This document shows, one piece after another, positions 1 to 64,000 of a DNA stretch of 64,000 bases. The notes below the pieces were generated by a model. That model was not told the origin of the DNA. It worked only from the letters and a program-made list of their open reading frames with translations, and searched no databases. A program made the position numbers and the translations under genes. Numbering within the stretch: the first letter of the stretch is position 1; every line of letters begins with the position of its first letter. The stretch is from contig DASTCJ010000210.1 of the NCBI GenBank assembly GCA_035605575.1, forward strand, positions 78,750-142,749. The letters run 5' to 3'. This DNA comes from Candidatus Methylomirabilota bacterium (GTDB lineage: Bacteria > Methylomirabilota > Methylomirabilia > Rokubacteriales > CSP1-6).

Positions 1-1
1 C

Positions 2-1405
2 GATGGTCTCGTGCAGTTCGATCAGACGCTGACGGTCACGCCGGCGCTCGCCCAGCACTGGAAGGCGTCGCGGGACGGCCTCGTGTGGACGTTCAGCCTC
101 CGCCCCGGCATCCGCTTCCACCACGGCCGCGAGGTCATCGCCGACGATGTCGTGTACTCGCTCACGCGGCTCCTCAATCCGAAGCTCGGCTCGGCGGCGG
201 CCGATCTCTTTCGGAATGTGAAGGGCGCCGTGGAGTTCCGCGAGGGTCGTGCGAAGACCGTCGCCGGACTCACGGCCGTGGACCGTTATACCGTGGAGGT
301 CGTCCTGACGGAGGCGCTGGTGCCCTTCGTGTCCGTGCTCGCGGTCGGGCACGCGAAGATCGTCCCGCGCGACGTCGTCGAGCAGAAGGGCGACGACGGC
401 TTCGGGATGGCGCCGGTCGGGACCGGTCCGTTCCGGTTTGTGAAGTGGGATCGCGGGCGAGAGATCCGCCTGGACGCCAATCCCGACTACTTCGCCGGCT
501 CCCCACGTCTGTCGCGGCTCGTCTTTCGAATTTTCCCGGGGGCGCCGCTCGACGCGATGTACGAGGAATTTAAGCGCGGCCAGCTCGAGGACACGCCGCC
601 ACCGGTGACTGATTATCGCCGCGCCGTGAGCGCCGCCGGCGACGGCTACGTCAAGCGCTCACAGCTCTCCGTGCGGTTTTACGGCCTGAACACGCGCATC
701 AAGCCGTTGAGCGACCGGCTCGTGCGCCAGGCGCTCAGCCACGCCGTCGACCGCGAGATGATCATCGAGGAGCCGTTTCTGGGACGGCACGTGCTGGCCC
801 GCGGCATCCTGCCGCCTGGAACGCAGGGCTACAACCCGAAGCTCGCCGGGTACGCGTACGATCCGCGCCGTGCGCGGGAACTGCTTGCTCAGGCCGGACA
901 TCCCGGAGGTCGCGGGCTGCCGCCGATCGCGATCTGGTCCAGCGTGCGTCATCAGGGCATCGAGCGCGAGCACGATCTCATCCGGGACAATTTGAAGGCC
1001 GTGGACGTGCAGACGGAGTTTCGATACCAGACCGACTGGCCCGCGTTCTCGCGTCTCCTGAGCGAGCGCCGTCTGCCGGTCTTTCAGTACGCCTGGTATG
1101 CCGACATTCCGGATCCGGACAACTTCCTCTTCAAGCTGTTCCACTCCCAGAGCGCGGCGAATTTCACGGGCTACGCCAACCCGCGCGTCGATGCGCTGCT
1201 CGTGCGGGCTCGCAACGAGGCCGACATCATGCGACGCGTGGAGCTGTATCGACGCGTGGAGGAAGCCGTGCTCGATGACGCGCCGATCCTGCCCGTCTGG
1301 CATTACTCCTACGAGCGTATCTTCAAGCCGTACGTCCGGAACGTCGAAGTGAACGGCCTCGGCGATCCATATATTCCGTTTCGCAAGGTGTGGCTCGCGC
1401 GATGA
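2..1405 (+). CDS. ABC transporter substrate-binding protein, family 5 (peptide/nickel), 5-prime truncated by window edge
   Basis: ORF 11..1405 stays open to the window edge (DGLVQFD). Family-5 motifs: P.LA..W, WTFSLRPGIRFHHG, PVGTGPF, R.VRQAL..AVDR, W.AD.PDPDNFL. Confidence 0.9.
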   Translation, partial: DGLVQFDQTLTVTPALAQHWKASRDGLVWTFSLRPGIRFHHGREVIADDVVYSLTRLLNPKLGSAAADLFRNVKGAVEFREGRAKTVAGLTAVDRYTVEVVLTEALVPFVSVLAVGHAKIVPRDVVEQKGDDGFGMAPVGTGPFRFVKWDRGREIRLDANPDYFAGSPRLSRLVFRIFPGAPLDAMYEEFKRGQLEDTPPPVTDYRRAVSAAGDGYVKRSQLSVRFYGLNTRIKPLSDRLVRQALSHAVDREMIIEEPFLGRHVLARGILPPGTQGYNPKLAGYAYDPRRARELLAQAGHPGGRGLPPIAIWSSVRHQGIEREHDLIRDNLKAVDVQTEFRYQTDWPAFSRLLSERRLPVFQYAWYADIPDPDNFLFKLFHSQSAANFTGYANPRVDALLVRARNEADIMRRVELYRRVEEAVLDDAPILPVWHYSYERIFKPYVRNVEVNGLGDPYIPFRKVWLAR

Positions 1406-3306
1406 GGACTCCCCGTCTGCGCTCGCTCACCGTGCGGCTGTCGCTCGGCACCGTGCTCGTCGTCGCCACGGTGATGGCGGGGCTGATCTTCCTCGTCGAG
1501 CGTCACCAGCGCGGCGCCATCATCGAAGAAACCGAGCGGCGGGGCGAAGTGCTCGCGCGGAATCTCGCCGCGATGTCCTACGGCCCGCTGTTGCTCTACA
1601 ACTACACCGCGCTCGAGCAGAGCGTGGCCCGCGTTGCCGGCGAGGCCGACGTTGCCTACGCGGTCGTCGTGGATGCCGAGGGACGCGTGGCCGCGCACAG
1701 TCGAAACGCCGCGCGCGTGGGCGAGTTCCTCACCGGCGATGTCGACCGCGCCGCCGCCCGCGCCCTGGAACCGCTTCGCCAGGACACCGTCGATCGGCGC
1801 GGTGGCTCGGCCTACGACTTCGCGGTGCCGGTCCTCGTCAACGGGGAGAAGTGGGGCACGGTGCGCGTGGGGCTGTCGAAGGCGCGGATGCGCGCGCAGA
1901 TCGCCCGGACGCGCTCGGAGCTCGGGCTGTTGATGCTCGTGACCACGCTGGTCGCGGCGTGCGCGGCGGCCGTCGTCGCGCGGCGGATCTCGCGCCCCGT
2001 GCAGCAGCTCGCCAATGGTGCGGCGGCCATCGCCCGCGGTGAGCTCAATCAACGGATCGAGCCCGCGACCGACGACGAGATCGGCCATCTGGCGCACGCC
2101 TTCAATCACATGGCGGCGGAGCTGGCGCGCCAGCGGACGGCCCTGGAAAACGCCAACGCGGAGCTGCGCCGCGGACTCGACGAGCTGGCCGATCTCAAGG
2201 GGTACACCGACAACATCCTGGCCTCGCTGACGAACGGCATCGTCACCGTCGATCTGGACGGACGAGTCGTGACGCTGAATCCCGCCGCCGAGCTCATGAC
2301 GGGCTTCTTCGCGGGGGAGGTCAGGGCGCGATACTGCACCGAAGTGTTCGCGCAGACGCCCGATGTCGCCGAGCTGCTGATGGAGACGCTCGCCAACCGG
2401 ACCCCGGTGCTCGGGATGACGCTGACCCTTCGCCGGCGCGGTGGTCGCGGATTGCCGGTGGAGCTGAGTGTCTCGCCGCTACGGGGCAGCGAGGGCAAGG
2501 AGCTCGGTGTCATCGGTGTCTTTCGCGACCTCACACGCGTCCATCAGCTGGAGGAGCGACTGCGTCGCTCCGACCGCCTGGCGGCCGTCGGAGAGCTCGC
2601 GGCCGGCCTCGCCCACGAGATCAAGAATCCGCTGACCGCGCTGCTGACGTTCAGCCGGCGCCTGCGGCGGGCGTTCGAGGACGCCGAGTTCCGGCAGAAG
2701 TTCCAGACGGTGGTGCCGCGCGAGCTCGAGCGCATCAACGGCATCGTGGAAGGCTTGCTGGAGCTCGCGCGGCCGGCCCGGCTGGCATTCAAGCCGCTGC
2801 GCGTGTCGGCGCTCCTGGAGCGCGCGGTCGAGCTCTACGAAACTCGCATCGATGCGCAGCGTATCGACGTGCAGCGTGAGTACGCTCGCGATCTGCCGAC
2901 GATCTTTGCCGACCACGACGCGCTCTACCAGGCCGTCGTGAACCTGGTGACGAACGCGCTCGACGCCATGCCGAGTGGTGGCGTCCTCGTGCTCCGCACG
3001 GCCTGGAGCGACGGCGAGAGCCTGCACGGGCGCCGCGCCGGCGGTGTACGCCGGGTGGCCATCGAGATTGAGGACAGCGGCGTCGGGATGAGTCCGGCCG
3101 TCGTGGATCGCATCTTCAATCCGTTCTTCTCGACGAAGGAGGGCGGCACCGGACTGGGACTGGCGCTCGCCCACAAGATCGTCGATGACCACGAGGGCTC
3201 GCTCGACGTTCGCAGCGCGCCGGGCGTTGGGACGACGTTCCGCCTCGTGCTGCCTTTGATGCCGCAAGCCACCACCGAGCCGGGACACGATGCGCGCTTC
3301 GGCTGA
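1402..3306 (+). CDS. Membrane sensor histidine kinase (periplasmic sensor, HAMP, PAS, HisKA, HATPase_c)
   Basis: ATGA overlap with the upstream stop. Two TM helices, HAMP (DEIGHLAHAFNHM), PAS (GIVTVDLDGRVVTLNPAAE), H-box HEIKNPL, N-box NLVTNALDAM, G boxes DSGVGM and GTGLGL. Confidence 0.92.
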   Translation: MRTPRLRSLTVRLSLGTVLVVATVMAGLIFLVERHQRGAIIEETERRGEVLARNLAAMSYGPLLLYNYTALEQSVARVAGEADVAYAVVVDAEGRVAAHSRNAARVGEFLTGDVDRAAARALEPLRQDTVDRRGGSAYDFAVPVLVNGEKWGTVRVGLSKARMRAQIARTRSELGLLMLVTTLVAACAAAVVARRISRPVQQLANGAAAIARGELNQRIEPATDDEIGHLAHAFNHMAAELARQRTALENANAELRRGLDELADLKGYTDNILASLTNGIVTVDLDGRVVTLNPAAELMTGFFAGEVRARYCTEVFAQTPDVAELLMETLANRTPVLGMTLTLRRRGGRGLPVELSVSPLRGSEGKELGVIGVFRDLTRVHQLEERLRRSDRLAAVGELAAGLAHEIKNPLTALLTFSRRLRRAFEDAEFRQKFQTVVPRELERINGIVEGLLELARPARLAFKPLRVSALLERAVELYETRIDAQRIDVQREYARDLPTIFADHDALYQAVVNLVTNALDAMPSGGVLVLRTAWSDGESLHGRRAGGVRRVAIEIEDSGVGMSPAVVDRIFNPFFSTKEGGTGLGLALAHKIVDDHEGSLDVRSAPGVGTTFRLVLPLMPQATTEPGHDARFG

Positions 3307-3345
3307 GTGCTCGGCCGTCGGCGTGAGCGCGCGGACGGTCCGCCG

Positions 3346-4305
3346 CTACCGGTTGAGGCGGCGGCGCAGGAATCCCAGCAGCCCCTGGGGCACGAAGATC
3401 ACCATGAGGATGAAGATGATGCCCACCGGAATCAGGTAGTACTGGGTGAAATAGCGCGAGAAGAGCTCGCGCAGCACGAAGAAGAACCCCGCCCCGACCA
3501 CCGGCCCCACGAGCGTGCCCATCCCGCCCATGACGTTGAAAATAACGACCTCGCCCGAGACGATGAAGAAGACGAAGTCGGGTGCGGCGAATCGATTCTG
3601 GACCGCGTAGAGGACCCCGGCCAACCCGGCGAAGACCCCGGACAGCATGACGGCCACGATCTTGTAGCGCTCCACGGGATAGCCGATGGCGCGCGTGCGC
3701 GGCTCGTTTTCGCGAATGGACTGAAGCACCATCCCGAACGGTGATTGCGTGATCCGTCGCAGCAGCAGGAACGACGCCGTCACCATCCCGAGCACGAACC
3801 AGTGCAGGGTCTCCGGCGTGAACGTCGCCGCCATCACGCCCGGAATGCTGAAAGGCGGCTGACGAAAGCTGAGCCCGTTCTCGCCGCCGGTCACCTCCGT
3901 CCACGTGAAGATCACGACGTAGAAGATCTGGGAGAAGACGAGCGTGGTGATGGAGAAGTAGATGTCGCGCAGCCGCGTCGAGAAGTACGCCACGAACGCG
4001 GCCACCGCCGCCGCCGCCACCAGGCCGTACACCAGGGCGAGCCAGAGATTCGGCGGTTGCACGGTGAGCAGGGCCGCGGCGGCGCCGTACATTCCAAGCC
4101 CGAAGAACACCGAGTGCCCGAACGATACCATCCCCGTGTAGCCGATCAGAATGTCCGACGACATCGCGAGCAGGCCCCAGATGAGGATCTCGGTCACGAA
4201 GCGCCGCCAGAATTCCGGCAGAACGAGCGGCGCCACGATCAACGCCGTCACCACGAGGCCGAAGCCCAGCCAGTAGCCGCGCGCCGCCGGCATCGCTCTC
4301 GTCAT
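3346..4305 (-). CDS. livM: Branched-chain amino acid ABC transporter permease (LivM-like)
   Basis: Hydrophobic. Motifs GYTGMVSFGHSVFFGLG, TGGENG, SPFG..L.SIRENE.R..AIG. Confidence 0.88.
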   Translation of the reverse strand: MTRAMPAARGYWLGFGLVVTALIVAPLVLPEFWRRFVTEILIWGLLAMSSDILIGYTGMVSFGHSVFFGLGMYGAAAALLTVQPPNLWLALVYGLVAAAAVAAFVAYFSTRLRDIYFSITTLVFSQIFYVVIFTWTEVTGGENGLSFRQPPFSIPGVMAATFTPETLHWFVLGMVTASFLLLRRITQSPFGMVLQSIRENEPRTRAIGYPVERYKIVAVMLSGVFAGLAGVLYAVQNRFAAPDFVFFIVSGEVVIFNVMGGMGTLVGPVVGAGFFFVLRELFSRYFTQYYLIPVGIIFILMVIFVPQGLLGFLRRRLNR

Positions 4306-4306
4306 T

Positions 4307-5179
4307 TCACTTCGGCGTCGGCACGAAAAGGCCCGTCGGTCGGAACAGCAGCGTGAGCACGAGCACGATGAACGACACGATCACCGCCTGGGCCGGGCTG
4401 ACGAACAACGACGCGTAGGCCTCGAGCAGGCTGACGAAGATCGAGGCGAGGATCGAGCCGCCCAGATTGCCCATACCGCCCACCACCACCACCACGAACG
4501 CGCGCAGCGTGAAGTCCAGCCCGATCGTCTGGGTGACGCCCACCAGCGGCGCGAACAGCACACCGGAGGCGGCCGCCATGCCGGCGCCGATCGCAAAGAC
4601 GGCGGCGTGGACGGCGGGCACCGGGATGCCCATGGCCGAGGCCATCACCCGGTCCTGTGTGGTGGCCCGGATCCAGATGCCGTAGGTGCCGTACTTCATG
4701 AAGAGCCAGAGGCCGCCGATGATCGCCGCTGACAGCAGGGCGATGGCGATGCGATAGACGGGATATTGCAGATACAGCAGCTGGAACTGGCCGCCGATCG
4801 GCTCGGAGATTCGGCGCGCCGACGGACCCCACTGCCAGAGCGCGTAGTTCTGCAGGACCAGCGAGATGCCGAAGGTCGCCAGGATCGTCGTCAGCGGGTC
4901 GCGCCCCAGCAGCGGGCGCAGCGTGGTGACCTGCAGCAGCGCGCCGAGAAGCGCGACGACGACGACCGCGGCCACGAGCGCTGCCCAGAAGTTGCCGCTC
5001 GACATGAACACGCCCGAGCCGACGAACGCGCCGAGCATCAGAAGGTCGCCGTGGGCGAAGTTCACCACGTCCATGATTCCGAAGATGAGCGTCAGGCCCG
5101 AGGCGACCAGCGCCAGGATCATGCCGCTTACGAGTCCGTTCACCGTCTGCACGAGGAATTGCTCGAGCGGGATGCCCAC
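4307..5179 (-). CDS. livH: Branched-chain amino acid ABC transporter permease (LivH-like)
   Basis: ALVASGLTLIFGIMDVVNFAHGD, G..IRA..QD..MA..MGI, VVGGMG. GTG start. Confidence 0.9.
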   Translation of the reverse strand: MGIPLEQFLVQTVNGLVSGMILALVASGLTLIFGIMDVVNFAHGDLLMLGAFVGSGVFMSSGNFWAALVAAVVVVALLGALLQVTTLRPLLGRDPLTTILATFGISLVLQNYALWQWGPSARRISEPIGGQFQLLYLQYPVYRIAIALLSAAIIGGLWLFMKYGTYGIWIRATTQDRVMASAMGIPVPAVHAAVFAIGAGMAAASGVLFAPLVGVTQTIGLDFTLRAFVVVVVGGMGNLGGSILASIFVSLLEAYASLFVSPAQAVIVSFIVLVLTLLFRPTGLFVPTPK

Positions 5180-5180
5180 G

Positions 5181-5888
5181 TCAGACCCCCAGATACTGGT
5201 GAATGACCGCGTTGTCGGCGCGGAGCGCGGCGGCGGTGGCCTGATGGCGGACGGCGCCCTTTTCCATGATGTAGACGCGATCGGAGACGGCCAGCGTCAG
5301 CGGGACGTTCTGCTCGACGAGCAGAATCGCCACACCTTCCGTGTGAAGGATCTCGATGATCGCGCGAATCTGACCGACCATCCGCGGCATCAGGCCTTCC
5401 GTCGGCTCGTCGAGCAGGATGATCTTCGGCTCGAGCACCATGGCCCGCGCGATCGCGAGCATCTGCTGCTCGCCCCCCGACAGAGTGCCGCCGGCCTGGT
5501 GCCGCCGCTCGCGGAGCACGGGAAAATAGCGGTAGACCTTCTCGAGCAGGAGCTGGCGGCGATCCGGCGTCATGCCGCTCCGATCGAGCCCGGTCCGCAG
5601 ATTTTCGAGCACGGTCAAGAGCCGGAACACGCGGCGATCCTCCGGGACGTAGCCGAGGCCGAGGGCGGGCAGGCGATGAGTGGCCAGACCGACGAGCTCT
5701 CGTCCCTCGAAGGTGACCGACCCCGCAGAGGCGCGCACGAGGCCCATGATCGTCTTCAGCGTCGTCGATTTGCCGACGCCATTGCGGCCGAGCAGGCCGA
5801 CGACCTCGCCGGGCGCGACGTCGATGGTCACCCCGTGCAGCACGTGTGATTTGCCATAGTGGGCGTGGACGTCACGGAGGGAGAGCAT
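5181..5888 (-). CDS. livF: Branched-chain amino acid ABC transporter ATP-binding protein (LivF-like)
   Basis: C-terminal part of ORF 5181..6734, start set at MLSLRDVHAHYG (ATG 5888). Walker A GRNGVGKST, signature LSGGEQQM, LLDEP. Confidence 0.92.
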   Translation of the reverse strand: MLSLRDVHAHYGKSHVLHGVTIDVAPGEVVGLLGRNGVGKSTTLKTIMGLVRASAGSVTFEGRELVGLATHRLPALGLGYVPEDRRVFRLLTVLENLRTGLDRSGMTPDRRQLLLEKVYRYFPVLRERRHQAGGTLSGGEQQMLAIARAMVLEPKIILLDEPTEGLMPRMVGQIRAIIEILHTEGVAILLVEQNVPLTLAVSDRVYIMEKGAVRHQATAAALRADNAVIHQYLGV

Positions 5889-6634
5889 CAGATCTTCAGG
5901 TAGACGTCTTGCACGCGGGCGTTCGCCTGGATCTCTGCGGGCGCGCCCTCGGCCAGCACCTCGCCGTAGTGCAGCACGGTGATGGCGGAGGCCAGCCCCA
6001 TGACGACCTCCATGTCGTGCTCGACGATGAGGATGGTGAGGTTCGCCGCGATCTGACGGATGAGCTCGACGGTGTGATGCGTCTCGGTGACGCTCATCCC
6101 GGCCGTCGGCTCGTCGAGGCAGAGGACTTTCGGCTCGGTGGCCAGCGCGATGGCGATCTCGAGCGTACGCTGCTCGCCGTGCGAGAGATTCGCTGCCAGC
6201 TCGTCGGACTTGCCGTCGAGGCCGACCGAGGCGAGCACGCGATGCGTGCTGTCGAGCACGTCGGTGTAGGCGCGATGATGCCGCAGCATGCTCCAGTTGT
6301 GGTGTCGCGACTGCGCGGCGATGCGGACATTCTCGAGCACGGTGGCGCCCGGCAAGATGTTCGTGATCTGATACGAGCGCGCGAGTCCCTTCCGCGAGAT
6401 CAGGTATGGCGGCAGCCCGGTGATGTCCTCCTCGTCGAACACGATGCGTCCGGCCGTGGGACGCATCACGCCGGTCAGGCAGTTGAAGAAGGTCGACTTG
6501 CCGGCGCCGTTCGGACCGATCACGGCACGGATCTGGCCCTGGGGCACGGAGATCGAAACGTTGTTGAGCGCGGTGAGACCTCCGAACCGAACGGTCAGCC
6601 CGTCGGTTCGGAGGATCCCCGTCGCGGACGTCAC
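5888..6634 (-). CDS. livG: Branched-chain amino acid ABC transporter ATP-binding protein (LivG-like)
   Basis: Walker A GPNGAGKST, LSHGEQR, LDEPTAGM, EHDM. GTG start overlapping the SBP stop (GTGA). Confidence 0.92.
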   Translation of the reverse strand: MTSATGILRTDGLTVRFGGLTALNNVSISVPQGQIRAVIGPNGAGKSTFFNCLTGVMRPTAGRIVFDEEDITGLPPYLISRKGLARSYQITNILPGATVLENVRIAAQSRHHNWSMLRHHRAYTDVLDSTHRVLASVGLDGKSDELAANLSHGEQRTLEIAIALATEPKVLCLDEPTAGMSVTETHHTVELIRQIAANLTILIVEHDMEVVMGLASAITVLHYGEVLAEGAPAEIQANARVQDVYLKI

Positions 6635-7944
6635 GCCTTGGGGAAGGTGCACGCGGGCGGAAAGACCGTCTTGTCCTTGGACACCACCTCGAGGATGTGG
6701 TGCTTGCCGTTCTTGATGTCGAAGATGAACTCACGGACGAACGCCTGGTGGTCTTCCTTGCGGATTGTCTTGTCGCCCTGCGGGAAGTCGTCGCCCTCCT
6801 TGAGCTCCAGGCCTTCCAGCGCCGCGATCAGCTTCTCCGTGTCCTCGCGGCCTCGGAAGCCAGACTTCTGCATGCCGATCTTGAGCGTGTTCATCGCCTC
6901 GAAGTTCGACTGCACGTAGCGATCGGGCAGCGGGCCGCTGGGATCGACCTTGGCCAGGCGTGCCTTGGCTTCCTCGAAAAACTTCTTGTGCGCCGGCGTG
7001 TCGAGCGGCTTGTCGAGCACGGGCACGTAGCGGTTGATGCCGACGAAGCCCTCGATCTTGTTGCCGAGGGCAGGCAGGTTCGTCGACTCGGCGATGGCGC
7101 CGTCACCGGCCCACTTGTACTTCTTCGTGAGCCCGAGGTCGGACGCCTGGTTGCCGATGGTGACGCCGTCCTTGCCGAAGAAGATTCCGAACAGGCCGTC
7201 GAAGCTGCCGCTGATCTTCGACAGGAACGGCGTCATGTCCGCCGTGCCGAGCGGGATGCCGGTGGTGCCGACCACCTCGCCGCCCGCCTTCTTGATCTGC
7301 TCGCCGTACGCGTCCCGGGTTGCCTGGCCCCACGCGTAGTCGGCGTAGGCCAGGTGCCACTTCTTGGCGCCCATTTTCCCGACCAGATAGGGCGCGAACG
7401 CGACCGCCTGCGCCGGCGCGTAGTCGAAGGGGCGGAACGTGTAGCGGCTGCATTTCGACGTGGTGAGCGTCGTGTCGAGGCAGACGCCGATCATGTTGAC
7501 GATCTTGTGCTCTTCCCACACCGGCGCACAGGCGAGGCAGACGTTGGACAGAAAGCCGCCCTCGTGCGCATCGACCTTGTCCTCGACCGCCAGCTTCTCG
7601 GCCTTGCGGCGGCCGGTGTCAGGCTTCGACTGGTAGTCCTCGATGATCAGTTCGATCGGGCGGCCGTTGACGCCGCCGCTCTTGTTGATCCGATCGACCG
7701 CCATCTGCGTCCCGACCAGCGCGGTGATGCCGCCGGCGGCGGCCGCGCCGGTCAGCGGCTGCATGGTGCCGATCTTGTACGGCTTCGCCTGACCGAACGC
7801 CTCGCGCCAGGGGGCCGGCACGACGAGCGTGGCACCGATCGCGCCGGCCGCGCTCGCCGAGAGGCCGAGGAATCGACGCCGGGATGTCTTGCCGCTCCAC
7901 CACATGTCCTGCGCCCACGGGGCGTCTTGCCAGCGGTCAGCCAT
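6631..7944 (-). CDS. Liv-type ABC substrate-binding protein with twin-arginine signal
   Basis: SRRRFL Tat motif, IGTMQPLTG, IN..GGVNGRPIELI.ED, DYAWG. SD AGGAGGAG upstream. Confidence 0.9.
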   Translation of the reverse strand: MADRWQDAPWAQDMWWSGKTSRRRFLGLSASAAGAIGATLVVPAPWREAFGQAKPYKIGTMQPLTGAAAAGGITALVGTQMAVDRINKSGGVNGRPIELIIEDYQSKPDTGRRKAEKLAVEDKVDAHEGGFLSNVCLACAPVWEEHKIVNMIGVCLDTTLTTSKCSRYTFRPFDYAPAQAVAFAPYLVGKMGAKKWHLAYADYAWGQATRDAYGEQIKKAGGEVVGTTGIPLGTADMTPFLSKISGSFDGLFGIFFGKDGVTIGNQASDLGLTKKYKWAGDGAIAESTNLPALGNKIEGFVGINRYVPVLDKPLDTPAHKKFFEEAKARLAKVDPSGPLPDRYVQSNFEAMNTLKIGMQKSGFRGREDTEKLIAALEGLELKEGDDFPQGDKTIRKEDHQAFVREFIFDIKNGKHHILEVVSKDKTVFPPACTFPKA

Positions 7945-7963
7945 GACACTCCTCCTGATGTGC

Positions 7964-7987
7964 CGCGCCGGCCACGGGGCCGGCGCG
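7964..7987. other. Perfect 10-bp GC stem-loop in the leader of the Liv-type SBP gene
   Basis: CGCGCCGGCC-acgg-GGCCGGCGCG, with no U-tract following on the coding (minus) strand. Confidence 0.6.
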
Positions 7988-8019
7988 AAAGTATGCGGCA
8001 GTGGGGAATGAGTTTCGGG

Positions 8020-8028
8020 AGGATAGCA
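8020..8028 (-). promoter_or_regulatory. Putative extended -10 promoter for the Liv-type ABC operon
   Basis: TGCTATCCT (TGnTAnnnT) on the minus strand in the 105-bp intergenic gap. Confidence 0.4.
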
Positions 8029-8049
8029 CAGGTGCGCGCGGACGGCGCG

Positions 8050-8976
8050 TCAGCCGAGCCGCGCAAGCTCGAGCGCGCGGACGATGGCCTCGCGCTCGGC
8101 GGCGGCGATCGGCGTGAGCGGCGGTCGGACATGCGCGGCAGGAATGCGGCCGAGAAGGACCAGCGCCTCCTTCATCCGGTTGTGCATGTCGACGAACGGC
8201 GTGGCGTAGAACACGCGCACGAGGGGCTCGAGCCGGTCGTTGATGCGCCGCGCGCCGTCGAGGTCGCCCTTCTGGCAGGCGGCGAACAGCTCGACCTGGA
8301 GATCTGCCGTCACGCTGCCCATGCCGGAGATCGCGCCGTCGGCGCCGAGCAGAAAGCTGGCCATCAAGGACATGGTGAACGACGACAGCATGGCCACGGG
8401 ACGGCCGGTGGCGCGGACAGCGCGCAGGTTCGCCTCGAAGGCGACGATGTCGTTCGACCAGTCCTTCACGGCCACCACCCCGGGAATCTGCGCCAGCTGC
8501 GCCAGCGTCTCCGGCGCGTAGCCAATCCCGCTGGCCGGCGGATATTCGAAGGCCACGATCGGCAAGCCCACCGCCGCGACCTCGCGGTAGTGGCGCAGGA
8601 CCATCTCAGGCTTCGCCTGCGCGCCCCACATGAACAGCGTCGGCGGGAACAGAAGCACGCCGGCGGCGCCGGCGCCCCGCGCATCCCGCGCGAGCTCGAC
8701 GGCTTCCGCGGTGCCGTCGGTGTACACGCCGGCGACAACGGGACACGCGCCGCCGATCTCGTCGAGGGCGATGGCGAGCGCCCGCTTGCGCTCCTCGCGG
8801 GAGAGCGAGGCCACTTCGGCCGCATGGCCGTTGGCGACGACGCCGGCCACGCCCGGCGTGTCGGCGAGCCAGCGCAGGTGCTTGCGGTAGGCGGGCTCGT
8901 CGATCGACAGATCGGCCCGGAAGGGCAGGATGTTGGCCGGCATGATTCCCGAAAACGTCAGCGCCTCGCGCATCAT
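8050..8976 (-). CDS. Dihydrodipicolinate synthase (DapA/NAL) family lyase
   Basis: (beta/alpha)8 DHDPS pattern: P..LPF..D..IDE, Schiff-base Lys in VKDWS, VRPPL.P at the C-terminus. Confidence 0.85.
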   Translation of the reverse strand: MMREALTFSGIMPANILPFRADLSIDEPAYRKHLRWLADTPGVAGVVANGHAAEVASLSREERKRALAIALDEIGGACPVVAGVYTDGTAEAVELARDARGAGAAGVLLFPPTLFMWGAQAKPEMVLRHYREVAAVGLPIVAFEYPPASGIGYAPETLAQLAQIPGVVAVKDWSNDIVAFEANLRAVRATGRPVAMLSSFTMSLMASFLLGADGAISGMGSVTADLQVELFAACQKGDLDGARRINDRLEPLVRVFYATPFVDMHNRMKEALVLLGRIPAAHVRPPLTPIAAAEREAIVRALELARLG

Positions 8977-9632
8977 GACCTCCAGCTCGTCAGCGTGTCG
9001 ATGACCGACTTCGATGATACGACGCGGCCGAAAGCTCGGCCAATGATGTCGAGGGTCGCACGCTGGATCTCCGGCCAGAGCGTGGACACGCCATCCTCGA
9101 CCACCGTGATTCGGTACTCGCGATTGAAGGCGCCCACGACGGTGGCGAGCACGCAGATGTCGGTCATCGTGCCGACGACCACGAGGGCGCTGACGTGCCG
9201 CGCGCGCAGCACGCCGTCCAGTTCGCTCCCCGCAAAGGCGTCGTACCAGCGCTTGCGGACCACCGGCTCCTCGGCCTGCGGGGCCAACGCATCGACGACG
9301 TCGGCGCTCGGGTCACCCTCGAGACAGCACGACGACGGGCGCCCGAACCCGCGCGGGGCATCGGCGGGCGACGGCTTGTGCTCGGGGTGAAGCTCGCCGA
9401 CCAGGAGCGGCACGCTCGGGGAGTACACGAAGGCGGTGAAGACGACCGGCAGCTCGGCGGCTCGGAACGCCTCGAGCAATGCACGAATCACCGGCATCGT
9501 CTGGCGCGCCGGCGGCACTTCCATCGCCTGACCGGGCTCGACGAAGCCACGCTGCATGTCGACGACGAGCAGGGCCGTGCGGCCCGGCTCGAGCCGCAGC
9601 ACGCGATCGAACGTGTCGGCGCGCCCGGTCAC
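8973..9632 (-). CDS. Isochorismatase-family cysteine hydrolase
   Basis: Catalytic D-K-C triad: ALLVVDMQ, RKRWYDAF, GTMTDICV. Start set at the GTG overlapping the upstream stop. Confidence 0.88.
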   Translation of the reverse strand: MTGRADTFDRVLRLEPGRTALLVVDMQRGFVEPGQAMEVPPARQTMPVIRALLEAFRAAELPVVFTAFVYSPSVPLLVGELHPEHKPSPADAPRGFGRPSSCCLEGDPSADVVDALAPQAEEPVVRKRWYDAFAGSELDGVLRARHVSALVVVGTMTDICVLATVVGAFNREYRITVVEDGVSTLWPEIQRATLDIIGRAFGRVVSSKSVIDTLTSWRS

Positions 9633-10099
9633 GACGCGCGCGACGCCGCCACGATCTGGGCCGCGTGCTCCTCGGCGTGCTCGCTCACGCGCCGCGCGAG
9701 GAACTCGATCGACATCGGCCCCAGCGTCGGATGTTGCCCCGCGCGCGCCCACTGCTCGTCGGGCAGCGTCTCGAGCAGGCGAGCGAGCTGCTCGTGCTCG
9801 GCGACGACCGTCGCCAGGAGATGCTCGGCCTTCTCGCCGCGGGCGAGACTGGCGCGGCGGTAGTTCTCTTCGTCGAAATCGGCGAACAGCGGCGTCGGCT
9901 CGTAGAGGAGTCGCCGGATGCGCAGGCCGTAGACGTGCACGATGACGTCCCGAAGATGCGTCAGTGTCTCGAGCGCCGACCACTCGCCGGCGCGCGGCGG
10001 CTCGGTGAAGCGCCCGCGCCTGGCGTGCTCGACGGCCTCGCGTACGACGCCGGTGGTCGCGCGCATGCGGTCGAGGAGCGCGCGATGCGTCGCCGTCAC
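9629..10099 (-). CDS. DinB/YfiT-like four-helix bundle protein
   Basis: C-terminal part of ORF 9629..11095. GEWSA.E.L.HL.D and EH.EEH..QI metal-binding His pattern. GTGA overlaps at both ends. Confidence 0.8.
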   Translation of the reverse strand: MTATHRALLDRMRATTGVVREAVEHARRGRFTEPPRAGEWSALETLTHLRDVIVHVYGLRIRRLLYEPTPLFADFDEENYRRASLARGEKAEHLLATVVAEHEQLARLLETLPDEQWARAGQHPTLGPMSIEFLARRVSEHAEEHAAQIVAASRAS

Positions 10100-10950
10100 G
10101 CGAACGCGCCGTGGACGAAGCCGATGATCTTTTCCAGCGCCGTCTTGGCGGCGGGTCCGTCGGGATGCTTGTTGATGAAGCCTTCGGCCTCCCCGTCGAA
10201 GAGCTCGAGATCGACCCGGCCGCCCGCCTTCCGGTAGAGCGTCACGAAGCGGTCGAGATCCGGTCGCGGATGGGCCACGTCGCGGCTGCCTTGCAGGTAG
10301 AGCGCCGGGGGCAAGTCCACCGCCTCCCCGCGCTCGAGCGCGAGCACGGGGTTGCCTTCGGCCATCGCGTCTTCGGTTTTCCAGTACTCGTCGTGGCACG
10401 GCAGCACGCGGTCGACGACCTCCGGGTAGGGCTGGCCCTTTGCCTTCAGCGCCTTCGCATAGCGATAGCGTGACAACGGATCGATCACCGGCCAGCAGAG
10501 AACGACGCAGCCCACCCGGGCATCGGCGTCGCCGGCGAGCGGTAGCGCGGCGTAGCGCGAGTCGAGTGGCCGCATGGCGAGCAGCATCCCCTGGTGGGCG
10601 CCGCTCGAAACGCCAAGGACGCCGACGCGATCGGCGCGGCCGCCGAAGCTGGCGGCGCGCGTCTTCAGCCAGCGGATGGCGTAGTGGATGTCCTGGAACG
10701 AGGCGGGATAGCCGGCCACCGGCGGCATCCGGAAATCGAGCGCGGCCACCACGAGGCCGCTCCGCGCGAGCGCCTCGTTGATCGGCGTGTCGTTCAGCCG
10801 ATCGCCGCGGCACCAGGCACCGCCGTGCAGGTCGACGACCATCGGGAAGGGGCCGGCACCGCGCGGCTTGAAGATCCGCGCCAGCAGCGGGCTGTCGCCG
10901 TGACGGAGATACTCGACGTCCTCGACCGTGATGTCGTGCTTCGCTGTCAT
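10096..10950 (-). CDS. Alpha/beta hydrolase, HSL/esterase-like
   Basis: LHGGAW oxyanion motif, nucleophile elbow GVSSG, good SD (GAAGGAG). Confidence 0.85.
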   Translation of the reverse strand: MTAKHDITVEDVEYLRHGDSPLLARIFKPRGAGPFPMVVDLHGGAWCRGDRLNDTPINEALARSGLVVAALDFRMPPVAGYPASFQDIHYAIRWLKTRAASFGGRADRVGVLGVSSGAHQGMLLAMRPLDSRYAALPLAGDADARVGCVVLCWPVIDPLSRYRYAKALKAKGQPYPEVVDRVLPCHDEYWKTEDAMAEGNPVLALERGEAVDLPPALYLQGSRDVAHPRPDLDRFVTLYRKAGGRVDLELFDGEAEGFINKHPDGPAAKTALEKIIGFVHGAFA

Positions 10951-10968
10951 GGCGTTCTCCTTCGAGAG

Positions 10969-11907
10969 TCAGCGGGTAAGGGCGGGCAAAATGTCCCGCG
11001 CGATGATCTCGACCTGATCCGGCTGATACCGGTAGGGAATCAGGATGAGGCGATCGACGCCGCTGGCGACGTGCGCACGAAGCTGCTCGGTGCATTCCTT
11101 CACGCTGCCGCGAATGGCGTGCTCAATGGTCGATTCGCTCCAGGCGGCGACGTCCCATTCGGTCTGGAGCCAGTGCCGCATCGGCGCCTCCGTCTCGGCG
11201 CGGGAGGCGCCGACGAGGATCGCCAGCTGATTGGTGCCGGTGAGCGTCTTCGGGTCGCGCCCCGCCTCGCGCGCGAACGCAAGAATCTTCGCCCACGATT
11301 TCTGGTACGACTCCGGCGTGTAGAAGTAGGTGAGCCAGCCGTCGCCCTTGGTGGCGACGCGCTTGAGCACCGCGTCCACGTAGCCGCCGATGAGAATCGG
11401 CGGGCGTGGCCGCTGCGCCGTGCGCGGACGCATGACGGCCTCGCGGAGGTTGAATTCGTCGGTCTGCAGGGTGACGCGGTCGTCGGTCCACAGCCGCGTG
11501 AGGATCTCGAAATTGCGCTCGAACAGCCGCCCGCGCTGCTTGAACGGCACGCCCACCGCGTCGAACTCGCGGGCGTACCAGCCGGCGGCCACACCCAGGA
11601 TGAGACGCCCTTTCGAGATGACGTCGAGCGTGCCGATCGCCTTGGCGGCCACCGTCGGATTGCGTAGGGGGAGCACGAGCACGCCGGTGCCCAGCTTGAT
11701 GCGCGACGTGCGGGCCGCAATGGCGGTCAGCGTGCCGACGGCGTCGAGAATCGGGAAGGACGGCTCGACCCCGAGGATCACGTGGTCCCAGGCCCACAGC
11801 GACTCGAAGCCGAGCTCCTCGGCCCGCGCCGCGTAGCGATACAGCTCGTCGATGTCCGGCGTCTCGGTGGGGCCGACGAAATTCTTGATGGCGAGACCGA
11901 CGTGCAC
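10969..11907 (-). CDS. LLM-class flavin (possibly F420)-dependent oxidoreductase
   Basis: AEELGFESLWAWDH, TSRIKLGTGVL.LP.RNP...AK...TLD..S.GRL.LGV..GW, PPILIGG. Confidence 0.9.
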   Translation of the reverse strand: MHVGLAIKNFVGPTETPDIDELYRYAARAEELGFESLWAWDHVILGVEPSFPILDAVGTLTAIAARTSRIKLGTGVLVLPLRNPTVAAKAIGTLDVISKGRLILGVAAGWYAREFDAVGVPFKQRGRLFERNFEILTRLWTDDRVTLQTDEFNLREAVMRPRTAQRPRPPILIGGYVDAVLKRVATKGDGWLTYFYTPESYQKSWAKILAFAREAGRDPKTLTGTNQLAILVGASRAETEAPMRHWLQTEWDVAAWSESTIEHAIRGSVKECTEQLRAHVASGVDRLILIPYRYQPDQVEIIARDILPALTR

Positions 11908-11917
11908 GCGGCGCCTC

Positions 11918-12682
11918 CTAGCCGAGAAACCGCCGCTCGGGATCGAGCGCGCGCAGCATCTCGAGCTCGTCCGCCGCCGGTGGCGCCGTCCGGGTGATCT
12001 CCGGGGCGTCGAGCAGGGCGAACCCGGTGTGATCCTGAACGTGCTCCCGCGTGACGCCCGGGTGGAGCGCCTCCACGCGCATGCGGCGCGTCTCGGGCTC
12101 GAACCCGAACACGCCGAGTGTCGTCACCACTCGCGAGACGCCGCCGAACATCAGTCCCGACCGTCGACGGCTGTCGCCGCCTTCGAGCCAGGCGGGGCTG
12201 GTGACGAAGTCGACCTTCGGTACGAAGCGACGCCGCTCGTGGGCGGTCACGATGATGACCTCGCGACAGAGCGACGCGATGTCGTTGGCGCCGCCCGTGC
12301 CGGGCAGACGCACCTTCGGCTTCCAGTACTCGGCGCCGAGAACGCTCGTGTTGACGTTGCCGTACTGATCGATCTGGGCGCCACCCATGAAGCCGTAATC
12401 GAGGAAGCCGCGCTGGGCGAAGAGGAACGTGTCGGTGATGCCGGGCAGCATCTGTGCGCGATGGCCGGCCCGCATCTCGTTGGTGGAGATCGGCAACCGA
12501 CCGGGCTTGATACGCGGGCCTATGATCCCGCCTTCGATGACCATGGTGAGGCGCGGCGCGTGGCGCTGCTGGGCGAGCGCGGCCGCGAGCAGCGGCACGC
12601 CGACGCCGGCGAAGACAGTGGTGTCGTCGCGCAGCAGGCGCGAGGCCATCACGGCCAGGAGCTCGGACGCGCTGATGCTCAC
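11918..12682 (-). CDS. Family I CoA-transferase beta subunit (GctB/CatJ-like)
   Basis: VFAGVG.P, IEGG (catalytic Glu region), GGAQID.YGNVN, LPGTGGANDIA. Start at GTG 12682. Confidence 0.88.
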   Translation of the reverse strand: MSISASELLAVMASRLLRDDTTVFAGVGVPLLAAALAQQRHAPRLTMVIEGGIIGPRIKPGRLPISTNEMRAGHRAQMLPGITDTFLFAQRGFLDYGFMGGAQIDQYGNVNTSVLGAEYWKPKVRLPGTGGANDIASLCREVIIVTAHERRRFVPKVDFVTSPAWLEGGDSRRRSGLMFGGVSRVVTTLGVFGFEPETRRMRVEALHPGVTREHVQDHTGFALLDAPEITRTAPPAADELEMLRALDPERRFLG

Positions 12683-13662
12683 GCGGTCAGCTCGCGTGCA
12701 AGCGCGCGCTGGCGCGCCAGGCGCTCGCCGCCGAAGAGCTCGAGATAGTCGTCGTACGTCGCCGGCGCATGGACGTAGCGCTCGAGGTACTCGACCACGG
12801 CCCGGGGGCCGCGGGCGTCGATGGCGGAGGTGTAGTCGCCGAAGTGCTCGTAGTCCGCTTCGTAGAGGCCGTAGCACTCGTGTGGGTACGAGCCGAACGG
12901 TACGTGCACGAGGGCGTCCACCAGGAATCCCGGAATGACCGTGCGATCCGGGTGCCGTCGCGTCTCATCCTCCGGAACGATCTCCTCGGTGGTCATCAGC
13001 ACGGTCGTCGCCGCGCGTGCGATGTCGGCGTCCATGTGCGGATAGCCGTCGATCTGCGCGTTGCCGAAGCGATCGGCCCGGTGGACGTGCAGGATGGCCA
13101 CTTCCGGGAACAGCGCGGGGACGGCGCCCAGCGACTCACCCGAGTACGGATCGACCACCGTCTTCATGCCGCCGACGTCCACGAGGTCGGAACCGAGCAT
13201 CGTCAGTGACGGCACGAATGGCACGCCCATGGCTGCCGCGCGGAAACGCAGCCCGAGCGCGAGGTGGCTCCACTCCTCCAGCGCCACGGCGCCGCTTTCC
13301 ACGTAGTGGCGCATGATCTTCGACACGCCCCACGGCAGCCCGATCGACATCCACGCCGTCATGACGCGCTCGACGGCGCCGGCGGCCATCATGAACTCGC
13401 CTTCGGTGCACATCAGGTTGCGCACGAGCGTGAGTCGCGTCCGGCGCTGGCGGAGGATCTCGCGGACGAGGGCCATCGGCGTGCGGGAGAACAGGCAACC
13501 ACCGACGGCAATGCGATCGCCATCGGCCACGCGCGCGATGGCGTCCTCCACCGAGGTCAGCTTGTCGCTCGAGGATTTCGCCTTGGACTCCAGTCGGCGC
13601 CGCGCCGCGATGAAGTCCCAGTCGGCCGGTCTCAGGTGAGGATCTCCCACTTCGCCTGCCAC
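12679..13662 (-). CDS. Family I CoA-transferase alpha subunit (GctA/CatI-like)
   Basis: V.DGD.I..GG....R.PMALVRE, RFRAAAMGVPF, A..HV.RAD..GN. Start uncertain (13662 or 13650). Confidence 0.88.
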   Translation of the reverse strand: MAGEVGDPHLRPADWDFIAARRRLESKAKSSSDKLTSVEDAIARVADGDRIAVGGCLFSRTPMALVREILRQRRTRLTLVRNLMCTEGEFMMAAGAVERVMTAWMSIGLPWGVSKIMRHYVESGAVALEEWSHLALGLRFRAAAMGVPFVPSLTMLGSDLVDVGGMKTVVDPYSGESLGAVPALFPEVAILHVHRADRFGNAQIDGYPHMDADIARAATTVLMTTEEIVPEDETRRHPDRTVIPGFLVDALVHVPFGSYPHECYGLYEADYEHFGDYTSAIDARGPRAVVEYLERYVHAPATYDDYLELFGGERLARQRALARELTA

Positions 13663-14678
13663 CGGTCGAGCTCCTCGCGCGTCTTGTCGTCCATCGGATG
13701 CTCGCGCTCGGGCACGTCGATGTGCTTGGCCTCACCGCAGAGCGGCGTGGTGAAATAGCGCTGACCCGTGTCGTTCGCCATGGTGACGATCGACGGCAGC
13801 TCGGGATGGCGCAGAGCGAGCTTTACGGCGGCAGCGACGTTGCAGCCCGTCGAGATCCCACAGAAGAGGCCTTCCTCGGCGGCGAGCCGCCGCGCCATGG
13901 CCACCGACTCCTCGGTCGTCGTGGTGATGACGCCGGTCAGCAGCGAGACGTCGAGGTTGTCGGGGATGAAGCCGTCCCCGATGCCCTCGATGCCGTGCGG
14001 CCCCCACGCGCGCCGGGCCAGCAGCGCGCACTCCGCCGGCTCCACCGCGTAGACGCGCACACGACCGTCCCGCTCTCGGAGATAGCGGCCGACGCCGGTG
14101 AGCGTGCCGCCGCTACCCTGCGCGGCCACGAAGGCGCCCACGACGCCGCCCGCCTGCTCCCAGATCTCGGGACCCGTCGTGCGCGTGTGAGCGTCGATGT
14201 TGTCGGCGTTCGAGAACTGCCCAGGCACCCAGTAGCCCGTCGGATCGCCGGCGCGGATCTCCGCCAGCCGCTTCAGCGAGAGATCGACGTCGCTCTCGCC
14301 GCCGGGCGTGAAGACGAGATCGGCGCCATAGGCGCGCATGATCTTCTTCCGCTCGTCGCTCATTCCGGCCGGCATGACGATCGTGCAGCGATAGCCCTTG
14401 ACGGCGGCGATGAACGCGCACGCGATGCCGGCATTGCCGGTGGAGCACTCGAGCACGCGCATGCCGGGCTTGAGCTCGCCGCGCGCCTCCGCGCGGTCGA
14501 ACATGTGCAGGTAGATCCGGTCCTTTAGGCTCCCGCTCGGTCCGAACCACTCGACCTTCACGTAGATGGCCGGCCGCACGTGCGTCGTCACGCGATTGAG
14601 GCGAACGAGCGGCGTGCGCCCGATGGCCTCGCTGATGGAGGAGAGGGCCGAGCGGTGCGCGTCCCATCGAAGCGGCAT
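13632..14678 (-). CDS. cysK: PLP-dependent cysteine synthase family protein
   Basis: IGRTPLVRL, PSGSLKDRI (PLP Lys), STGNAG, GSGGTLTG, IEGIG, GISTGCN. Start set at ATG 14678. Confidence 0.8.
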   Translation of the reverse strand: MPLRWDAHRSALSSISEAIGRTPLVRLNRVTTHVRPAIYVKVEWFGPSGSLKDRIYLHMFDRAEARGELKPGMRVLECSTGNAGIACAFIAAVKGYRCTIVMPAGMSDERKKIMRAYGADLVFTPGGESDVDLSLKRLAEIRAGDPTGYWVPGQFSNADNIDAHTRTTGPEIWEQAGGVVGAFVAAQGSGGTLTGVGRYLRERDGRVRVYAVEPAECALLARRAWGPHGIEGIGDGFIPDNLDVSLLTGVITTTTEESVAMARRLAAEEGLFCGISTGCNVAAAVKLALRHPELPSIVTMANDTGQRYFTTPLCGEAKHIDVPEREHPMDDKTREELDRWQAKWEILT

Positions 14679-14687
14679 GGGCTCCGA

Positions 14688-14693
14688 ATTGTA
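14688..14693 (-). promoter_or_regulatory. Putative -10 element (TACAAT) 9 nt upstream of the cysK-like ATG
   Basis: TACAAT-TCGGAGCCC-ATG on the minus strand, no clear -35. Confidence 0.45.
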
Positions 14694-14707
14694 CCCGAAT
14701 CGCAGGG

Positions 14708-15082
14708 CTATCGCTCGGCCGCATCGAACGCGCCGCGCAGGTGCCGCACCGATGACGTGCCGCGCTCGTCCACCGTGACCGCGACCACGTCGAACCGGCA
14801 GCGCGGCTCCCCCAGGCCGCGCCACTTCAGATAGTGATGCGCGAGTCGCGTGAGTCGCCATTGCTTGAGCGGCGAGACGGCAGCCGCCGGACCGTCGCCC
14901 CAGCGCGCGCGCCGCGACTTGACCTCGACGAATACCAGCACGTCACCGTCGCGACACACGAGGTCGATCTCGCCATGCGCGAACCGAACGTTGCGCTCGA
15001 TCACGCGAAGGCCGACATCCTGGAGATAGACTGCCGCCGCCGCCTCCGCCGCCACGCCCGTCCGCCGCCGCGCCTCGCTCAT
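14708..15082 (-). CDS. yraN: YraN (UPF0102) family putative endonuclease
   Basis: G..AE..A..YL...G..VIERNVR..HGEIDLV..DG..LVFVEVK.R. Confidence 0.92.
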   Translation of the reverse strand: MSEARRRTGVAAEAAAAVYLQDVGLRVIERNVRFAHGEIDLVCRDGDVLVFVEVKSRRARWGDGPAAAVSPLKQWRLTRLAHHYLKWRGLGEPRCRFDVVAVTVDERGTSSVRHLRGAFDAAER

Positions 15083-15088
15083 CGTCTT

Positions 15089-15117
15089 CGTATAGCGCGG
15101 GCGAGCGCAGACGCCAA
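15089..15117 (-). promoter_or_regulatory. Putative sigma-70 promoter for leaderless yraN
   Basis: TTGGCG-N17-TATACG, then 6 nt to ATG. Confidence 0.4.
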
Positions 15118-15141
15118 TGTCCGGAATCGAAGACGGCCGCG

Positions 15142-15786
15142 CTACTCCTGATGCTCGAGGACGAACAGCTCGCCCTGACGCCACACGCCGGAGAACGAGC
15201 GGCGATGGATCGGACAGGCGCCGTGGCGGTCGAGCGCGGCGAGGTGATCGGGGGTCGCGTAGCCCTTGTGGCGCGCGAAGCCGTATTCGGGGAATCGCTC
15301 GTCGGCCTCGAGCATGAGCCGGTCGCGAGTGACCTTGGCCACGATGGAAGCAGCAGCGACGGTTGCGCAGCGCGCGTCGCCGTCGACGATGTTCCGTTGT
15401 GGGCAGGTGAGCGCCGGCACGGAGACGAAGTCCGTGATGACCAGCTCGGGCGCCACCGTCAGCGCGCGAATCGCCTCCGCCATGGCGCGCTTCGTGGCCT
15501 GCAGGATGTTGATGCGGTCGATGGTCAGGTGATCGACGATGCCGACCCCGATGGCGACGGCGCGCTCGTAGATCACCGCGAACAGCTCCTCGCGCCGCTC
15601 GGCGGTGAGGAGCTTCGAGTCGGCCACGCCGCGAACGCGGCGCTGGGGATCGAGAATGACGGCGGCGGCGACCACCGGTCCCGCCAGCGGGCCACGACCG
15701 GCCTCGTCCAGGCCGGCGACGCGGGTGACGCCCGCGCGCCAGGCCTGGGCCTCGTAGCGGTACGGCGCCGAGGGAGGCGGCGTCAC
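15142..15786 (-). CDS. rnhB: Ribonuclease HII
   Basis: AGLDEAGRGPLAGPVVAAAV, DSK.L, GD......AAASIVAKV.RD, HKGY.T, HRRSF. Confidence 0.96.
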   Translation of the reverse strand: MTPPPSAPYRYEAQAWRAGVTRVAGLDEAGRGPLAGPVVAAAVILDPQRRVRGVADSKLLTAERREELFAVIYERAVAIGVGIVDHLTIDRINILQATKRAMAEAIRALTVAPELVITDFVSVPALTCPQRNIVDGDARCATVAAASIVAKVTRDRLMLEADERFPEYGFARHKGYATPDHLAALDRHGACPIHRRSFSGVWRQGELFVLEHQE

Positions 15787-15803
15787 GCCCGGTTGTGCGC
15801 GGT

Positions 15804-16181
15804 CTACTCGGTGGTGGCGGTGGTGGCAGGAACCACGTTCACGCGTTTTTCACGCAGCCGCGCCGCCTTGCCGGCGAGCGAGCGGAGGTAGTAGAGCTTC
15901 GAGCGGCGCACGCGTCCGTGGCGGACGACGTCCACGCGCTCGATCCGCGGGGAGTGGAGCGGGAACGTCCGCTCGACGCCGACGCCGTACGAGATGCGAC
16001 GCACGGTGAACGAGGCGCGCGCTCCCTCACCGCGCCGGCGGATGACGGTGCCGTCGAAGACCTGCGTCCGCTCCTTCTCGCCCTCGATGACCTTCACGTG
16101 CACCCGAACCTGGTCGCCGGGGTCGAACCCCTGCCGGTCCTTCTTGAGTTGCCCCGCCTCGACGATCCGAATCGCATCCAT
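15804..16181 (-). CDS. rplS: 50S ribosomal protein L19
   Basis: [44 protein letters not shown]. Confidence 0.98.
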
Positions 16182-16217
16182 GATCTGTCGTCCCTTTCTA
16201 TCGCGGCGCGGCCGTCG

Positions 16218-16949
16218 TCACGACGGCGTCTCCCCGCGTTCGAACCGCTCGATCATCCGCCGCTCCTCGTCGGTCAGGCTGGCCTCGGCCAGCAGCTCCG
16301 GTCGGCGGCGCCACGTCAGGAACAATGCCTGCTCCCGACGCCACCGCGCGACTCGCGCGTGATCGCCCGAGAGCAGCACGCCGGGCACCCGCGCGCCGCG
16401 AAACTCCTCCGGTCGCGTGTACTGCGGCGGCTCCAGCAGGCCGCTCGCGAACGATTCGCGCTCGGCGCCGCCCTCCGCCCCGAGCACGCCGGGCAGCAGG
16501 CGCGTGACGGCGTCGGTCACCACGAGTGCCGGCAGCTCGCCGCCGGTCACCACGTAATCCCCGATCGAGATGCTGTCGTCGACCACGCTGCTGACACGCT
16601 CGTCCACACCCTCGTATCGCCCGGCGATGAGAACCAGATGCGTCTCTCGTGCGAGCTCCGCCGCCACCGCCTGGTTGAACGTCCGCCCGCGGGGATCCAG
16701 GAGGATCACGCGCGTCTCATCCGTTCGCAGGGCCTCGACGGCGGCGAAGATCGGCTCCGGCTTCAGCACCATGCCGCCGCCGCCGCCGAACTGATAGTCA
16801 TCGGCGTTGCGGTGGCGGCCTGTCGCGTAGTCTCGAAGATCGACCACGCGGATGTCAACGAGTCCGCGTTGCCGCGCCCGCCCCAGCATCGAGGCCGAGA
16901 CCACGGGCTCGATCATCCCGGGGAACAGCGTCAGCACGTCGATGCGCAT
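16218..16949 (-). CDS. trmD: tRNA (guanine-N1)-methyltransferase
   Basis: [43 protein letters not shown]. Confidence 0.97.
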
Positions 16950-17470
16950 CAGAGCTCCAGCAGGCCCTCCGGCGGATGGATCACGATCCGTCCGCCCCTG
17001 ATATCCACCTCGCGCACGATCTCGGGCACCGCCGGCACGAGGTGCTCCCGGCCCTCGTCCCCCACCACCCAGAGGTCCTGGGCAGCGCCACGTTCGACGC
17101 GCAGGACACGACCTACGTCGCCTCCGTCCTCGGTCAGCACGCGACAACCGACGAGCTGCCATGGATAAAAGTGCCCGTCGGGCGGCGGCAGCGCCTCCGA
17201 CTCTGGGATGGCGAGCAGCCATCCCGTGAGGGACGCGACGGCCTCGGGAGAGTCGTACCCGTCGACGGCGACGAGCAGTGTCTCGCCCTGAAGGCGGGCG
17301 CCACGGATCCGGCAGGGCTGCCGCCGGTCCCGTGTCTCGTCCCAGAGCACGCACGCCCCGAGCGTCTCGAACCGCTCCGGACGATCGGTGAGCGGCGTCA
17401 CCCGCACCTCGCCTTTGAGCCCGTGCGGCCGGCCGATCTCGCCGATGGCGACGAGCCGGTCGGCGGCCAC
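16949..17470 (-). CDS. rimM: Ribosome maturation factor RimM
   Basis: [28 protein letters not shown]. Located between khpA and trmD. Confidence 0.95.
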
Positions 17471-17700
17471 TACTCGACGATTTCGAGCACGGCGCGCTTG
17501 CGGAGCTTCGTGGCGTTGGCGTTCAAGATCGTGCGCAGCGCCCGCGCCGTGCGGCCCTGCTTGCCGATGACCTTGCCGAGGTCGCCGGGTGCCACGCGCA
17601 GCTCGATGACCGTCACGCGCTCCCCCTCGACCTGCCTGACTTCCACGTGGTCCGAGTCGTCTACCAGTGCCTTCGCCATGAACTCCACCAGCTCGCGCAT
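17470..17700 (-). CDS. khpA: KH-domain RNA-binding protein (KhpA/UPF0109)
   Basis: [28 protein letters not shown]. Start set at ATG 17700. Confidence 0.93.
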
Positions 17701-17752
17701 CGACGTCCTGCCTCTGCTGCAGCTTCCGGTGCTGCGTGTTACGAATGTCCGG

Positions 17753-18001
17753 CTACGCCGTCGGTTTGGGCGACAGCGCAATCAGCTTGCGTACCGTGTT
17801 GGACGGCTGCGCGCCCTTGCTGATCCACGCCTCCGCCTTCGCGCGGTCGATGCTCACCTGCGGCGGATCGGTGACGGGATTGTAGTGGCCGATCACCTCG
17901 ATGAATCGTCCGTCGCGCGGCGAGCGGGAATCCGCGACCACGACGCGGTACCGCGGCCGCTTGCTCGAGCCTTCCCGTCTCAGTCGAATCGAAACACTCA
18001 C
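17753..18001 (-). CDS. rpsP: 30S ribosomal protein S16
   Basis: V.IRL.R.G....[24 protein letters not shown]. Confidence 0.98.
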
Positions 18002-18005
18002 GTGC

Positions 18006-19355
18006 TTACCCCCTCAGCGTCGGAAAGCCCGGCAGGCCCTTGAGCTTGCCGAGACGGCCTTCCACGTTCTTGAACTGCTTCATCATCTTGCGCAGCTGCG
18101 CGTATTGCTTGAGCAGCCGATTCACGTCTTGCACCGAGGTGCCGCTGCCGCGGGCAATGCGCTGACGACGCGAGCCGTTGATGACCTCGGGGTTTTTTCG
18201 CTCGCCCGGTGTCATCGACAGGATGATCGCGTCGAAGCGATCGAGATCGGCCTGCTCGCCATCCAGATCCTTGGGGGCCGCCTTCAGCGCCTTGCCGAAC
18301 GGCAGCATGCCGAGGATCTGGTCGAGCGGCCCGAGCTGCCGTACCTGGCGCAGCTGCTCGCGAAAGTCCTCGAGGCTGAAGCTGTCCTCGCGCAGCTTGC
18401 GAACCATCTCCTGCGCTTTTTCGGCGTCCACGGTCTGCTGCGCCTTTTCCACCAGCGACAGCACGTCGCCCATGCCGAGAATGCGTGAGGCCAGGCGGTC
18501 GGGGTGGAACGCCTCGAGCGCATCCGTCTTCTCGCCCGTGCCCACGAAGGCGATCGGACGACCGGTCACGTGGCGCACGGACAGCGCCGCGCCGCCCCGC
18601 GAGTCGCCGTCGAGCTTGGTCAGGATGACGGCGTCGATACCGACGGCGGCGTTGAACTTTTCAGCGACACCCACGGCGTCCTGACCGGTCATCGCATCGA
18701 CGACGAGAAGGATGTGGTGCGGCTTGACGTCCTGCTTGATGCGCTTGAGCTCGTCGATCATGGCGTCGTCGATGTGCAGCCGTCCCGCCGTATCGAGGAT
18801 CAGCGGGGTGAGGCCGCGCGCCGCGGCATCGTCGAGTGCCGCGCGACAGATCGCCACCGGATCGTCACCGGCGCTGCCCACGACCGGAACACTGAGCTGG
18901 GCGCCGAGCGTGCGCAGCTGCTCCTGCGCGGCCGGACGATACGTGTCGGCGGCGGCGAGCAGCGGGTGCTGACCTTGCTTGGCGTACATCCGCGCGAGCT
19001 TGGCGGCGGTGGTCGTCTTGCCCGAGCCCTGCAGGCCGATGAGCATCACGACCGTGGGTGGGTGCGAGGCGGCGGCCAGCCGATGGCCGCTCCCACCGAG
19101 CAGCTCGACCAGCTCGTCGTGGACGACCTTCACGACTTGCTGCGCGGGAGTCAGCGACTTGAGGACGTCCTGCCCGACGGCTTTCTCGCGCACGCGCTCG
19201 ACGAAGCCGCGCACGACCTTGAAGTTCACGTCGGCCTCCAGGAGGGCGACCCGCACCTCACGGAGGGCCTCCTGGATGTTCTCCTCGGTCAGGCGGCCGT
19301 GGCCCCCCAGCCGGTCGAAGATCGCGGTCAGTCGTGTGCTGAGCGAGTCGAACAT
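18006..19355 (-). CDS. ffh: Signal recognition particle protein Ffh
   Basis: [46 protein letters not shown]. Confidence 0.98.
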
Positions 19356-19365
19356 GGAAAGACGA

Positions 19366-19394
19366 AGTGTACGCAACTACGCGGAAGATTTCAA
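19366..19394 (-). promoter_or_regulatory. Sigma-70 promoter for the ffh-rpsP operon (near-leaderless)
   Basis: TTGAAA-N17-TACACT, 10 nt before the ffh ATG, with no SD. Confidence 0.65.
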
Positions 19395-19410
19395 CGCGTG
19401 CGGGCGACGG

Positions 19411-19584
19411 CTACGTGCGGGAACGGCGCAGCGTGACGTGGAGCGGATGACGCGGTAGCAGCAACAGAAGGAAGCCGAAGGGCAGCAGCACGGAGGCGAC
19501 CGTGAGCCAGAACTGAAGTGACCGCCAGCACGTGCGCCAGTCGATGCGATCCAGGCCGAGCTGCCGGATCAAACGTCGCGCCAT
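19411..19584 (-). CDS. Small (57 aa) single-pass membrane protein of unknown function
   Basis: MARRLIRQLGLDRIDWRTCWRSLQFWLTVASVLLPFGFLLLLLPRH. Fills the intergenic gap and follows a sigma-54 motif. Confidence 0.55.
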   Translation of the reverse strand: MARRLIRQLGLDRIDWRTCWRSLQFWLTVASVLLPFGFLLLLLPRHPLHVTLRRSRT

Positions 19585-19597
19585 GCGAGACGTCGTT

Positions 19598-19613
19598 CGC
19601 AAGCCGGGTGCCA
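19598..19613 (-). promoter_or_regulatory. Sigma-54 (-24/-12) promoter
   Basis: TGGCACCCGGCTTGCG matches TGGCAC-N5-TTGC with exact GG/GC spacing. Confidence 0.7.
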
Positions 19614-19717
19614 GAGCGTCCGCTCGATAATCCAGCGACTTGCGGAGCGCGCGGCCGCGGACGGCCTATTCCTGAGCAGGCGCGGGTGACGCGCTCCTGA
19701 CCAGCGACCGACCGAGC

Positions 19718-20359
19718 TCACATGACGACGACGGTGTCGCCGACGGCGATGCGGCCGCCCTCGAGCACCGCGGAGTCGAGCGCCATGCGGCCGCCGAACT
19801 CCTGGGCGATCCGCCGCAAAACGCCGACGTCCTGCGCCTGCGTGTCCGGATCGTAGGTTGTCATCACGCAGCGCCCGCGCAGCTTGACGAGGTCGATCAG
19901 GACCTCGCCGATGCGCAGTCGGCGCCCGGGCCACTGTCGCTCGGCGAGACCCTCGACGCCGGCGACGACGATGTTCGGACGCAGCCGGCGTCCGTCGACG
20001 CCGAGCGCGCTGATGGCACCGTCGGTCCCGACCAGCAGCGGCAGCACGTCGAAGCGCTCCGGTCCGTCCCAGCGCACGAGGCGCGCGTCGTCACCGGCCG
20101 CGCGGCGCACGGCGGCGGCGGCCTCGGCCGCGTTCCAGGGATGGGCGTCGATGGAGGGCTCGCCGTCCGGCTCGAGGCGGCCATGCAGCGCAAGCAGGCG
20201 CGGATGCGTACGCGCGGTGACGACACGCCCACGTCCGTCCTCGACGTGCACGATACGGTCGCCGGCGATGCCGTCCCGCGTCACGAGCGCCTCGACCAGG
20301 CGCTCGCCCGCCATCGACTTGACCGGATAGCGCCAGAGCTCGGCGACGCGCAGGCCCAT
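19718..20359 (-). CDS. MOSC-domain protein (YcbX/mARC-like)
   Basis: LWRYPVKSM.GE, GI.GDR, RLRPNIVV, RC.MTT.DP, G.I.VGD.V. Confidence 0.88.
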   Translation of the reverse strand: MGLRVAELWRYPVKSMAGERLVEALVTRDGIAGDRIVHVEDGRGRVVTARTHPRLLALHGRLEPDGEPSIDAHPWNAAEAAAAVRRAAGDDARLVRWDGPERFDVLPLLVGTDGAISALGVDGRRLRPNIVVAGVEGLAERQWPGRRLRIGEVLIDLVKLRGRCVMTTYDPDTQAQDVGVLRRIAQEFGGRMALDSAVLEGGRIAVGDTVVVM

Positions 20360-20403
20360 CACCGTTGAGAGGGCAGCGCGCCGCCGCGCGATTCAGGCGG
20401 GCG

Positions 20404-21072
20404 TCAGGCGTCGGCAGCGGCGCGCATGCGCTTGATCACGTCGGCGGGATCGGCCGCCTCGAACACGGCGGAGCCGGCGACCAGTATCGACGCGCCATGC
20501 GCCGCGCACGGCTTCGCGTGCTCGACCTTCACGCCGCCATCGATCGAGACATCGACGCGACGGCCGCCCAGCAGCGTACGAATCTGCCGGATCTTCGGAT
20601 ACACGGCCGGAATGAAGCGCTGTCCGCCGAATCCGGGATTCACCGACATCACGAGCACGAGATCCAGGTCGTCGAGAACGTACTCGATGGTGTGTGGGTG
20701 CGTCGACGGATTGAGCGCGGCGCCGGCCCTGACGTCCACACCTTTGCGCGCGCCGAGCTCGCGAATCGACGCCAGTGTGCGCTGCAGGTGCGGACACGCC
20801 TCGACGTGCACGGTCAGCATGTCGGCGCCGGCGGCGACGAAGTCGCCGACATACTTCTCGGGCTCGACGATCATCAGATGCAGATCGAGCGGCAGCTTCG
20901 TCCGCTTGCGAATGGCCATGACGATCGGGAAACCCATGCTGATGTTCGGCACGAACCGACCGTCCATCACGTCGATGTGCAGCTGATCGGCGCCGGCCGC
21001 TTCGACCCGTGCGATCTCCTCGGCGAGAAGGCCGAAGTCCGCGGAGAGAATCGACGGCGCGATCTTGATCAC
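20404..21072 (-). CDS. rpe: Ribulose-phosphate 3-epimerase
   Basis: IAPSILSADF, H.DVMDG.FVPN, LVMSVNPGFGGQ.F, DGG, VAGSAVF. Confidence 0.97.
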   Translation of the reverse strand: MIKIAPSILSADFGLLAEEIARVEAAGADQLHIDVMDGRFVPNISMGFPIVMAIRKRTKLPLDLHLMIVEPEKYVGDFVAAGADMLTVHVEACPHLQRTLASIRELGARKGVDVRAGAALNPSTHPHTIEYVLDDLDLVLVMSVNPGFGGQRFIPAVYPKIRQIRTLLGGRRVDVSIDGGVKVEHAKPCAAHGASILVAGSAVFEAADPADVIKRMRAAADA

Positions 21073-21078
21073 GGCGCT

Positions 21079-21087
21079 GTTATATCA
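21079..21087 (-). promoter_or_regulatory. Putative extended -10 promoter for leaderless rpe
   Basis: TGATATAAC, then 6 nt to GTG. The TGA is also the rsmB stop codon. Confidence 0.5.
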
Positions 21088-22419
21088 CGCACGACGCAGC
21101 CGCACGGCGGTGAAGCCGTCGGTGTCGAGACGATCGGGCCGCAGGCGAAGGACGCCGCCGCTGTCGAGCGGCACGGGGAAGGCGGCCGGCGGATCGATAC
21201 GGAACTCGGGATGCGCGCCGAGAAACGCCTCGAGCACGGCTTCGTTCTCCTCGGGCTCGAGTGAGCACGTGGCATACACGAGGCGACCGCCCGGTTTCAC
21301 CATCGTGGCCGCGGCCGCGAGAATGTCGCGCTGGCGGTCCGCGACCGCCGGCAGATCCTCGGGTCGCCGCCGCCACTTGACCTCCGGGTTGCGCCGCAAC
21401 ACGCCGAGGTTCGAGCACGGCGCATCGACCAGCACCGCGTCGCAGGTCCCCGCGCGGGTGCGGGCGGTCTCCTGCGCCGTGGCGGCCAGCGTGTCGACGA
21501 TCGAGATGCCGAGTCTCTTCACCGCCTCCCGGACGCGCGCGAGTCGCTCGGGCTGAGGGTCGATGGCGAGAATCCGTCCGCGGTTCTCCATGAGCTGCGC
21601 CAGATGCGTCGTCTTCGTCCCCGGCGCCGCGCACGCATCGGCCACCGTCTCGCCGGGCGCCGGCTCGAGGAGACGGGCCACCAGCATCGAGGCCTCGTCC
21701 TGTGCCACGCAGGCGCCGTCGATGAAGGCGGGCCACGCGCCGGGCTCGCCACCGCGCGCGGCAATGAGGCCCTCCGGAGCGTGCGGGGTGGGCCGCGTCA
21801 CCACGTCGTTCTCGGCGGCCAGGCGCGCCGCGAGCGCCTCGCGCGTCAAGTGCAACGTGTTGACACGCAGGGTCACCGGCGGCCGCGCGTTCAGCGCTCG
21901 CATCAGCGCTTCCGCGTCGTGGACGCCGTAGCGCTCGAGCCAGCGGGCGGCGAGCCAGGTCGGGAACGAGGAGCGCGTCGCCAGCGCGTCGACGGGATCA
22001 CGCGGCAGCGAGCCCTCGGGCTCGGACGCGCCGCGGCGCGCGAACGAGCGCAGCACGGCGTTGGTGTACTGCGCGAGACCGGGCGTGCGGCCGCGCGCGA
22101 GCGTGACCGCGTCGTTCACCACGGCGAACACCGGCACGCGCTCGAGGAAGACGAGCTGGTAGGCGGCCATGCGCAGCGCCACGCGCACGCGCGGGTCGAG
22201 CCGGGCGGTCGGCCGCCGCGAGTGCGGAGCGAGCACCCAGTCCAGATAGCGCTGCCAGCGCAGCGTCCCGTAGACGATCTCGGTGGCGAGCGCGACGTCG
22301 CGCGGCGGGAGCGCGGCGCGCGTGACCTCGGCGGCGAGCGCGAGATCGGCCCACGCGTCGTCGGCTTCGACCCGCTCGAGCACGCGCGCAGCGACCGTGC
22401 GGGCGGGCGCGGCGCTCAC
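21085..22419 (-). CDS. rsmB: 16S rRNA m5C967 methyltransferase with N-terminal NusB-like domain
   Basis: TEIVYGTLRW, QDEAS.L, DACAAPG.KT, DAPCS.LG..RR.PE.KW, YATCS....ENE. GTG start at 22419. Confidence 0.95.
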   Translation of the reverse strand: MSAAPARTVAARVLERVEADDAWADLALAAEVTRAALPPRDVALATEIVYGTLRWQRYLDWVLAPHSRRPTARLDPRVRVALRMAAYQLVFLERVPVFAVVNDAVTLARGRTPGLAQYTNAVLRSFARRGASEPEGSLPRDPVDALATRSSFPTWLAARWLERYGVHDAEALMRALNARPPVTLRVNTLHLTREALAARLAAENDVVTRPTPHAPEGLIAARGGEPGAWPAFIDGACVAQDEASMLVARLLEPAPGETVADACAAPGTKTTHLAQLMENRGRILAIDPQPERLARVREAVKRLGISIVDTLAATAQETARTRAGTCDAVLVDAPCSNLGVLRRNPEVKWRRRPEDLPAVADRQRDILAAAATMVKPGGRLVYATCSLEPEENEAVLEAFLGAHPEFRIDPPAAFPVPLDSGGVLRLRPDRLDTDGFTAVRLRRA

Positions 22420-23333
22420 GTCGCGCTGAGGGTCTCGCCAGCCGCACGACGCGCGCCGTGCAGCCAGTCGACCCATCGCATCGTGCGGCGATTCTCGGGC
22501 TGGACTTCGACGGGTAGCACGAGGCCGTCGCCGGAGGCGACGGCCAGCGTGGAGTCGTGCGCGACCAGCGTGCCCGGTCGCCCCGCGCCGGGGACGGCGC
22601 GCGCCCGCCAGAGCGTGATCGCGCCGCCGGCCGTCGCCGTGGTGGCGCCCGGCCACGGGTTGCATCCGCGAACCAGATTGACGATGTCGCGCGCGCCCTT
22701 CGTCCAGTCGACGATGCCGTCCGTCTTCCGCAAGCGCGGGGCCAGCGTGGCGGCGGCGTGATCTTGTGGCCTGGGCGTGATCGAGCCGAGCCGGGCCAGC
22801 GTGTCGACGATGACGTCGGCGCCGAGCGGCGCGAGGCGAGCGAACACCTCACCCGCGGTCTCCTCGGCGCCGATCGGTGTCGAGCGCATCAGCAGGATGT
22901 CGCCGGTATCCATGCCGGCATCCATCTGGAACGTGGTGATGCCCGTCTCCGTCTCGCCGCGGATGATCGCCCACTGGATCGGCGCCGCGCCGCGATAGCG
23001 CGGGAGGAGGGACGCGTGGATGTTGATCGAGCCGCGCGCCGGCGCGTCGAGCACGGCCTTCGGCAGGATCTGCCCGAACGCCACCACGACGGCGACGTCG
23101 GCGCCGAGCGCCGCGAGCCGCTCTGCCCATTCCGGATCGCGCAGGCGCGCCGGCTGCAGCACCGGCAGCCCGGCCGCGAGCGCGGCCTCCTTGACGGGCG
23201 GCGGAGTCAGGCGCTGACCGCGATGCGCAGGCCGGTCCGGCTGGGTCACGACGGTCACGATCTGGTGGGCGCGGCGCAGGGCCTCGAGCGCGGGCAGCGC
23301 GAACGGCGGGGTCCCGTAGAAGAGGAGCTTCAG
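22416..23333 (-). CDS. fmt: Methionyl-tRNA formyltransferase (probable CTG start)
   Basis: KLLFYGTP.FA, VVTQPDRP..RG, VAFGQILP, INIHASLLP.YRGAAPIQ.AI, MD.G.DTGD. Confidence 0.95.
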   Translation of the reverse strand: MKLLFYGTPPFALPALEALRRAHQIVTVVTQPDRPAHRGQRLTPPPVKEAALAAGLPVLQPARLRDPEWAERLAALGADVAVVVAFGQILPKAVLDAPARGSINIHASLLPRYRGAAPIQWAIIRGETETGITTFQMDAGMDTGDILLMRSTPIGAEETAGEVFARLAPLGADVIVDTLARLGSITPRPQDHAAATLAPRLRKTDGIVDWTKGARDIVNLVRGCNPWPGATTATAGGAITLWRARAVPGAGRPGTLVAHDSTLAVASGDGLVLPVEVQPENRRTMRWVDWLHGARRAAGETLSAT

Positions 23334-23337
23334 CGCG

Positions 23338-23865
23338 TTACAGCGCGAATGCGTGGTGGGCGCCGGCTTCTTCGGCGAGCCCGTTCTTCTTGATGCGGCG
23401 CTTGATCTTGTCGCGCGCCACCGGATCCAGCCGGTCGATGAACAGCACGCCCTCGAGGTGATCCATCTCGTGCTGGAACACGCGGGCGCGCAGTCCGCGC
23501 GCGGTGATCGAGACGGGCCGGCCGCGCTCGTCCTGGGCGTCGAGCCGCACCCACTCCGCGCGTTTGATGGGCGCAAAGACGCCGGGGATGGACAGACAGC
23601 CTTCTTCGGCGACGATCTCGCCGCCCTGCTCGGCGATGACGGGATTGATCAGCGCGCGCGCCTCGCGCCCCTCGTCGTCACCGACGACCATCAGTCGGAG
23701 CGAGATGCCGACCTGCGGCGCCGCCAGACCAAGACCGACCTCGTCATACATCGTGTCGACCATGTCCGAGATGATTCGCTCGATCTCGGGCGTCACCCGC
23801 TCCACCGGCCTGGCGCGTCGACGCAATACCGGGTCACCGTATTTTCGAACGCTGAGAACCGCCAT
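23338..23865 (-). CDS. def: Peptide deformylase
   Basis: G.GLAAPQVG, EGCLS.P, QHEMDHL.G. SD GGAGGAG. Confidence 0.97.
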   Translation of the reverse strand: MAVLSVRKYGDPVLRRRARPVERVTPEIERIISDMVDTMYDEVGLGLAAPQVGISLRLMVVGDDEGREARALINPVIAEQGGEIVAEEGCLSIPGVFAPIKRAEWVRLDAQDERGRPVSITARGLRARVFQHEMDHLEGVLFIDRLDPVARDKIKRRIKKNGLAEEAGAHHAFAL

Positions 23866-23907
23866 GGGCCGGGATGCTCCTCCCCTCAGAAATCCGCGTA
23901 CTTACAC

Positions 23908-23916
23908 AGTCTACCA
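23908..23916 (-). promoter_or_regulatory. Putative extended -10 promoter for def-fmt-rsmB
   Basis: TGGTAGACT in the priA-def gap. Confidence 0.5.
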
Positions 23917-23951
23917 TGGCCCGGGATCGCCACCGGCGAGCGAGGGCTGCG

Positions 23952-25835
23952 CTACATCGACCATTCGACCGGATCCACCTCGACGTCGATCGCGCCCCCA
24001 CGTTTCGTCGGCGGCCGACGGAGGTCGGCGAGCGCGGCATCGAGCCGGACGGCGACGTCGTCGCGTCCCTTCACGACGATGCGCCGCAGCCGATCGCGTC
24101 GATCCGGGGCCGGCGCATAAGCCGTGAGCTCGCAGTCCGACGCGAGCGCGGCCGCGACGTCGTCCGTCAGCCGGCGGAGATCCATCGCGGCCTTGGCCGT
24201 AATGGTGATGATGGCGAGCCGGCGGAATGGCGGGTAGCCGAGCTCGGCGCGGAACTTCAGCTCGTGACGGTAGAACGCGGCGAGATCCTGGCGCAGCGCC
24301 GCGTCGAGCACATAATGACCCGGACTCTGCGACTGCACGATCAGCCCACCCTCGGGCCCCACGCGCTCGGCCGCGGCCCACAGCAGACCGAACAAGCGCT
24401 CGCCCGCACGGAAATCCGGCAAACGGAGCAGCTGGTCGGGCGCCACGAAGCCCGCGAGACCCAGCGTTGCGCGGCCAAACAGCCGCAGCGCGCCGCGCGT
24501 GCCGATCACCACCTGCGCCGCGGCCGCCGCCCGTCGCTGGGCGTCGCCGCGCGCGCCGCGTCGCGCCTCCGGGTCGTAGCGCGCGACGCGCGCGTCGGGA
24601 AACCGCCGGCGGACGGCGTGCTCCACCCGTTCGGCGCCCCAGCCGAACGGGGAGAGTCGCCTCCCGCGACACGACGGACACTGCTCCGGCGCCGGCTCCG
24701 CGCGGCCGCACACGCGACAGCTCGACGTCCGCGCCGCGCGGACGTAGGCGAGCGCGATCATGCACTCCGGACAGCGAACGACCTCGCCACATTCGTCGCA
24801 CGCAAGCGCGGACGTCAGCCGGCTGATCACGAGCAGCACGCGGCGGCCGGCCGCCAGCGTCTCGCGCATCGCGCGCGCGAGCGCCGGGGTGAGGGGCTCG
24901 CGGCGCAGGATGCCGCGCGTATCGGCCACCTGCGCCAGCGGCCACGGTCCGCGGTCGACGCCGTCACGCTCGGCGCGGCCGCCGTCGGTGCGCCACCACG
25001 TCTCGACGCTGGGAGTGGCCGAGGTGAGCATCACGCGCAGCCGCTCTCGTGACCCGCGCTCGACGACGATGTCGCGCGAATGCAGACGGGGCGGCCCCGG
25101 CGGCTTGTGCGCCGCCTCGTGCTCATCGACCAGGGCGAGGATCGCGCCTGTTGGCAGCGGAGCCAGCAGCGCCGAGCGCGTGCCGACGGCGAGCGAGACG
25201 GCACCGTCGCGCAGCGCCGCCCACGCACGCGCGCGCTCGGTGTCGTCGGCATCGGAGTCGAGCCGCACCACGGGTCCGCGCCGTGCCAGCCGCTGCGCCC
25301 ACCGCGCCGCCGCTTCAACGTCCGGCACGACGACGAGCGCCGGCCCGCTCCCGATCTCCTCGAGCAGCCGCGTCTCGCGTCCGGCGCCGATCAACAGCTC
25401 CGGTTTTCGAGGCGCGGGCAACGGCGCATTGACCGCGGGCACCGGACGTAGCCGGGAACTGTCCAAGACAGGCCACCCACGACGCGAGCCGTGCTCGCGC
25501 TCCGATACAACAGATACAACAGATGCCACAGGTACAACCGGCGGAAGCAGCGCCGCCAGCGTGCCGCCGAGCGACGACAGCGATTGCGTCGCGATCCACC
25601 GCGCGAGCTCGACACCGTCGTCGTCGAGCATGGGCGCGTCGTCGACGACCCGCAGCAGTGATCGGAGCCGCGTGTCGTCGACGCCGATCCGCACGCCCAC
25701 GACGACGCCCGTACGCTCGGCCCGGCCCAGGGGGGCGACTACGCGCTGTCCGACCGTGACCGAGCAGTCATCGGGGACGCGATACGAGAAGGGATGGGGC
25801 AGCGGCACGTCGAATGCGACGTCCGCGATGGTCAC
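23952..25835 (-). CDS. priA: Primosomal protein N-prime (PriA), helicase-motif-degenerate
   Basis: 3-prime-binding domain (F.Y.VP....VGQRV.APLG), VGTRSAL, SATPS.E, 8-Cys zinc module, G.G.ERV, RL.DFRAGER, R..LGYPPF. Canonical position between coaBC and def. Confidence 0.88.
   Translation of the reverse strand: MTIADVAFDVPLPHPFSYRVPDDCSVTVGQRVVAPLGRAERTGVVVGVRIGVDDTRLRSLLRVVDDAPMLDDDGVELARWIATQSLSSLGGTLAALLPPVVPVASVVSVVSEREHGSRRGWPVLDSSRLRPVPAVNAPLPAPRKPELLIGAGRETRLLEEIGSGPALVVVPDVEAAARWAQRLARRGPVVRLDSDADDTERARAWAALRDGAVSLAVGTRSALLAPLPTGAILALVDEHEAAHKPPGPPRLHSRDIVVERGSRERLRVMLTSATPSVETWWRTDGGRAERDGVDRGPWPLAQVADTRGILRREPLTPALARAMRETLAAGRRVLLVISRLTSALACDECGEVVRCPECMIALAYVRAARTSSCRVCGRAEPAPEQCPSCRGRRLSPFGWGAERVEHAVRRRFPDARVARYDPEARRGARGDAQRRAAAAAQVVIGTRGALRLFGRATLGLAGFVAPDQLLRLPDFRAGERLFGLLWAAAERVGPEGGLIVQSQSPGHYVLDAALRQDLAAFYRHELKFRAELGYPPFRRLAIITITAKAAMDLRRLTDDVAAALASDCELTAYAPAPDRRDRLRRIVVKGRDDVAVRLDAALADLRRPPTKRGGAIDVEVDPVEWSM
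25503..25538. repeat. Four imperfect 9-bp tandem repeats inside priA
   Basis: cgatacaac agatacaac agatgccac aggtacaac, encoding VVPVASVVSVVS on the minus strand. AT-richer than the flanks. Confidence 0.75.
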
Positions 25836-26521
25836 CGGGTTCTTCGCTGGTCGTACTCTCGCTTGGCGAGCTTCAGGTCGTCCCACGCCATGCGCTTGAA
25901 CTCCTGCCCGGGATTGCGCAGCAGGAACGCGGGATGAAACGTCGGAATGAGCACCGCATCGCCGTACGGATGGACACGCCCGCGCAGCTTGCCGATGGGT
26001 GCCGTCGTGTTCAACAGCGCTCGCGTGGCCACGCTCCCGAGAGACAGGATGACCTTTGGCCCGAGCGTCCCCAGCTGCTCGGCGAGAAACGGCGCGCACG
26101 CGGCAATCTCGTCGGGCTCTGGATTGCGATTGCCGGGCGGCCGACACTTGACCGTGTTGCAGATGTAGACGTCGTCGCGCGAGAGATCGACCGACGCCAG
26201 CATCCTGGTCAGGAGCTGCCCGGCGCGGCCGACGAACGGCAGCCCTTGCGCGTCCTCATCAGCGCCAGGCCCCTCGCCGATGCAGACGAACTCGGCCTGC
26301 GGATTGCCGGATCCGAAGACGAGATTCGTGCGCCCTTCGCAGAGCTTGCAGCGCCGGCAGCCCTGGAGCGCCTGCTCCTGCTCGCGCAGCGACGCGGCCG
26401 GCGTGGTCAAGTAATCGCCCTCGAGGGCCAGCGTCGACACGCCGAGGTCACGGTGAAAGCGCAGCGTTTGGGCCAGCGCGTCCAGCGCATCGGCCAGCGC
26501 CTCGCGCGGTGCGCCGTTCAG
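25832..26521 (-). CDS. Uracil-DNA glycosylase family 4 (Fe-S), start uncertain (CTG 26521 or GTG 26440)
   Basis: C.RC.L...RTNLVFG.G, GEGPG..ED..G.PFVGRAGQLL, NTVKCRPP.NR.P..DE...C, TFHPA.LLRNP. Confidence 0.93.
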   Translation of the reverse strand: MNGAPREALADALDALAQTLRFHRDLGVSTLALEGDYLTTPAASLREQEQALQGCRRCKLCEGRTNLVFGSGNPQAEFVCIGEGPGADEDAQGLPFVGRAGQLLTRMLASVDLSRDDVYICNTVKCRPPGNRNPEPDEIAACAPFLAEQLGTLGPKVILSLGSVATRALLNTTAPIGKLRGRVHPYGDAVLIPTFHPAFLLRNPGQEFKRMAWDDLKLAKREYDQRRTR

Positions 26522-27744
26522 CGGGATGCCTTGCCGACCGGCCGTCCGGCCGCGCCGCGGAGCCGCACGATCTCGGACAGAATCGCGTCGGCGACCGCGC
26601 CCTTCGACATCCGCGGCAGCGAGCGCGCGCCACCCCAGCGGTCGATCAGCAACACCTCGTTCTCATCGGCATCGAAGCCGATGCCGGCCTGGCTCACGTC
26701 GTTGGCGACGAGCAGGTCGATGCCTTTGGCCTCGAGCTTCACCCGCGCGTTGGCGGCGACGTCGTTCGTCTCGGCGGCGAAGCCGACGACGAACGCGCCG
26801 GTGCGGCCGGCGGCCACTTCGGCCAGGATGTCCGGATTGGGCGTGAGCTCGAGCGCCAGGTCGCGCTTGCCCTTGATCTTCGTTTCCGACGGCCGGCGCA
26901 CGCGGTAGTCCGCCACGGCCGCCGCCTTGACGACGATCGTCGTGCCAGGGAGGTGCCGTAGCACCGCCTCACGCATCTCCTCGGCCGTCTGCACTGGCAC
27001 GAACGTGGCCGCCGTCGGCGGCGCCAGCTGCGTCGGCCCAGAGATGAGGGTCACGTGGGCGCCACGCCGAAGCGCCGCCAGCGCCACCCCGTAGCCCATC
27101 TTGCCCGAGGACCGATTGGAGATGTAGCGCACCGGATCGATCGGCTCCCGTGTCGGTCCCGCCGTGATGAGGACCTTCTCGCCCGTCAAGTCCTGAGCGG
27201 GCGTGAGGGCCGCATACAGGGCTTCCATGATGGTCTCGATCTCCGGCAGACGGCCGCGCCCGGAAAGGCCGGACGCGAGCGCGCCGATCTCCGGTTCCAT
27301 GACGACGACGCCGCGACTTCGCAACGTGCCGACGTTCGTGACGACGGCCGGGTGCTCCCACATGCCGCCGTCCATGGCCGGTGCCATCAGCACGGGACAG
27401 CGGGCGGCGAGCAGCAGGGTGGTGAGGAAATCGTCCGCAATGCCGTGCGCCGCTTTCGCCAGCACGTTGGCGGTGGCGGGCGCGACGATGACCGCCGCTG
27501 CCCGCTCGGCGAGCGCGACGTGCTCGACCGCCTCGGGACTCTGCGGATCGAACAGGTCCATCAGCACGGGCCGCGACGACAGCGTGCGGAACGTCAACGG
27601 GCCGACAAAGTGCCGAGCGTGCTCGGACAGGCAGACGGTGACCCCGGCGCCGAGGGCGGTCAGCTCGCGGAGGAGCAAAACCGCCTTGTAGGCGGCGATC
27701 GACCCCGTCACGCCGAGGACGATCTCGCGTCCGTCGAGCCGCAT
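26518..27744 (-). CDS. coaBC: Bifunctional phosphopantothenoylcysteine decarboxylase/synthase
   Basis: GVTGSIAAYKA, APATAN.LAK.A.GIAD, TAGPTRE.IDPVR.ISN.SSGKMG, AAVAD, GFAAET, ANDVS. Confidence 0.97.
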   Translation of the reverse strand: MRLDGREIVLGVTGSIAAYKAVLLLRELTALGAGVTVCLSEHARHFVGPLTFRTLSSRPVLMDLFDPQSPEAVEHVALAERAAAVIVAPATANVLAKAAHGIADDFLTTLLLAARCPVLMAPAMDGGMWEHPAVVTNVGTLRSRGVVVMEPEIGALASGLSGRGRLPEIETIMEALYAALTPAQDLTGEKVLITAGPTREPIDPVRYISNRSSGKMGYGVALAALRRGAHVTLISGPTQLAPPTAATFVPVQTAEEMREAVLRHLPGTTIVVKAAAVADYRVRRPSETKIKGKRDLALELTPNPDILAEVAAGRTGAFVVGFAAETNDVAANARVKLEAKGIDLLVANDVSQAGIGFDADENEVLLIDRWGGARSLPRMSKGAVADAILSEIVRLRGAAGRPVGKASR

Positions 27745-27746
27745 CC

Positions 27747-27962
27747 TCAGGCCTTGGCGCTCTCGTCGGCCTCTTTCACGCGATATTCCACCTTGGCGGC
27801 CGCGATCTCTTCGAGGGCCGAGCTCGTTGGCTTCTTGTGCTTGCTCTCCACGCGCGGCGCGGCGCCACGGTTGAGCTGACGCGCACGCTTGGCCGAGAGC
27901 ACCACCAGGAGATAGCGGTTCGAAACCTTGTTGAGGGCGGATTCGAGCGAGGGGAACGCCAT
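27747..27962 (-). CDS. rpoZ: RNA polymerase omega subunit
   Basis: PSLESALNKV.NRYLLV...AKRARQL, KP...ALEEI. Between gmk and coaBC. Confidence 0.93.
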   Translation of the reverse strand: MAFPSLESALNKVSNRYLLVVLSAKRARQLNRGAAPRVESKHKKPTSSALEEIAAAKVEYRVKEADESAKA

Positions 27963-28597
27963 CAGTTGGGAACCTCCAGATCGGGAAAAGTGACGCCGAG
28001 ACGCGTGGTGCGACAGCGCTCGGCCTGAATGATGGCCATCAGCTGGTCCATCGCTTCTTTCACGTCTCGATTGACGATGAGGTAGTCGTACTGCTTCCAC
28101 AGCGCGATCTCGTCGCGCGCGCGCGCGAGCCGCCGGGCGATGTCCTGATCGGCGTCCGAGCGGCGCTCGCGCAGCCGCTGCTCGAGGTCCGCCATCGAGG
28201 GGGCGACCACGAAGACCAGCACGGCCTCCGGATAGCGCCGGCGCAGCTGACTGGCCCCCTGCGTATCGATGTCCAGCAGGACGTCGCGGCCGTCCTGCAG
28301 TGCCGCTTCGAGCGGTCGCGCGGGCGTCCCGTACAGATTGCCGTGAACGGTTGCCCACTCCGCCAGCTCGGCCCGCTGCTGCATGGCCACGAAGGCCTCG
28401 CGCGAGATGAAGCGAAAGTCGCTGCCGTCCACCTCTCCGGGTCGTGGCGCGCGCGTCGTGCACGAGACCGAGTACGCCAGCTCGGGAACGCGCAGCCGGG
28501 CCTCGCGACAGAGCGTCGTCTTGCCGGCGCCCGAGGGCGCCGATACGACGAACAGCGTGCCGCGCCGCCGGAGCCGCAGGCCGGGCTCGCTACTCAT
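27962..28597 (-). CDS. gmk: Guanylate kinase
   Basis: SAPSGAGKTT, SVS.TTR.PR.GE.DG..., GN.YGT, LDID.QG, YDY.IVN. Confidence 0.97.
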   Translation of the reverse strand: MSSEPGLRLRRRGTLFVVSAPSGAGKTTLCREARLRVPELAYSVSCTTRAPRPGEVDGSDFRFISREAFVAMQQRAELAEWATVHGNLYGTPARPLEAALQDGRDVLLDIDTQGASQLRRRYPEAVLVFVVAPSMADLEQRLRERRSDADQDIARRLARARDEIALWKQYDYLIVNRDVKEAMDQLMAIIQAERCRTTRLGVTFPDLEVPN

Positions 28598-28874
28598 CGT
28601 GGGCGCCTCGGTCGGTGGTCAGCCGTTGCGCCAGCGTGGCCGGCTCGAGCGAGGAGAGGATCAGATGGTCGCTCTCGGTGACGATCACGGCGCGCGTCCG
28701 CCGTCCGTTCGTCGCATCCACGAGCTTGGTGGAGCCCTTCACCGTCTCGATGAGCCGCTTTACCGGGAGCGAATCGAGCGCCACGATGGCGACGATCTGA
28801 TTCGCAAGAACCACGTTGCCGTGGCCGACGTTCACGAGCCGCGGCGCGGCGCCGTTGACGCCGCGGTTACTCAA
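28590..28874 (-). CDS. remA: DUF370 / RemA-family protein
   Basis: L.N.G.GN.V....IVAIV...S.P.KR, L.DAT.GRRTR.VI..S.H..LS....TLA.RL. yicC-DUF370-gmk synteny. Confidence 0.85.
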   Translation of the reverse strand: MSNRGVNGAAPRLVNVGHGNVVLANQIVAIVALDSLPVKRLIETVKGSTKLVDATNGRRTRAVIVTESDHLILSSLEPATLAQRLTTDRGAHDE

Positions 28875-29751
28875 GATTCTGCACCTGCTCGCGGATCTTC
28901 TCGAGCACGCTCTTGGCGCTCAGCGCCGCCTGGCTCAGCTCGAGATCGTCGGCCTTGGACCCCACCGTGTTCACCTCGCGATTGAGCTCCTGAATGAGAA
29001 AGTCCAGCGTGCGGCCCACCGGCCCGCCCTTCTCGAGCGCGAGGCTGAACTCCGCGAGATGCGCCCGCAACCGCGCCAGCTCCTCCGTGACGTCCGTCTT
29101 CTCCGCCCAGATCGCCGCCTCGGTCAGGATGCGGCTCTCTTCGACCGCGGTGTCGGCCAGGAGCGCGCGGAGCCGTTCGCGCAGGCGCTGCTCGCGGCGC
29201 GCCGAGGCTGCCGGCGCCCGCGCCGCCATCGTATCGACGGCGGTCGTGAGGTCGCCGTGGAGACTTCGCAGCGCGTCGGCGAGGCGCTCGCCTTCGGCCG
29301 CGCGTCGGTCGACGAGCTCATCGAAGGCCGCCGCCAGCGCGCGCTCGAGGAGTGGCCACGGCGCCGCCGGCTCCGCGGGCTCAGCGTCTTCGAGCCGCAT
29401 GACGCCGGAGCGCTCCAGCAGCCACTCGATGCGCGGCGCAGCCTCGAGGCCGAGCTCGCGGGCGACCGATTGCGCGCGCGTGAGGTACTCGCGGGCCAGG
29501 TCGGCGTCGATCTCGACGCGCTGTGTTGCCGCACCGCTCAGCGGCGTCACCTGGACGGAGACGTCGACACGGCCACGCTCGAGCCGTGCTTGGACCAGGC
29601 GGCGCGCGTCGAGCTCCAGCGATGCGAGGGTGCGCGGCAGACGGAGCGCGACGTCGAGATGACGGTGGTTCACGGATCGGGCCTCGACGGTGATGACGAT
29701 CGACTCGCCGGTGACTTCTGCCCGCCCAAACCCTGTCATGCTCCGGACCAT
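28867..29751 (-). CDS. yicC: YicC/YloC family endoribonuclease
   Basis: SMTGFGR, E.RSVNHR.LD, RGRVD, K.DV.EEL.RL..H, GR.LDFL.QE.NRE.NT.GSK, REQ.QNLE. Confidence 0.95.
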   Translation of the reverse strand: MVRSMTGFGRAEVTGESIVITVEARSVNHRHLDVALRLPRTLASLELDARRLVQARLERGRVDVSVQVTPLSGAATQRVEIDADLAREYLTRAQSVARELGLEAAPRIEWLLERSGVMRLEDAEPAEPAAPWPLLERALAAAFDELVDRRAAEGERLADALRSLHGDLTTAVDTMAARAPAASARREQRLRERLRALLADTAVEESRILTEAAIWAEKTDVTEELARLRAHLAEFSLALEKGGPVGRTLDFLIQELNREVNTVGSKADDLELSQAALSAKSVLEKIREQVQNLE

Positions 29752-29761
29752 GAAGGTCCTC

Positions 29762-29790
29762 AGCATCGCCGAAATTCTCTGTAGTGTCAA
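29762..29790 (-). promoter_or_regulatory. Sigma-70 promoter for the yicC-gmk-rpoZ operon
   Basis: TTGACA-N17-GATGCT, 10 nt before the yicC ATG. Confidence 0.55.
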
Positions 29791-29800
29791 TATGTTGCGG

Positions 29801-29830
29801 TTGACAGTCCCCGCGCGGCGAGGCTATGCT
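29801..29830 (+). promoter_or_regulatory. Sigma-70 promoter for the NitT/TauT ABC operon
   Basis: TTGACA-N18-TATGCT, followed by SD AAGGAGG (29841-29847) and ATG 29856. Confidence 0.7.
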
Positions 29831-29855
29831 GCCGCATTCCAAGGAGGATTCTTCG

Positions 29856-30923
29856 ATGCAGTGGACCCGGCGTCACTTCCTGAGCGCCGCCAGTTCGGCC
29901 GCCATCGTGACGGGGGCGTCACGCCGCGCGCGCGCTCAGACGGGGAAGCCCATCACCGTCTCGCACAGCGTTTCGACGTTCGTGTACGGCCAGCACCTCG
30001 TCGCCCGCGAAAAGAAATTCTTCCAAGACGAGCACGTGTCGCTGCCTGGCTTCATCGTGCCGGGTGGCGGCGCCCGCGTCGTGAACGCCGTCACGGCGGG
30101 GCAGGCGATGTTCGGCCTGGGCGACTCGAATCACCCGCTGAAGGCCACGGAGAAGGGCCGCGACACGGTGATGCTGTTCGCCACCGACACGCGCTGTAGC
30201 TACGCCAACGTCGTCGTGCGGAAAGATCTGTGGGACAAGGGCGTGAAGTCCGTGGAGGCGCTCGCCGACGCCACCCTGGTCGGACGCAAGGCGATCGTCG
30301 CGGCCACGGCCATTGGGTCGGGCACCTATGTGTATGGCGTGTACGTCCTGCGCCAGAGCAAAGCCGGCGACGGCCGGCCGGTGAACGACGCCGTGGAGTG
30401 GGTGGGCGGTGGCGCGTCGACGACGATGCTGGGCGGACTCAAAGCCGGCAAGTTCGACGCCATCATGGCCGTTCCGGAGTGGCAGTGGGCGGCCGAGGAG
30501 GAGGGCTTCGGCAAGGCGATCTACGACGTGCAGGACGAGAAGGCGTGGAATCGTGTCTTCGGCGGACCCATCCCGGTCACCGTCGGCTACACGCTGCGCG
30601 AGACGATCGAGAAGTCGCCCGACCTCGTGCAGGCCTACGTCAACGCCATCTATCGCGCACAGCAGTGGATCCGTCGCGCCAAGGACGAGGAGATCGCCGA
30701 GGTCATCCACAAGCCGTACATGGACACGTTCAGCCGCGAGATCGTGCTGCGCTCGATCCGCTACTACAAGACCATTTTCGACTGGGACTTCGCCATCGAG
30801 GAGAAGGACTACGAGAACGGCCTGAAGGTCTTCGTGCCCATCGCCGTCGACAAGCCGCTGCCGTTCACGAAGGTGGTCGACGCCTCATTCCTCAAGAAGG
30901 CTCAGGCGAAGTACAGGTCCTGA
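29856..30923 (+). CDS. NitT/TauT-family ABC substrate-binding protein (Tat signal)
   Basis: TRRHFL Tat motif, strong SD, class II PBP features, first gene of an SBP-ATPase-permease operon. Confidence 0.85.
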   Translation: MQWTRRHFLSAASSAAIVTGASRRARAQTGKPITVSHSVSTFVYGQHLVAREKKFFQDEHVSLPGFIVPGGGARVVNAVTAGQAMFGLGDSNHPLKATEKGRDTVMLFATDTRCSYANVVVRKDLWDKGVKSVEALADATLVGRKAIVAATAIGSGTYVYGVYVLRQSKAGDGRPVNDAVEWVGGGASTTMLGGLKAGKFDAIMAVPEWQWAAEEEGFGKAIYDVQDEKAWNRVFGGPIPVTVGYTLRETIEKSPDLVQAYVNAIYRAQQWIRRAKDEEIAEVIHKPYMDTFSREIVLRSIRYYKTIFDWDFAIEEKDYENGLKVFVPIAVDKPLPFTKVVDASFLKKAQAKYRS

Positions 30924-31711
30924 ATCCGCGACGCGCACGCATCGTCGTTCGCGAGCTCCGCAAGGCGTTCCGGGCCGGCTCGCGGGAGGTGCCGGCCGTC
31001 GCCGGTGTGTCGTTCGACGTGATGGACGGTGAATTCATCGCGCTCGTCGGCCCGTCCGGCTGCGGCAAGTCGACGATCCTCAACATGATCGGCGGTCTGG
31101 TGCCACCGTCGTCCGGCGCGATCGAGATCGACGGCGTCCCCGTGAGCGGCGCGGCGCCGCCGAACGTCGGCTACGTCTTCCAGAAGGACACCGTGTTCCC
31201 GTGGCGCACCGTCGCGCGCAACATCGCGCTCGGCCTCGAGTACCGCGGGCTCGGCGCCGCCGAGCAGAGCCGTCGCGTGCGCGAGGCGATCGCGCTGGCC
31301 GGCCTGAGCGGATTCGAGGACGCCTTTCCGGCCACGCTCTCGGGCGGGATGCGCCAGCGCGTGGCGCTCATGCGGTCGCTCGTCGTGGAGCCGGCCATCT
31401 TGCTGATGGATGAGCCGTTCGGTGCGCTCGACACGCACACGAAGATCGGCCTCCACGCCGAGCTGCTCGCGCTGTGGAGCGCGCGGCGCCAGACGGTCGT
31501 GTTCGTCACCCACGACCTGTCGGAGGCCATCACGCTCGCGGACCGCGTGGTGGTGATGACCCGGCGGCCCGGCCGCATCAAGATGGTTCACGACGTGAAG
31601 CTGCCGCGGCCGCGCGACGTGATCAAGGTGCGCGAGACCGACGAGTACGCGCGCGAGTACGGGCGGGTGTGGCACGTGCTCGGCGAGGAGTTCGCGGAGC
31701 GCGAGCCGTGA
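30920..31711 (+). CDS. NitT/TauT-family ABC ATP-binding protein (probable CTG start)
   Basis: GPSGCGKST, YVFQKD.VFPWRT, LSGGMRQR, LMDEPFGALD, FVTHD..EA..L.DR. Confidence 0.93.
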   Translation: MNPRRARIVVRELRKAFRAGSREVPAVAGVSFDVMDGEFIALVGPSGCGKSTILNMIGGLVPPSSGAIEIDGVPVSGAAPPNVGYVFQKDTVFPWRTVARNIALGLEYRGLGAAEQSRRVREAIALAGLSGFEDAFPATLSGGMRQRVALMRSLVVEPAILLMDEPFGALDTHTKIGLHAELLALWSARRQTVVFVTHDLSEAITLADRVVVMTRRPGRIKMVHDVKLPRPRDVIKVRETDEYAREYGRVWHVLGEEFAEREP

Positions 31712-32523
31712 ACGGCCGCGCGCCGGTGATCGTCTGGCGGCTCATCATCCTCGTCGCGATCCTGGCCGCTTGGGAATGGCTGACCGGTGTCAAGGCGGTG
31801 AGCCGCTTGCCCGGACTGTACTGGGTCGACCCGTTCTTCATCAGCCGTCCGTCGGCCATCGTCGCGCGCTTCGCATTTCTGGCGTCAGATCGGGTGAGAC
31901 TCTCGATCTGGCAGATGGCGCTGTCGACGGTGCAGTCGACGCTCCTGGGGTTCGCGGCCGGCGTGTCGAGCGGATTCGCGGTGGGGCTCGTGCTGGGCCG
32001 GCACGACCGGCTGGCGCAGATCTTCGAGCCCTACATCGTCGCCTTCAACTCGCTGCCGCGCATCGCGCTGGTGCCGCTGATCACCATGGTCTTCGGCTTC
32101 GGCATCCTCGCGAAGGTCGTGCTGGCGTGGACGATCGTGTTCTTCATCGTCTTCTTCAACACGTTCCAGGGCGCGCGCTCCGTCGACGCCGATCTGATCC
32201 ACTCCGCGCGTTTCCTCGGCGCCGGCGAACGACAGATCATGCGGACGGTCATCATCCCGTCGGCCCTGGCCTGGACGTTCGCTGCCCTCACGCCGTCGAT
32301 CTCGTTCGCTCTCATCGGCGTGGTCGTTGGCGAGTTCCTTGGCGGCGAGTCGGGCGGCGGTCTCGGCTACCTGATCATCCAGTCGCTCGGAACGCTGAAT
32401 GCCGCCGACATGATGGTCGCGCTCGTGGCCCTCGGCGTGATCGGCATCGTGATGGCGCTCGGCATCAAACAGCTCGAGCGGCGGCTGCTCCGGTGGCGCC
32501 CGGAATATCGAGAGCGTGCGTGA
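31708..32523 (+). CDS. NitT/TauT-family ABC permease
   Basis: PFFISRPS, PY....NSLPRIAL.PL, EAA-like loop ARFLGA..RQI...V..P, VVGEF.G...GLGY.I. Confidence 0.92.
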   Translation: MNGRAPVIVWRLIILVAILAAWEWLTGVKAVSRLPGLYWVDPFFISRPSAIVARFAFLASDRVRLSIWQMALSTVQSTLLGFAAGVSSGFAVGLVLGRHDRLAQIFEPYIVAFNSLPRIALVPLITMVFGFGILAKVVLAWTIVFFIVFFNTFQGARSVDADLIHSARFLGAGERQIMRTVIIPSALAWTFAALTPSISFALIGVVVGEFLGGESGGGLGYLIIQSLGTLNAADMMVALVALGVIGIVMALGIKQLERRLLRWRPEYRERA

Positions 32524-32876
32524 CGCGCTGGGTGTTCGCCCTCTCGGCCCTTCTCCTGCTCGGCGGTATCACCACCGTCGCCGTGGCGCGGCGTCTGGGC
32601 AAATCAGGCTCGCGGCCGTCGGTGTTCGTCTCCGTTCTGGCGCTCTGGATCGCAGCGTGGGCGCTGTGGGGACTCGTCGGCGGCCTGGCCGCCCAGTATG
32701 GGTTGCTGCGACGTTACGACGCCACGTTCTTCGCGGCGCTGGCGCTGGCGGCGGGCGCGCTGCAATACCGGACGCAGGTCCGACAGGGACGCGAGCGCGG
32801 GCTCACCGTCTTCGTCGGCGCACAGATCCTCTGGCTCGTGGTGGTGATGGTGCGGAACGGCGTGCTCAGTCCCTGA
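32520..32876 (+). CDS. Hypothetical 118-aa membrane protein (about 4 TM)
   Basis: GTGA overlap with the permease stop, alternating hydrophobic segments. Confidence 0.65.
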   Translation: MTRWVFALSALLLLGGITTVAVARRLGKSGSRPSVFVSVLALWIAAWALWGLVGGLAAQYGLLRRYDATFFAALALAAGALQYRTQVRQGRERGLTVFVGAQILWLVVVMVRNGVLSP

Positions 32877-32888
32877 GCGCGCTGGCGG

Positions 32889-33467
32889 TCAGGCGCGGCT
32901 GCCAGGCTTGATCGCCTGACTGCCGCCCGCGCAAAGCGGACATGCTTCCGGGGGCCACGTCGTCGCGCTGACAGTGGCCAGCGCGCTGCGCTTGACGCCG
33001 AAGCTCACGGCGCCACCGCTGCGGTCGATCAGCGAGCCGACGCCGACCACGGCGCCACCGAGATCCTGCACGCATTGCATGACCTCGCGCGTGGAGCCGC
33101 CGGTGGTGATGACGTCCTCCACGACCAGACAGCGCTCGCCGGCCGCCAGGGAGAAGCCGCGGCGCAGCCGCATCACCCCGCCTTCGCGCTCCGTGAACAG
33201 CGCGCGCACGCCCAGCGCCCGCCCGACCTCGTGCGCGACCAGGATGCCGCCGATGGCGGGCGCGAGGACCGCGTGCACGCCGTCGGCGCGAAACGTCGCC
33301 GCCAGCCCGCGGCCGAGCGCCGCCGCGTGCTCGGGATACTGAAGGACGAGCGCCGACTGCAGATAAAGGTCGGAGTGCAGACCGGACGTCAGACGGAAGT
33401 GGCCGCGCATCAAAGCGCCCGTCTTCTCGTAGAGCGCCAGTGTCTGGCGTTCGTCCAGTGTCGTCAT
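32889..33467 (-). CDS. pyrE: Orotate phosphoribosyltransferase
   Basis: GHF.L.SG.HS..Y.Q.A, PA.GGI, PRPP motif LVVEDVITTGGS. Confidence 0.96.
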   Translation of the reverse strand: MTTLDERQTLALYEKTGALMRGHFRLTSGLHSDLYLQSALVLQYPEHAAALGRGLAATFRADGVHAVLAPAIGGILVAHEVGRALGVRALFTEREGGVMRLRRGFSLAAGERCLVVEDVITTGGSTREVMQCVQDLGGAVVGVGSLIDRSGGAVSFGVKRSALATVSATTWPPEACPLCAGGSQAIKPGSRA

Positions 33468-33473
33468 GGCCCG

Positions 33474-33479
33474 ATTCTA
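33474..33479 (-). promoter_or_regulatory. -10 element for leaderless pyrE
   Basis: TAGAAT-CGGGCC-ATG (6-nt spacing, no SD). Confidence 0.6.
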
Positions 33480-33640
33480 TGTCAGACCGGCCGGCGATTC
33501 GCCGACACCGGGCCATCTGGCACGCCAAGCTGTCCCGACCCGTGACGGCCTGATCCCGCGCACCCGACAGCGCGCGACGGCTTCGCTCGCGCGACCCCGA
33601 TTTACGGCGCGATCGGCGAATCTTCGCGGACGCGCCGCGC

Positions 33641-33656
33641 TGGCAACCGCGTTGCA
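33641..33656 (+). promoter_or_regulatory. Sigma-54 (-24/-12) promoter of the chemosensory/Roadblock operon
   Basis: TGGCAACCGCGTTGCA with exact GG-N10-GC spacing. SD AAGGAGG at 33681-33687, ATG 33697. Confidence 0.7.
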
Positions 33657-33696
33657 CTTCGCGGCCGGGCACGCTCACCCAAGGAGGCTCCGTGCG

Positions 33697-34059
33697 ATGG
33701 CGAAGGTGATGGTGGTCGACGATGCGGTTTCGGAGCTGAAGCTCATGGAATCGATCCTGAAGTCGGCCGGGCATGAGGTGGTGTCGCTGGTGGATGGCGA
33801 GGCGCTGGAGGACAAGCTCTCCAGCGAGCGCCCCGACGTGCTGCTGCTCGACATCGTCATGCCCAAGCGCAACGGTTACGAGATCCTCCGCGCGCTGCGC
33901 AAGGACGCCCGCACGAAGACGACCCCGGTCGTGCTCGTCAGCAGCAAGAACCAGGAGAGCGACCGCGCCTGGGGCAAGCGGCAGGGCGCCGACGAGTATC
34001 TCGGCAAGCCATTCACTTCGGACCAGCTCCTCACGATGGTGAAGCGCTTTGTCCGATGA
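33697..34059 (+). CDS. pilH: Single-domain response regulator, PilH-like
   Basis: VVDD, LLDIVMP..NG, SSKNQESDRAWGKRQGADEYL.KPF, which closely follows the PilH pattern. Confidence 0.85.
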   Translation: MAKVMVVDDAVSELKLMESILKSAGHEVVSLVDGEALEDKLSSERPDVLLLDIVMPKRNGYEILRALRKDARTKTTPVVLVSSKNQESDRAWGKRQGADEYLGKPFTSDQLLTMVKRFVR

Positions 34060-34573
34060 CGCGGTCACGTCCGCGCCGTCGGTGGACGCGGCGCCCGCCG
34101 GGGCCGCCACCGAGACCGCGGCCGCCCCGCGACACCGGGCGTGCATCATCACACTCGGCGGTCAGCCGTTCGCGGTGGATGTCCGGGAGGCGCGCGAGGT
34201 CGTCATCCTCGAGCCGTTGACGCCGGTGCCGGGGGCGCCGCCGCCGCTCATCGGAGTCGCCAACCTGCGCGGCAGCGTTCTCGGCGTCGCGGAGGCGCGC
34301 CCCCTCCTCGGCGTACCGGCACGACCGGTGACGACGGGCTCGCCTGCCCTGGTTATCGCGGCCGGCGAGCTCGTGGCCGCGATCCCCATCGACCGCGTGG
34401 TCGGTCTCGACTGGTTCGATGAGCCGCAGCCGCTCGATGCCAATGACCGCCGGCCCGGCGTCGCGTTCGCCGCCGGGCTCGTACCGCACGCGGGTGACTA
34501 TGCCACGCTACTCGATGCTGGCCGGCTCCTGGACGCGCTGCGCGCGCCATGGGCGTCGGTCGCGGAGGCCTGA
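34049..34573 (+). CDS. cheW: CheW/PilI-like coupling protein
   Basis: LGGQ.FAVDV...REV......TPVPGAP..L.GV.NLRG....V. Start uncertain (TTG). Confidence 0.88.
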   Translation: MSDDAVTSAPSVDAAPAGAATETAAAPRHRACIITLGGQPFAVDVREAREVVILEPLTPVPGAPPPLIGVANLRGSVLGVAEARPLLGVPARPVTTGSPALVIAAGELVAAIPIDRVVGLDWFDEPQPLDANDRRPGVAFAAGLVPHAGDYATLLDAGRLLDALRAPWASVAEA

Positions 34574-34576
34574 TCC

Positions 34577-35905
34577 ATGAACCGTCGCCACTTTCTCGGA
34601 ATGCTCGCCGGCTCGCTCGTCCCCGGCGCCCCGCGCGCGTGGGCGCAGTCCCGCCCGGTTGGTGGTCGTGTCGCACCGGCCGAGCCGACGCCCGTGCGCG
34701 TGGCGACGCCGGCGGTGGCTGCCGTCCCCGGCGTCACGGCCCACGACATCCGGGTCGGCATGAGCGCGGCCTTCCGCGGCACCGCCGCGGGTCTCGGCAC
34801 CGAGTTCTACCGCGGCGCCCAGGCGTACTACAACGACGTCAACGGCAAGGGCGGCGTGCACGGTCGCGGCATCAGCGTGATCGCGCTCGACGACGGCTAC
34901 GAGCCCATTCCGTGCGTGAAGAACACCATTCGTCTCCTCGAAAAGGAGCCGGTGTTCCTGCTGTCCAACTACGTCGGAACGCCGACCCTGACGCGCGCGC
35001 TGCCGGTCATCAAACGCTACGCGGAAACACAGGCCGTGCTCGTCGGCAACTTTACGGGAGCGCAGCCGCAGCGCGAAGCACCGTATGCGGAGCACGTCTT
35101 CAATATCCGCGCCTCGTACCGGCAGGAGATGATGGCGCTGGTCGACCGCTTCTGGCAGCTCGGAGCCCGCAAGTTCGGTGTGTATTACCAGATCGACGCC
35201 TACGGCCGCAGCGGCACCGACGGCGTCGCCCGCGGCCTCGCCCAGCGCGGCGTCCGCATCGTGGCCGAGGCGACCTATCCACGCGGCGCCAAGTTCACCG
35301 ACGACATGACGCCAGCCGTGAACGCGCTACGCCGCGGAGGCGTCGACGTCGTGCTCTGCACGGGCGCCTATCAGGGCTGTGGGGCCTTCGTGCGGACCGC
35401 CCGCGACGCCGGCTGGACGGTGCCGATCTCGAACCTGTCCTTCGTGGGCTCCGAGGCGATGCTGGCGCTGCTCGTCAAGCACGGCAAAGCCGTCGGTCGT
35501 GATTACACGCGGGCGCTCGTGAACTCGCAGGTCGTGCCGAGCTACGACGACGTCAGCCTGCCGGGCGTGGCCGAGTATCGGCTGCTCATGGACCGACACA
35601 ATCCGCCGCTGCCCGAGTCGCTGCGCGATCCGAGCTACGCGCTGCAGCGCTACAGCTTCATCAGCCTCGAGGGCTTCGTGAACGCGAAGGTCATCGTCGA
35701 GGCGCTCCAGCGCACCGGGCCACAGCCGACCCGCGTGGCCTTCCGGCAAGCCCTCGAGTCGTTGCGCAACTTCGATCTGGGTATCGGTTCGAGCTTGAGC
35801 TTCGGCCCAGAGCGGCACCAGGGACTCGACTCCGTGTACTTCACCCGCGTCGACGGCGAGCGATGGATTCCCATCGCCGACTGGGCCGCGGCAATTTCGG
35901 TGTAG
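34577..35905 (+). CDS. Orphan type-1 periplasmic binding protein (LivJ-like fold, Tat signal) within the chemosensory operon
   Basis: MNRRHFL, I.VGMSAAF.G....LG, N..GGV.GR.I..IALDD.Y.P, FN.RASY..E. No permease or ATPase adjacent. Confidence 0.88.
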   Translation: MNRRHFLGMLAGSLVPGAPRAWAQSRPVGGRVAPAEPTPVRVATPAVAAVPGVTAHDIRVGMSAAFRGTAAGLGTEFYRGAQAYYNDVNGKGGVHGRGISVIALDDGYEPIPCVKNTIRLLEKEPVFLLSNYVGTPTLTRALPVIKRYAETQAVLVGNFTGAQPQREAPYAEHVFNIRASYRQEMMALVDRFWQLGARKFGVYYQIDAYGRSGTDGVARGLAQRGVRIVAEATYPRGAKFTDDMTPAVNALRRGGVDVVLCTGAYQGCGAFVRTARDAGWTVPISNLSFVGSEAMLALLVKHGKAVGRDYTRALVNSQVVPSYDDVSLPGVAEYRLLMDRHNPPLPESLRDPSYALQRYSFISLEGFVNAKVIVEALQRTGPQPTRVAFRQALESLRNFDLGIGSSLSFGPERHQGLDSVYFTRVDGERWIPIADWAAAISV

Positions 35906-35916
35906 GGGGCCTTCAC

Positions 35917-37692
35917 ATGACATCTGTGCGCCTTCGCTTCGGACTGCTGCCCAAGATGGTCGTGTTCCTGGCCGTCGTTCTCATCCCGCTGGCCGCGATC
36001 ACCTGGTATGTCTCCGTGCAGCGGCTGCGCGCCGAGATGACGGACGAGTTCACGTCGAAAGGAACCGCCATCGCGAACAGCCTGGCCTCCTCCGGCGTCG
36101 ATTTGATCCTCACGCGCGACGCCTCGACCGTGCAGGCACTCATCGACCAGTTCGTGAGCATCAGCGGCGTGCATTACGTCATGGTGTACGACTCGCAGAA
36201 GAACCTCATTGCGCATACGTTCCACCCCGTGGTGCCGCCCGACCTCATCGACAAGAACCTCGTGCCCGGCGACGCCGCCAAGCAGGTGCGCGACGTCGTC
36301 TATCAGCATCCCGTCACCGGTGAGTCGCAGGAGATCATCGACGTCGGCGTGCCGATGCTGGGTGGCCAGCTCGGCACCGTCCGCGTCGGCATGAACAAGG
36401 CGATCATCCACGCCGCTGCCGCCCGGGCGGGCTGGTTCCTGTCCGAGGTGTTCGGCGGCATCGCGCTGCTGGCCGTCCTCGCCGGCGCCATGTTCGCGAC
36501 CCGCCTGACGCAACCGATCAGCGCCATCGTCCGTGTCGCCGAGCACGTCGGTCGCGGAGATCTGTCGCAGACGGTGACCGTCCAGTCGCGCGACGAGATC
36601 GGGCAGCTCGCCCGTACCTTCAACGACACGATCGTGCGGCTGCGGGCCCACGTCACCACCGAGGCCGAACGCGACGAGGAGCGCCGCCGCCGCGAGAGCC
36701 TGCAGGCGAACATCACGCAGTTCCTTGAGACAATGACGGAGATCGCCCAGGGCGATCTGCGCCAGCGCGGCCAGGTGACCCCGGACGTCCTCGGCAACGT
36801 CGTGGACTCCGTGAACGTCATGGTCGAGGAGATCGGCGCCCTCCTCGCCGATGTCCGCCACGCGGCCACGCGCGTGGCCACGAGCGCCGGCGAGATGATC
36901 GGGGCCACCGACCAGGTGGCGCGTGGCGCCGAGACGCAGGCGCGCGACGCCACCACCGTGAGCCGCGAGGTGGAGACGATGACGCGGTCGGTGCGGCAGA
37001 TCGCGTCGAACGCGGGCTCGGCGGCCACCGCCGCGCGCCAGACGCTGCAGGCGGCCACGCGCGGCGAGGACGCCGTGCGCAACAGCCTGTCCGGCATGCA
37101 GCGGATCCGCGGCGAAGTGCAGGTCATCTCGAAGAAGATCAAGAGCCTCGGCGACCGCTCGCTCGAGATCTCGAACATCGTCGACACCATCGAGGAGATC
37201 GCCTCGCACACGAACCTCCTGGCGCTGAACGCGGCCATCGAGGCGGCCGGGGCCGGCGAGTACGGCGCGCGCTTTGCCGTGGTCGCCGATGAGATCCGCA
37301 AGCTCGCCGAGCGCGCGGCCAGCGCCACCAAGGACATCGCCGGCCTCATCCGCTCGGTCCAGACGGAGACGCAGGAGGCGGTCGTGGCGATGGAGGAAGG
37401 TACGCGAGAGGTCGAGGCGGGCTACCAGGTGACCATCAACGCCGAGGAGAGCTTGAAGCAGATCGCCGGCATTTCGCGCACGTCGGCCGAGCTCGCCGAG
37501 GAGATCTCCGGCGTCACTCAGGAGCAGGTGCGCGGCGCCGAAGGCGTGGCCACCGCCATGCGGTCGATCGCCCAGGTCGCCGTACACACCGAGCAGGCGG
37601 TGCTGCAGACGCGCCGGACGGTCGACGATCTCGTGAAAGTCGCCGACGAGCTCACCCGAAGCCTGTCACGGTTCAAGCTGGCGACCGCCTAG
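35917..37692 (+). CDS. Methyl-accepting chemotaxis protein (PilJ-like, two HAMP domains)
   Basis: Two TMs around a periplasmic domain, HAMP1 and HAMP2, signalling tip TNLLALNAAIEAA.AGE.G..FAVVADEIRKLAE. Confidence 0.95.
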   Translation: MTSVRLRFGLLPKMVVFLAVVLIPLAAITWYVSVQRLRAEMTDEFTSKGTAIANSLASSGVDLILTRDASTVQALIDQFVSISGVHYVMVYDSQKNLIAHTFHPVVPPDLIDKNLVPGDAAKQVRDVVYQHPVTGESQEIIDVGVPMLGGQLGTVRVGMNKAIIHAAAARAGWFLSEVFGGIALLAVLAGAMFATRLTQPISAIVRVAEHVGRGDLSQTVTVQSRDEIGQLARTFNDTIVRLRAHVTTEAERDEERRRRESLQANITQFLETMTEIAQGDLRQRGQVTPDVLGNVVDSVNVMVEEIGALLADVRHAATRVATSAGEMIGATDQVARGAETQARDATTVSREVETMTRSVRQIASNAGSAATAARQTLQAATRGEDAVRNSLSGMQRIRGEVQVISKKIKSLGDRSLEISNIVDTIEEIASHTNLLALNAAIEAAGAGEYGARFAVVADEIRKLAERAASATKDIAGLIRSVQTETQEAVVAMEEGTREVEAGYQVTINAEESLKQIAGISRTSAELAEEISGVTQEQVRGAEGVATAMRSIAQVAVHTEQAVLQTRRTVDDLVKVADELTRSLSRFKLATA

Positions 37693-37698
37693 CTGGAC

Positions 37699-40473
37699 AT
37701 GATGGAGTCGGCCGACCGGGAGTTTCTGCGCTCCATCTTTCTGATGGAGGCGTGGGAGACCGTCGCGGCTCTCGAGGATGGCGCGGAGGCGGCCGCCCGC
37801 GGCGACCTGGAGACGCTGTATGTCGTCACCCACCGTCTCAAGGGCGCCGCGTCGCTCTACGGCTTTCCCGCGATCGCCGCGCTCGCCGGCGATCTCGAAG
37901 CCGTCCTCGAGACGACGCCGTTCCCCGCCGTCCGTCTCGCGTCGCTGCTCGCAGATCTCAAGCGCGCGCTGGACTCGCTGCCCGCCGGCACAACGGTGGC
38001 GACCGCCGTGCAACCGGCCGCCGCGCCGTCTGCGCACGAGAGCGGTGATGCCGCCGACTCGGTGCTCGACGACCCGATCCGCCGCGAGCTCGCGGAGTTC
38101 TTCGCCGCCAACGTCGACGTCGCAGCGTATTTCGTGCCGGAGGCGACCGAGCATCTGGAGGCGATCGCGACGGCGCTCCTCGCGCTCGAGCGCGGCGGCG
38201 GCGAGGACGAGCTGGCGCGGTTGTTCCGCTCGATGCACACGATCAAGGGCGCCGCCTACGTCGTCGGCTGCGTGCGCATCGGTGAGCTGGCCCATCGCGC
38301 CGAGGATTTGCTGGTCGCGGTGCGCGAAGGCGAGGCGACGCTGTCGCCGCCGGCTCTCGAGGCGTTGTTTGCCGCGGTGGACGTCCTGAAGCTCATGCTT
38401 GGCATCAATGCGAATCCGACGGCGTCCATGACGACGCTGGCCGCGGACGTCGGCGGCCGGCTGGAGGCACTGCTCGCATCGCCGCCGACCCCGCGTGCAA
38501 TGGACGCGGCACCGGTGCCGCCGGCACCGGCCATGGCGGATACGCGTGTCGAGGCGCTGGTACCGGCGCGCGCGGCGCGGCGCCGCGCGCCGGCCTCGAG
38601 CGCGACGCCGCGGCGCGCGCCACGACAGACGATTCGCGTCAACCTCGAGCGCCTCGATGCGCTCATGGACCTGATCGGCGAGCTCGTGACCGGGCGCAGT
38701 CGCGTCGACCGCCGCCTCGACGAGCTGGATCGCGTGTCGGCATCGCTGTTCGCCAGTCGCGCCCGCCTGGCCGAGGCCGTGAGCGAGTTCGAGCGCCGGC
38801 AGCTCGACCCGCGACGCGCCAGCGTCGCGAAGCCAGCGGCGCCGGTCAAGCCGACCGTGATCGGCCAAAGCGGTCTATCAGTGGCCGAGATGTTCGCGGA
38901 GCTGGAGTTCGATCGGTACGACGACGCCGGCATGTTCGCCCGCAGCATCGCCGAGATCGCCTCGGACATCGCGGAGCTCCAGGCCGAGCTCGTCGGGGTG
39001 AACCGCGCGCTGCGTGACGACGTGGCCCAGGTGCACCGGCTGACGGCCGCCATTCGCGGCGAGATCGGTCGCGCGCGGCTGGTGCCCGTCGGCAATCTGT
39101 TCACGCGGTTCGTCCGTCAGGGCAAGGAAGCAGCCCGCGCGGCCGGCAAGCAGGTGCAGATCGAGACGCTCGGCGAGACGGTCGAGCTGGATACGTCGGT
39201 CATCGAGCAGATCGTGGACCCGCTGCTGCACCTCGTGCAGAACGCCATCGGGCATGGCATCGAGTCGGTGGACGAGCGGCGCGCTCGCGGGAAGCCGCCG
39301 ATCGGCGCCGTCACGCTGTCGGCGACGCATCAGGGCGGCGCCGTCGTGCTGGAGGTCGCCGACGACGGGCGCGGAATCGATACCGACCTCGTACGGCGCC
39401 GCGCGGTGGCGCGCGGATTCGTCAGCGCGGACAACGCGGCCGCCCTCAGCGATCGCGAGGCCATCGACCTCATCTTCCTGCCCGGCTTCAGCACCGCGAC
39501 CGCCGTGACGACGGCATCGGGTCGTGGCGTGGGCATGGATGTCGTTCGCACCAACGTTCGGCGACTGAACGGCGAGGTCGACGTGGCGTCGACCCCGGGC
39601 GAGGGCACGCGCTTCACGCTTCGGCTGCCCCTCACCGTGCTCGTGTCGGAGGCGCTGCTCGTGAGCGCCGGCGGCGAAACGTTCGCCGCTCCCCTGAACT
39701 CCGTGCAGCTGGTGACGGCCGTTTCCCCCGAGCGCGTCCGACCCGGGGTGCAGGGCGAAACGCTGAGCCTCGCCGAGGACACCGTCGATCTGGTGAGCCT
39801 GGCGACCATCCTTGGATTGCCGGAACCGCCGCGCGGTGCCCGTCGCCCCGCGGTGGTGCTGCGGGCGGCCGGACGCTCGCTCGGCGTCGAAGTGGACCAG
39901 CTCCTGCACAAGCAGGACATCGTCATCAAGCCGCTGGGGGCGTTTCTCGAGGGCGCCGGTCCGTACGCCGGGGCCACGGTCACTGCCGACGGCCGCGTGG
40001 TGCTGCTCCTCGACGCGCTGGGTGTCGCCGAGCAGGCCGCGCGCCGCGCGCGCGCCGAGCGCGCCGCGCCCTTGGCCGTCGATGCGACCAGCCGCCCGGC
40101 CGCGCGCAAGCGGGTGCTCCTCGTGGACGACTCGATCAGCGTGCGGCGGTTCGTCGGCCAGATGCTCGAGAAAGCGGGCTTCGAGGTCACCACCGCCGCC
40201 GATGGTGCCGACGCGATCGCCCGTGTCGGCGAGGGCGGTCGTTTCGACGTCGTCGTGACCGACCTCGAGATGCCGCGTGTGAATGGGTACGAGCTCATCG
40301 ACGATCTGCGCCGGCGCCCGTCCACGCGGGGGCTGCCGGTGATCGTCCTGACGACTCGCGCCGGCGACAAGCACGTCGCGCTTGCCCGGGACCTCGGTGT
40401 CGACCACTACGTCACGAAGCCGGTCGAGGAACGGACGTTCGTGTCCCTTGTGAGCTCGGTGGTGCACGGGTGA
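37699..40473 (+). CDS. cheA: Hybrid CheA/ChpA-like kinase (Hpt-Hpt-dimerisation-HATPase-CheW-REC)
   Basis: Hpt1 THRLKGAA, Hpt2 MHTIKGAA, RVNLERLD.LM.L.GEL, HLVQNAIGHGIE, DDGRG, LPGFSTA...SGRGVGMDVV, CheW domain, C-terminal REC (VTDLEMP..NG, KP). Confidence 0.95.
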   Translation: MMESADREFLRSIFLMEAWETVAALEDGAEAAARGDLETLYVVTHRLKGAASLYGFPAIAALAGDLEAVLETTPFPAVRLASLLADLKRALDSLPAGTTVATAVQPAAAPSAHESGDAADSVLDDPIRRELAEFFAANVDVAAYFVPEATEHLEAIATALLALERGGGEDELARLFRSMHTIKGAAYVVGCVRIGELAHRAEDLLVAVREGEATLSPPALEALFAAVDVLKLMLGINANPTASMTTLAADVGGRLEALLASPPTPRAMDAAPVPPAPAMADTRVEALVPARAARRRAPASSATPRRAPRQTIRVNLERLDALMDLIGELVTGRSRVDRRLDELDRVSASLFASRARLAEAVSEFERRQLDPRRASVAKPAAPVKPTVIGQSGLSVAEMFAELEFDRYDDAGMFARSIAEIASDIAELQAELVGVNRALRDDVAQVHRLTAAIRGEIGRARLVPVGNLFTRFVRQGKEAARAAGKQVQIETLGETVELDTSVIEQIVDPLLHLVQNAIGHGIESVDERRARGKPPIGAVTLSATHQGGAVVLEVADDGRGIDTDLVRRRAVARGFVSADNAAALSDREAIDLIFLPGFSTATAVTTASGRGVGMDVVRTNVRRLNGEVDVASTPGEGTRFTLRLPLTVLVSEALLVSAGGETFAAPLNSVQLVTAVSPERVRPGVQGETLSLAEDTVDLVSLATILGLPEPPRGARRPAVVLRAAGRSLGVEVDQLLHKQDIVIKPLGAFLEGAGPYAGATVTADGRVVLLLDALGVAEQAARRARAERAAPLAVDATSRPAARKRVLLVDDSISVRRFVGQMLEKAGFEVTTAADGADAIARVGEGGRFDVVVTDLEMPRVNGYELIDDLRRRPSTRGLPVIVLTTRAGDKHVALARDLGVDHYVTKPVEERTFVSLVSSVVHG

Positions 40474-41507
40474 AAGTCTTGATCGTCGACCCCGACGCCG
40501 CGCGCGCGGCGACGGTGGCCGCGGCGTTCACCGCCAATGGCGCGCAGCCCACCGTCGCGCCGAGTGCCTCGTTCGCGCTCACGATGCTCGAGTGGAATCG
40601 GCAGGACGTGATCATCAGCCGCTCGCAGCTCGGCGACATGGACGCGCACGAGCTGTGCTCCATGGTGCGTGGCGACCCCTCGACGGTTGGCGTGAGCTTC
40701 GTCCTGATCGCCAGCCCCATTCCGACCTCGCAGATGTCGCTGACGGGGGTCGATCTCGTCATTCCGGATGGACTCGTCGGTCCGGCGATCGTCACGCGCG
40801 TGACGCATCTGATGCGACGCAAGGCGCCGAGCAGCGCTGCCCTGCCATCGGCGCTGCCCGCGGCGCCCGCCAGGCCGCCCGCGGTCACGCCGGTGGCGCC
40901 GCTGGTGACAGAGCCGCTGTCGCTGACGCCCACACCGCCGGCAACGTCGATCCCCGCGCCAACGGACCCGGTCGTCGCGGCGCCCGCGGTGCCGACGCTC
41001 GTCGCATTGCCGCCAGCCGTCTCGAGTGCGCCGCCCGCTCCGCCATCACCGGTCGCGCCCGCGGCCACGCCGCCGGTCGTGGCGCCGACGGCCGGCGTCA
41101 TGCTGAAGGGGGCGGCGCCGCCACCGCCTCCGCTCACCGAGCTGGAAGCGGTCGGGATGAACGGCGCCATGCGGACGTTTCAGGGCGCGCTCGGAGCGCT
41201 CGCGCTCGAAGATATCGCGCGGGCCATCGTCAAGGGCACCAAGACGGGGCGCCTGCTCGTCGTGCTCGGCACCGGCGGCGGCATGTTGGCGTTCGAGAGC
41301 GGTCGCATCGTGCACGCCGAGATCGGCAACACCACCGGCGAGACCGCGTTCCGGTCGCTGCTGGCCGCGTCGCATGGCGACGCCGGCGGCAAATTCTGCT
41401 TCATTCCATCGTCGCCACGCGATCTCGCCAACGTCCCGAAGACGATTACTCGCACGGTGGCCGAGCTTCTGGCCGGCGCCGCCGAGGCGACGAACGAGGA
41501 GAGATAA
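40470..41507 (+). CDS. Pseudo-receiver + Pro/Ala-rich linker + DUF4388 (PATAN-like) protein
   Basis: REC-like N-terminus (KVLIVDPD, DVIISRSQL). C-terminal FQG.L..L.L.DI.......KTG.L.V......G.L.F..G.I.HA......GE.AF..L....G.F.F. Confidence 0.75.
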   Translation: MKVLIVDPDAARAATVAAAFTANGAQPTVAPSASFALTMLEWNRQDVIISRSQLGDMDAHELCSMVRGDPSTVGVSFVLIASPIPTSQMSLTGVDLVIPDGLVGPAIVTRVTHLMRRKAPSSAALPSALPAAPARPPAVTPVAPLVTEPLSLTPTPPATSIPAPTDPVVAAPAVPTLVALPPAVSSAPPAPPSPVAPAATPPVVAPTAGVMLKGAAPPPPPLTELEAVGMNGAMRTFQGALGALALEDIARAIVKGTKTGRLLVVLGTGGGMLAFESGRIVHAEIGNTTGETAFRSLLAASHGDAGGKFCFIPSSPRDLANVPKTITRTVAELLAGAAEATNEER

Positions 41508-41510
41508 ACC

Positions 41511-42470
41511 ATGCCCAAGGTCCTGGTCATCGACGACAGCGTCAGCGTGCGGAAGGTCGTGGAGCGCGCGCTGGCGGGAAGGCAGGTCGACGTCACCTGC
41601 GCAGCGTCGGGCACCGACGCGCTGGAGTGCATGGAGCGCGATGCCCCGGACGTCATCATCTGCGACGTCGTCATGCCGGATCGTGACGGCTACGAGATCT
41701 GCGAGTTCGTGAAGAAGCATCCGCGACTGGGCGAGATTCCGGTGCTGCTGATGTCGGGCATCGTGAACGACGAGGTCAAGCAGCGGGCGGCGCGCGCCCG
41801 TTCCGAGGGAGTGCTGGCCAAGCCGTTCGCCGCCGAGGATCTGCTCAAGCGTCTGGAGACACTCGTCGGTCCGCTCGCGCCGCGCGTGGCCGAGGCGACG
41901 ACGCCGAACGCTCCGGCGCCGTCGCCCGCCGTCGACGCGATACCGACGTTGATGCCGGTCTCCACACTGTCGGTGCCGCCGATCGAGCCGCTCAAGTCGA
42001 CACCGCCGAAGCCGGCGCCGGCGGTACCGGCGGTCGCCGCCGACATCACGCCATCCGACTCTGCACGTCGCGTGGCCGAGCCCGTGGCCATCGCGCCGAC
42101 GTCGGCGGTGGCCGCACCGACCGACGCGGCGGCCGCCGTCCTCGCGCAGTTCACCGCGATGAACGGCGTGCAGTGGGCGGTGTTGTCGGATCGCGAGGGC
42201 TTCGTGGTCGAGGCGACCACCAACGCCGGCGTCGATGCCGATGTCGCGGCCGCGCTGAGCGCGTGTCTGGCCGAGTCGTCGGACGGGCTCGGCAAGGAGC
42301 TTGGCCGGGGTGGCCTGCACAGCATCATGCTCGAGTACGAGAAGGGCATGGTGATCGTCTACAGCGCCGGCCTCGGGCTGCTCGCCGTCGGTATGAGCGA
42401 GCCCGCCGTCCTCGGCAAGGTGCGCTACTTCGCCAAGAAGGCGCTGCCGGAGCTGATGCGGTCGGTGTGA
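41511..42470 (+). CDS. Response regulator + Pro/Ala-rich linker + Roadblock/LC7 domain
   Basis: Intact REC (IDDS, CDVVMP, KPF). C-terminal L......GV..AVL.DREGFVV, AAL.A.L......G.EL..G.L..I.LEY..G.V. Confidence 0.85.
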   Translation: MPKVLVIDDSVSVRKVVERALAGRQVDVTCAASGTDALECMERDAPDVIICDVVMPDRDGYEICEFVKKHPRLGEIPVLLMSGIVNDEVKQRAARARSEGVLAKPFAAEDLLKRLETLVGPLAPRVAEATTPNAPAPSPAVDAIPTLMPVSTLSVPPIEPLKSTPPKPAPAVPAVAADITPSDSARRVAEPVAIAPTSAVAAPTDAAAAVLAQFTAMNGVQWAVLSDREGFVVEATTNAGVDADVAAALSACLAESSDGLGKELGRGGLHSIMLEYEKGMVIVYSAGLGLLAVGMSEPAVLGKVRYFAKKALPELMRSV

Positions 42471-44356
42471 TGCCGCGCTATCGCAAGTCGGAAACCCGTT
42501 GGGTGCATGCGGCATGCGTCGCGGGCGGCTATCTCGTCTGCGTCGCGGGCCTGTTCACCCTGCAGGCCGGCGCCGGCTTGAACGTGCCGATCTCGGTGGC
42601 GGTGTCGGCGCCGCCCCTGGTGTATGCGGCGTTGGCGGTGCTGCTGCTGCGGGAGGCCGCCTTCGTCCGACGCCTCTCCTGGCTCGGCGGTGCCTGTCTC
42701 GTGCACGTCGTTCTCGCCGGGCTGGCGGCGACGGAGCTCGCCTGGGCCGGCGGCCTGTCGCTCGGCAACGCTCTCGCGCAGGTGTTCGTACTGTTCCCTC
42801 CCGCCCCGCTGCTCACGCTGATCGCGACGCCGCTGATCCTCGCGACATTCGGGATGACCGCGTCCAGACCGGCGCCCCGTTCTGACGCCGCCGCGCCGCG
42901 GTTGGCGACCGGCACGCGATCCAGGGGCGTCATTCCGTCTCCGCGCGCTGCCGGCGCCGCGGCCGAGAGCGCGCCGACTGCCGCGCGGACGATCGCGCCA
43001 CCGACCACCCGCGTGGCTCCTTCCGTCGTGCCGATCGCCTCGACGCCGTCGCCCACGACACCGCCGGCCGTCGTTGCGCCGGCACCGACGGCGCCGCGCA
43101 CGAATCCACCGTCGAAGCCCGGCCGAGCGGCCAACGACGGCATGGTGCGCGTGCCGTTCGACCGAATCGCCGCGCAGCTTCCCGCCGAGGCATTCGTGCT
43201 GCCGTTCGAGCGACTTGGGGAAAGCCTCCGCGAGCCGCATGTGATCCTCGTCCCGCGGCGCGTCGTGCTCTCGCAGATGCGCGACGGCGCGGTCGTCATC
43301 ACGTGGGCGCACATCGCATCGCAGTTTCCGGACCTCGCGCTTGGAATGACGGGCGACCAGTTCCGAAAGGAATATCCCGATCTCAAATTCGTGCTGCCCG
43401 TGGACGAGCTGGACGCTCAGCTCACGCCCGACGCCGTCGGCACCGCGCCGGTCTCGGCGCCGTTGCCGGTCGTGGCGCCGAAACCGTCCGCGGTCCCCGC
43501 GCGAGCAGACGTCACGCCGACCCCGGCCGCGACAGTGGAGGCGCCCGCGTCGTCGCGGGCGCCCGCGGCGGCCAGCACCACGCCGGCTGCACGCGCGTTG
43601 CCCCGATCCGCACCGAGTTCACCACCGCCGGCGGAGATGATGGATCGCGGGACGCTGGCGCGCATCGTCGCCTGCTTCAGCGGGGTCGGCACGTTCGAAG
43701 CTGCGGCCGAGCGGAACGCGGGCACCGTGGCCGTGGTACTGGTCGAGCCAGGGGTGTCGCGCGAAGCGGCCATCGCCTGCGCCGGCCGGCTCCTGCCGTT
43801 CGTCGCGGGCGTTTCCGCCGACGTCGTCACGCTGCGTACCGAACGAACGGTGCTGGTGCTTGCCGCCGCGTCAGCACCGATCGTCGTTGCCGTGCATCGG
43901 CCCAACGCCTCGGTCGCGCTACTGGCGCTTCGAGCGCTGAGCGCTGCCGCCATTGCGGGCACCATCCCGCCGGCCACTCCAGCGCCACCGCGTCGCGATC
44001 TCGAGCCGATGGGATCCGATGATCGTGTGGCGCGCGCGGCGCTGGCGCTGCGGACTTTTGGCGGCGCCGAGCCGACCGTCTTCGCCGACGCGAGCGGGCG
44101 TGTGTACGTCTTCAGCGGCGGCGGAGGCGATGACAAGGGCGTGGCGGCCCTGGCTCTCGGTGTCGTCGAGGCACTCGGCGATGGCGGTGAGCTCGGGGCT
44201 CCGGTCACCGTGGTGTTCCGGCGCGGCGCCGAGCAGACGGTGATCCGTCCGCTCTCCGGGCGCGCGGGCGTTCTCGCCGCCACGGGCGTGGTGACGCGGC
44301 CGGGCCGCGCCCTGCGGGATGCCGAGCGGGCGGCGGCGGTCCTCGAGACGCGCTGA
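42470..44356 (+). CDS. Hypothetical 628-aa membrane-anchored scaffold (N-terminal TM bundle, Pro-rich linkers, internal repeat domain, two probable degenerate Roadblock-like domains)
   Basis: ATG shares one base with the upstream stop, and its own stop shares one base with the downstream ATG. Domain calls come from visual secondary-structure patterning only. Confidence 0.7.
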   Translation: MPRYRKSETRWVHAACVAGGYLVCVAGLFTLQAGAGLNVPISVAVSAPPLVYAALAVLLLREAAFVRRLSWLGGACLVHVVLAGLAATELAWAGGLSLGNALAQVFVLFPPAPLLTLIATPLILATFGMTASRPAPRSDAAAPRLATGTRSRGVIPSPRAAGAAAESAPTAARTIAPPTTRVAPSVVPIASTPSPTTPPAVVAPAPTAPRTNPPSKPGRAANDGMVRVPFDRIAAQLPAEAFVLPFERLGESLREPHVILVPRRVVLSQMRDGAVVITWAHIASQFPDLALGMTGDQFRKEYPDLKFVLPVDELDAQLTPDAVGTAPVSAPLPVVAPKPSAVPARADVTPTPAATVEAPASSRAPAAASTTPAARALPRSAPSSPPPAEMMDRGTLARIVACFSGVGTFEAAAERNAGTVAVVLVEPGVSREAAIACAGRLLPFVAGVSADVVTLRTERTVLVLAAASAPIVVAVHRPNASVALLALRALSAAAIAGTIPPATPAPPRRDLEPMGSDDRVARAALALRTFGGAEPTVFADASGRVYVFSGGGGDDKGVAALALGVVEALGDGGELGAPVTVVFRRGAEQTVIRPLSGRAGVLAATGVVTRPGRALRDAERAAAVLETR

Positions 44357-44799
44357 TGAGCGCGCGCCTCGCCATCGGCGACGGAGACATGGGGAAGGTC
44401 CAAGCGCTCCTGGAGCGCCTGCTCGCGGACACCGGTTGCGCTGCCGTCGTGCTGAGCGGCCGTGACGGCGCATCGCTTGCCACTGCTGGCGCCGCCCGCG
44501 CGCTCGACGTCGTGTCGATGACGGCGCTGGCGGCCGGCGGCTTCAGCTCGACGGCGCCGCTGGCCCGGCTCCTCGGGGAGCGCGAGTTCTCCGTCCTCAT
44601 TCACGAAGGGGTGCGCCAGAGCCTGCACGTGAGCGCCGTCGACGACGCGACGATCCTGGTGGCGGTGTTCGACGAGCGGACGACGGTCGGAATGGTTCGC
44701 GTCTTCGCGCGCGAAGCAGCGGCTAAGCTCGCCACCATCCTCGACGAAACGCGAGCGGGATCGGGCCATGCGCGCCGATCGGGGCCGGGCGAGACGTGA
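44356..44799 (+). CDS. mglB: MglB-like Roadblock/LC7 protein
   Basis: Aligns by eye with Myxococcus MglB: L.RL..D.....V.L....G..L..AG....D..S...L.AG.......LA.L.GE.EF....HEG...SL....V....LV..FD.RT..G.VR. Confidence 0.8.
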   Translation: MSARLAIGDGDMGKVQALLERLLADTGCAAVVLSGRDGASLATAGAARALDVVSMTALAAGGFSSTAPLARLLGEREFSVLIHEGVRQSLHVSAVDDATILVAVFDERTTVGMVRVFAREAAAKLATILDETRAGSGHARRSGPGET

Positions 44800-45200
44800 C
44801 ACCGCGCCTCAAGCTCGCCATGGAGCACGACGGGCCGTCGCGCGGCCGGTTCGTGCGCGACGTGGTGCAGCAGCTCCTGAAGCTCCGCGCGGTGCGCGGC
44901 GCGCTCCTGGTCGCCCCGGATGGCTTCGTGATCGCCGCCGAAGTGCCGAACGCGGTGGCGATCGAGCCACTGGCTGCGATGGCGGCACGGCTGGGCCGCG
45001 ATCTCGAGTCGAGCGCGGGGAGGATGGGTCGCGCGTCCTTCTCGACGGCGATGTTCTCGGGGCCGGACGGGCCGATGTTCCTCGCGGCGGCACCGATCGG
45101 CTACGTGGTCGTGCTCGCCGAGCAGCGCGCCAACCACGAGGCCATCCGCAGCGCTACCGAGGAGGCCGTCGCGCTGCTCCAGAGCGCCTGGACTGATTAG
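44796..45200 (+). CDS. Roadblock/LC7 domain protein (MglC-like)
   Basis: L.....VRGALLV.PDG.VIA, LAAMAA.L...L......G...F.......G..F. GTGA overlap with mglB. Confidence 0.8.
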   Translation: MTPRLKLAMEHDGPSRGRFVRDVVQQLLKLRAVRGALLVAPDGFVIAAEVPNAVAIEPLAAMAARLGRDLESSAGRMGRASFSTAMFSGPDGPMFLAAAPIGYVVVLAEQRANHEAIRSATEEAVALLQSAWTD

Positions 45201-45913
45201 CGCCCGCTGAGCTCGGCGATGATTGCGGCGGCGGCCGCTCCGGGATCGGCGGCGGCGGTGATGGGCCGGCCGACGACGAGGTAATCAGCCCCGGCCTGGA
45301 CCGCCGTGCGCGGCGTGGCCACCCGCTTCTGATCATCCTCGCCGGTCGTGGACGCGGGTCGGATGCCCGGGGTCACGATGGTGAAGCGCCGACCCAGCGC
45401 GAGCCGGAGACGACGGATCTCCTGCGGAGATGCCACGCAGCCGTCGAGACCCGCGTCGCGCGCCGCCTCCGCCAGTCTCAGCACGTGACTCTCGACGCTC
45501 GCCGGCACGCCCATCTCCCGCTCGAGCGCGCGGCGGTCGAGGCTCGTGAGCACGGTAACGCCGAGACAGATCGGGCGGGCGACGCCGAACTCCCGCGCGG
45601 CCTGTCCGGCCGCCTCGGCGGCCGCGCGCATCATCTCGAGTCCTCCCGAAGCGTGGACGTTGAGCATGAACACACCGAGGCGCGACGCGCTGCGGACGGC
45701 ACCGGCCACGGTATTCGGGATGTCGTGAAACTTCAGATCGAGGAACACACGGAGGCCGCGCTTGTGCGCGAGATCCACCGCCGCCGGACCCGCGCTGGTG
45801 AAGAGCTGCGAGCCGATCTTCACGCCGGTCACCGCGCCCTCGAGACGGTCGAGCAGCCGTGCCGCGTCGTCGAGCGCTTCGACGTCGACGGCCACGAACA
45901 GCCGGTCACGCAT
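45197..45913 (-). CDS. pyrF: Orotidine 5-prime-phosphate decarboxylase
   Basis: [51 protein letters not shown]. Confidence 0.97.
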
Positions 45914-48900
45914 CGCTGTGGTACTCCTGCAGGCTCCGCACGCCCTGCTCGCCCTTCAGCAGCGCCTCGATGGCGCCGATGGCGGCCTGGGCGCCGTCGA
46001 CGGTGAGGTAGTAGGGGATGTTCTGGCCGACCGCCGTGCGGCGAATGGCCGCCGAATCCTTGCGCGCGCGCCCGTCTTCCGGCGTGTTGAAGACGAGCGC
46101 GATGTCGCCGCGCTTCATCAGGTCGACGACGTTCGGGCGGTGTCCCTCCAGCACCTTGTGCACGAGCTCCACCGTCATGCCCTGACGCTCGAGCACACGG
46201 GCCGTTCCGGCCGTGGCCACCAGCGTGAAGCCCATCTCCACGAGTCGCCGCGCCAGCGTGGTCAGCGCGCGCTTGTCGCGATTCTTGACGGAGACGAAGA
46301 CTTTCCCGGACGTGGGCAGCGCGGAGCTGGCCGCGATCTGCGACTTGAGATAGGCCTTGCGAAAATCGCGGTCGAGGCCCATGACCTCGCCGGTCGACTT
46401 CATCTCGGGACCGAGCACGATGTCGACGCCGGGGAACTTGATGAACGGGAATACCGACTCCTTCACCGCGATGTGCCGGAGCTCGCGCTCCTCGATGTGG
46501 GCGATCTCGCCCACCACCGCCTGACCGAGCATGGCGCGCGTGGCAATCTTGGCCAGCGGCACGCCGATGGCCTTCGAGACGAAGGGAACGGTGCGGGAGG
46601 CGCGGGGGTTCACCTCGAGCACGTAGATGGCCTCGTTGCGGATGGCGAACTGGACGTTGATCAGGCCGACCACGCCGAGCGCCTTCGCCAGCGCCTTCGT
46701 CTGCGCACGCAAGGCGCGGACCTGACCATCGTCGAGGCTGTAGGGCGGCAGCGCGCACGCGGCGTCGCCGGAGTGCACGCCGGCCTTCTCGATGTGCTCC
46801 ATGACGCCGCCGACCACGACGCCCTGTGTGTCGGCGACCGCATCGACGTCGATCTCGAGCGAGTCCTCGAGGAACTTGTCGATGAGGATTGGATGCTCGG
46901 GCGCCGCCTCCACCGCTTCGCCGACGAACTGCACCAGATCCTGGTCGTCGTACACGATGCGCATGGCCCGGCCGCCGAGGACGTACGAGGGCCGCACGAG
47001 CACCGGATACCCGAGCCGTCCTGCCACCTGGCGCGCCTCGGGCAGGGCGCGGACGGTGGCACCGGCGGCCTGGTTGAGTCCGAGCTCGTCGAGTAGCGCG
47101 CTGAAGCGCTGGCGATCCTCGGCGCGGTCGATGGCGTCCGGCGACGTGCCGAGGATCGGCACGCCGGCCTGCTGCAGGGAGACGGCGAGCTTGAGCGGTG
47201 TCTGTCCGCCGAACTGTACGATCACCCCGAGCGGCTTCTCCTTCTCGACCACGTTGAGCACGTCCTCGAACGTGAGAGGCTCGAAGTACAGTCGGTCCGA
47301 GGTGTCATAGTCGGTCGAAACCGTTTCGGGGTTGCAGTTGACCATGATCGCTTCGACGCCGTGGTCCTTCAACGCGAATGCCGCGTGCACGCAGCAGTAA
47401 TCGAACTCGATGCCCTGTCCGATGCGATTCGGCCCCGAGCCGAGGATGATGACCTTCCGGCGGCGGGTGGGCGGCGCCTCGTCCTCCTCCTCGTACGTCG
47501 AGTAGAGATACGGCGTGTGGGCGACGAACTCGGCCGCGCACGTGTCGACTGTCTTGAACGTGGCTCGAATGCCCTGCGACAGCCGGAGCGCGCGGATCTC
47601 GTTCTCGGTGCGGTCCGTGAGCCGGCCGATGAAGCGATCGGCGAACCCGAGCTGCTTGGCGCGCCGCAAGACGCTCGGGTCCGTCAGGGCGTCGCGCCGA
47701 ATCTGCGCCTCGTAGGCCACGATCTCGCGGATGTTCTCGATGAACCACGGGTCGATCTTCGTCACCCCGTGGACTTCCGCCGTGGACATTCCCGCGCGGA
47801 GCGCGTCGCCGAGCGCGAACAGCCGATCCGGATTCGGCACCCGTAACAGTCCCCGCAGCGTCTCCTCGTCGAGGTCGCGATCGAGCGTGAGGCCGAAGCG
47901 GTCCTGCTCGAGCGAGCGGACGGCCTTCTGCAGCGCCTCCTTGAACGTGCGCCCGATGGCCATCGCCTCGCCAACGGATTTCATCTGTGTAGTGAGCGTG
48001 CGATCGGCCTCGGGGAACTTCTCGAAGGCCCAGCGCGGGAACTTCACGACGCAGTAGTCGATGGCGGGCTCGAACGACGCCGGCGTCTCCCGCGTGATGT
48101 CGTTGCGCACCTCGTCGAGCCGATACCCGACGGCCAGCTTGGCGGCGATCTTCGCGATCGGAAACCCGGTGGCCTTCGAGGCGAGCGCGGAGGAGCGCGA
48201 TACGCGTGGATTCATCTCGATCACGACGAGGCGGCCGTCGGCAGGATTCACCGCGAACTGGATGTTCGATCCGCCCGTCTCGACTCCGATCTCGCGGATG
48301 ATGGCGACGGCGGCATCGCGCATGAGCTGATATTCCTTGTCGGTCAGCGTCTGCGCGGGCGCGACGGTGATCGAGTCACCCGTGTGCACGCCCATGGGGT
48401 CGAGGTTCTCGATCGAGCAGATGATGACGACATTGTCGGCGAGGTCGCGCATGACCTCGAGCTCGAATTCCTTCCACCCGATCACCGACTCTTCGATGAG
48501 CACGGTGCCGAGCGGGGACATCTGGACGCCCCAGCGCACCGCCTCTTCGAGCTCCTCGGGATTGTAGGCGATCGAGCCGCCGGTGCCGCCGAGCGTGAAC
48601 GACGGCCGGATGATCGCGGGATAGCCGGTGGTGCGGACGATGGTCTTCGCTTCCTCGAACGAGCGCGCCAGACCGGAGCGCGGCAGCGTGAGGCCGACGC
48701 GCTCGATGGCCTGCTTGAAGAGCTGGCGGTCCTCCGCCTTCCGGATGGCCGGGATCTTGGCGCCGATGAGCTCGACGCCGAAGCGATCGAGCGTGCCGTC
48801 CTCGGCGAGCGCCACCGCCAGGTTCAGCGCCGTCTGGCCGCCGAGCGTCGGCAAGAGCGCCTGCGGCCGCTCGCGCTCGATGATCTTCGCCACGAACTCC

Positions 48901-49112
48901 GGCGTGAGCGGCTCGACATACGTGCGCGTCGCCATCTCCGGATCGGTCATGATGGTGGCCGGGTTGCTGTTGACCAGCACGACCTCGTAGCCTTCCTCGC
49001 GGAGCGCCCGGCAGCCCTGTGTCCCCGAGTAGTCGAACTCGCAGGCCTGCCCGATCACGATCGGCCCGGAGCCGAGGACGAGGATCTTCTGGAGATCCGT
49101 CCGCTTCGGCAT
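45906..49112 (-). CDS. carB: Carbamoyl-phosphate synthase large subunit
   Basis: [26 protein letters not shown], duplicated ATP-grasp domains, C-terminal MGS domain. Confidence 0.98.
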
Positions 49113-49379
49113 CTACTCCTCGACCAGCCCGTAGACGACGGACGTCTCGGGCTTGGCCTCTTCGCGCTTGTAGAGCACGTCGTCGATGCGCCCGGCGCCG
49201 ATCCACACCACGTCGCCGTCGCCCCAGAGCTGCTCGCCGAGGACGCTCATGCGCTTCTCGACGCGCTCCTTGATGGCGTGCGCCTCGAGCGAGGCGTCAC
49301 TCTGCGCCGTGAACGAAGCCCAGTCGGGCTTCTGTCCAGCGCCTTCCACCTTGCGATACGAGATCAAGTACTTGGGCAT
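49113..49379 (-). CDS. Hypothetical 88-aa soluble protein between carA and carB
   Basis: Strong SD (AAAGGAGAGG), fills the gap exactly, stop abuts the carB ATG, non-shadow amino acid composition. Confidence 0.75.
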   Translation of the reverse strand: MPKYLISYRKVEGAGQKPDWASFTAQSDASLEAHAIKERVEKRMSVLGEQLWGDGDVVWIGAGRIDDVLYKREEAKPETSVVYGLVEE

Positions 49380-49404
49380 GACCTCTCCTTTTGTAGCGAC
49401 CGCG

Positions 49405-50574
49405 CTAGCCCTGCTCGCAGCGTGGGTGGCCTGTTCGAGATGGTCGTGGCTCCGTTCCCTCCATCAGTCTCGTGAAGCGGTGGAAGAGATAGTTGGCGTC
49501 GTGCGGTCCCGGCGACGCCTCGGGGTGGTACTGGACGCAGAAGACCGGAAGCTCCGCGTGCCGCAAGCCCTCGCACGTGTCGTCGTTCAGGTTCTGATGG
49601 GTCGGCTCCCAGCCGCGGCCGGCGAGGGAGGCCGGATCGACGGCGAACCCGTGGTTCTGCGACGTGATCTCGACCTTGCCCGTGGCCAGATCCTTCACCG
49701 GATGATTCGCGCCGTGATGACCGAACGGCAGCTTGTACGTCCGCCCGCCGGCGGCGAGCCCAATGATCTGGTGGCCGAGACAGATGCCGAATACCGGCAC
49801 GCGACCGATGAGGCCGCGCACCGCGTCGATCAGATACGGCACACCCTCGGGATCGCCGGGCCCATTGGAGAGGAAGACGCCGTCGGGCTTGCGCTCGAGC
49901 ACGGCCGCCGCTGGTGTGGACGCCGGCACCACCGTCACCTCGCAGCCGGCCGCTCGGAGCTGGCGGAGAATGTTGAACTTGATCCCGGCATCGAGGGCGA
50001 CGACGTTGAAGCGCGCGGGCGGCGGCGCCATGTAACCGCGCGCCGGATCCCACGCGCCCTCCGTCCACCCGAACGGCTGCGCCGCCGTCACCTCGGCCAC
50101 GAGATCGCGGCCCACCAGCCCCGGCAGCCCACGGGCGCGCTCGCGGAGTCGCTCGACGTCGAGTTCGACGCTCGAGATGATGCCGTCCAGGGCGCCGTGA
50201 TCGCGTAAATGTCGCGTGAGCGCCCGCGTGTCGATGCCCTGCAGCCCGACCAGCCGATGCGCTTTGAGATAGTCGTCGAGGCCCACGCGGCCACGCCAGG
50301 ACGACGGGCACGCCGAGGCTTCCTTTACGATCAGGCCGTTGGCCCACGGCTTGTGCGACTCGACGTCCTCCGCATTGACTCCGTAATTGCCGATCATCGG
50401 GTATGTCATCGTGACGATCTGACCGCGATACGACGGATCGGTGAGGATCTCCTGATAGCCGGTCATCGCCGTGTTGAAGATGACCTCACCGGAGGTCTCG
50501 CCCTCGGCGCCGAGCGCACGGCCGCGGAACACTCGCCCGTCGCGCAGCACCAGCAGCGCGTCTCGCTCGCTCAT
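49405..50574 (-). CDS. carA: Carbamoyl-phosphate synthase small subunit
   Basis: [53 protein letters not shown]. Confidence 0.98.
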
Positions 50575-51844
50575 GCTTCCCACACGACCTTCCCGGCCAC
50601 GATCGTCTTCCACGGCGCGCCGGTGGCCGTCCAGCCGCCGAACGGCGTGTTGCGGCTCCTGCTCGCGAAGCGCGTCGGGTCGATGGTGACGGCGGCCGCG
50701 GGATCGACGAGCGTCACGTCGGCCGGCACGCCGACGCTCAGGTTGCCGCCCGGCAGATTCAGCAGTCGCGCGGGATCACGCGACAGCCGCGCCACGAGCG
50801 TCGCGAGCGGAAGGAGCCCGGGGCGGACGAGCCGGTCGTGAAGCAGCGTGAGCGCGGTCTCGAGCCCCACGATGCCATTGGCGGCGCGGTCGAACTCGCC
50901 TTCCTTGTCCGCGACGGCATGTGGCGCGTGGTCGGTGGCGACGCAGTCGATCGTTCCGTCGGCAAGGGCTTCGATGAGTGCTTCGACATCGCGCTTCGTC
51001 CGCAGCGGCGGCGCCATCTTCGTGTTGGCGTCCCAGCTGCGCACGGCCTCGTCGGTCAGCAGGAGGTGATGCGGCGTGACCTCGGCGGTGACGCGCACAC
51101 CGCGCGCCTTGGCCTCGCGCACCAGGCGCACCGCGCCGGCCGTCGATACATGCGCGACGTGGACGTGGGCGCCGGTGAGCTCGGCGAGCAGGATGTCGCG
51201 CGCGACCATCACGTCCTCGGCCGTGGCCGGGATGCCGCGCAGCCCGAGCTCGGTGGAGACCACGCCCTCGTGCATCGCGCCGCGTGCGGAGAGCGTATGG
51301 TCCTCGGCGTGGCTGATGACGGGCGCCGCGAACGGCAGGGTGTACTCCATCGCGCGGCGGTAGAGCTCCGCGTTCATGACGCACTTGCCGTCGTCGGAGA
51401 ACCCGACGCAACCAGCCTCGGCCAGCTCCGCCAGCTCCGCGAGCTCCTTGCCCTCGAGGCCGCGCGTGACTGCACCGATCGGGTAGACGCGGACGACGCC
51501 TTCGCTCCGCGCCTTGGCCAGGATGTAGTCGGTGATCGAGCCGTTGTCGTTCACGGGGCTCGTGTTGGCCATGCAGCACACCGCCGTGAAGCCGCCCGCC
51601 GCCGCCGCCCGCGTGCCGGTGGCCACCGTCTCCTTGTACTCGTATCCCGGCTCGCGCAGATGCACGTGCATGTCGATGAAGCCCGGACAGACGAGCTTGC
51701 CGGCCGCATCGATCACCGTCGCCCCCGCCGGTGCCGCCAGCTTGGCGCCGAGCTTCGCGACCTTGCCGTCCTCGAGGAGGACATCCACAACGGCGTCGAG
51801 CGAGTTCGCGGGATCCACCACGCGACCGCCGCGGATCACGAGGC

Positions 51845-51848
<4 letters not shown>
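50571..51848 (-). CDS. pyrC: Dihydroorotase (type I)
   Basis: [50 protein letters not shown]. Confidence 0.97.
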
Positions 51849-53360
<1,512 letters not shown>

Positions 53361-53378
53361 AAGCACCGAGCCGCCATC

Positions 53379-53408
53379 ACTCTACATGCGCGCCGCGCGC
53401 GGTGTCAA
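53379..53408 (-). promoter_or_regulatory. Sigma-70 promoter of the pyr operon
   Basis: TTGACA-N18-TAGAGT. Confidence 0.7.
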
Positions 53409-53494
53409 CCGAACGGTCGTTCCAGGCGACGAGGTCGGCGCGCGAGATCGGCCGCCATGCGCCTTTCTGCGACGGTCGCCGCCCGTCCGGAAGC

Positions 53495-53500
53495 TATAAT
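53495..53500 (+). promoter_or_regulatory. Perfect -10 element upstream of the Zn-finger protease
   Basis: TATAAT, then SD AGGAGG (53535-53540) and ATG 53546. No clear -35. Confidence 0.55.
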
Positions 53501-53545
53501 CGCGACGGGAGCGTTTCCCGACAGCGAACCGCCCAGGAGGGCGCG

Positions 53546-55612
53546 ATGAACTGTCCGGCCTGCCGCACCGATCTGCGCGAGCTTCCGACTCCCGAAGGCG
53601 TCACCATCGATTTCTGCGGCGCGTGTCGGGGCAGCTGGTTCGATCGCGGCGAGCTGCTGTACGTGGTCAAGCGGCCGAGCGCGCTTCAGCCCATGCTCGA
53701 GCGACCGCTCGTCGGCGGCGCCGCCTCACCGCTTCCGTGTCCGCGCTGCAACACGCCGATGGAGCGCGGTGGCGTCGGCTCGCTCCAGGCGGTCATCGAC
53801 CGGTGTGCGACGTGCGGCGGGATCTGGCTGGCTTCCGGTGTCCGCACGCGGCTCGACCAGATCAGCGCGCCGGTTGGCGCTGCCGCGGCCGCCCCCGTCT
53901 CCGCGGCTTCCTCGGCCGCGCGGGGCAGCGCGTTCGGCGCCCCACGATCCGCGACTCCCTCACTGCCCCGACCGCCGAGCGGAACGCCGCGCCCGCTGCC
54001 GCGGCTGCCGGACCTCGGCCTGCGGTCGGTGATGGTCCTCGGCGCGCTGTACGGCATGACGTTCGTGGCGACGGTGCTGGCCGTGGCCTACGTGCGGCTC
54101 GGGCTCGATGTCGCCATCCTCTTCGCCACCATCCTGATCACCGCGCAGTACTTCTTGTCACCGCTGCTGCTGGACCTCTTCCTCACCTGGATGCAGTCGA
54201 TGGAGTGGGTGCCGCGCGAGGAGCTGCCGCCGCGCCTGGTGGCCTTCATGGAGAAGATCTGTCGCGCGCGAAGGATTCCGTTCCCGCGCGTGGGCATCAT
54301 CGACGACGGCAATCCGAACGCGTTCACGTACGGCCACTATCCCGCCAACGCGCGGCTCGTGCTCACCGGCGGGTTGATGGAGATCCTCGACGAGGACGAG
54401 CTCGAGGCGGTCGTCGCGCACGAGATGGGGCACATCGCGCACTGGGACTTCATCGTCATGACGCTGGCGGCGCTGGTCCCCGTGCTCCTGTACGGGATCT
54501 ATCGCGCGCTCGGCGGCGGAGGGCAGCGCAAGAGCCGCGCGCCGGTGCAAATCATGGTCGCCGTCTATCTCATGTACGTCGTGTCGGAGTACTTGATCTT
54601 GCTCCTCGCGCGCGCGCGCGAGTACTACGCCGACCGCTTCTCTGGCGCCGCCACGCGCCAGCCGAACGCGCTGGCGAGCGCGCTGGTGAAGATCGCCTAC
54701 GGCCTCGCGGCCGCCAAACCCGAGGAGGCCGCCACCAAGAGCGACTCGCGGCTGCGCGCGATCTCGGCGCTCGGCATCTTCGATCCGCGCGCGGCGCTGA
54801 GCCTGGCCGCCGCCAGCGCCCGGCCAGCGGGCGTGGCGCCCCAAGATATCGTCGGCGCCATGCAGTGGGATCTCTGGAATCCCTGGGCTGGATTCTACGA
54901 GCTCGGCTCGACCCATCCGCTCGCGGCCAAGCGCATCATGGCGCTCGGGCAGCTCGCCGAGCGGCTCGGTCAGGAGCCGTCGATCCGCTTCGACCGCCGC
55001 CCGCCGGAACGCTACTGGGACGAGTTCTTCTTCGACATCATGGTCACCGCGCTGCCGTTCGCGCTGCCGTTCGCCGCGCTGGGACTGATGCTGCCCGCGA
55101 TGGCGCTCGTGGGCGGCCTGGGACCGTTCTGGGGCGTGCACGCGCTCGGTATCGCCCTCGCGGGCTATGGCGTCGGCGCGCTGATCCGCACCGTCTGGTC
55201 ATATCGGGCGGGCGAGTTCCCGCCGTCCACCGTCGCCACGCTGCTCTCCGCCGTGAAGGTTTCCGGCGTGCGCAGCATCCCGGTCCGCCTCGAGGGACGG
55301 ATCATCGGTCGCGGCATTCCCGGTCTCGTCTACTCCGAGGACCTGGTCCTGCGCGACGACACCGGCTTCATCTTCCTCGACTACCGGCAGCCGTTCCGTC
55401 TGCTGGAGCTGTGGTTCGGTCTCGCGCGCGCCGGCGATCTGATCGGCTGTGAGGTCACCGCGACCGGCTGGTATCGTCGCGCGCCCACGCCGTTCCTCGA
55501 GCTGCGGACGCTGGAGATCGGCGGTGACGTGCGCACGTGCTGGGTTCGCGCGGCGAAGCTCGCAGCGGGCGCGCTCGCCCTCGTCGCCGGCATGGTGCTG
55601 GCACTGGCATAG
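53546..55612 (+). CDS. M48 (HtpX-like) zinc metalloprotease with two N-terminal zf-TFIIB-type zinc ribbons and a C-terminal beta-rich domain
   Basis: CPAC...C..C.G.W and CPRC...C..C.G.W, PNAFTYG, VVAHEMGH, RAREYYAD, L.SALVKI, STHP...KRI. Confidence 0.88.
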   Translation: MNCPACRTDLRELPTPEGVTIDFCGACRGSWFDRGELLYVVKRPSALQPMLERPLVGGAASPLPCPRCNTPMERGGVGSLQAVIDRCATCGGIWLASGVRTRLDQISAPVGAAAAAPVSAASSAARGSAFGAPRSATPSLPRPPSGTPRPLPRLPDLGLRSVMVLGALYGMTFVATVLAVAYVRLGLDVAILFATILITAQYFLSPLLLDLFLTWMQSMEWVPREELPPRLVAFMEKICRARRIPFPRVGIIDDGNPNAFTYGHYPANARLVLTGGLMEILDEDELEAVVAHEMGHIAHWDFIVMTLAALVPVLLYGIYRALGGGGQRKSRAPVQIMVAVYLMYVVSEYLILLLARAREYYADRFSGAATRQPNALASALVKIAYGLAAAKPEEAATKSDSRLRAISALGIFDPRAALSLAAASARPAGVAPQDIVGAMQWDLWNPWAGFYELGSTHPLAAKRIMALGQLAERLGQEPSIRFDRRPPERYWDEFFFDIMVTALPFALPFAALGLMLPAMALVGGLGPFWGVHALGIALAGYGVGALIRTVWSYRAGEFPPSTVATLLSAVKVSGVRSIPVRLEGRIIGRGIPGLVYSEDLVLRDDTGFIFLDYRQPFRLLELWFGLARAGDLIGCEVTATGWYRRAPTPFLELRTLEIGGDVRTCWVRAAKLAAGALALVAGMVLALA

Positions 55613-55623
55613 TCGTCGTCGTC

Positions 55624-56817
55624 ATGACCGCGCTTCCGCTGTCCGGTTACCGCGTGCTCGAGCTCGCCCATCTCATCGCCGGCCCCGTGTGCGGGATGTA
55701 CCTCGCCGACATGGGCGCCGACGTCGTGAAGATCGAGCATCCGGCCGGTGGCGATGCGTCACGCCTCGTCTACGGCACGCAGTACGACGCCGAGAGCGCG
55801 GTGTTCGTCACCGTCAACCGCAACAAGCGCAGCGTGGCGCTCGATCTCGGCCGCGCCGAGGGGCTCGCGCTGTTTCGGCGACTCGCCGCCCGCGCGGACG
55901 TCGTGATCGAGGCGTATCGCGGCGGCGTGGCCGAGCGGCTGGGTGTCGACTACACGGCGCTGGCGTCGCAGAACCCGCGGCTGGTCTACTGCTCGCTGTC
56001 GGCCTTTGGTCCGGAAGGACCGTGGCGCGACAAGCCCGGCCTGGACATGCTCGTGCAGGCGATGGGCGGCCTCATGTCCGTCACCGGGGAGCCGGATCGT
56101 GCCCCCGTACTCACCGGTGCGCCCGTGGTCGACACCATGGGTGCGCTGATGGCGGGGCAGGGCATCGTCACCGCGCTCCTGCATCGCGAGCGCACGGGCC
56201 GCGGTCAGCGGGTCGACGTATCGCTCCTCAACGGCGCGCTGCTCGCGCATGCGGCGAGGCTGTCGATCTTCCTGGCCAGCGGCGAGGAGCCGGGGCGCTG
56301 GGGCAGCGGCCATCCTTATATGGTCCCGTTCCAGGCCCTGCCGGCGAGCGACGGCGCCGTGTATGTCGCCGTGTGGCGCGACAGCCTGTGGCGGCCGTTC
56401 TGCGAGGCCATCGGCCGGCCGGCGCTCGCCGATGATGCGCGCTTCGTCACGCGCCAGGCCCGGCTCGAGCGCCGCGCGGAGCTCACGGCGCTCCTCGAGC
56501 CGGTGTTTCGCGAGGCCACCGTCGCTGAATGGATGGCGCGGCTCGAGGCGCGGGACGTGCTCTGCGTCCCGGTGAACGACTACGCCGACCTGCCCGGCGA
56601 TCCGGCCGTACGCGCCACCGGCATGCTCGTCGAGGAAGAGCATCCGCGTGCCGGCCGCATCCGTACGCTCGCTCCGCCGATCCGGTTTTCCGCGACGCCC
56701 GGCTCGATTCGCACGCCGTCGCCCGCGCTCGGCGAGCATACCGACGCCGTTCTCGGCGAAGCCGGCGTGACGCCGGAGGAGCTCGCCACGCTGCGGAGGC
56801 AGAACGTCATCGCGTGA
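55624..56817 (+). CDS. Family III CoA-transferase (CaiB/BaiF)
   Basis: L.G.RVLEL...IAGP..G..LAD.GADV.KIE.P..GD, NRNKRS..LDL, NPRLVYCS.S.FG..GP, catalytic Asp in PVVDTMG, P.LGEHT. Confidence 0.93.
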   Translation: MTALPLSGYRVLELAHLIAGPVCGMYLADMGADVVKIEHPAGGDASRLVYGTQYDAESAVFVTVNRNKRSVALDLGRAEGLALFRRLAARADVVIEAYRGGVAERLGVDYTALASQNPRLVYCSLSAFGPEGPWRDKPGLDMLVQAMGGLMSVTGEPDRAPVLTGAPVVDTMGALMAGQGIVTALLHRERTGRGQRVDVSLLNGALLAHAARLSIFLASGEEPGRWGSGHPYMVPFQALPASDGAVYVAVWRDSLWRPFCEAIGRPALADDARFVTRQARLERRAELTALLEPVFREATVAEWMARLEARDVLCVPVNDYADLPGDPAVRATGMLVEEEHPRAGRIRTLAPPIRFSATPGSIRTPSPALGEHTDAVLGEAGVTPEELATLRRQNVIA

Positions 56818-56852
56818 TCCGTTCTGGCACCCCGCCTCGACCCGTCCCCGGC

Positions 56853-56866
56853 ATTGTTCGAACAAT
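56853..56866. promoter_or_regulatory. Perfect 14-bp palindrome, putative transcription-factor operator
   Basis: ATTGTTCGAACAAT, AT-rich against the GC background, 14 nt upstream of a sigma-54 motif. Confidence 0.6.
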
Positions 56867-56880
56867 CGCCAGCCCCGGCG

Positions 56881-56896
56881 CGGCACCCGCCTTGCA
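56881..56896 (+). promoter_or_regulatory. Sigma-54 (-24/-12) promoter
   Basis: CGGCACCCGCCTTGCA with exact GG-N10-GC spacing, 14 nt before ATG 56911. Confidence 0.7.
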
Positions 56897-56910
56897 CGCA
56901 TGCGAGCGCG

Positions 56911-57273
56911 ATGGCCAAGCGCGTGCTCGTCGTCGACGATCAGCCGCTGCTCCGCGACGTGCAGGTGCTGCTGCTGCGTGACGCGGGCTACTCGGCGACG
57001 GCGCTCCCGGGCGCTCGTGAAGCGCTCGCCCGTCTCCCGGAGCTTCGTCCGGATCTCATCGTGCTCGATCTGAGCATGCCCGACATGGACGGCTACCAGT
57101 TCCTGCGACACCTGCGCGCCGACGAGCTCTGGAACGACCTGCCGGTGATCGTGGCCACCGGCCTCACGCCGGAAGAGATCCAGCCGATCGCGTACGAGTG
57201 CGACGTGCTGGCCAAGCCGTTCAGCGACGTCGCGCTGCTCTCGCGCGTCCGCCGGCTCATCGGCGAGGCGTGA
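56911..57273 (+). CDS. Stand-alone single-domain response regulator
   Basis: VLVVDD, LIVLDLSMP.MDG, VATG, KPF. Confidence 0.9.
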   Translation: MAKRVLVVDDQPLLRDVQVLLLRDAGYSATALPGAREALARLPELRPDLIVLDLSMPDMDGYQFLRHLRADELWNDLPVIVATGLTPEEIQPIAYECDVLAKPFSDVALLSRVRRLIGEA

Positions 57274-58665
57274 TCAGCCGGCCAGCGCCTCGAGGGCGGC
57301 GGTAAAGCAGCCGAGCGGCGCGCGCACGACGCCCGCCCCGACCTGTCCGACGCCGGCCTTGCGCCCCGCGATGCCCGTGTTGATCAGCGGCGTGACGCCC
57401 GTCTCGACGACGCGTCGCACGTCGATGCCGACGGGGCTGCCGCGCTCGTCGAGCGTCGGAATCCGAAAGTGCGGATGCTCCCCGGCGACGATCTCGCGCA
57501 TCTCGCCCGTGAGGGCCAGCGCGGCCGCCATCCCGCCCGCGCCGACGAATCGCGCGACCGCCGGCGAGGCAGCCATGGCGAATCCGCCGAGCCCGATCGT
57601 CTCGACGATCGCGCTGTCACCCATGTCCGGGTTCGCGTCCGTGGGGCCGAAGCCGGGGAAGTAGAGTCCGTCCGGCGTGTTCACGGGCGCGGTGAGCCAG
57701 CGATCGCCGAGCGCGGAGACGCGGATGCCGAAGTCGGTGCCGTTGCGGGCCATGGCGGTGACGAGCGTGGCATCGGCGACGCCGCCGGCCGGATCGGCGA
57801 GCGCCTTGCCGGCGGCCATGGCGATGTTCAAGAAGAACTGATCGTTGCCGGCGATGAACTCGGCCAGCCGCGCCACGGCGTGGTGGCGGCCGCCGACCTT
57901 CGCGACCCCCGGCATCAGGGCGCGGGTCAGCAGCGACGAGGCCGCGACATTGCGCTGATGCATCTCGTCGCTCATGCGGAGCGCCTGCGCCATGAGCGCC
58001 CGGAGGTCGATACCGCCGCCGGCACGGAGCCCGGCGCCGAGCAGGGGACCCGCCTCCGTCGCCATCCAGTTGAGCCGCGCGATCACCGATGGATCGTTGG
58101 CGCCGAAGCGTAGAACCTTGCCGAGCCCCTCGTTGATCGTCGCGTGGGCGCGCGTGCCGAATGCGTGGTTCTCGACGACGAACACCGGCATCGACGGCGT
58201 GATCATTCCGGTCATCGGCCCGACCGCGCGATAGTGATGGCAGGGCGCGAGCCGCACCCGGTCGGCCGTCACCAGCGCTGCGGCCGCATCGTCGTTGGCC
58301 GCCCAGCCCTCGTAGCGCACCGCGCACAGGACGGCCGCGCGCATCGGCTCGCACATCCGGCTCCACGCGATGGGCGGGCCCGCGTGAAGCACGGTGCGGT
58401 CGGCGAGCTCGAGCGCCTCGCGCGCGGGCCGGCAGTCGACGAGCATCGGCAGCCCGTCGGTCAAGCGAGCCAGCGCTTCGGCGTTCGCCCGCTCGATCAC
58501 GTCGCGCCGCCCGTCCAGGCGCTCGAGCAACGCCACCAACCGCGCGTCACCCCCCGCGGGCGGCCGCCAGTCGACGTGCGTTACCGGCACGGCGCGACGC
58601 GCCAGCTCGGTGGCGAACAGCTCCAGACCGACGTTCACCACCCGCGGCCCGCCGCCAGGCAGCAT
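57274..58665 (-). CDS. DUF1116 (YlbE/YahG-like) protein with an N-terminal extension resembling the E. coli FdrA C-terminus
   Basis: AN..A..RL....P.L, T.LHAGPPI.W..M..PMR.AV..A..YEG, NEG.GKVLRFGA, M.DE.H.RN.A, MARNG..FGIR, D.GDSAI.ET.G.GG, P.INTGIA....G.GQ.GAG. Start could be ATG 58665 or CTG 58677. Confidence 0.9.
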   Translation of the reverse strand: MLPGGGPRVVNVGLELFATELARRAVPVTHVDWRPPAGGDARLVALLERLDGRRDVIERANAEALARLTDGLPMLVDCRPAREALELADRTVLHAGPPIAWSRMCEPMRAAVLCAVRYEGWAANDDAAAALVTADRVRLAPCHHYRAVGPMTGMITPSMPVFVVENHAFGTRAHATINEGLGKVLRFGANDPSVIARLNWMATEAGPLLGAGLRAGGGIDLRALMAQALRMSDEMHQRNVAASSLLTRALMPGVAKVGGRHHAVARLAEFIAGNDQFFLNIAMAAGKALADPAGGVADATLVTAMARNGTDFGIRVSALGDRWLTAPVNTPDGLYFPGFGPTDANPDMGDSAIVETIGLGGFAMAASPAVARFVGAGGMAAALALTGEMREIVAGEHPHFRIPTLDERGSPVGIDVRRVVETGVTPLINTGIAGRKAGVGQVGAGVVRAPLGCFTAALEALAG

Positions 58666-58673
58666 CGCGTGGC

Positions 58674-60191
58674 TCAGCGTGCGGCGGCGCCGGCGCGGCG
58701 CGCGATGGCGGCCGCCAGGCGGGACGCCTGGGCGTTGCTGTCCATGACGAGCGCGCCGGCCGCGCGAAGCGAGGCGACCTGCGCCGCGCGCGACGGCGTA
58801 TCGGCATCGGTTCCGCACACGCTGGCGACCACGGCGACGTGACGCAGCTGCCGGATGGCGCGGATGGCCGGGAGCACCTCGCCCGCCGGATCGGGCGCCG
58901 TCGCCGTCCCGAGCACGACGTCGAGCAGCACCACGGCGGTGGCGGCGTCGCGACCTTCGCGCAAGATCCAGTCCCGCCGGACGTGACCGTCGATCATCGG
59001 GTGCGGGCGGCCGAGCGTGAACTGGTCGGCGCCGAGATCGGTGATGCGATGGGCGGCGCCGTCGCCGGTGAGTGAGGGCGATACGTCGGCGAGCTCGGCG
59101 TCGAGCAGCGCGGCCGCCTCCTGCGCCAGGGTGCCGCCGGCGTACACGCCGCGCACGAAGCGCTGCGCCCCGCCGGGCCCGCGCGCGGCCGAGTCGATCA
59201 GCCGCTCGATCTCCCCGGCGGGCAGCGTGAATTCGACCGGCGCCGGCCGCCGACCCCGGGCGACGGCCACGGCCGCCCGCGCCGCATCTTCGAGGGTGGC
59301 GGCGACGTGGAGGTGTCCGTCGCGCGGCAGCGCGCCCCGAGGAAAGTGCACGACGCACGGCTTGCCGACACGCTTCAGCGCATCCGCGAGGCGATGCGCG
59401 ACCGCGGGCGCCGGCGGCTTGCCGATGACGCAGACGACGTCCGTCGCCGCGTCGGAGGCGAGCAGCTCGAGGGCGCGCAGCATCATCGAGCCGCCGACCG
59501 CCTCGCTGAGGTCGCGGCCGCCGACGCCGAGCGCCTGCGAGACACCCTCGCCCTCGCGCGCGATCAGCGACGTCACTTCCTGGAGCCCGGTGCCGGAGGC
59601 GGCGGCCAGCCCGATGCGCCCCCGCGGCACGGCGTTGGCGAAGCCGAGGCCCACGCCGTCCACGATGGCGGTGCCACAGTCGGGCCCCATCATCAACAAA
59701 TTCCGCTCGCGGGCCATGCGCTTGAGCTCCACCTCGGTCTCGAGGGGGACGTTGTCGCTGAACAGCATCACGTGGAGACCGGCACCGAGCGCGCGCGCGG
59801 CCTCGGCCCCCGCATAGAGACCGGGCACCGAGATCAGCGCCAGGTTGGCGTCGGACAGGACGCGGAGGGCGCCGTCGAGCGTTCGCGGCGCGGCGACGCC
59901 GGCGGCCGCGGGCGACACGCGCGGTGACAGCATGCGCTCGATCGCCTCGCGGGCGGCGTCGGCCGACTCCACGCAGTCGGCGATCACGGCGACGACGAGG
60001 TCGGCATTGCCGGCCGCCTCGCCCTCGCGCGAGAGCAGCCCGGCCTGCGCGAGCAGCGCGCGATTCTGCGGGGTGGCCATCATGGCGGCGGCGGCCGTGA
60101 CGCCCGCCATCTGCTCCAGATCGCGCGACAGGCGCATGAGCGTCACCGAGTCGCGATAGAACGACGGTCGCACGAAGTTGAAGGTCGGCAG
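58674..60191 (-). CDS. fdrA: FdrA-family acyl-CoA synthetase-like protein (start CTG 60191 or GTG 60173)
   Basis: Y.DSV.LM, MAT..N, ANLALISVPG.YA, HVMLFSDNV..E.E..LK..A....L.MMGPDCGT, GTG.QEV, G.GGRDLS, D.G.D.FT.GRPHPMID. Confidence 0.9.
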   Translation of the reverse strand: MPTFNFVRPSFYRDSVTLMRLSRDLEQMAGVTAAAAMMATPQNRALLAQAGLLSREGEAAGNADLVVAVIADCVESADAAREAIERMLSPRVSPAAAGVAAPRTLDGALRVLSDANLALISVPGLYAGAEAARALGAGLHVMLFSDNVPLETEVELKRMARERNLLMMGPDCGTAIVDGVGLGFANAVPRGRIGLAAASGTGLQEVTSLIAREGEGVSQALGVGGRDLSEAVGGSMMLRALELLASDAATDVVCVIGKPPAPAVAHRLADALKRVGKPCVVHFPRGALPRDGHLHVAATLEDAARAAVAVARGRRPAPVEFTLPAGEIERLIDSAARGPGGAQRFVRGVYAGGTLAQEAAALLDAELADVSPSLTGDGAAHRITDLGADQFTLGRPHPMIDGHVRRDWILREGRDAATAVVLLDVVLGTATAPDPAGEVLPAIRAIRQLRHVAVVASVCGTDADTPSRAAQVASLRAAGALVMDSNAQASRLAAAIARRAGAAAR

Positions 60192-60196
60192 GGTCG

Positions 60197-61552
<1,356 letters not shown>

Positions 61553-61554
61553 GC

Positions 61555-63783
61555 TCAGGCCTCCACGGTGGCAGGGGCGCGGGCGACGGGCACCTCCACG
61601 ACGAAGCGGCTACCCGAGGGATGGTTGTCCTCGACGCGGATGACGCCGCCGTGCTCGTTGATGATCTCGCTCACGATGGGCAGCCCGAGTCCCATGCCCG
61701 CCACCTTCGTCGAGAAGTACGGCAGGAAGAGCTTCTCGCGGTCCTCGCTCGGAATGCCGGGGCCGTTGTCGCTCACGGTCAGCCGCACGCGCGCGCTGTC
61801 GGCGAGGTACTCCGTCTCGATGACGACCGTGCCGGTGGCGGCCACCGCTTCCACGGCGTTGTCGACGAGGTTCAGCACAGCGCGCTTGATGTGGTCGGGG
61901 TCGACCTCCAGCAGCGGCACGTCGTCGGCATGCTGGGTCACGATGGTGAGCGCGGGATGCGACTCCCGATAGAGTCCGGCCACGCCGTCGATGAGCGGGC
62001 GTACGTCGGTCGGCTTCGGCACGAACACCGGCATGCGGGCGAAGCGCGAGAACTCGTCGACGAGACGCTTCAGGCCATCGACCTCCTGGATGATGATACC
62101 GGTGCACTCGGTCACCAGCTGCGCGTCCTCGCCGCCGACGCGCGACAGCCGGCGTCGCAGCCGCTGCGCCGACAGCTGGATCGGCGTCAGCGGATTCTTG
62201 ATCTCGTGCGCGATCCGCTGCGCGACCTCCCGCCAGGCGGCCAGCCGTTGCGCCTTGAGCAGCTCCGTCAGGTCGTCGAACACCACCACCGCGCCCTCGT
62301 ACGCGCCATCGGCGCCGCGGAGCGCGGTGGCCGACGCGACCAGTGCCAGCGTGGCGCCGCGGCGACGGAGGTGCAGCTCGATCGAGGCCGTGGCCGTCTT
62401 CGGTCGTCGCGTGCGATGCACGAGCGTCACCACCTCGCGCACGTCGGGCCCGGTGAAGAGCTCCTCGAGCAGGCGCCCGACGGAGGCCGTCTCGCTCAGC
62501 CCGAACATTCGTGCGGCGGCGCCGTTGACGGTGGTGAGTCGTCCCAGCGCGTCGAAGGAGGCGACGCCGGTGGTGATGGCCTCGAGCACGGTCTCGATGT
62601 ACCGGCGACGATCCTCGAGCTCCGTGTGCTTGTCCTGGAGATCGAGGTAGGCCTCCTCGAGCTGGCGCTTGGAGCGCGAGAGATCGTCCGTCATGCGGTT
62701 GAACGAGTCGACGAGAACCCCGATCTCGTCGTCGGCGGGCGCCTGCACCTTGTAGCCGAGGTTCCCGGCGGCGACCTCGCGCGTGGCCTCGGCGAGCTGC
62801 GCGATGGGACCGGTGATGCCGCGCGCCAGATAGAGACCGAACCAGGTGAACGAGAACACGACGATCAGGGTCATGAGCAGGAACAGCAGGATGTAAATGC
62901 CCTTGATGGGATTTTTGAGCAGCTTCAGCTGCTTGTACTCGCGAAACGCCTGCGAGATGCCGCGCACCTTGGACTCGAGCCGCTCGGACACGTGGGTGCC
63001 GACGACCACGGTGCCGACGATCCGGCGCTCGCCGCTGCGCGCCGACCAGATCGGCGTGACACCCTCGATGAGGTCGCCGGTGGTCAGCTCGCGCACGGTC
63101 GTGACCTCCTGACCGCCGAGCCCGCGCTTGAGCTGCGACTCGCTCAGATCGCGCGTGGGCAGGTCGCCGAGGATCGGATCCTTCACGTGAACGAGCTCCT
63201 GGCCCTGCGCGTTGAAGACGGTGAGCGTGCTCAGCGACAGCAGATCCTGCTGCTCGACGAGGAAGGAGGCGAGCGCCTGGCGGCGCTCATCGGCGAGCAG
63301 ATCGTCGCGATCGATGAGCCGCGCGATGTGGTGGCCGTGACGCAGTGCCGTCTTCTCCAGATTCGTGTAGTACGTCTGGGCCACCGAGAGCGCCTGGTCG
63401 AGCGGCCGCTCGACCTGCGGCTTGAACCAGCCCTCGATGGACTTGTTGATGAAGTTGGAGGCGATGATGAAGATGAAGATCGCCGGCGCCACCGCGAGCG
63501 ACATGAATGCCAGCACCAGCTTGGCCTTGAAGCGCGCGCCGATGACCTTCTGCCGCCGCTCGAACCCGAGCTTGACGAGGTTGCGGAACAGGAGGACGAG
63601 GAGCAGCAGGAAAACGATCAGGTTCAGATTGAACAGGGCGAAGATGACGATGTTCGAGGCCACCGGCAAATCGGGCGCGATGATCCCCATGTCGAGCGCC
63701 GACAGGCCGCCGAGCAGCAGCAGGAAGGCGACGATGATCAGGAGGTTCCGCTTGCGGCGATTCTCCTCGCTCAGCAGGGGCAT
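61555..63783 (-). CDS. ntrY: NtrY-like membrane sensor histidine kinase
   Basis: Three N-terminal TMs, S...I..WF, HAMP, PAS, AWREVAQRIAHEIKNPLTPIQLSAQRL, DNG.G, G.GLGL.IV. Confidence 0.9.
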   Translation of the reverse strand: MPLLSEENRRKRNLLIIVAFLLLLGGLSALDMGIIAPDLPVASNIVIFALFNLNLIVFLLLLVLLFRNLVKLGFERRQKVIGARFKAKLVLAFMSLAVAPAIFIFIIASNFINKSIEGWFKPQVERPLDQALSVAQTYYTNLEKTALRHGHHIARLIDRDDLLADERRQALASFLVEQQDLLSLSTLTVFNAQGQELVHVKDPILGDLPTRDLSESQLKRGLGGQEVTTVRELTTGDLIEGVTPIWSARSGERRIVGTVVVGTHVSERLESKVRGISQAFREYKQLKLLKNPIKGIYILLFLLMTLIVVFSFTWFGLYLARGITGPIAQLAEATREVAAGNLGYKVQAPADDEIGVLVDSFNRMTDDLSRSKRQLEEAYLDLQDKHTELEDRRRYIETVLEAITTGVASFDALGRLTTVNGAAARMFGLSETASVGRLLEELFTGPDVREVVTLVHRTRRPKTATASIELHLRRRGATLALVASATALRGADGAYEGAVVVFDDLTELLKAQRLAAWREVAQRIAHEIKNPLTPIQLSAQRLRRRLSRVGGEDAQLVTECTGIIIQEVDGLKRLVDEFSRFARMPVFVPKPTDVRPLIDGVAGLYRESHPALTIVTQHADDVPLLEVDPDHIKRAVLNLVDNAVEAVAATGTVVIETEYLADSARVRLTVSDNGPGIPSEDREKLFLPYFSTKVAGMGLGLPIVSEIINEHGGVIRVEDNHPSGSRFVVEVPVARAPATVEA

Positions 63784-63999
63784 CTACTGCACCCGCTGGA
63801 TCGTGCGGAAGTCGGACTGCCGCATGGTCTCCTCGGCGGTGCCCGACATCCGCGTCAGGAACGTGTTCTCGCCGTTGAGCGCGCACTCCGCGTGCACGCG
63901 CACGTAGAAGACCTCGGCGGGGTCGAGGCCGCTGGCCGGCCCGAGCTTCAGAGCCTGGACTTCGGACAGCACGCGCTGCGCGTCGCGCAGGTCGCGGGT
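63784..63999 (-). CDS. C-terminus of a probable DUF4390-family protein (runs off window edge)
   Basis: Frame is open to the edge, abuts the ntrY start, and sits where DUF4390 genes usually precede ntrY. Confidence 0.55.
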   Translation of the reverse strand, partial: TRDLRDAQRVLSEVQALKLGPASGLDPAEVFYVRVHAECALNGENTFLTRMSGTAEETMRQSDFRTIQRVQ

Positions 64000-64000
64000 A

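Follow-up and report, generated by a model that had tools for sequence, protein, structure and literature searches.

We report a ten-gene operon from an uncultured soil bacterium of the Rokubacteria, in which a CheA pathway is joined to a PATAN protein and to proteins of the MglB/Roadblock kind. In most relatives the same operon has three further genes, which encode a true MglA, a paralogue of PilB and a TPR protein. These three genes are lost in the subclade of the genome studied here, whose operon is a reduced derivative. We regard the anatomy of the operon and its conservation as secure, and likewise that the loss of mglA is derived. The initial annotation had proposed a compact circuit leading from ligand sensing to cell polarity or pilus control; a single operon does join the CheA pathway, the PATAN protein and the MglB/Roadblock proteins, but the arrangement is a reduced one and not the basic design.

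The window, that is the whole 64 kb stretch of DNA analysed, contains the ten tightly packed genes (G1 to G10, 33697-45200), all located on the plus strand 3' of a sigma-54 type -24/-12 promoter motif, TGGCAACCGCGTTGCA (33641..33656, plus strand). Neighboring genes overlap (by 11 nt at G1/G2, 4 nt at G5/G6 and G9/G10, and 1 nt at G7/G8 and G8/G9) or are separated by gaps of at most 11 nt, and the minus-strand gene pyrF converges on G10 at 45197. No other site in the window matches TGGCA-N6-TTGCW, for which 0.08 matches were expected, and 44 of 53 related loci keep the form TGG[CT]A-N6-TTGCA ahead of G1. The promoter motif is followed by a ribosome-binding site AAGGAGG at 33681-33687 and the ATG of G1 at 33697. 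Because the genes overlap or abut, the motif is conserved and rpoN was found in the genome, G1 to G10 is predicted to be one sigma-54-dependent transcription unit. Both the ten contiguous plus-strand genes and the promoter motif had been noticed in the initial annotation and were found as described. Its domain set (REC, CheW, Tat binding protein, MCP, CheA, pseudoREC-DUF4388, REC-Roadblock and two Roadblock proteins) agrees with Pfam, with the pseudo-receiver scoring below threshold, and the 628-aa membrane protein belongs to no known family.

The first five genes form the chemosensory core. G1 (33697..34059) encodes a single-domain CheY-like receiver of 120 aa (Pfam Response_reg, 87 bits) with the canonical DD/D/S/K residues, 67-96% identical to its relatives and with dN/dS of 0.04 (vs L001). 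G2 (34049..34573), for which the TTG start is uncertain, is a CheW (Pfam, 73 bits). G3 (34577..35905) is a LivJ-like periplasmic binding protein (Pfam Peripla_BP_6, 150 bits) with a Tat signal, the N-terminus MNRRHFLG containing a twin-arginine motif (RRHFL; read from the sequence). It is retained at the same position in most related loci and is likely a co-sensor for the receptor G4 (35917..37692, alternative start at 35863), a chemoreceptor with the Pfam order TM, sCache_3_2, TM, HAMP and MCP signalling domain. G5 (37699..40473) is a CheA composed, according to Pfam, of two Hpt stretches, H-kinase_dim, HATPase_c, CheW and a C-terminal receiver, with no P2; both Hpt domains retain the HxxKG histidine. 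G2 and G5 are the sole CheW and CheA in the assembly, G4 carries its single MCP signalling domain and is the only chemoreceptor, and G1 to G5 are the only chemosensory pathway of this genome. CheB and CheR are both absent from the operon by Pfam, and the lone CheR domain of the genome is part of a multidomain ORF on contig C7, unlinked to the operon. The earlier statement that CheR, CheB and a small GTPase are missing is therefore correct for the operon; genome-wide it stands for MglA and fails for this one CheR-domain ORF.

NCBIfam assigned G5 to generic CheA models only. CheAs of the Tfp and ACF classes typically have this multi-Hpt, REC-tailed architecture, and about 93% of CheAs built this way (several Hpt, no P2, C-terminal receiver) belong to one of the two (PMC10782961). 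By architecture the G5 pathway would be of the pilus type, a class assignment to be read with the identical architecture of the ACF class in mind.

The next two genes encode a PATAN protein and a REC-Roadblock protein. G6 (40470..41507) consists of a pseudo-receiver, a Pro/Ala linker and a PATAN domain (DUF4388, PF14332; 32.7 bits vs a cut-off of 25). The receiver scores 20 bits vs a cut-off of 30, and its phospho-acceptor position is occupied in about 60 orthologues by R, Y, G, Q, L, H, K or S, never by D. We considered a PatA/PixG-type regulator, with an N-terminal PATAN domain followed by a phosphorylatable receiver, and rejected it, as the domain order in G6 is reversed and the acceptor Asp is missing in all orthologues. 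PATAN domains occasionally occur near mglA/mglB (PMC4316618). G7 (41511..42470) contains a receiver (Pfam REC, 84 bits), a Pro/Ala linker and a Roadblock/LC7 domain (Robl_LC7, 47 bits). D8, D9, D52, S82 and K104 of its receiver are invariant across the alignment, and the domain is predicted to be phosphorylatable. G7 has at least 951 homologues. Among 251 species genomes of the phylum, 97 have the REC-Roadblock gene. It could not be identified as RomR: receiver and linker are present, but the C-terminal domain is a Roadblock and not the RomR-C tail, and the PDB matches are generic CheY-like receivers.

G9 (44356..44799; Robl_LC7, 29.6 bits, cut-off 23) matches Myxococcus xanthus MglB (6h5b_B) with E = 3.7e-21 and the NCBIfam MglB model with 73.8 bits, below the equivalog cut-off of 200; on these matches it is a clear MglB homologue, with no mglA adjacent to it. 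The last gene, G10 (44796..45200), encodes a divergent stand-alone Roadblock protein (30.1 bits, cut-off 23) and stands 3' of the TPR gene in relatives. Its best PDB match is an unnamed Roadblock protein (7yh1_D, E = 5e-4), and an assignment to MglC was abandoned, as no chain of that name is found among the ten PDB matches up to E = 10.

Between G7 and G9 lies G8 (42470..44356, 628 aa), a lineage-specific putative membrane scaffold with no sequence match in Pfam, NCBIfam or PDB, whose homologues are all annotated as 'hypothetical protein' and all come from Rokubacteria. In its AlphaFold model (mean pLDDT 77.6, about 90 within domains), residues 1-125 form a helical membrane domain, residues 225-317 a conserved alpha/beta domain in the middle, and residues 393-496 and 512-626 two C-terminal domains of predicted Roadblock-like fold, with disordered Pro/Ala linkers between the domains. 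Foldseek relates the C-terminal domains to MglB/LAMTOR chains with probability 0.89-0.90 and TM 0.58-0.65, at non-significant E-values; the two are similar to each other (hhalign P = 2e-4), and profile comparison shows no similarity of them to G9 and G10. G8 is thus modelled as carrying two Roadblock-like folds. An earlier count of at least three, possibly five, Roadblock domains can be refined to three that are Pfam-significant and two, those of G8, that come from the predicted structure.

The gene order from G1 to G9 is shared among Rokubacteria, in most of 80 loci, and in dozens of these bacteria the genes 3' of the CheA core are conserved along with it, as expected for the single system initially proposed. 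In the common form of the operon, mglA, mglB, a dedicated pilB paralogue, the TPR gene and a Roadblock gene come next. One such full-form locus (L008) encodes a 202-aa GTPase matching Thermus thermophilus MglA (3t12_A) with E = 3.8e-69, a PilB with T2SSE and MshEN domains, and the TPR protein. In many genomes MglA is found on the same contig, 2-4 kb from the REC-Roadblock gene. The PilB encoded in the operon is a paralogue additional to the canonical one: relatives have both, a canonical PilB (82-87% identity) and the operon-borne copy (73%), and in the L001 genome the canonical PilB stands alone.

The window genome holds a full type IVa pilus set, with pilB, pilC, pilS, pilR, pilA and pilD upstream on the contig of the operon and two pilT-like genes on C7. 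FlhA, of the flagellar export apparatus, was not found in the genome; the host is non-flagellated and pili are its only recognised motility organelle. Of the partners whose presence had been suggested for checking, type IVa pilus genes were found and MglA was not. The pilus genes are unlinked to the operon, the nearest being pilB about 47 kb upstream. We lean, by a modest degree, towards a chemosensory circuit of the pilus type in which the REC-Roadblock protein G7, predicted to be phosphorylatable, would be the output and would act on a membrane-anchored Roadblock scaffold.

ACF chemosensory systems govern functions other than motility, and an output of that kind, in exopolysaccharide/biofilm formation, cell division/positioning or development, with the Roadblock proteins as generic NTPase-regulator scaffolds, is the strongest competitor, although we consider it unlikely. 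It would agree with the CheA architecture shared with the ACF class, with an operon that in this genome is devoid of pilus genes and with a minimal variant (L033) that has no MglA, MglB and PilB; moreover, MglA/Roadblock modules have non-motility roles too, e.g. in actinobacterial conservons (PMC4316618). It accounts poorly for the pilB paralogue within the operon of most relatives, for a host with no sign of flagella, whose only recognised motility organelle is the pilus, and for the PATAN regulators, which bioRxiv 10.1101/2021.06.11.447907 presents as known pilus-motor partners.

The subclade of the window comprises four genomes (G000, G001, G002 and G010), and MglA was found in none of them. 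A CheA tree places this clade, with support of 100, inside a set of MglA-bearing clades, and one change is needed, so the absence of mglA is a derived loss. Initially the missing GTPase had been taken for part of the system's design; what it reflects is a lineage-specific loss, and most relatives carry mglA in the operon. The genes left behind have changed at two sites. The motif FSSTAPLA of G9 corresponds to FSSTAA[LM]A in MglA-bearing loci, and this clade-specific Ala-to-Pro change falls on the position of Mx G68/Tt A72 in the alpha2 patch by which MglB contacts MglA (PMC3199381); the patch residues (Tt A68/A72, Mx A64/G68) are Ser and Pro in G9 vs Ser and Ala/Gly in MglA-bearing relatives. 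A short FPxPFQP motif, kept by all G8 homologues from MglA-bearing loci, is degenerate or lost in the G8 of the window. Both changes could reflect decay rather than rewiring.

Estimates of dN/dS run from 0.12 to 0.32 for G7 to G10 taken together; by gene they are 0.12-0.25 for G9 and G10 (0.17 and 0.12, respectively, as single estimates) and 0.32-0.37 for G8, at dS of 0.5-1.2 in the comparison of G8 to G10. By this measure G7, G8, G9 and G10 remain under purifying selection. It is therefore improbable that G8, G9 and G10 are functionless remnants of a polarity module that collapsed on the loss of mglA, with only the Che core in use: the three lost genes and the altered G9 and G8 motifs would suit such a collapse, but three genomes have intact frames, the start/stop codon overlaps are kept and the ratios are far from neutral. 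Least probable is a normal MglA/MglB switch with an MglA that was missed, in the unassembled 11% of this metagenome-assembled genome (88.9% complete, 241 contigs) or as a very divergent copy, since, although MglA occurs unlinked to the operon elsewhere in the phylum, in G000 neither MglA query matched and a PF00071 search found no small Ras-like ORF, all four subclade genomes have none, G010 being 98% complete, and in the window, L001 and L003 the genes G8 to G10 follow one another directly, so that the syntenic slot is closed between G8 and G9 in three genomes.

No account of such an arrangement came up in full-text literature searches, in line with the initial annotation, which knew of none in this lineage. 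In the Frz/polarity system of Myxococcus xanthus a chemosensory kinase likewise stands upstream of receiver-domain and Roadblock proteins, and of its polarity module (RomR/RomX, MglC, MglB and MglA, with SgmX leading to pili) MglB has a homologue in G9, and MglA, a TPR protein and PilB are present as well in the relatives. G7 shares a receiver and a Pro-rich linker with RomR but ends in a domain of the MglC/MglB kind. The Myxococcus parts are encoded at separate loci, here in one operon; Frz, of the ACF class, has CheB, CheR, the dual-receiver FrzZ and a cytoplasmic receptor, none of which is in this operon, where the receptor is transmembrane and accompanied by a binding protein. Neither RomR-C, RomX nor MglC orthologues were detected and, unlike in Myxococcus, this genome has no MglA.

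The cyanobacterial Tax/Pix system (PixG/PatA-type PATAN-REC, PixH, PixI, PixJ and PixL) has in common with the operon a single-domain REC, CheW, a receptor, an Hpt-CheA-REC and a PATAN protein. Its cluster, too, is devoid of CheB/CheR, and its output is the pilus motor. It differs in the PATAN domain order, reversed here and combined with a dead receiver, in its photoreceptor input instead of a chemoreceptor, and in having no counterparts of the Roadblock proteins and the membrane scaffold. Pil-Chp of Pseudomonas aeruginosa shares the multi-Hpt CheA with a C-terminal receiver, the single-domain receiver, CheW, one dedicated receptor and type IVa pili, but it uses PilK/ChpB as adaptation enzymes, has two CheY-like outputs and lacks PATAN or Roadblock partners; the likeness meant here is one of architecture. 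A similar concept, a membrane-anchored stack of Roadblock-fold dimers as a small-GTPase platform, is found in the eukaryotic Ragulator (LAMTOR)-Rag system. The models of G8 match LAMTOR chains at TM 0.63-0.65, an analogy from predicted folds only, with no sequence relationship and with the GTPase absent in this genome.

In the pilus-type circuit that we favor, a ligand would be caught by the Tat-exported G3 and/or the sCache receptor G4 and would modulate the CheA G5, which may then phosphorylate G1 (as a sink or output), the receiver at its own C-terminus and that of G7. Phosphorylation of G7 would alter the pairing partner of its Roadblock domain within a membrane-anchored stack of Roadblock dimers, made of the tandem Roadblock-like domains of G8, the MglB homologue G9 and G10. 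In full-form relatives this stack might set the site at which MglB acts on MglA, and by that the place where MglA, the TPR effector and the second PilB turn pili on, a hard-wired counterpart of the Myxococcus route from Frz through RomR/MglC/MglB, MglA and SgmX to PilB. In the window genome, devoid of the GTPase layer, the Roadblock and PATAN proteins presumably have the canonical pilus motor as their direct target, as the cyanobacterial PATAN regulators have PilB1, or simply position it. Only tentatively do we suggest a GTPase-free Roadblock switch, in which phosphorylation of G7 by CheA re-sorts dimers on G8 and this alone positions or gates the pilus motor. If this is true, MglB-family proteins would function independently of MglA, the link from chemosensing to polarity could be direct, with no RomR/RomX-like intermediates, and G8 would be a bacterial counterpart of Ragulator.

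The operon occupies 33641-45200 and is composed of ten plus-strand open reading frames (G1-G10), the ends of which overlap or lie no more than 11 nt apart, so the ten contiguous genes proposed in the initial annotation stand, and every domain named there was borne out by Pfam. G1 (33697-34059) is a single receiver, G2 is a CheW, and G3 is a Peripla_BP_6 binding protein whose N-terminus, MNRRHFLG, contains a twin-arginine motif. G4 carries sCache_3_2, HAMP and MCP signalling domains, and G5, the CheA, two Hpt stretches followed by dimerisation, kinase, CheW and receiver domains. In G6 the DUF4388/PATAN domain scores over the cut-off and an N-terminal receiver-like region under it. G7 combines a receiver with Roadblock/LC7, G8 (42470-44356) matches no Pfam family, and both G9 (44356-44799) and G10 are Roadblock/LC7 proteins. 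Genes of pyrimidine biosynthesis flank the operon on the opposite strand, namely a pyrE-like frame upstream (32889-33467, recognised by eye) and pyrF and carB downstream (45197-49112, Pfam), the latter converging with the operon at its end at 45200; the flanks differ in relatives.

The sigma-54 motif previously noticed in front of the operon was corroborated. The sequence TGGCAACCGCGTTGCA at 33641-33656 lies 40 nt ahead of an AAGGAGG site and ATG, and nothing else in the 64 kb window matches TGGCA-N6-TTGCW (0.08 expected). Of 53 related loci, 44 have TGG[CT]A-N6-TTGCA ahead of their first gene, and RpoN is encoded in the source genome, which has 35 occurrences of the strict motif. Upstream of pilA (C140:58989-59170), about 68 nt from its start, begins a sigma-54-like motif that is weaker, CGGCATGGTGCCTGCA, and RpoN dependence may be common to pilA and the chemosensory operon.

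The receiver-like domain of G6 has no acceptor Asp in any orthologue, R, Y, G, Q, L, H, K or S standing in its place, which marks the domain as a conserved pseudo-receiver; it is placed before PATAN, whereas in PatA and PixG the receiver follows PATAN. In the G7 alignment the active-site residues of the receiver never vary; the linker does. A RomR homologue was considered for G7 and dismissed, as the protein matched only generic CheY-like receivers in the PDB; "RomR-like" is thus an architectural analogy. By sequence G9 is a close MglB homologue and G10 a divergent Roadblock protein.

For the membrane protein G8, an AlphaFold2 model built from a 24-sequence alignment gave confident domains: a five-helix membrane region (residues 1-125), an alpha/beta middle domain of three strand-helix repeats (225-317) and two alpha-beta-beta-alpha-beta-beta-beta-alpha domains (393-496 and 512-626). 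The only high-probability Foldseek matches were MglB and LAMTOR/MP1-p14 chains, with target-normalised TM of 0.58-0.65 and non-significant E-values; whole-model matches to HPPD, though dominating the list, were of low probability and spurious. Profile comparison linked the two C-terminal domains to each other (P = 2e-4) and revealed no significant profile-profile similarity to G9, G10 or G7C, so it is the model that suggests their Roadblock nature. The initial count of at least three and possibly five Roadblock domains can accordingly be given as three secure and two predicted. A search of the G8 profile against PDB sequences returned no match, a word-indexed search with the middle domain yielded only Rokubacterial hypothetical proteins, and no sequence relatives of G8 were found outside that group.

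Homologues of G7 number at least 951 in the protein collection, and the few with organism names belong to Methylomirabilota. Scanning of the genome collection provided 531 relatives, from which 80 loci were kept, nearly all Rokubacteria or Methylomirabilota by title. When the ten window proteins were compared with these loci by tblastn, the order from G1 to G9 was preserved wherever the contig was long enough. With one genome per species, 97 of the phylum's 251 genomes contain G7 (43 of the 104 high-quality ones), mostly in the window's own family. This order and this spread establish that the downstream genes are co-conserved with the CheA core, as the single-system proposal had supposed.

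Outside typical Rokubacterial loci the picture varies. Two Nitrospira loci (L079 and L080) were rejected as the same system, having CheA and a receiver protein only, without a Pfam Roadblock. Copies typical of Rokubacteria at L016, L027, L029, L041, L043, L062, L063 and L065 come from bins titled Verrucomicrobiia, Binatia, Dormiibacterota, Nitrosotalea, Acidoferrum, Limnocylindria, Nitrosocosmicus and Deferrimicrobiaceae, and their contigs are probably mis-binned. In a metagenome-assembled genome (MAG) titled Meiothermus sp. (Deinococcota), L072:3424-10792 keeps the core order of REC, CheW, receptor, Hpt-Hpt-CheA-REC, a DUF4388 protein and REC-Roadblock, and the contig stops right after this core, which reflects either a wider distribution or mis-binning. 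A minimal variant from another Rokubacterial family (L033:3562-13167) consists of REC, CheW, a dCache_1 receptor, CheA, a pseudo-receiver, REC-Roadblock and a G8-like membrane protein, followed by unrelated genes; it has no binding-protein gene, no PATAN on the pseudo-receiver, and neither MglA nor MglB.

Most relatives carry extra genes between G8 and G10. In the representative locus L008, a 202-aa GTPase matching Thermus thermophilus MglA (3t12_A, E = 3.8e-69) is followed by the G9 orthologue, a 733-aa PilB (MshEN and T2SSE), a TPR protein and the G10 orthologue. The full form of the operon is therefore ordered Che core, pseudo-REC-PATAN, REC-Roadblock, G8, MglA, MglB, PilB, TPR and Roadblock. 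The TPR and G10-type Roadblock genes stay together (L008:16141-17591 and equivalents elsewhere), the pair being located after pilB on the same strand, convergently downstream, or divergently upstream of G1, and towards its C-terminus the TPR protein appears Roadblock-like by eye.

In the window and in the related loci L001 and L003, G8, G9 and G10 directly adjoin. No MglA was found in the source assembly, an 88.9% complete MAG, with either M. xanthus MglA (approximate sequence) or a relative's own MglA as query, and the sole match to Pfam Ras (PF00071) over the cut-off lies within an 849-aa frame and is thus no small GTPase. MglA is likewise absent from the three other genomes whose G7 copies are closest, including one that is 98% complete, and present in 72 of the 97 G7-bearing genomes (counted from per-genome tables). 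In the CheA-core tree the window groups with L001 and L002 in a clade supported at 100, nested in MglA-bearing clades, and one trait change is needed; the absence of the GTPase is consequently a derived, clade-wide loss, in which the PilB paralogue and the TPR gene were lost as well. Relocation of pilB out of the operon was rejected, as full-form genomes possess both a canonical PilB (82-87% identical to that of the source genome) and the operon copy (73%), the latter being an additional paralogue, and the L001 genome has the canonical PilB only. The initial annotation was right that the operon contains no small GTPase; this is not the basic design, as most relatives carry mglA, and the window represents a reduced, MglA-less derivative of the full-form operon.

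The genes that remain, G7 to G10, are under purifying selection, with dN/dS against L001 (dS 0.5-0.8) of 0.24 for G7, 0.32 for G8, 0.17 for G9 and 0.12 for G10, and of 0.22-0.37 against L003. Two changes are specific to the clade. The three MglA-less loci have FSSTAPLA as their MglB alpha2 motif, and the remaining 44 aligned loci have FSSTAA[LM]A or Gly/Ser variants of it; the Ala-to-Pro change, found only in those three, aligns with G68 of M. xanthus MglB and A72 of T. thermophilus MglB, part of a hydrophobic patch in which mutations reduce both MglA binding and GAP activity (PMC3199381). In G8, the motif GIExFPxPFQP (residues ~325-345, alignment columns ~540-552) is kept in all MglA-bearing loci and has degenerated in the window as well as in L001 and L003. 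MglA, the TPR protein or the operon PilB may dock at this motif. Both changes sit where MglA-related function would be expected.

Type IV pili, whose genes the initial annotation had proposed to look for, are encoded in the source genome. Upstream of the window, on the minus strand of the contig and about 47 kb from the operon, there is a canonical type IVa cluster (C140:50665-65181); it was read from translations, only its T2SSE match being model-scored, and comprises pilB, pilC, a PilS-like kinase, a PilR-like sigma-54 activator, pilA (GFTLIELLIVVAIIGILAAIA), a TPR/glycosyltransferase-like membrane protein, pilD, minor pilins and a PilY1-like protein. Two pilT-like genes are located on contig C7, and the assembly has seven PF00437 (T2SSE) matches, six over the cut-off. 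Its single CheA, CheW and MCP are all inside the operon, and FlhA was not found in this 88.9% complete assembly. The only CheR domain belongs to a long multidomain frame with PAS-like and coiled-coil (EELQSTNEELETTNEELQ) regions (C7:60661-62814), adjoining no che gene.

The best-supported reading of the operon is a pilus-directed chemosensory circuit, of which we infer every step past anatomy, conservation and loss. Its conserved output would be the phosphorylatable REC-Roadblock protein G7 with the putative scaffold G8; both of them, along with the pseudo-receiver, are kept even in the minimal L033 variant. In the full form, an MglA/MglB pair, the TPR protein and a dedicated PilB would come after these, paralleling MglA, SgmX and PilB of Myxococcus (PMC7519303). 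In the source genome the GTPase layer is gone, and the Roadblock and PATAN proteins would act without it. Literature searches on Rokubacteria and MglA, on PATAN, Roadblock and MglA, and on MglB chemosensory neighbourhoods turned up no description of the operon.

In Myxococcus, the route from the Frz chemosensory system to the MglA/MglB switch is still debated and its components are scattered over the genome, whereas in Rokubacteria the chain of receptor, kinase, REC-Roadblock, scaffold, MglA/MglB, TPR and PilB is found in one operon, which supplies a concrete candidate for each link. Frz is an ACF-class system (PMC3441718), mglA is encoded away from its partners in Myxococcus and Bdellovibrio, and PATAN genes occasionally occur near mglA/mglB (PMC4316618). 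The window subclade amounts to a natural deletion experiment, in which the loss of MglA jointly with its neighbours, the dedicated PilB and the TPR protein, argues that these three act as a unit, and the retention under selection of MglB and the other Roadblock proteins argues for an MglA-independent role. Orphan MglBs numbered 328, none experimentally characterised as of 2014 (PMC4316618), and G9 is an orphan MglB for which both the upstream kinase and the partners are defined.

Follow-up and report, generated by a model that had tools for sequence, protein, structure and literature searches.

In a soil bacterium of the Rokubacteriales (Candidatus Methylomirabilota), a gene for a periplasmic binding protein (PBP) is built into a chemosensory operon, between cheW and the gene of a methyl-accepting chemotaxis protein (MCP). 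The PBP is probably a dedicated co-receptor that binds a ligand and docks on a Cache domain of a type that receives binding proteins, and it most likely supplies the ligand specificity of the receptor. This reading draws on gene order, predicted folds, and the fate of the receptor where the PBP has been lost. The principle of co-sensing through a binding protein is already known from BasB/BasT, AioX/AioS, and LuxP/LuxQ; the setting is new.

Organisation of the operon

The operon lies within a window of 64,000 nt, the whole stretch of DNA that was analysed (contig DASTCJ010000210.1 of assembly GCA_035605575.1, positions 78,750 to 142,749). Its features, in positions of the window, are:

33466..34059, + strand, single-domain response regulator, first gene of the operon (longest ORF; Response_reg E 1.1e-24; receiver at residues 81-193)
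34049..34573, + strand, CheW coupling protein (Pfam CheW, E 2.8e-20)
34577..35905, + strand, PBP of 442 aa (translation, Pfam, AlphaFold2): Tat-type signal at residues 1-24, disordered Pro/Ala-rich linker to ~47-55, two-lobe Peripla_BP_6 domain at 58-427
35906..35916, + strand, 11-nt spacer from the PBP stop to the MCP start (sequence read)
35917..37692, + strand, MCP (Pfam): TM1, periplasmic sCache_3_2 at residues 38-167 (36028-36417), TM2, HAMP at 193-244, MCP signalling domain at 372-554
37699..40473, + strand, hybrid CheA (Pfam): two Hpt domains, dimerisation domain (H-kinase_dim), HATPase_c, CheW-like domain, C-terminal receiver
40470..45196, + strand, downstream output module, given as context (Pfam): DUF4388 protein, receiver-Roadblock protein, 629-aa protein without a Pfam match, Roadblock protein, small ORF

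The stop codon of cheW (TGA, 34571-34573) is followed after 3 nt by the PBP start codon (ATG, 34577), with GGAGG 8 nt upstream of the latter. The PBP stop codon (TAG, 35903-35905) and the MCP start codon (ATG, 35917) are 11 nt apart, and a G-run in this spacer could act as a weak Shine-Dalgarno candidate. This agrees with the preliminary description, which had placed the PBP between cheW and the MCP gene and 11 nt before the latter. The response regulator gene upstream of cheW is kept in related loci.

The binding protein

The PBP matches Pfam Peripla_BP_6 (PF13458) over residues 58-427, with an E-value of 1.3e-43 and 150.4 bits against a cut-off of 31.7. Its AlphaFold2 model has a pLDDT of 87.8 and the best Foldseek matches are LivJ-type, comprising 4kv7 (TM 0.86), Leu-bound 4n0q (0.85), and 3lop (0.83). 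The LivJ fold that had been read from the sequence alone is therefore confirmed. The LivJ equivalog model NF011933 (NCBIfam) gives the PBP 42.4 bits, below its cut-off of 477, and the PBP has the second-lowest score among the 33 paralogues in the genome that exceed the Peripla_BP_6 cut-off. It ranks among the best conserved proteins of the operon, with 70-89% identity across Rokubacteria, and in every locus it clearly exceeds CheA and CheW.

Motifs that are invariant in PBP orthologues are also found in 4kv7, the nearest solved relative. Both 4kv7 and 3lop are structural-genomics entries for which the records consulted state no ligand, and neither is mentioned in the SBP ligand survey paper. 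Among the other structural matches, the ligands are amino acids, aromatic acids, fatty acid, urea or amides. Given this diversity and the records without a ligand, the nearest structures led to no ligand assignment for the PBP.

The N-terminus, M-N-R-R-H-F-L-G...A-W-A/Q-S, reads as a Tat-type motif followed by an AxA cleavage site. Of the 110 orthologues that reach 430 aa or more, 107 carry the RR motif in its strict pattern; among the remaining three, the start is mis-called or the motif reads RRTAL. The twin-arginine signal of the preliminary description is borne out by this motif reading (NRRHFLG). A Tat-type signal is, however, shared by 11 of the 33 Peripla_BP_6 paralogues of the same genome, and was dropped as a distinguishing feature of the PBP.

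The receptor and its Cache domain

The periplasmic domain of the MCP is a single Cache domain, which scores 41.8 bits with sCache_3_2 (PF17203; cut-off 28.4) and is modelled by AlphaFold2 with a pLDDT of 91.8. Its nearest folds by Foldseek are WalK (5is1, best, TM 0.67), CitA (1p0z), and DcuS (3by8). The NCBIfam model HK_WalK also matches across the TM-Cache-TM-HAMP region (E 7.5e-16), at a level far below its cut-off. The likeness to WalK (YycG) lies in the extracellular sCache domain, the best structural match; the partners of WalK are not SBPs, and its kinase output controls cell-wall metabolism.

The genome, which is 88.9% complete, contains one MCPsignal match, making this the sole MCP found. 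A PilJ-type sensor domain (PF13675) was not found in the MCP, where Pfam identifies the sensor domain as sCache_3_2. The lack of a PilJ-type sensor domain counts against assignment to a pilus-type pathway.

Conservation of the pair

A sensor directly follows the PBP on the same strand at all 92 other places where a PBP orthologue was found, in 91 other Methylomirabilota genomes. The gap between the PBP and sensor matches is 12-207 nt across these places. Since the sensor follows at 92/92 places, the arrangement is far beyond chance. Searching from the other side gives the same result, with the PBP upstream in 30/30 loci seeded with the MCP. Around the pair, the order response regulator-CheW-PBP-MCP-CheA is kept in all ~26 PBP-seeded loci of the Rokubacteria type, as far as the contigs reach, and the whole operon recurs on a plasmid of the cultured Deinococcus aetherius (ST0316), where the PBP is WP_264777932. 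Trees of the PBP and of the sensor recover the same clades, which is given little weight because adjacent genes share a history anyway.

Reuse with other outputs

The pair is also found with other outputs. In Betaproteobacteria MAGs, the gene after a PBP of 63-72% identity encodes the sensor module (55-59% identity) in fusion with GAF-HisKA-HATPase. In G165, another Rokubacterium, a PBP that is 47% identical precedes an sCache_3_2-HAMP-SpoIIE protein with a PP2C-phosphatase output, beside an RsbW-like kinase. The output is swapped between these loci and, judged by sequence, the PBP and its TM-sCache-TM-HAMP partner behave as a portable two-gene sensor cassette. Three further genomes (G110, G080, G209) contain a second, more distant PBP-MCP pair.

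More distant homologues of the sensor domain within the phylum (~27-33% identical) have an SBP gene directly upstream in 18/18 assessable cases. Six of these SBPs are of the Phosphonate-bd family and twelve of SBP_bac_5, and beyond the 18 there is one further case of a distant sensor preceded by an SBP, in G047. It appears that this sCache subfamily is specialised to receive binding proteins in place of free ligands. A literature search of incomplete coverage found no work linking sCache_3_2 with SBPs.

Relatives of the PBP clade serve as sensor modules elsewhere, to judge from their fusions and neighbours. Some are fused to Ser/Thr kinases, and others adjoin an MCP with a TorS-type sensor domain (Terrarubrum), an MCP in Ruegeria TM1040, or a TorS-like hybrid kinase (Burkholderia). 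No sensor accompanies the closest Ralstonia homologue (~35% identical, probably 3lop-like), which stands by itself. A Rosetta-stone (fusion) search gave a single MCP-then-PBP fusion, P0393, with a PBP part that is 49% identical. This protein was discounted: its topology would leave the PBP cytoplasmic, and it is known from a single assembly, possibly as read-through between neighbouring genes.

Transport context

As regards transport, the PBP is an orphan. There is no LivHM-type permease within 29 kb; the nearest BPD_transp_2 match on the contig is 29.6 kb away, at a locus with its own PBP. Across the genome, most of the 33 PBP paralogues lie within ~2 kb of permease genes, and nearly every transporter locus has its own adjacent PBP. 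Upstream, past a divergent gene, lies an NMT1-type ABC system at 29826-32876, which was rejected as the transporter of the PBP on account of its different family, its own SBP, and the divergent gene between them. The absence of a transporter claimed in the preliminary description therefore holds for the cognate HAAT/LivHM type and fails for this unrelated system.

It is nevertheless conceivable that the PBP serves an unlinked HAAT (LivHMGF-type) transporter as an ordinary transport binding protein, and is in the che operon by chance or with a dual role in transport and taxis like that of MBP or DppA. The genome offers ~31 permease pairs and 33 PBPs for such cross-use, but nearly all transporter loci are already supplied by a PBP of their own. 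At the betaproteobacterial locus L023 a divergent Liv-type transporter adjoins the PBP-kinase pair, yet that transporter has a second PBP of its own. The known SBPs linked to chemoreceptors are mostly transport proteins (PMC8050422). This PBP, in contrast, leaves its sensor at none of the 92 places, and from phylum to phylum and from one output type to another it accompanies the sensor and not a transporter. A transport role, whether ordinary or combined with taxis, is accordingly considered unlikely.

Divergence after loss of the binding protein

The only two assessable orthologous operons that lack the PBP are in G154 and G198, and their existence indicates that the MCP can persist alone. 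The preliminary description had held that frequent absence of the PBP would speak against a dedicated co-receptor; two such operons beside 92/92 adjacent pairs show that absence is infrequent. A third candidate for a sensor without a PBP, G245:C59, was set aside as a degenerate remnant which keeps the last 96 PBP codons and has a truncated kinase.

The PBP is present in 16 of the 21 genomes sampled from the genus of G154. The periplasmic domain of the G154 MCP is 59% identical to those of ten congeners, versus 87% among the congeners that have the PBP. The same comparison gives 82% versus 90% for the signalling domain and 88% versus 91% for HAMP. By regression, the periplasmic domain of G154 has a residual of -15.6, compared to -3.7 to +2.4 for loci with the PBP, and G198 has a residual of -5.6. 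Divergence after PBP loss is thus specific to the periplasmic domain, which suggests a changed mode of sensing rather than a retained direct-binding function.

These data bear on a second alternative, in which the Cache domain of the MCP binds the signal directly while the PBP does no more than modulate the receptor or add a second input, giving a two-input receptor. The MCP is kept in the two operons without a PBP, as direct binding would allow, but with a drastically changed periplasmic domain. Direct binding of small ligands is a property of the sCache domains of CitA and DcuS, two of the nearest folds, and the sCache receptor TlpB of H. pylori is listed as having SBP-mediated input (PMC8050422). 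However, the top fold match is WalK, and PDB entry 9a5d is an integrative model that includes the extracellular domain of WalK and the accessory protein YycH; the upstream SBP is also kept in all 18 assessable distant homologues. Direct binding as the main input is therefore regarded as quite improbable.

Least probable, and very doubtful, is a PBP-fold protein acting as a ligand-independent structural or regulatory subunit of the receptor (e.g. in stability, localisation, or array assembly) with no solute sensing: its low family score and a conservation that is unusual for a sensor, as expected of a protein-protein interface, would fit this, but the fold is a complete two-lobe LivJ type modelled at high confidence, the invariant motifs recur in 4kv7, and analogous cassettes use three unrelated SBP families whose common property is solute binding.

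Proposed mechanism

The purpose-encoded co-receptor put forward in the preliminary description is, short of proof, strongly supported by the adjacency, the reuse with other outputs, and the selective divergence of the periplasmic domain. In the proposed mechanism the PBP would be exported, by its motif through Tat, into the periplasm and bind a small molecule there. In one conformational state it would then dock on the periplasmic single-Cache domain of the MCP encoded next to it. The signal would pass through HAMP to the MCP tip, to CheW and the hybrid CheA, and from there to the receiver, DUF4388, and Roadblock proteins. With no other MCP found in the genome, the sole chemosensory input of the organism would be set by the PBP.

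The output pathway would be non-flagellar and probably concerned with type IV pili or polarity. No flagellin match was found in the 88.9%-complete genome, which contains six T2SSE (PilB/PilT-family ATPase) matches over the cut-off. A pilus-type pathway is plausible, as indicated by the hybrid CheA with two Hpt domains and a C-terminal receiver, and by the name 'PilJ' given to orthologues by JGI.

Taken together, a broader reading is modestly favoured, in which the WalK-like sCache_3_2-HAMP module would be a general 'binding-protein receiver'. Such a module would dock SBPs of at least three unrelated families (Peripla_BP_6, Phosphonate-bd, SBP_bac_5) and read no free ligands. It would be portable, along with the SBP gene, into chemoreceptor, histidine-kinase, PP2C-phosphatase, and possibly output-less settings, and would form the single input of a non-flagellar chemosensory pathway in Rokubacteria and Deinococcus aetherius.

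Comparison with known systems

Precedents for sensing through binding proteins include BasB/BasT, CosB/CosT, AioX/AioS, LuxP/LuxQ, and TorT/TorS (PMC8050422). In Halobacterium salinarum the binding-protein genes of BasB/BasT and CosB/CosT lie just upstream of the transducer genes, and mutants of the binding protein and of the transducer have a common chemotaxis phenotype (PMC8050422). The preliminary description had treated known chemoreceptor PBPs as borrowed from transport operons, which is correct for MBP-Tar and DppA-Tap and incomplete in view of these haloarchaeal pairs. BasB/BasT is similar in that the SBP gene is directly upstream of the MCP gene and BasB is also a Peripla_BP_6 protein, a likeness at the family level. 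It differs in being archaeal and driving an archaellum, and the sensor of BasT is dCache-like rather than sCache_3_2. Nor is the BasB/BasT pair described as lying within a che operon, whereas here the pair stands between cheW and cheA of a non-flagellar bacterium.

AioX/AioS of Agrobacterium, which responds to arsenite, resembles the present pair by domain type, with a dedicated SBP encoded beside a sensor whose periplasmic domain is sCache-like (PMC8050422). The output of AioS is a histidine kinase, and AioX belongs to a different SBP family from the PBP, namely Phosphonate-bd, as found in SBPs that precede distant homologues of the MCP sensor domain. LuxP/LuxQ and TorT/TorS likewise have binding proteins without a transporter, co-encoded with a membrane sensor and docking on its periplasmic domain, as is proposed here. 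These systems use other SBP families and sensor folds (tandem PAS and the helical TorS domain, respectively) and have kinase outputs.

The indirect chemoreception proposed for the PBP is also seen in MBP-Tar, RBP/GBP-Trg, and DppA-Tap of E. coli, where the periplasmic binding protein acts when loaded with ligand. Those proteins, in contrast, are transport components from transporter operons, dock on four-helix-bundle domains, and provide one of several inputs to a flagellar pathway.

Significance

Sensing by way of binding proteins is thought to be widespread, yet, to our knowledge, only about a dozen chemoreceptors are documented to use it, almost all of them with transport proteins. The assessable homologues of this Cache subfamily are all preceded by an SBP gene, of three families, which may provide a simple genomic rule for predicting SBP-dependent receptors. 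The subfamily would also offer a specific domain for mapping a shared docking surface. The hypothesis can be tested in culture, in Deinococcus aetherius ST0316 for the operon itself and in Ruegeria sp. TM1040 for a more distant pair. Because the PBP is encoded within the che operon and the organism has a sole chemoreceptor, identifying one ligand would show the target of navigation or polarisation in an abundant, uncultured soil phylum.

Organisation of the operon and its receptor

The window has a GC content of ~70% and its relatives are Rokubacteria/Methylomirabilota MAGs. The che operon genes all lie on the + strand, and successive genes are either a few bases apart or overlap by a few.

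The che operon and the genes preceding it
29826-32876, +, NMT1-type ABC system: own binding protein, ABC ATPase and a 368-aa ORF without Pfam match (probably the permease)
32889-33467, -, divergent phosphoribosyltransferase gene, between the NMT1-type system and the che operon
33466-34059, +, single-domain response regulator (RR)
34049-34573, +, CheW
34577-35905, +, Peripla_BP_6 binding protein (PBP), 442 aa
35917-37692, +, MCP
37699-40473, +, hybrid CheA (two Hpt domains, C-terminal receiver)
Downstream of CheA, +, DUF4388 protein, receiver-Roadblock protein, 629-aa protein without Pfam match, Roadblock protein

Only 3 nt separate the cheW stop from the ATG of the PBP gene, a GGAGG is found 8 nt 5' of this ATG, and 11 nt lie between the PBP stop codon (TAG) and the MCP ATG. 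Reading of the ORFs and junctions shows the coordinates and the 11-nt gap in the preliminary description to be exact, and the Peripla_BP_6 match confirms a LivJ-fold protein gene inside the operon, before the MCP.

Pfam matches place TM1, a ~135-residue periplasmic sCache_3_2 domain, TM2, HAMP and the signalling domain in this order along the MCP. The periplasmic domain is modelled as a single PDC/Cache fold (pLDDT 91.8); among solved structures, the extracellular domains of WalK, CitA and DcuS come closest to it. JGI names the MCP orthologues 'PilJ', yet the sensor domain is not PilJ-type. The 88.9%-complete genome contains exactly one MCPsignal match, the operon MCP, no flagellin match, and six T2SSE (PilB/PilT-family) ATPase matches above cut-off. 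One of these six lies on the window's contig, ~15 kb before the window.

The binding protein and its transporter context

The PBP matches Peripla_BP_6 with 150 bits, and its AlphaFold2 model from a 28-sequence alignment has a pLDDT of 87.8, with residues 1-47 (signal peptide and Pro/Ala-rich linker) disordered. The top Foldseek and sequence matches are LivJ-type, namely 4kv7 (Rhodopirellula) and 3lop (Ralstonia), followed by binders of amino acids, aromatic acids, fatty acids, urea and amides. Against the LivJ equivalog model it scores 42 bits, far below the cut-off of 477. The N-terminus (MNRRHFLG...AWA|QS) agrees with the Tat consensus, and 107 of 110 full-length orthologues retain the RR motif. 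As 11 of the 33 Peripla_BP_6 paralogues in the same genome carry Tat-like signals, Tat export appears to be a habit of the organism and no mark of the PBP in particular, so that the emphasis originally placed on this signal was misplaced.

The assembly (4.76 Mb, 88.9% complete) encodes a large HAAT-type transport expansion, with 33 Peripla_BP_6 and 62 BPD_transp_2 matches above cut-off. Tat-type signals occur in about a third of these binding proteins, Sec-type signals in the others. The majority of the Peripla_BP_6 proteins are encoded within ~2 kb of permease genes. For the che-operon PBP the nearest BPD_transp_2-type permease is 29.6 kb away and already has its own PBP. The NMT1-type system can be dismissed as its transporter, being of another family, having its own binding protein and being set apart by a divergent gene. 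In the relevant sense, the original statement that the PBP lacks a transporter is therefore correct. Several Rokubacteria loci (L004-L008, L026) keep the NMT1-type trio in synteny with the che operon.

Conservation of the PBP-MCP pair

A PBP-seeded scan of species-representative genomes found 31 close loci, ~26 of them Rokubacteria-type, and RR-CheW-PBP-MCP-CheA synteny is kept in all of the latter as far as contigs extend. Identity across loci is 70–89% for the PBP, 63–93% for the MCP, 45–78% for CheA and 39–81% for CheW. The PBP is thus among the operon's best conserved proteins, on a par with the MCP and clearly above CheA and CheW. Three loci (L012, L018, L030) have the typical Rokubacteria operon on contigs binned as Candidatus Nitrosocosmicus (an archaeon), Verrucomicrobiia and Binatia, and these contigs are probably mis-binned.

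When 251 Methylomirabilota-phylum genomes were searched separately with the sensor domain and the PBP, a PBP orthologue was followed by the sensor on the same strand in 92 of 92 places in 91 other genomes, with 12–207 nt between match ends. The PBP is likewise upstream in 30/30 MCP-seeded loci. Six sensor places in the 251-genome search lack a PBP match. Those in G109 and G099:C566 start at a contig edge and that in G246 coincides with an assembly break. The fourth (G245:C59; L065, 5504-6921) is a decayed kinase-type cassette: of the PBP gene only the final 96 codons remain (71% identical), sensor and HAMP are intact, and the GAF-kinase part ends at a stop after its first ~70 residues, beyond which unrelated sequence runs to the contig end. 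Genomes G154 and G198 have genuine PBP-less operons (RR-CheW-MCP-CheA, cheW-MCP spacing <200 nt), and no PBP orthologue was found genome-wide in either at E <= 1e-60 (completeness 93–94%). Co-occurrence, proposed in the preliminary description as a check, therefore did not reveal frequent absence, with the PBP present in 92/94 assessable operons.

Receptor divergence where the PBP is absent

Absence from G154 is most simply a loss, because 16 of 21 sampled genomes of its genus have the PBP. Its MCP was compared with those of ten congeners, which were also compared with one another. Identity to the congeners is 82% in the signalling domain and 88% in HAMP, versus 90% and 91% among the PBP-bearing congeners, while the periplasmic domain is only 59% identical versus 87%. 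When periplasmic identity was regressed against that of the signalling domain, using 1378 pairs of PBP-bearing loci, the residual was -15.6 points for G154 and -5.6 for G198, with PBP-bearing loci between -3.7 and +2.4. By these values the constraint vanishing with the PBP is specific to the MCP periplasmic domain, as would be expected if reception of the PBP is the conserved job of this domain. Trees of the PBP and of the sensor yield the same clades; this agrees with a co-receptor but weakly, since neighbouring genes share history.

Pairing of the sensor domain with other binding proteins

An exhaustive sensor-domain search yielded 1035 cluster representatives. Of 76 longer ones among those listed, 28 have a kinase output, 20 MCP, 13 SpoIIE and one GGDEF/EAL. 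Nineteen weaker matches in the phylum (~27–33% identical) were examined; a further match at the start of a contig and another from an unpublished genome were set aside, and none of the conclusions draws on the unpublished genome G216. All 18 with upstream sequence have a solute-binding protein (SBP) gene directly upstream, an arrangement also found in G047. Six of these SBPs are Phosphonate-bd proteins with HisKA_3 kinases, which is the layout of SBP and sCache kinase in AioX/AioS (PMC8050422), and 12 are SBP_bac_5 proteins with PAS-HisKA or plain HisKA kinases. The Cache subfamily of the MCP thus pairs with three unrelated SBP families, which suggests that the domain is specialised to dock binding proteins. 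In L086 (835-3218) the SBP_bac_5 gene 5' of a distant sensor kinase occurs as a full copy and a 160-aa N-terminal fragment, possibly a partial duplication or frameshift.

A portable cassette

Judging from its distribution, the PBP-sensor pair behaves as a portable cassette reused in a modular way. In four Betaproteobacteria MAG loci a PBP (63–72% identical) precedes TM-sCache-TM-HAMP (55–59%) fused to GAF-HisKA-HATPase, which replaces the MCP domain. Rokubacterium G165 has a 47%-identical PBP before an sCache_3_2-HAMP-SpoIIE (PP2C phosphatase) protein with an RsbW-like kinase alongside, and G110, G080 and G209 have a second, more distant PBP-MCP pair. A complete operon (RR, CheW, PBP with 56% identity, sCache_3_2 MCP, hybrid CheA, DUF4388 protein, RR) is carried by the 716-kb plasmid pDAETH-1 of Deinococcus aetherius ST0316 (L090, NZ_AP026561.1 198210-206603), suggesting transfer between phyla. 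The gene directly 3' of a more distant PBP relative (35–39% identical) encodes an MCP in Ruegeria sp. TM1040, an MCP whose sensor domain is TorS-type in Terrarubrum flagellatum, and a TorS-like hybrid kinase in Burkholderia; further relatives are fused to Ser/Thr kinases, and the Ralstonia homologue stands alone.

In a 1127-aa predicted protein from a single assembly (P0393), an MCP is joined to a Peripla_BP_6 domain at the C-terminus that shares 49% identity with the PBP. By topology the PBP part would be cytoplasmic, and the protein may be a read-through of an MCP gene into a PBP gene next to it. On the flanks of the PBP-kinase pair in L023 (Betaproteobacteria; 2851-7465 on the - strand, 12016-13002) lie a divergent Liv-type ABC transporter that comes with a second PBP, and a zinc alcohol dehydrogenase. 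A zinc alcohol dehydrogenase likewise stands before the L065 remnant, which may hint at the ligand class.

Relation to known systems and implications

SBP-mediated receptor activation is established, for example for MBP-Tar, LuxP/LuxQ, TorT/TorS and AioX/AioS. In Halobacterium, basT and cosT are each immediately preceded by a binding-protein gene, basB (Peripla_BP_6) and cosB respectively, that is required for the corresponding taxis (PMC8050422). With these precedents the principle of SBP-mediated sensing is already known. The preliminary description drew on MBP-Tar, and its view that known PBPs are borrowed from transport is incomplete given basB and cosB. SBP and receptor genes are neighbours in 10/11 characterised kinase cases versus 3/11 chemoreceptor cases (PMC11113362), and a literature search of partial coverage found no paper linking sCache_3_2 with SBPs.

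The purpose-encoded co-receptor is well supported by comparative evidence and is, at the biochemical level, a proposal. In the likeliest mechanism, which we consider fairly probable from the genomic comparisons, the dedicated PBP would bind its ligand and, once loaded, dock on the organism's only chemoreceptor at its Cache domain, which would be a receiver for binding proteins. D. aetherius ST0316 offers a cultured experimental host for a che operon with the PBP. What is new is the embedding of an SBP gene in a bacterial che operon, the Cache subfamily taking part in the pairing, its single-receptor, non-flagellar setting, and the modular reuse of the PBP-sensor cassette.

Follow-up and report, generated by a model that had tools for sequence, protein, structure and literature searches.

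Gene X is a real, conserved gene that encodes an uncharacterised inner-membrane protein of the Rokubacteria, and we estimate with a probability of about 0.55 that this protein is a membrane-tethered Roadblock scaffold with putative partners that connects the output of the chemosensory system with the MglB module and with pilus control. The gene is located in a window of 64,000 nucleotides, by which we mean the whole stretch of DNA that was analysed (Table 1). All functions discussed for protein X, which comes from uncultured Rokubacteria, are those that we infer.

Identification and conservation of gene X

The reading frame of gene X is open from position 42173 to position 44356, and the ATG codon at position 42470 gives a protein of 628 amino acids. 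This start is supported by the N-terminal motif MxRYR..RW, which is kept in 47 homologues, and by TGATG stop/start overlaps that join the gene to the adjoining genes at both ends. Members of the family are present in 91 of the 251 Methylomirabilota genomes, with a single copy in each, and the anatomy of the protein is far beyond what could be due to chance, since it is kept across approximately 180 cluster representatives and these 91 genomes.

The protein had been left without a recognised family in the initial annotation, and no Pfam or NCBIfam model was found to match it. A Pfam scan of P0001 gave no match at E ≤ 0.1, the NCBIfam models, including the MglB model NF052242, matched neither protein X nor its orthologue in L001, and no meaningful match to either database was obtained for protein X, 47 family members and nine distant members. 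Robl_LC7 (PF03259) was matched by one of the 47 members in the Pfam searches, at an E-value of 2.2. The profile of the whole family produced only chance matches in an hmmsearch against the PDB sequences, and the profile of the second C-terminal domain, C2, produced no Roadblock match. Matches to Lysostaphin_N and LptF/G, with E-values of 0.004 or worse in two to four members, were rejected as low-complexity or transmembrane noise.

Table 1. Positions in the window of gene X, the parts of its product and the neighbouring genes
Feature	Position	Strand	Basis
CheY-like and CheW genes opening the cluster	33697..34555	+	Coordinates from tblastn matches
Periplasmic binding protein and sCache-HAMP-MCP chemoreceptor	34577..37692	+	Pfam
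CheA-type hybrid kinase (Hpt, dimerisation, HATPase, CheW, REC)	37699..40473	+	Pfam
Receiver-like and PATAN (DUF4388) protein	40470..41507	+	Pfam; syntenic in relatives
Response regulator (receiver, Pro-rich linker, Roadblock/LC7)	41511..42470	+	Pfam Response_reg 1e-23, Robl_LC7 1.7e-12
Gene X, 628-aa membrane protein P0001	42470..44356, including stop codon	+	56 close homologues, 179 cluster representatives
N-terminal membrane domain, residues 1-130, four predicted TM helices	42470..42859	+	Hydropathy, AlphaFold2 helices, conserved columns
Tether 1, disordered, Pro/Ala/Thr/Arg-rich, residues 131-221	42860..43132	+	pLDDT <50; variable length, poor conservation
Middle domain, residues 222-320, duplicated unit of ~48 aa (beta-alpha-alpha-beta-alpha)	43133..43429	+	hhalign, AlphaFold2 model
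Tether 2, disordered, residues 321-389	43430..43636	+	pLDDT <50; low conservation
C1, first Roadblock-like domain (predicted), residues 390-500	43637..43969	+	Predicted topology; homologous to C2
C2, second Roadblock-like domain (predicted), residues 510-628	43997..44353	+	Predicted topology, Foldseek, hhalign
MglB homologue, 147 aa, translationally coupled to X	44356..44799	+	Pfam Robl_LC7
Second single-domain Roadblock protein, 134 aa	44796..45200	+	Pfam Robl_LC7 4e-7

Domain architecture of protein X

To the N-terminal side of the C-terminal pair, the anatomy agrees with the initial annotation, which had described about four N-terminal hydrophobic segments, two linkers, the first of which is rich in Pro/Thr/Ala, and a domain of about 95 amino acids with a two-fold repeat. 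In the Kyte-Doolittle profile, the windows above 1.6 start at residues 11-15, 39-48, 69-75 and 101-114, and the corresponding helices in the AlphaFold2 model span residues 6-30, 41-59, 65-94 and 98-126. An N-in/C-in topology is in line with the N-terminus, which is rich in Arg and Lys, with the loop formed by residues 60-70 and with the stretch that follows TM4, and both ends of the protein would be cytoplasmic according to the positive-inside rule. As read from the sequence, four segments of transmembrane length and charges that fit a single topology are the features of a polytopic inner-membrane protein. The membrane domain also contains the conserved polar residues R68, C76, H79 and T120, and their retention inside the predicted helices hints that this part of the protein may be more than an anchor. 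Residues 137-222 and 320-387 have pLDDT values below 50 and, with conservation measured as the frequency of the commonest residue along the protein, these linkers are the least conserved stretches (0.47-0.49).

The middle domain (residues 224-319), rather than the Roadblock pair, is the best-conserved part of the protein, with a commonest-residue frequency of 0.76, an observation that is missing from the initial annotation. The model of this domain is confident (pLDDT 84, pTM 0.72) and contains the order beta-alpha-alpha-beta-alpha twice. A comparison of the two halves with hhalign gave an E-value of 8.6e-5 with 47 sequences, and a probability of 98.2% and an E-value of 3.1e-14 with 199 domain copies, as compared to 0.014 for a control with reversed columns. 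The Pfam scan gave no family match for this domain, the hmmsearch of its profile against the PDB sequences gave chance matches only, and Foldseek searches with the model gave no match in PDB (best E-value 3.5, probability 0.02) or in BFVD. The family thus offers a confidently modelled domain without a structural match in these two databases. A LysM-like interpretation of the beta-alpha-alpha-beta repeat was rejected on the basis of the Foldseek searches against PDB and BFVD and the predicted cytoplasmic location, since an extracytoplasmic one would be expected of a LysM domain.

Each of the two C-terminal segments, residues 393-496 and 518-626, is predicted to have the order alpha-beta-beta-alpha-beta-beta-beta-alpha with a pLDDT of about 90, which in the predicted structure is the order of the Roadblock/LC7 fold of approximately 100-120 residues. 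Profiles built from position-pure sets of C1 and C2 sequences are homologous, with a probability of 96% and an E-value of 2.4e-9 in hhalign; sets from iterated searches mix both domains, and the E-value of 2.6e-26 obtained with them is circular. A Foldseek search with the whole 628-residue model identified MglB (6hjm) and LAMTOR (5y3a_G and 6ehp_B) with probabilities of 0.75-0.82, target TM-scores of 0.53-0.64 and E-values of 0.2-0.6, the high E-values being a consequence of searching with the model of the full-length protein. The best TM-scores among the matches were those of the two LAMTOR structures (0.60-0.64), and MglB and Ragulator/LAMTOR are the only matches that appear credible. The list was topped by 4-hydroxyphenylpyruvate dioxygenases, which were rejected (probability <0.15, rmsd of approximately 15-20 Å, TM-score ≤0.13).

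When compared to a merged Roadblock alignment with hhalign, C2 gave an E-value of 7.8e-4 and a probability of 25% with 109 columns in register, and C1 gave an E-value of 0.076 over 90 columns, while the middle domain, used as a control, gave an E-value of 0.6. Two genuine Roadblock groups of the operon reached an E-value of only 0.009 when compared to each other, and a shallow hhalign comparison of C1 and C2 with the Roadblock groups of the operon revealed no significant similarity. The tandem Roadblock domains suggested in the initial annotation thus agree with the predicted topology, the Foldseek matches and a weak in-register profile-profile signal, and no significant match to the sequence family was obtained. 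On this basis, we tentatively consider C1 and C2 to be Roadblock-like, and the likeness to MglB is at the level of the fold only. The connector between C1 and C2 was modelled with a pLDDT of 80-92, which is an indirect hint, and the pair most likely packs as a putative intramolecular pseudo-dimer, similar to the MglB dimer or the LAMTOR heterodimer. In the Roadblock/LC7 superfamily, dimers form via the edge of the beta-sheet and helix alpha2.

Gene order around gene X

Among the more than 20 loci examined, gene X was always located in a chemosensory, MglA-MglB and type IV pilus regulatory cluster. The order of the genes is CheY-CheW-PBP-MCP-CheA/REC, REC-PATAN, REC-Roadblock, X, (MglA), MglB, (PilB, TPR-Roadblock) and Roadblock, and it recurs down to an identity of about 30% between the X proteins. 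The REC-Roadblock gene, which is translationally coupled to gene X, is located immediately 5' of it in every locus with a contig that extends this far. By our count, the products of the full cluster contain six Roadblock domains: one each in the REC-Roadblock, MglB, TPR-Roadblock and last Roadblock proteins, and the predicted two in protein X.

In most relatives, mglA is located immediately 3' of gene X, with a start at most about 30 nt from its end in the genomes with coordinates that were compared, and the GTPase is a clear MglA protein (E-value 1.9e-69 against 3t12). The initial annotation overlooked that the clusters of most relatives also contain the PilB ATPase of the type IVa pilus. This ATPase passes the cut-off of the PilB model TIGR02538 and carries a c-di-GMP motif of the MshE type. 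In the window, the 147-aa MglB homologue matches the NCBIfam MglB model with an E-value of 1.6e-20, which is under the cut-off of the model, and the MglB structures from Myxococcus xanthus with an E-value of 3.7e-21 in a phmmer search. The 134-aa protein matches the Roadblock/LC7 protein 7yh1 in PDB at 5e-4. Two other families of the Methylomirabilota that were examined have a plain mglB-mglA pair and lack X, REC-Roadblock and PATAN genes, and X is therefore considered to be part of a chemosensory-linked version of the module.

Loss of mglA, pilB and the TPR-Roadblock gene

The subclade to which the window belongs lacks mglA, the pilB gene of the cluster and the TPR-Roadblock gene. No MglA homologue was found in the genome of the window, which is 88.9% complete; the missing cognate GTPase was not noticed in the initial annotation. 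It looks as if the three genes were lost in one older event, which four or more divergent loci have in common (93/93 support). The four domains of protein X are 77, 78, 61 and 68% identical between the window and L005, and the linkers diverge. L005 is the nearest genome with an available DNA sequence, but it is only 60% identical in protein sequence, and synonymous sites would be saturated at this distance. The subclade without mglA keeps gene X and its Roadblock partners under constraint. A clade that has lost MglA and PilB and retained the putative scaffold and MglB represents a natural experiment, which could reveal what Roadblock networks do in the absence of a GTPase.

Proposed function of protein X

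Among the small-GTPase switches of bacteria, the MglA/MglB polarity modules are understood best, yet their attachment to a site on the membrane or to the pilus machinery is understood only in part. To our knowledge, the known components of the modules, MglA, MglB, MglC and RomR/X/Y, are all soluble. Encoded between the Che-controlled REC-Roadblock protein and mglA-mglB-pilB, protein X would anchor such a switch directly in the membrane, and the Ragulator principle of eukaryotes would thereby have a parallel in prokaryotes.

According to the scaffold model, the four transmembrane helices would hold protein X in the inner membrane as the scaffold of a signalling cluster that is specific to the Rokubacteria, and the two disordered tethers would carry the middle domain followed by the tandem Roadblock pair. 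The pair would serve as a membrane docking platform for the CheA-controlled REC-Roadblock regulator of the operon, for MglB and for the second Roadblock protein, and in most relatives also for the small GTPase MglA that is encoded just downstream. In this way, the chemosensory output would come to control the MglA/MglB switch at the membrane and, by way of PilB and the PATAN protein, the activity of the type IV pilus. The logic would be that of Ragulator, with Roadblock dimers and a GTPase tethered to the membrane. The putative recruitment of MglB-family partners, as suggested in the initial annotation, fits the gene order, in which X is placed between the REC-Roadblock gene and either mglA-mglB or mglB alone. 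Docking of a GTPase does not apply to the genome of the window, because it lacks MglA and the cluster's own PilB; with mglA, pilB and the TPR-Roadblock gene lost in this lineage, protein X would here have to act via those Roadblock and PATAN proteins that remain. The scaffold model assigns no role to the middle domain, the best-conserved part of the protein.

A more elaborate version, which we put forward tentatively, is that protein X forms the core of a bacterial counterpart to Ragulator. Together with up to four other Roadblock-domain proteins from the operon, it would assemble a stacked Roadblock platform at the inner membrane, which would tether and regulate MglA/MglB and relay CheA-driven phosphorylation to the type IV pilus motor. 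The duplicated middle domain, with a fold that would not have been described before, would serve as an adaptor, either to the PATAN protein or to the motor of the pilus.

We consider it unlikely that protein X is a direct regulator or effector of MglA, such as a membrane-bound GEF, a co-GAP or a receptor for the GTP state, rather than a passive scaffold. All domains of protein X are still conserved in the clade of the window, which has lost mglA, and the protein should therefore have an MglA-independent function; moreover, no catalytic or binding residues could be mapped on it, and its likeness to MglB is confined to the fold. Such a role would nevertheless be in line with the position of mglA directly 3' of gene X, where present, with the finding that the majority of the X-positive genomes are also MglA-positive, and with the analogues RomR-RomX, RomY and the proposed GEF role of Ragulator. 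Dimers of the Roadblock and longin types are also the classic platforms for the binding of GTPases, the structures of MglB2:MglA (cited in PMC3199381) being an example.

It seems rather improbable that the middle domain is the key to the function, with protein X being a receptor by which the PATAN protein or the motor of the pilus (the N-terminus of PilB, or PilC) is brought to a membrane site, and the Roadblock pair providing regulatory input only. In favour of this reading, the middle domain is the best-conserved part, and its copy number, which ranges from 1 to 4, is typical of a binding module. The domain is also found in membrane proteins of 1600 amino acids from an unrelated organism (42% GC), in which C1 and C2 are not detectable. 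PilM, PilC and PilB-type genes are located on the same contig as the window, 57-73 kb upstream of X, and the PATAN proteins of Synechocystis stay at the membrane in the absence of PilB1 or PilC, which implies a further membrane partner (bioRxiv 10.1101/2021.06.11.447907). However, the searches of PDB and BFVD gave no structural or sequence analogue to suggest a ligand, and the domain is conserved with or without the PilB of the cluster, which is therefore not an obligatory partner.

Finally, it is highly improbable that protein X in the genome of the window is a decaying, functionless remnant of a system that has lost its GTPase and ATPase, as might be suspected from the absence of mglA, pilB and the TPR-Roadblock gene and from the longer branches of the MglB-like protein in the loss clade (0.33 in the window and 0.72 in L008, as compared to a median of 0.038), because the reading frame and the translational coupling to both neighbours are intact, the identity to L005 is 61-78% in the domains while the linkers diverge, and the loss is apparently single, older and shared by divergent loci.

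Comparison with known systems

The predicted fold topology of C1 and C2 is shared with MglB and MglC of Myxococcus xanthus and Thermus thermophilus, MglB (6hjm) is among the Foldseek matches, and X is encoded beside genuine mglA and mglB genes. It would resemble MglC in being a Roadblock partner of MglB without catalytic activity. However, MglB and MglC are soluble single-domain homodimers, whereas protein X is a predicted integral membrane protein in which two Roadblock-like domains are fused and which also has an additional domain and a pair of long tethers. It gives no significant match to the MglB or Robl_LC7 sequence models and has no cognate MglA in the genome of the window, and in these respects it differs from the MglB family, which acts as the GAP of MglA and is usually encoded next to its cognate GTPase.

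In RomR of M. xanthus, a Pro-rich linker joins the receiver domain to an output region that connects a Che-like system with MglA/MglB polarity. A similar design to that of RomR and RomR-RomX is seen in the REC-linker-Roadblock protein encoded upstream and in protein X, with its Pro-rich tethers. However, there is no sequence relationship, and RomR is soluble and polar, while protein X is predicted to be embedded in the membrane and has no receiver domain.

In eukaryotes, Ragulator (LAMTOR1-5) anchors Roadblock dimers and Rag GTPases to the membrane, and the six Roadblock domains of the cluster are comparable to the stacked dimers of the Ragulator-Rag complex (PMC5680233). The anchor in Ragulator is the lipidated LAMTOR1 and the Roadblock domains are separate polypeptides, whereas protein X has predicted transmembrane helices and fused Roadblock-like domains. 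We found no evidence of common descent between protein X and Ragulator past the shared superfamily.

The Streptomyces conservon (CvnA-D) is similarly a membrane-associated complex, consisting of a sensor kinase, the Roadblock protein CvnB and the MglA-family GTPase CvnD, and MglA/MglB genes are known to adjoin PATAN genes (PMC4316618). The conservon differs in that its membrane component is a histidine kinase, and it has no tandem-Roadblock membrane protein, PATAN, Che proteins or PilB. The cluster also resembles the pathways of the PatA-type (PATAN) response regulators of cyanobacteria, which act on PilB and PilC, since both involve signalling of the chemosensory type with output through PATAN and an ATPase of the type IV pilus. 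The PATAN domains bind PilB1 and PilC and are localised to the membrane through a further partner (bioRxiv 10.1101/2021.06.11.447907). Protein X itself differs from these regulators in that it has no PATAN domain, and it is at most a candidate for this further partner of the PATAN proteins at the membrane.

Domain architecture of P0001

P0001, a protein of 628 amino acids, is encoded by the eighth of ten co-directional genes in the window. The gene lies within an open frame that extends from 42173 to 44356, and the start codon at 42470 proposed in the initial annotation is backed by a conserved N-terminus, with the pattern MxRYR....RW kept across 47 aligned homologs, and by an ATG that shares bases with the stop codon TGA of the upstream gene (GTG TGATG CCG). 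The stop codon and the ATG of the following gene overlap in the same manner (CGC TGATGA GCG), and P0001 is therefore translationally coupled to both of its neighbors.

The roughly four N-terminal hydrophobic segments reported earlier were recovered as four hydropathic stretches inside residues 11-132, and the full-length AlphaFold2 model, built on a 47-sequence alignment, contains helices at residues 6-30, 41-59, 65-94, and 98-126 (pLDDT 79-88). The Arg/Lys-rich N-terminus, the RR-bearing loop after TM2, and the stretch after TM4 are basic, which by the positive-inside rule fits an N-in/C-in topology. Conserved polar residues within the TM helices (R68, C76, H79, and T120) point to a possible further role of the membrane part in contacting another membrane protein. 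The two segments previously described as linkers, residues 137-222 and 320-387, are Pro/Ala/Thr-rich, modelled at pLDDT <50, and show the lowest conservation and greatest length variation in the protein.

The two C-terminal segments that were thought to be Roadblock-like, C1 (residues 393-496) and C2 (residues 518-626), each have an alpha-beta-beta-alpha-beta-beta-beta-alpha order in the AlphaFold2 model (pLDDT ~90), which is the topology of Roadblock/LC7 domains. A comparison of position-pure profiles from 152 proteins established homology between C1 and C2 (Prob 96%, E 2.4e-9, 92 columns), and the pair therefore arose via tandem duplication. With the full-length model as query, the only Foldseek matches of meaningful probability were MglB of M. 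xanthus (6hjm chains; prob 0.77-0.82, target TM 0.53-0.58) and the Ragulator/LAMTOR subunits 5y3a_G and 6ehp_B (prob 0.75-0.82, TM 0.60-0.64). Dioxygenases with numerically better E-values were considered noise (prob <0.15, rmsd 15-20 A).

The link to the family in sequence is weak. When compared with 171 genuine Roadblock sequences merged into one alignment, C2 aligned in register over 109 columns (E 7.8e-4, Prob 25%) and C1 gave E 0.076, with E 0.6 for the middle domain as control. The Pfam model Robl_LC7 matched neither C1 nor C2, and hmmsearch against PDB sequences gave no Roadblock match for C2. The Roadblock family is very divergent, since two undoubted Roadblock proteins from the same operon reach just E 0.009 against each other by the same method. 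We estimate a probability of about 0.85 for the predicted Roadblock fold of C1 and C2, while membership by sequence in the Roadblock/LC7 family is unproven; judged by sequence, P0001 belongs neither to the MglB family nor to Pfam Robl_LC7. The connector between C1 and C2 was modelled at pLDDT 80-92, and the modelled tandem probably forms an intramolecular pseudo-dimer.

A duplicated and highly conserved middle domain

The best-conserved block of P0001 is the middle domain at residues 224-319, where the commonest-residue frequency is 0.76, as compared to 0.67-0.68 in the membrane part and in C1 and C2, and 0.47-0.49 in the linkers. Most of the invariant columns of the protein are found here, among them R227, F230, Q236-L237-P238, F242, L244-P245, and R248, and further E251-S252-L253, P256, P262, R264, V266, W279, and Q285-F286-P287. 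Two consecutive beta-alpha-alpha-beta-alpha units are seen in the full-length model as well as in one built for this domain (pLDDT 84.4, pTM 0.72). The two halves aligned to each other at E 8.6e-5 with 47 sequences, and with 199 domain copies at E 3.1e-14 (Prob 98.2%, 46 columns) versus E 0.014 for a control with reversed columns, so that the “apparent two-fold repeat” of the initial annotation represents a real internal duplication. The domain matched no Pfam or NCBIfam model and no PDB sequence, and Foldseek retrieved neither solved structures (best E 3.5, prob 0.02) nor predicted viral structures; within the libraries covered it belongs to no known fold class, and it may be new as a fold.

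The copy number of the domain varies. Most members contain one copy, while orthologs of ~900-1270 aa in the same gene context contain two in tandem (loci L004, L016, and L018, and genomes of the genus g11). P0192 and P0186, two proteins of ~1600 aa encoded in an organism of 42% GC, contain four copies each, preceded by four N-terminal hydrophobic helices, and C1 and C2 are not detectable in them. Their genes are preceded by ABC transporter genes and followed by a gene for a TPR protein. The middle domain therefore also occurs outside the Rokubacteria and in a different gene context. PATAN proteins are reported to have a membrane partner whose identity is not established (bioRxiv 10.1101/2021.06.11.447907). 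Considering this missing partner, the extreme conservation, and the variable copy number, we speculate that the middle domain could plausibly serve as an adaptor that contacts the PATAN protein or else the pilus motor.

Gene cluster and phylogenetic distribution

The gene for P0001 is flanked by genes for chemosensory and Roadblock proteins (Table). In the window's own genome, G000, Pfam detects no Roadblock domains beyond the three in this operon. The REC-Roadblock protein has a canonical receiver, as read from its sequence (DD at 8-9, D52, and K in LAKPF). In the PATAN protein the receiver comes first, a domain order opposite to that of cyanobacterial PatA; Response_reg matches it weakly (E 7e-4) and over positions 1-76 only, and the phospho-acceptor position is apparently substituted (DVIISRSQL), which suggests a pseudo-receiver. 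In essentially every related cluster, as here, the Peripla_BP_6 gene separates cheW from the MCP gene, and its product may act as a co-receptor.

Table. Genes of the P0001 cluster in the window and features in related loci (L numbers) and Methylomirabilota genomes (G numbers).
Locus	Feature	Position	Strand	Remark
Window	CheY-like and CheW	33.7-34.6 kb	+	1st and 2nd genes
Window	Periplasmic binding protein, Peripla_BP_6	34577-35905	+	between cheW and MCP gene
Window	sCache-HAMP-MCP receptor		+	4th gene
Window	CheA hybrid kinase		+	5th gene
Window	Receiver-like-PATAN protein	40470-41507	+	6th gene
Window	REC-linker-Roadblock regulator		+	7th gene, directly upstream of P0001
Window	P0001	42470-44356	+	8th gene
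Window	MglB homolog	within 44356-45200	+	directly downstream of P0001; E 3.7e-21 vs M. xanthus MglB
Window	Second Roadblock protein	within 44356-45200	+	10th gene, after MglB homolog
L001	PilB	13268-15520
L001	TPR protein	15534-16382
L004	P0001 ortholog, two middle domains	1056-4076
L021	P0192	4158-9002
G086	P0001 homolog	16173-18326
G086	mglA	18333-18935
L014	Split mglA	7373-7866		= L024 2874-3367, genome G081

The gene order was found again in >20 loci from metagenomes and Rokubacteria/Methylomirabilota genomes, with P0001 identities down to ~30%. Most of these loci contain three additional genes, for MglA, a PilB-type ATPase, and a TPR protein. The small GTPase encoded directly after the P0001 homolog is unambiguously MglA, with full-length matches to MglA of T. 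thermophilus (E 1.9e-69) and M. xanthus (E 1.3e-67), and the ATPase encoded after MglB passes the TIGR02538 cut-off for type IVa PilB. In L001, PilB is extended N-terminally by ~180 aa, and its residues 185-236 contain an MshE-type c-di-GMP-binding motif, because of which c-di-GMP may feed into the module. The TPR protein is Roadblock-like at its C-terminus (Pfam Robl_LC7, E 1.1e-4, residues 150-225), and by our count, which includes this domain, the full cluster has six Roadblock domains.

A profile search identified P0001 homologs in 91 of 251 Methylomirabilota genomes, representing 24 of 68 genera. Nearly all belong to the family of the window, while a few come from a sister family and a single one from a more remote family; all 16 named genome matches are Rokubacteria/Methylomirabilota. 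There is one gene per genome, multiple matches being pieces of that gene. MglA is present in 124 of the 251 genomes and, apart from the mglA-less clade of the window, its gene is located directly downstream of the P0001 homolog where the latter is present, as in G086. The MglA proteins of other families are 53-59% identical. In the two genomes opened from other families, G001 and G020, mglA is part of a simple mglB-mglA pair, and genes for P0001, REC-Roadblock, or PATAN homologs are absent within 10 kb, which indicates that P0001 is specific to a chemosensory and PATAN-linked elaboration of the Mgl module. In G081, mglA is split over two overlapping frames that match residues 1-26 and 52-202 while residues 27-51 are missing, either a decaying gene or an assembly error.

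A putative membrane-tethered Roadblock platform

Based on the domain anatomy, conservation, synteny, and gene coupling, and on the established behavior of Roadblock proteins, we infer that P0001 is a membrane-tethered Roadblock platform. MglB dimers bind MglA, MglC binds MglB and RomR, and LAMTOR heterodimers stack with the C-terminal Roadblock domains of Rag (PMC3199381, PMC7949163, PMC5680233). By analogy, P0001 would be similar to MglC and Ragulator in working principle: its probable C1-C2 pseudo-dimer would serve as the docking site for the remaining Roadblock proteins encoded in the operon, and for MglA where encoded. Phosphorylation by CheA of the receiver in the upstream REC-Roadblock protein would change the P0001-centered Roadblock assembly, and this in turn would modulate the activity of Mgl and the pilus at the membrane.

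An association of MglA/MglB with PATAN proteins is already noted in PMC4316618, citing Makarova et al. 2006, and a PATAN-PilB interaction is known from cyanobacteria (bioRxiv 10.1101/2021.06.11.447907). Full-text literature searches yielded no account of a bacterial tandem-Roadblock protein embedded in the membrane, and P0001 would represent a new architecture and a new family within the Roadblock-based GTPase/polarity modules. The organisms that carry it are uncultured.

Loss of mglA in the clade of the window

Three genes, mglA, pilB, and the TPR-Roadblock gene, are absent from the window and from loci L005 (genome G087), L006 (genome G083), and L008, where mglB immediately follows the gene for P0001 or its homolog. 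No MglA homolog was identified anywhere in G000 (88.9% complete), in which the clear MglB homolog, here an orphan, and the second Roadblock gene are kept. In the tree of MglB-like proteins, a single branch (support 93/93) separates the four loci from the rest, such that one change suffices, and their proteins have longer terminal branches than the others. This suggests that the three genes were lost together once, after which the constraint on MglB was altered. Between the window and L005, the identity of P0001 is 77% in the TM part, 78% in the middle domain, 61% in C1, and 68% in C2, and with all four domains conserved P0001 therefore has a function that is independent of MglA and of the cluster's own PilB. 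Pilus and secretion genes are located elsewhere in G000, which holds six T2SSE-type ATPases. Contig C140, on which the P0001 gene is located at 121.2 kb, also encodes PilM and a PilB-type ATPase and has two PilC-type matches, all at 47.9-64.6 kb and thus 14-31 kb ahead of the first base of the window. Two PilT-like genes are found on contig C7.

Follow-up and report, generated by a model that had tools for sequence, protein, structure and literature searches.

An orphan mglB in a predicted pilus-type chemosensory operon of Rokubacteria

In Myxococcus xanthus and Thermus thermophilus, MglB is the Roadblock-fold GAP of the Ras-like GTPase MglA, and it serves as a GEF through its C-terminal helix. 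An MglB homologue that is followed by a second Roadblock gene (Robl2) in an operon with no GTPase gene raises the question of how the arrangement arose and what such an MglB may still do. A preliminary description of the locus offered two answers, either that MglA acts in trans or that the Roadblock proteins work independently of a GTPase as hetero-oligomeric scaffolds. The locus lies in a window of 64,000 nucleotides (the whole stretch of DNA that was analysed) from a soil Rokubacteria MAG that is 88.9% complete; the contig is 145.8 kb long and carries housekeeping genes.

Operon composition and identity of the Roadblock proteins

The operon (Table 1) contains a chemosensory set consisting of an MCP, CheW, a hybrid CheA-REC, a stand-alone REC, and a PATAN/DUF4388 regulator, as recognized by Pfam, and no CheB or CheR domain was detected by Pfam in the ten proteins encoded at 33466-45200. 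This gene content identifies it as a predicted pilus-type (Tfp class) chemosensory operon. Pil-Chp and cyanobacterial Tax-type systems likewise combine REC, CheW, MCP, hybrid CheA-REC, and REC + DUF4388/PATAN proteins in one operon, but here REC precedes PATAN, extra Roadblock-domain proteins are present, and the Rokubacteria operon ancestrally holds an MglA/MglB switch together with a dedicated PilB paralogue. Canonical type IV pilus genes are kept on the same contig (pilin, PilS, PilR, PilC, and PilB), and two PilT-like ATPases are present. A scan of positions 42000-46200 for promoters and terminators found none.

Table 1. Features of the chemosensory operon and its 3' boundary (positions are those of the window; G008 is a congener that has mglA).
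Feature	Position	Strand	Evidence or remark
Stand-alone receiver (REC) protein	33466..34059	+	First gene of the pilus-type chemosensory cluster; Pfam Response_reg 87 bits
CheW	34049..34573	+	Pfam CheW 72.8 bits
Periplasmic binding protein within the chemosensory cluster	34577..35905	+	Pfam Peripla_BP_6 150 bits
MCP (sCache_3_2 + HAMP + MCPsignal)	35863..37692	+	Pfam
Hybrid CheA-REC kinase (Hpt x2, H-kinase_dim, HATPase_c, CheW, REC)	37699..40473	+	Pfam
REC-like domain + Pro/Ala linker + DUF4388 (PATAN) protein	40470..41507	+	Pfam DUF4388 32.7 bits; REC 20 bits, below cut-off
REC-Robl, response regulator with C-terminal Roadblock domain	41511..42470	+	Pfam Response_reg 83.9 bits, Robl_LC7 47.4 bits
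Big, ~629 aa, hydrophobic N-terminus	42467..44356	+	No match in Pfam or NCBIfam
Junction TGATG (Big stop / mglB start)	44354..44358	+	Own sequence compared with G008
mglB, predicted orphan MglB orthologue, 147 aa	44356..44799	+	Roadblock core intact
GTGA overlap (Robl2 start / mglB stop)	44796..44799	+	Own sequence compared with G008 gene order
Robl2, generic Roadblock/LC7 protein, 134 aa	44796..45200	+	Pfam Robl_LC7 30.1 bits (cut-off 23)
pyrF, convergent	45197..45913	-	ORF and synteny; conserved 3' operon boundary in the genus, carB next

Several lines of evidence from sequence and predicted structure show that the mglB product is a true MglB-type Roadblock protein. It passes Pfam Robl_LC7 (29.6 bits; cut-off 23) and matches the NCBIfam MglB model NF052242 with 73.8 bits (E 1.6e-20), short of the equivalog cut-off of 200; the name of that model, GTPaseActivMglBThm, suggests a Thermus-type equivalog. 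Against solved structures (phmmer, PDB), the only matches above background are MglBs (E 4e-21 to 1e-13), including those of M. xanthus (E 4e-21) and Thermus (E 3e-14). The AlphaFold model (AF2; pLDDT 84.5) has the topology alpha-beta-beta-alpha-beta-beta-beta-alpha, and its best 30 Foldseek matches in the PDB are all MglB, ahead of other Roadblock proteins (probability 1.00). The fold, the subfamily, and the core motifs LA.L.GE.EF..HEG and FD.RT..G.VR are common to this protein and the MglBs of M. xanthus and T. thermophilus, which bears out the motif-level resemblance that had been described. The designation as a close MglB homologue holds for the MglB-like character but has to be qualified as to closeness, as identity to M. 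xanthus MglB is only 32-33%; core identity to the mglA-linked MglBs of sister species is 60-72%, and synteny also supports orthology. The long C-terminal helix is indeed missing, since helix alpha3 (111-139) is the last in the model and is followed by a disordered tail of 8 residues, and the conserved C-tail is absent.

Robl2 is modelled with a Roadblock fold (AF2, pLDDT 89; Foldseek TM 0.75-0.87 to Roadblock proteins), with Asgard archaeal Roadblocks and MglB as its best Foldseek matches. Its orthologues (18 loci) are 54-88% identical, and it is the last operon gene in species with and without mglA alike. MglC, a paralogue of MglB in M. xanthus with the Roadblock fold, interacts with both MglB and RomR; like Robl2, it is a small stand-alone Roadblock protein, and Robl2 is encoded with MglB. 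Nevertheless, an assignment of Robl2 as the MglC counterpart was rejected for want of specific sequence or structural likeness: MglC (7CT3/7CY1) is absent from the phmmer matches of Robl2 at E values up to 10, and 7CT3 is absent from its 50 best Foldseek matches.

The mglB ATG overlaps the stop codon of the co-directional Big ORF by 1 nt, and the start of Robl2 (GTG) shares 4 nt with the end of mglB, so that mglB and Robl2 are predicted to be translationally coupled. Big lies directly 5' of mglA in relatives, and its position upstream of mglA or mglB is kept in 28 loci. Sequence comparison gave no support for tandem Roadblock domains at the C-terminus of Big, as its last 270 aa (hhalign, 28 orthologues) gave E values of 0.74 against the MglB profile and 0.041 against the Robl2 profile, with a probability of at most 1.3%.

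Absence of a GTPase and history of the locus

As described beforehand, the operon ends without a GTPase. The genome-wide HMM search that had been proposed was carried out along with other searches, and no MglA/Ras/Arf-type small GTPase was found in the operon or the assembly (tblastn/phmmer; a family MglA HMM with --max, best E 0.15; Pfam Arf/Ras), nor in four sister assemblies that share its gene order and include one with 98% completeness. The MglAs of two congeners (G008 and G006) were detected in the same runs. The only Arf/Ras matches are ORFs of ~849 aa and ~599 aa that are common to all genomes and are taken to be translation factors. No MglA-specific NCBIfam model exists, and M. xanthus MglA itself matches TIGR00231 alone, below the cut-off. 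On these grounds the proposal of an MglA acting in trans was rejected. The MglA and MglB families include functional orphans whose genes lie away from those of their partners (PMC4316618), and the MAG is incomplete, so an mglA hidden in the 11% of the genome that is not assembled, or a very divergent GTPase in trans, was considered; this is highly improbable, given that all five assemblies of the locus lack mglA, that MglA is easy to detect (the MglAs of this family have 54-62% identity to that of M. xanthus), that the Arf/Ras models return large ORFs only, and that the decay of MglA contacts in MglB described below would be unexpected if a partner existed. All genomes compared are MAGs with completeness of 75-98%, and the claim that mglA is absent is based on five incomplete assemblies together with the contiguous locus.

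The usual gene order in Rokubacteria is CheA, REC-PATAN, REC-Roadblock, membrane protein, MglA, MglB, PilB paralogue (pilB2), TPR protein, and Robl2, and the complete order is found in G008 and in other genera. Among the other Rokubacteria loci that are informative, 36 in all, mglA directly precedes the mglB orthologue in 32, and it lies immediately upstream of that gene in 10 of 15 MglB-bearing relatives; the MglBs of sister species adjoin a Group-1 MglA (TVPGQ, intrinsic Arg). Orthologous operons normally include mglA, and the locus therefore reflects a lineage-specific loss rather than an ancestral GTPase-free module; the GTPase-free arrangement is derived and not the original design. This also qualifies the statement that a second Roadblock gene follows mglB instead of mglA: the second Roadblock gene is there, but mglA sits upstream of mglB in this lineage.

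The two overlapping junctions coincide with the sites of the missing genes. At TGATG the whole 202-codon mglA ORF of the relatives is missing, where G008 reads ...CGCTGA-ATG[mglA]...TCGTGATG[mglB], and the GTGA overlap is the site at which relatives (G008 and 17 further loci) encode pilB2 (~744 aa) and the TPR protein (~279 aa). Robl2 adjoins mglB because these two genes were deleted. Five congeneric species without mglA, this one included, have identical gene order and overlapping junctions, with the same Big/mglB junction in G002, G010, G001, and G011, and have in common two clean deletions, one of mglA and one of pilB2 plus the TPR gene. The five species group as a single clade in a maximum-likelihood tree of concatenated PyrF, CarB, and Robl2 (SH-aLRT 99.5 / UFBoot 100), which is unresolved in a tree of CarB only. 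As reconstructed from the tree and the shared deletions, these data demonstrate a single, clade-wide loss of mglA in the common ancestor of the five-species subclade.

The preliminary description had anticipated that, should orthologous operons normally include mglA, the locus would be a strain-specific loss or an assembly artefact. Neither applies: the loss is common to five species, and the junction is identical in five independent MAGs. Although the data come entirely from MAGs, an artefact of assembly or binning, or a deletion confined to one strain, is scarcely credible in view of the different studies and assemblers behind these five MAGs, the length and housekeeping genes of the contig, and the divergence among the five species (dS 0.5-0.9), which indicates that the state is old.

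Comparable cases are documented in the survey of Wuichet and Sogaard-Andersen (2015), in which 328 of 749 MglB family members are not coupled to MglA, some of these orphans tracing back to a locus that has lost mglA but is conserved in other respects, as in actinobacterial conservons (PMC4316618). The same survey describes Group-1 MglAs coupled to two MglB-family genes, only one of which co-evolves (PMC4316618). The present locus fits the known category of orphan MglBs arising by mglA loss and is not a new system. It differs from the surveyed orphans in that it concerns a Group-1 motility-type operon in Rokubacteria, that the loss is dated to one node, that a pilB paralogue was also lost, and that molecular after-effects on MglB are measurable. 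No paper naming Rokubacteria and MglA together was found in the literature. To our knowledge, almost no orphan MglB-family gene has been studied apart from MglC. The dating of the loss to one node, together with sister species that have the complete operon, makes this clade an unusually clean natural experiment.

Changes in MglB after the loss of mglA

A Tajima relative-rate test of MglB gave 25 versus 5 unique changes (p~1e-4), while the controls were balanced for CheA (65 vs 83 and 67 vs 67), REC-Robl (20 vs 20), and Robl2 (15-19 vs 12-16). These substitution counts demonstrate that, at the protein level, MglB has evolved about five times faster since the loss of mglA, and that CheA, REC-Robl, and Robl2 have not. 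Omega for MglB is 0.17-0.47 in the mglA-less clade versus 0.07-0.12 in congeners with mglA, values that are rough because dS is near saturation (0.5-0.9); Robl2 has an omega of 0.10-0.36 and is roughly clock-like. The 95% confidence intervals of omega within the clade all lie below 1 (upper bound at most 0.75), and the codon data indicate that MglB and Robl2 are both under purifying selection after the loss.

The changes are concentrated in particular parts of the protein. The conservation check of MglA-contacting residues that had been suggested gave a divided answer, with the C-tail, the N-terminal strand, and the alpha2 site changed and the Roadblock core kept. Every one of the 30 mglA-linked Rokubacteria MglBs carries the C-tail motif R-x-R-P-[KR]-x-x-G-x-h-A-x-P-L, which none of the five orphans has, and the N-terminal strand motif is degenerate in the orphans; the C-terminal helix/tail and an intact N-terminal strand motif also distinguish the MglBs of M. 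xanthus and T. thermophilus from the orphan protein, whose genome, unlike those of M. xanthus and T. thermophilus, lacks MglA. Among 75 columns conserved in at least 90% of linked MglBs, 14 are altered in at least four of the five orphans, and 61 are kept in most of them; the altered columns include the Ala-to-Pro site in alpha2, the N-terminal strand, and positions 37 and 98, whereas the segment FD-RTTVGMVR-FA-EA hardly varies among the five. At three sites that are invariant in the 30 linked MglBs, every orphan has a substitution (S26 to A/T, A68 to P, and F82 to I). The orphans have Pro (5/5) at the alpha2 hydrophobic-patch position corresponding to M. xanthus G68 and Thermus A72, at which the linked Rokubacteria MglBs have Ala (30/30) and at which Arg cripples MglA binding and GAP activity (PMC3199381). 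Position 64, which belongs to the same patch and is Ala in M. xanthus (A64) and Thermus (A68), is Ser or Gly. At positions 37 and 98, where N37 and R98 are the switch-I contacts of M. xanthus MglB, the linked Rokubacteria MglBs (S/G and E/D/Q) are already unlike M. xanthus, and the orphans differ once more (D/G/R and A/G). The changed elements correspond to experimentally defined MglA contacts in M. xanthus and Thermus (PMC11016934; PMC3199381). Decay at the C-terminal segment, the N-terminal strand, and the alpha2 patch provides independent evolutionary support for those contact maps, and the constrained Roadblock core marks the part of MglB that may serve a GTPase-independent function.

A slowly decaying relic, in which mglB became dispensable after the loss of mglA and is drifting, would account for the acceleration, the lost C-tail, the rise in omega of 3-4 fold over congeners with mglA, and the further truncation in two species (G011 MglB lacks the N-terminal 8 residues and G001 MglB lacks any tail); raised omega with loss of interface features is also the pattern that a dispensable gene in slow decay would leave. 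At ~72% GC stop codons are rare and reading frames readily remain open, and a drifting frame between retained neighbours could persist. This explanation is nonetheless unlikely, as omega remains below 1 throughout the post-loss clade, the strongly conserved core columns are for the most part unaltered, the ORFs are intact and free of frameshifts and stops across five species that have diverged by dS 0.5-0.9, and translational coupling to both neighbours appears to be kept.

Alternatively, orphan MglB, perhaps with Robl2, may have been repurposed to act on another P-loop protein such as the canonical PilB or PilT ATPases, with the alpha2 and other fixed changes as adaptations to the new partner. 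The Roadblock superfamily has been proposed to act as general NTPase regulators (Koonin and Aravind 2000, as represented in PMC4316618), PilB and PilT are retained, and the three fixed substitutions fit a shift rather than pure relaxation. No candidate partner gene stands beside the pair, however, no gene was gained at the locus, and the persistently high omega within the clade suggests continuing relaxation rather than a single burst, which leaves such a change of partner quite improbable.

Possible roles of the retained MglB

The locus is probably the remnant of an output end from which mglA was excised, with MglB retained for a job that does not depend on MglA. In the ancestral operon, a pilus-type chemosensory pathway that lacks CheB and CheR is joined to a Group-1 MglA/MglB switch and to a PilB paralogue of its own. 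From this operon mglA was excised exactly ORF for ORF with coupling kept, and pilB2 and the TPR gene were also lost, leaving Big-MglB-Robl2. Orphan MglB would no longer be a GAP or GEF and would persist through an MglA-independent job already held by the ancestral protein. A GTPase-independent role as a Roadblock adaptor is plausible, as in the scaffold alternative of the preliminary description, and the likeliest form may be a Roadblock-Roadblock adaptor or polar landmark formed with Robl2 and the REC-Roadblock response regulator. Polar binding of MglB does not require MglA (PMC3199381), and MglB and MglC form a 4:2 Roadblock complex, which is a precedent for Roadblock-Roadblock assemblies without direct involvement of a GTPase (PMC7949163). 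The chemosensory pathway presumably still steers the retained type IV pilus machinery, probably mainly via the REC-PATAN protein; PATAN regulators bind the pilus motor in cyanobacteria, according to a preprint (bioRxiv 10.1101/2021.06.11.447907).

A more specific version, tentative and somewhat doubtful, is that MglB ancestrally had an MglA-independent structural role as a subunit of a multi-Roadblock platform (MglB, Robl2, and REC-Roadblock) coupling pilus-type chemosensing to the pole or the pilus motor, and that the clade amounts to a naturally occurring mglA knockout, with this role alone remaining. If this were true, Ragulator-like scaffolding by stacked Roadblock dimers would predate, or be separable from, bacterial GTPase regulation.

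A route from the Che proteins through MglA to PilB has been inferred in Myxococcus genetically only. In Rokubacteria, the genes for a Tfp-type chemosensory system, for MglA/MglB, and for a dedicated paralogue of PilB stand together in one phylum-wide operon, a physical linkage that suggests a direct route from Che to MglA to PilB.

Locus and identity of the two Roadblock proteins

The stretch analyzed lies on a 145.8-kb contig of a genome with ~70% GC, whose relatives are labelled Candidatus Rokubacteria or Rokuibacteriota, a group that GTDB assigns to Methylomirabilota. The mglB start codon ATG has one base in common with the stop of the preceding gene (TGATG), and the start of the second Roadblock gene, Robl2, overlaps the mglB stop (GTGA).

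Features of the locus and of loci compared with it (window positions unless a locus or contig is named; G000, this assembly; G008, an mglA-bearing congener)
Feature	Coordinates	Description
Ten co-directional genes	33466-45200	
Gene 1		REC
Gene 2		CheW
Gene 3		Periplasmic binding protein
Gene 4		MCP
Gene 5		Hybrid CheA-REC
Gene 6 (REC-PATAN)	40470-41507	REC-like plus DUF4388 (PATAN); receiver domain 20 bits on Response_reg (cut-off 30.2)
Gene 7 (REC-Roadblock)		REC plus Roadblock response regulator
Gene 8 (Big)	42467-44356	~629 aa; hydrophobic N-terminus; without family match
Gene 9 (orphan mglB)	44356-44799	147 aa
Gene 10 (Robl2)	44796-45200	134 aa; GTG start
pyrF, carB		3' of Robl2; convergent
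PilB paralogue, G008	L025:10882-13116	~230-aa N-terminal extension (helical part, Pro-rich repeat) before MshEN and T2SSE
TPR protein, G008	L025:13130-13969	C-terminal half reads like a putative additional Roadblock-type domain
Type IV pilus genes	G000:C140:57923-65181	~14-21 kb before window start
Type IV pilus genes	G000:C7:36353-38660	
Interrupted mglA, QHSO01000174	L027:7373-7833 (G003:C266) = L050:5505-5998	Internal deletion of ~110 nt

Judged by its sequence and predicted fold, the product of gene 9 is an MglB. It lies above the Pfam Robl_LC7 threshold and scores 73.8 bits (E 1.6e-20) on the NCBIfam MglB model, for which the equivalog cut-off is 200 bits. Among solved structures it matches the MglB chains of M. 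xanthus (E 4e-21) and Thermus (E 3e-14), the rest being background, and AlphaFold2, given a 33-sequence alignment, models it with the Roadblock topology (pLDDT 84.5); all of the best 30 PDB matches to this model are MglB. The preliminary description of a close MglB homologue is thus right as to family, but "close" is a relative term because the protein and M. xanthus MglB are 32-33% identical; its remark that the long C-terminal helix is missing agrees with the model, in which this helix is absent and the last helix, alpha3 (residues 111-139), is followed by an 8-residue disordered tail. Robl2 scores 30.1 bits on the Pfam Roadblock model (AlphaFold2 pLDDT 89) and is generic in type, structurally nearest to Asgard archaeal Roadblocks, MglB and LAMTOR2; sequence and structure searches found no special likeness to MglC, and its kinship to the orphan MglB is distant (hhalign E 1.6e-4). 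Big is fast-evolving (orthologues 26-60% identical) and invariable in position, between REC-Roadblock and mglA (or mglB). No Pfam or NCBIfam model matched it, and profile-profile comparison of its C-terminus with Roadblock profiles left tandem Roadblock-like domains unsupported (E 0.04-0.74).

A single loss of mglA from a conserved operon

Clear orthologues of the orphan MglB (50-78% identity) occur in 14 of 40 relatives, with mglA immediately upstream of mglB in 10 of the 14. Scanning one genome per species yielded 38 loci, 37 of them judgeable (L056, cut at its 5' end, was left out). Orthologous operons do normally include mglA, a possibility raised earlier: the pair mglA-mglB is found in 33 judgeable loci (mglA being interrupted in one, L050), and the order Big-MglB-Robl2-pyrF of the window recurs in four (G002, G010, G001, G011). 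The relatives' MglAs are typical Group-1 proteins, 54-62% identical to M. xanthus MglA, with the DRT arginine and TVPGQ kept. The complete operon, present in G008 and repeated across genera, runs CheA-REC, REC-PATAN, REC-Roadblock, Big, MglA, MglB, PilB paralogue (744 aa; N-terminal extension, MshEN and T2SSE), TPR protein, Robl2. Robl2 is therefore the normal final gene and does not stand in mglA's place, as the earlier description had it, since mglA lies upstream of mglB; the two Roadblock genes touch in the window because the PilB paralogue and TPR genes are gone, both having disappeared along with mglA in the window's clade. The PilB paralogue is absent from all five mglA-less genomes. Canonical PilB (577-580 aa, ~74% identical to the paralogue) was found in every mglA-bearing congener tested; of the mglA-less genomes, G000, G002 and G010 have it, and in G001 and G011 (86% and 75% complete) it was undetected.

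All genomes compared are MAGs. Different studies produced the five assemblies that lack mglA, and their junctions agree base for base in type. Compared with G008 (CGC TGA ATG at the mglA start, TCG TGATG at the mglB start), precisely the mglA ORF is missing, which is why the Big stop overlaps the mglB start. Maximum-likelihood analysis of a PyrF-CarB-Robl2 concatenation groups the five as a single clade (SH-aLRT 99.5, UFBoot 100) whose sister group is the mglA-bearing congeners (99.8/100); a tree of CarB only does not resolve this clade. One mglA-less genome, G010, is 98% complete. The absence of mglA is one event, and the earlier suggestion of a strain-specific loss or assembly artefact fails; even with draft genomes throughout, an artefact recurring identically is scarcely credible.

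Incompleteness (the window's MAG is 88.9% complete) could in principle hide an mglA elsewhere, a very improbable reading given the searches. Tblastn and phmmer with M. xanthus MglA returned zero matches in the whole assembly, and a scan of every six-frame ORF of at least 60 aa with all filters off, using an HMM trained on M. xanthus MglA and the MglAs of seven relatives, reached a best E-value of 0.15. The Pfam Arf and Ras models match two ORFs only (~849 and ~599 aa), both present in every genome tested; ORF size and GTPase-domain position identify them tentatively as IF2 and LepA. MglA of the congeners G008 and G006 was picked up in the same runs, and the models respond in 12-14 control genomes. 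The operon does end without a GTPase, as first described, and the idea that mglA acts in trans finds no support in these searches.

Several variants were observed among the other loci. L046 and L049 read MglA-MglB-TPR-Robl2, the PilB paralogue missing; L051 carries a second MglB-like gene (41% identity) with Robl2 and TPR on the opposite strand just 3' of mglB; and in L061 and L067 (MAGs labelled only "bacterium" or "uncultured bacterium") a Robl2-like gene lies directly upstream of mglA-mglB. About half of the same-family genera are without both MglA and MglB (G004, G012, G013, G016, G018-G020, G022-G024), Robl2 also being missing from these genomes except G020, and two of them are 98-100% complete; whole-operon loss therefore seems common in the family, while partial loss of the window's type is confined to one clade. 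Typical Rokubacteria-type operons also occur on contigs filed as Polyangia or Binatia MAGs (L041, L060, L070), probably through binning or labelling errors; L070 falls inside Rokubacteria in a CheA tree. In the mglA-bearing congener QHSO01000174 ("AR29 curated"), a frameshifting deletion takes out approximately residues 27-51 of MglA, from the end of the P-loop to switch I inclusive, beside a still normal, tail-bearing mglB. Either mglA was inactivated a second time in the genus, independently and very recently, or the assembly is in error here.

Evolution of MglB after the loss

When 35 Rokubacteria MglBs (30 linked to mglA, 5 orphan) are aligned with M. xanthus MglB, every linked protein has a C-terminal extension (R-x-R-P-[KR]-x-x-G-x-h-A-x-P-L, then an acidic stretch) where M. 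xanthus MglB has its Ct-helix; the five orphans are all without it, their tails being short and unrelated, or absent. Of 75 columns conserved to 90% or more in linked MglBs, 14 show a change in four or all five of the orphans, 6 in the tail and 8 in the core (M. xanthus positions 6, 12, 26, 55, 68, 82, 94, 116). Position 68 (Thermus A72, M. xanthus G68) is Ala in 30/30 linked and Pro in 5/5 orphan proteins and lies in the alpha2 hydrophobic patch, where replacement by Arg reduces affinity ten-fold and severely impairs GAP activity (PMC3199381). Orphans have a degenerate N-terminal strand motif D-x-V-I-[HQ]-E or have lost it, and at the equivalents of the switch-I contacts N37 and R98 their residues are D/G/R and A/G in place of S/G and E/D/Q (PMC11016934 reports the experimental mapping of these elements). 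The proposed conservation check of MglA-contacting residues finds the tail, N-terminal strand and position 68 altered, with most conserved core columns kept.

Tajima relative-rate tests (two other genera as outgroups, G008 as reference) count 25-28 lineage-specific MglB replacements in orphans versus 4-7 in G008 (p 2e-5 to 1e-3), more weakly for G001 (16-17 versus 4-5). Neighbouring CheA (65 versus 83, 67 versus 67) and REC-Roadblock (20 versus 20) are clock-like, and the window's Robl2 nearly so (15-19 versus 12-16, not significant). Nei-Gojobori omega for MglB, with dS near saturation, is 0.07-0.12 among mglA-bearing congeners and 0.17-0.47 among orphans, against 0.10-0.36 for Robl2. Constraint on MglB was relaxed or shifted specifically at MglA-binding features, a pattern that a dispensable, slowly decaying mglB would also produce; within the post-loss clade every bootstrap 95% interval of omega is below 1 (upper bound at most 0.75), so the gene is not evolving neutrally, and such decay is unlikely.

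Known orphans and a proposed role

In the survey of Wuichet and Sogaard-Andersen (PMC4316618), 328 of 749 MglB-family genes are orphan, some ascribed to mglA loss from conserved loci, and where Group-1 MglAs are coupled to two MglB-family genes just one co-evolves. The present locus fits their orphan category, and its existence will not surprise a specialist; new are the cleanly dated loss, the co-loss of the PilB paralogue and the measurable erosion of MglA-contact elements. For functions of MglB that do not depend on MglA, the locus offers a natural experiment already in place. Searchable literature yielded no paper linking Rokubacteria and MglA.

The history of the locus is well supported; its function we infer. 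M. xanthus MglB forms a 4:2 complex with the Roadblock protein MglC (PMC7949163) and is polar even without MglA (PMC3199381), so an MglA-independent, Roadblock-to-Roadblock role has precedent. We propose that the orphan MglB persists as such an adaptor, its partner being Robl2, the response regulator's Roadblock domain, or both. Repurposing towards another NTPase is an unlikely alternative, slightly less probable than decay. Alongside the proposed adaptor, the CheA signal may reach the pili through a PATAN-type regulator, bypassing MglA: a preprint describes cyanobacterial PATAN-domain regulators in direct contact with the pilus motor (bioRxiv 10.1101/2021.06.11.447907), and such a route could explain why the branch through MglA and the PilB paralogue could be lost. 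The window's genome keeps the chemosensory genes, REC-PATAN, REC-Roadblock, Big, MglB, Robl2 and a canonical type IV pilus set, with pilin, PilS, PilR, PilC and PilB genes on the mglB contig, ~58-66 kb upstream of that gene. The set includes a pilin with an N-methylation motif, PilR as a sigma-54 activator, PilS matching 6TM_PilS, and two adjacent PilT-like ATPases.
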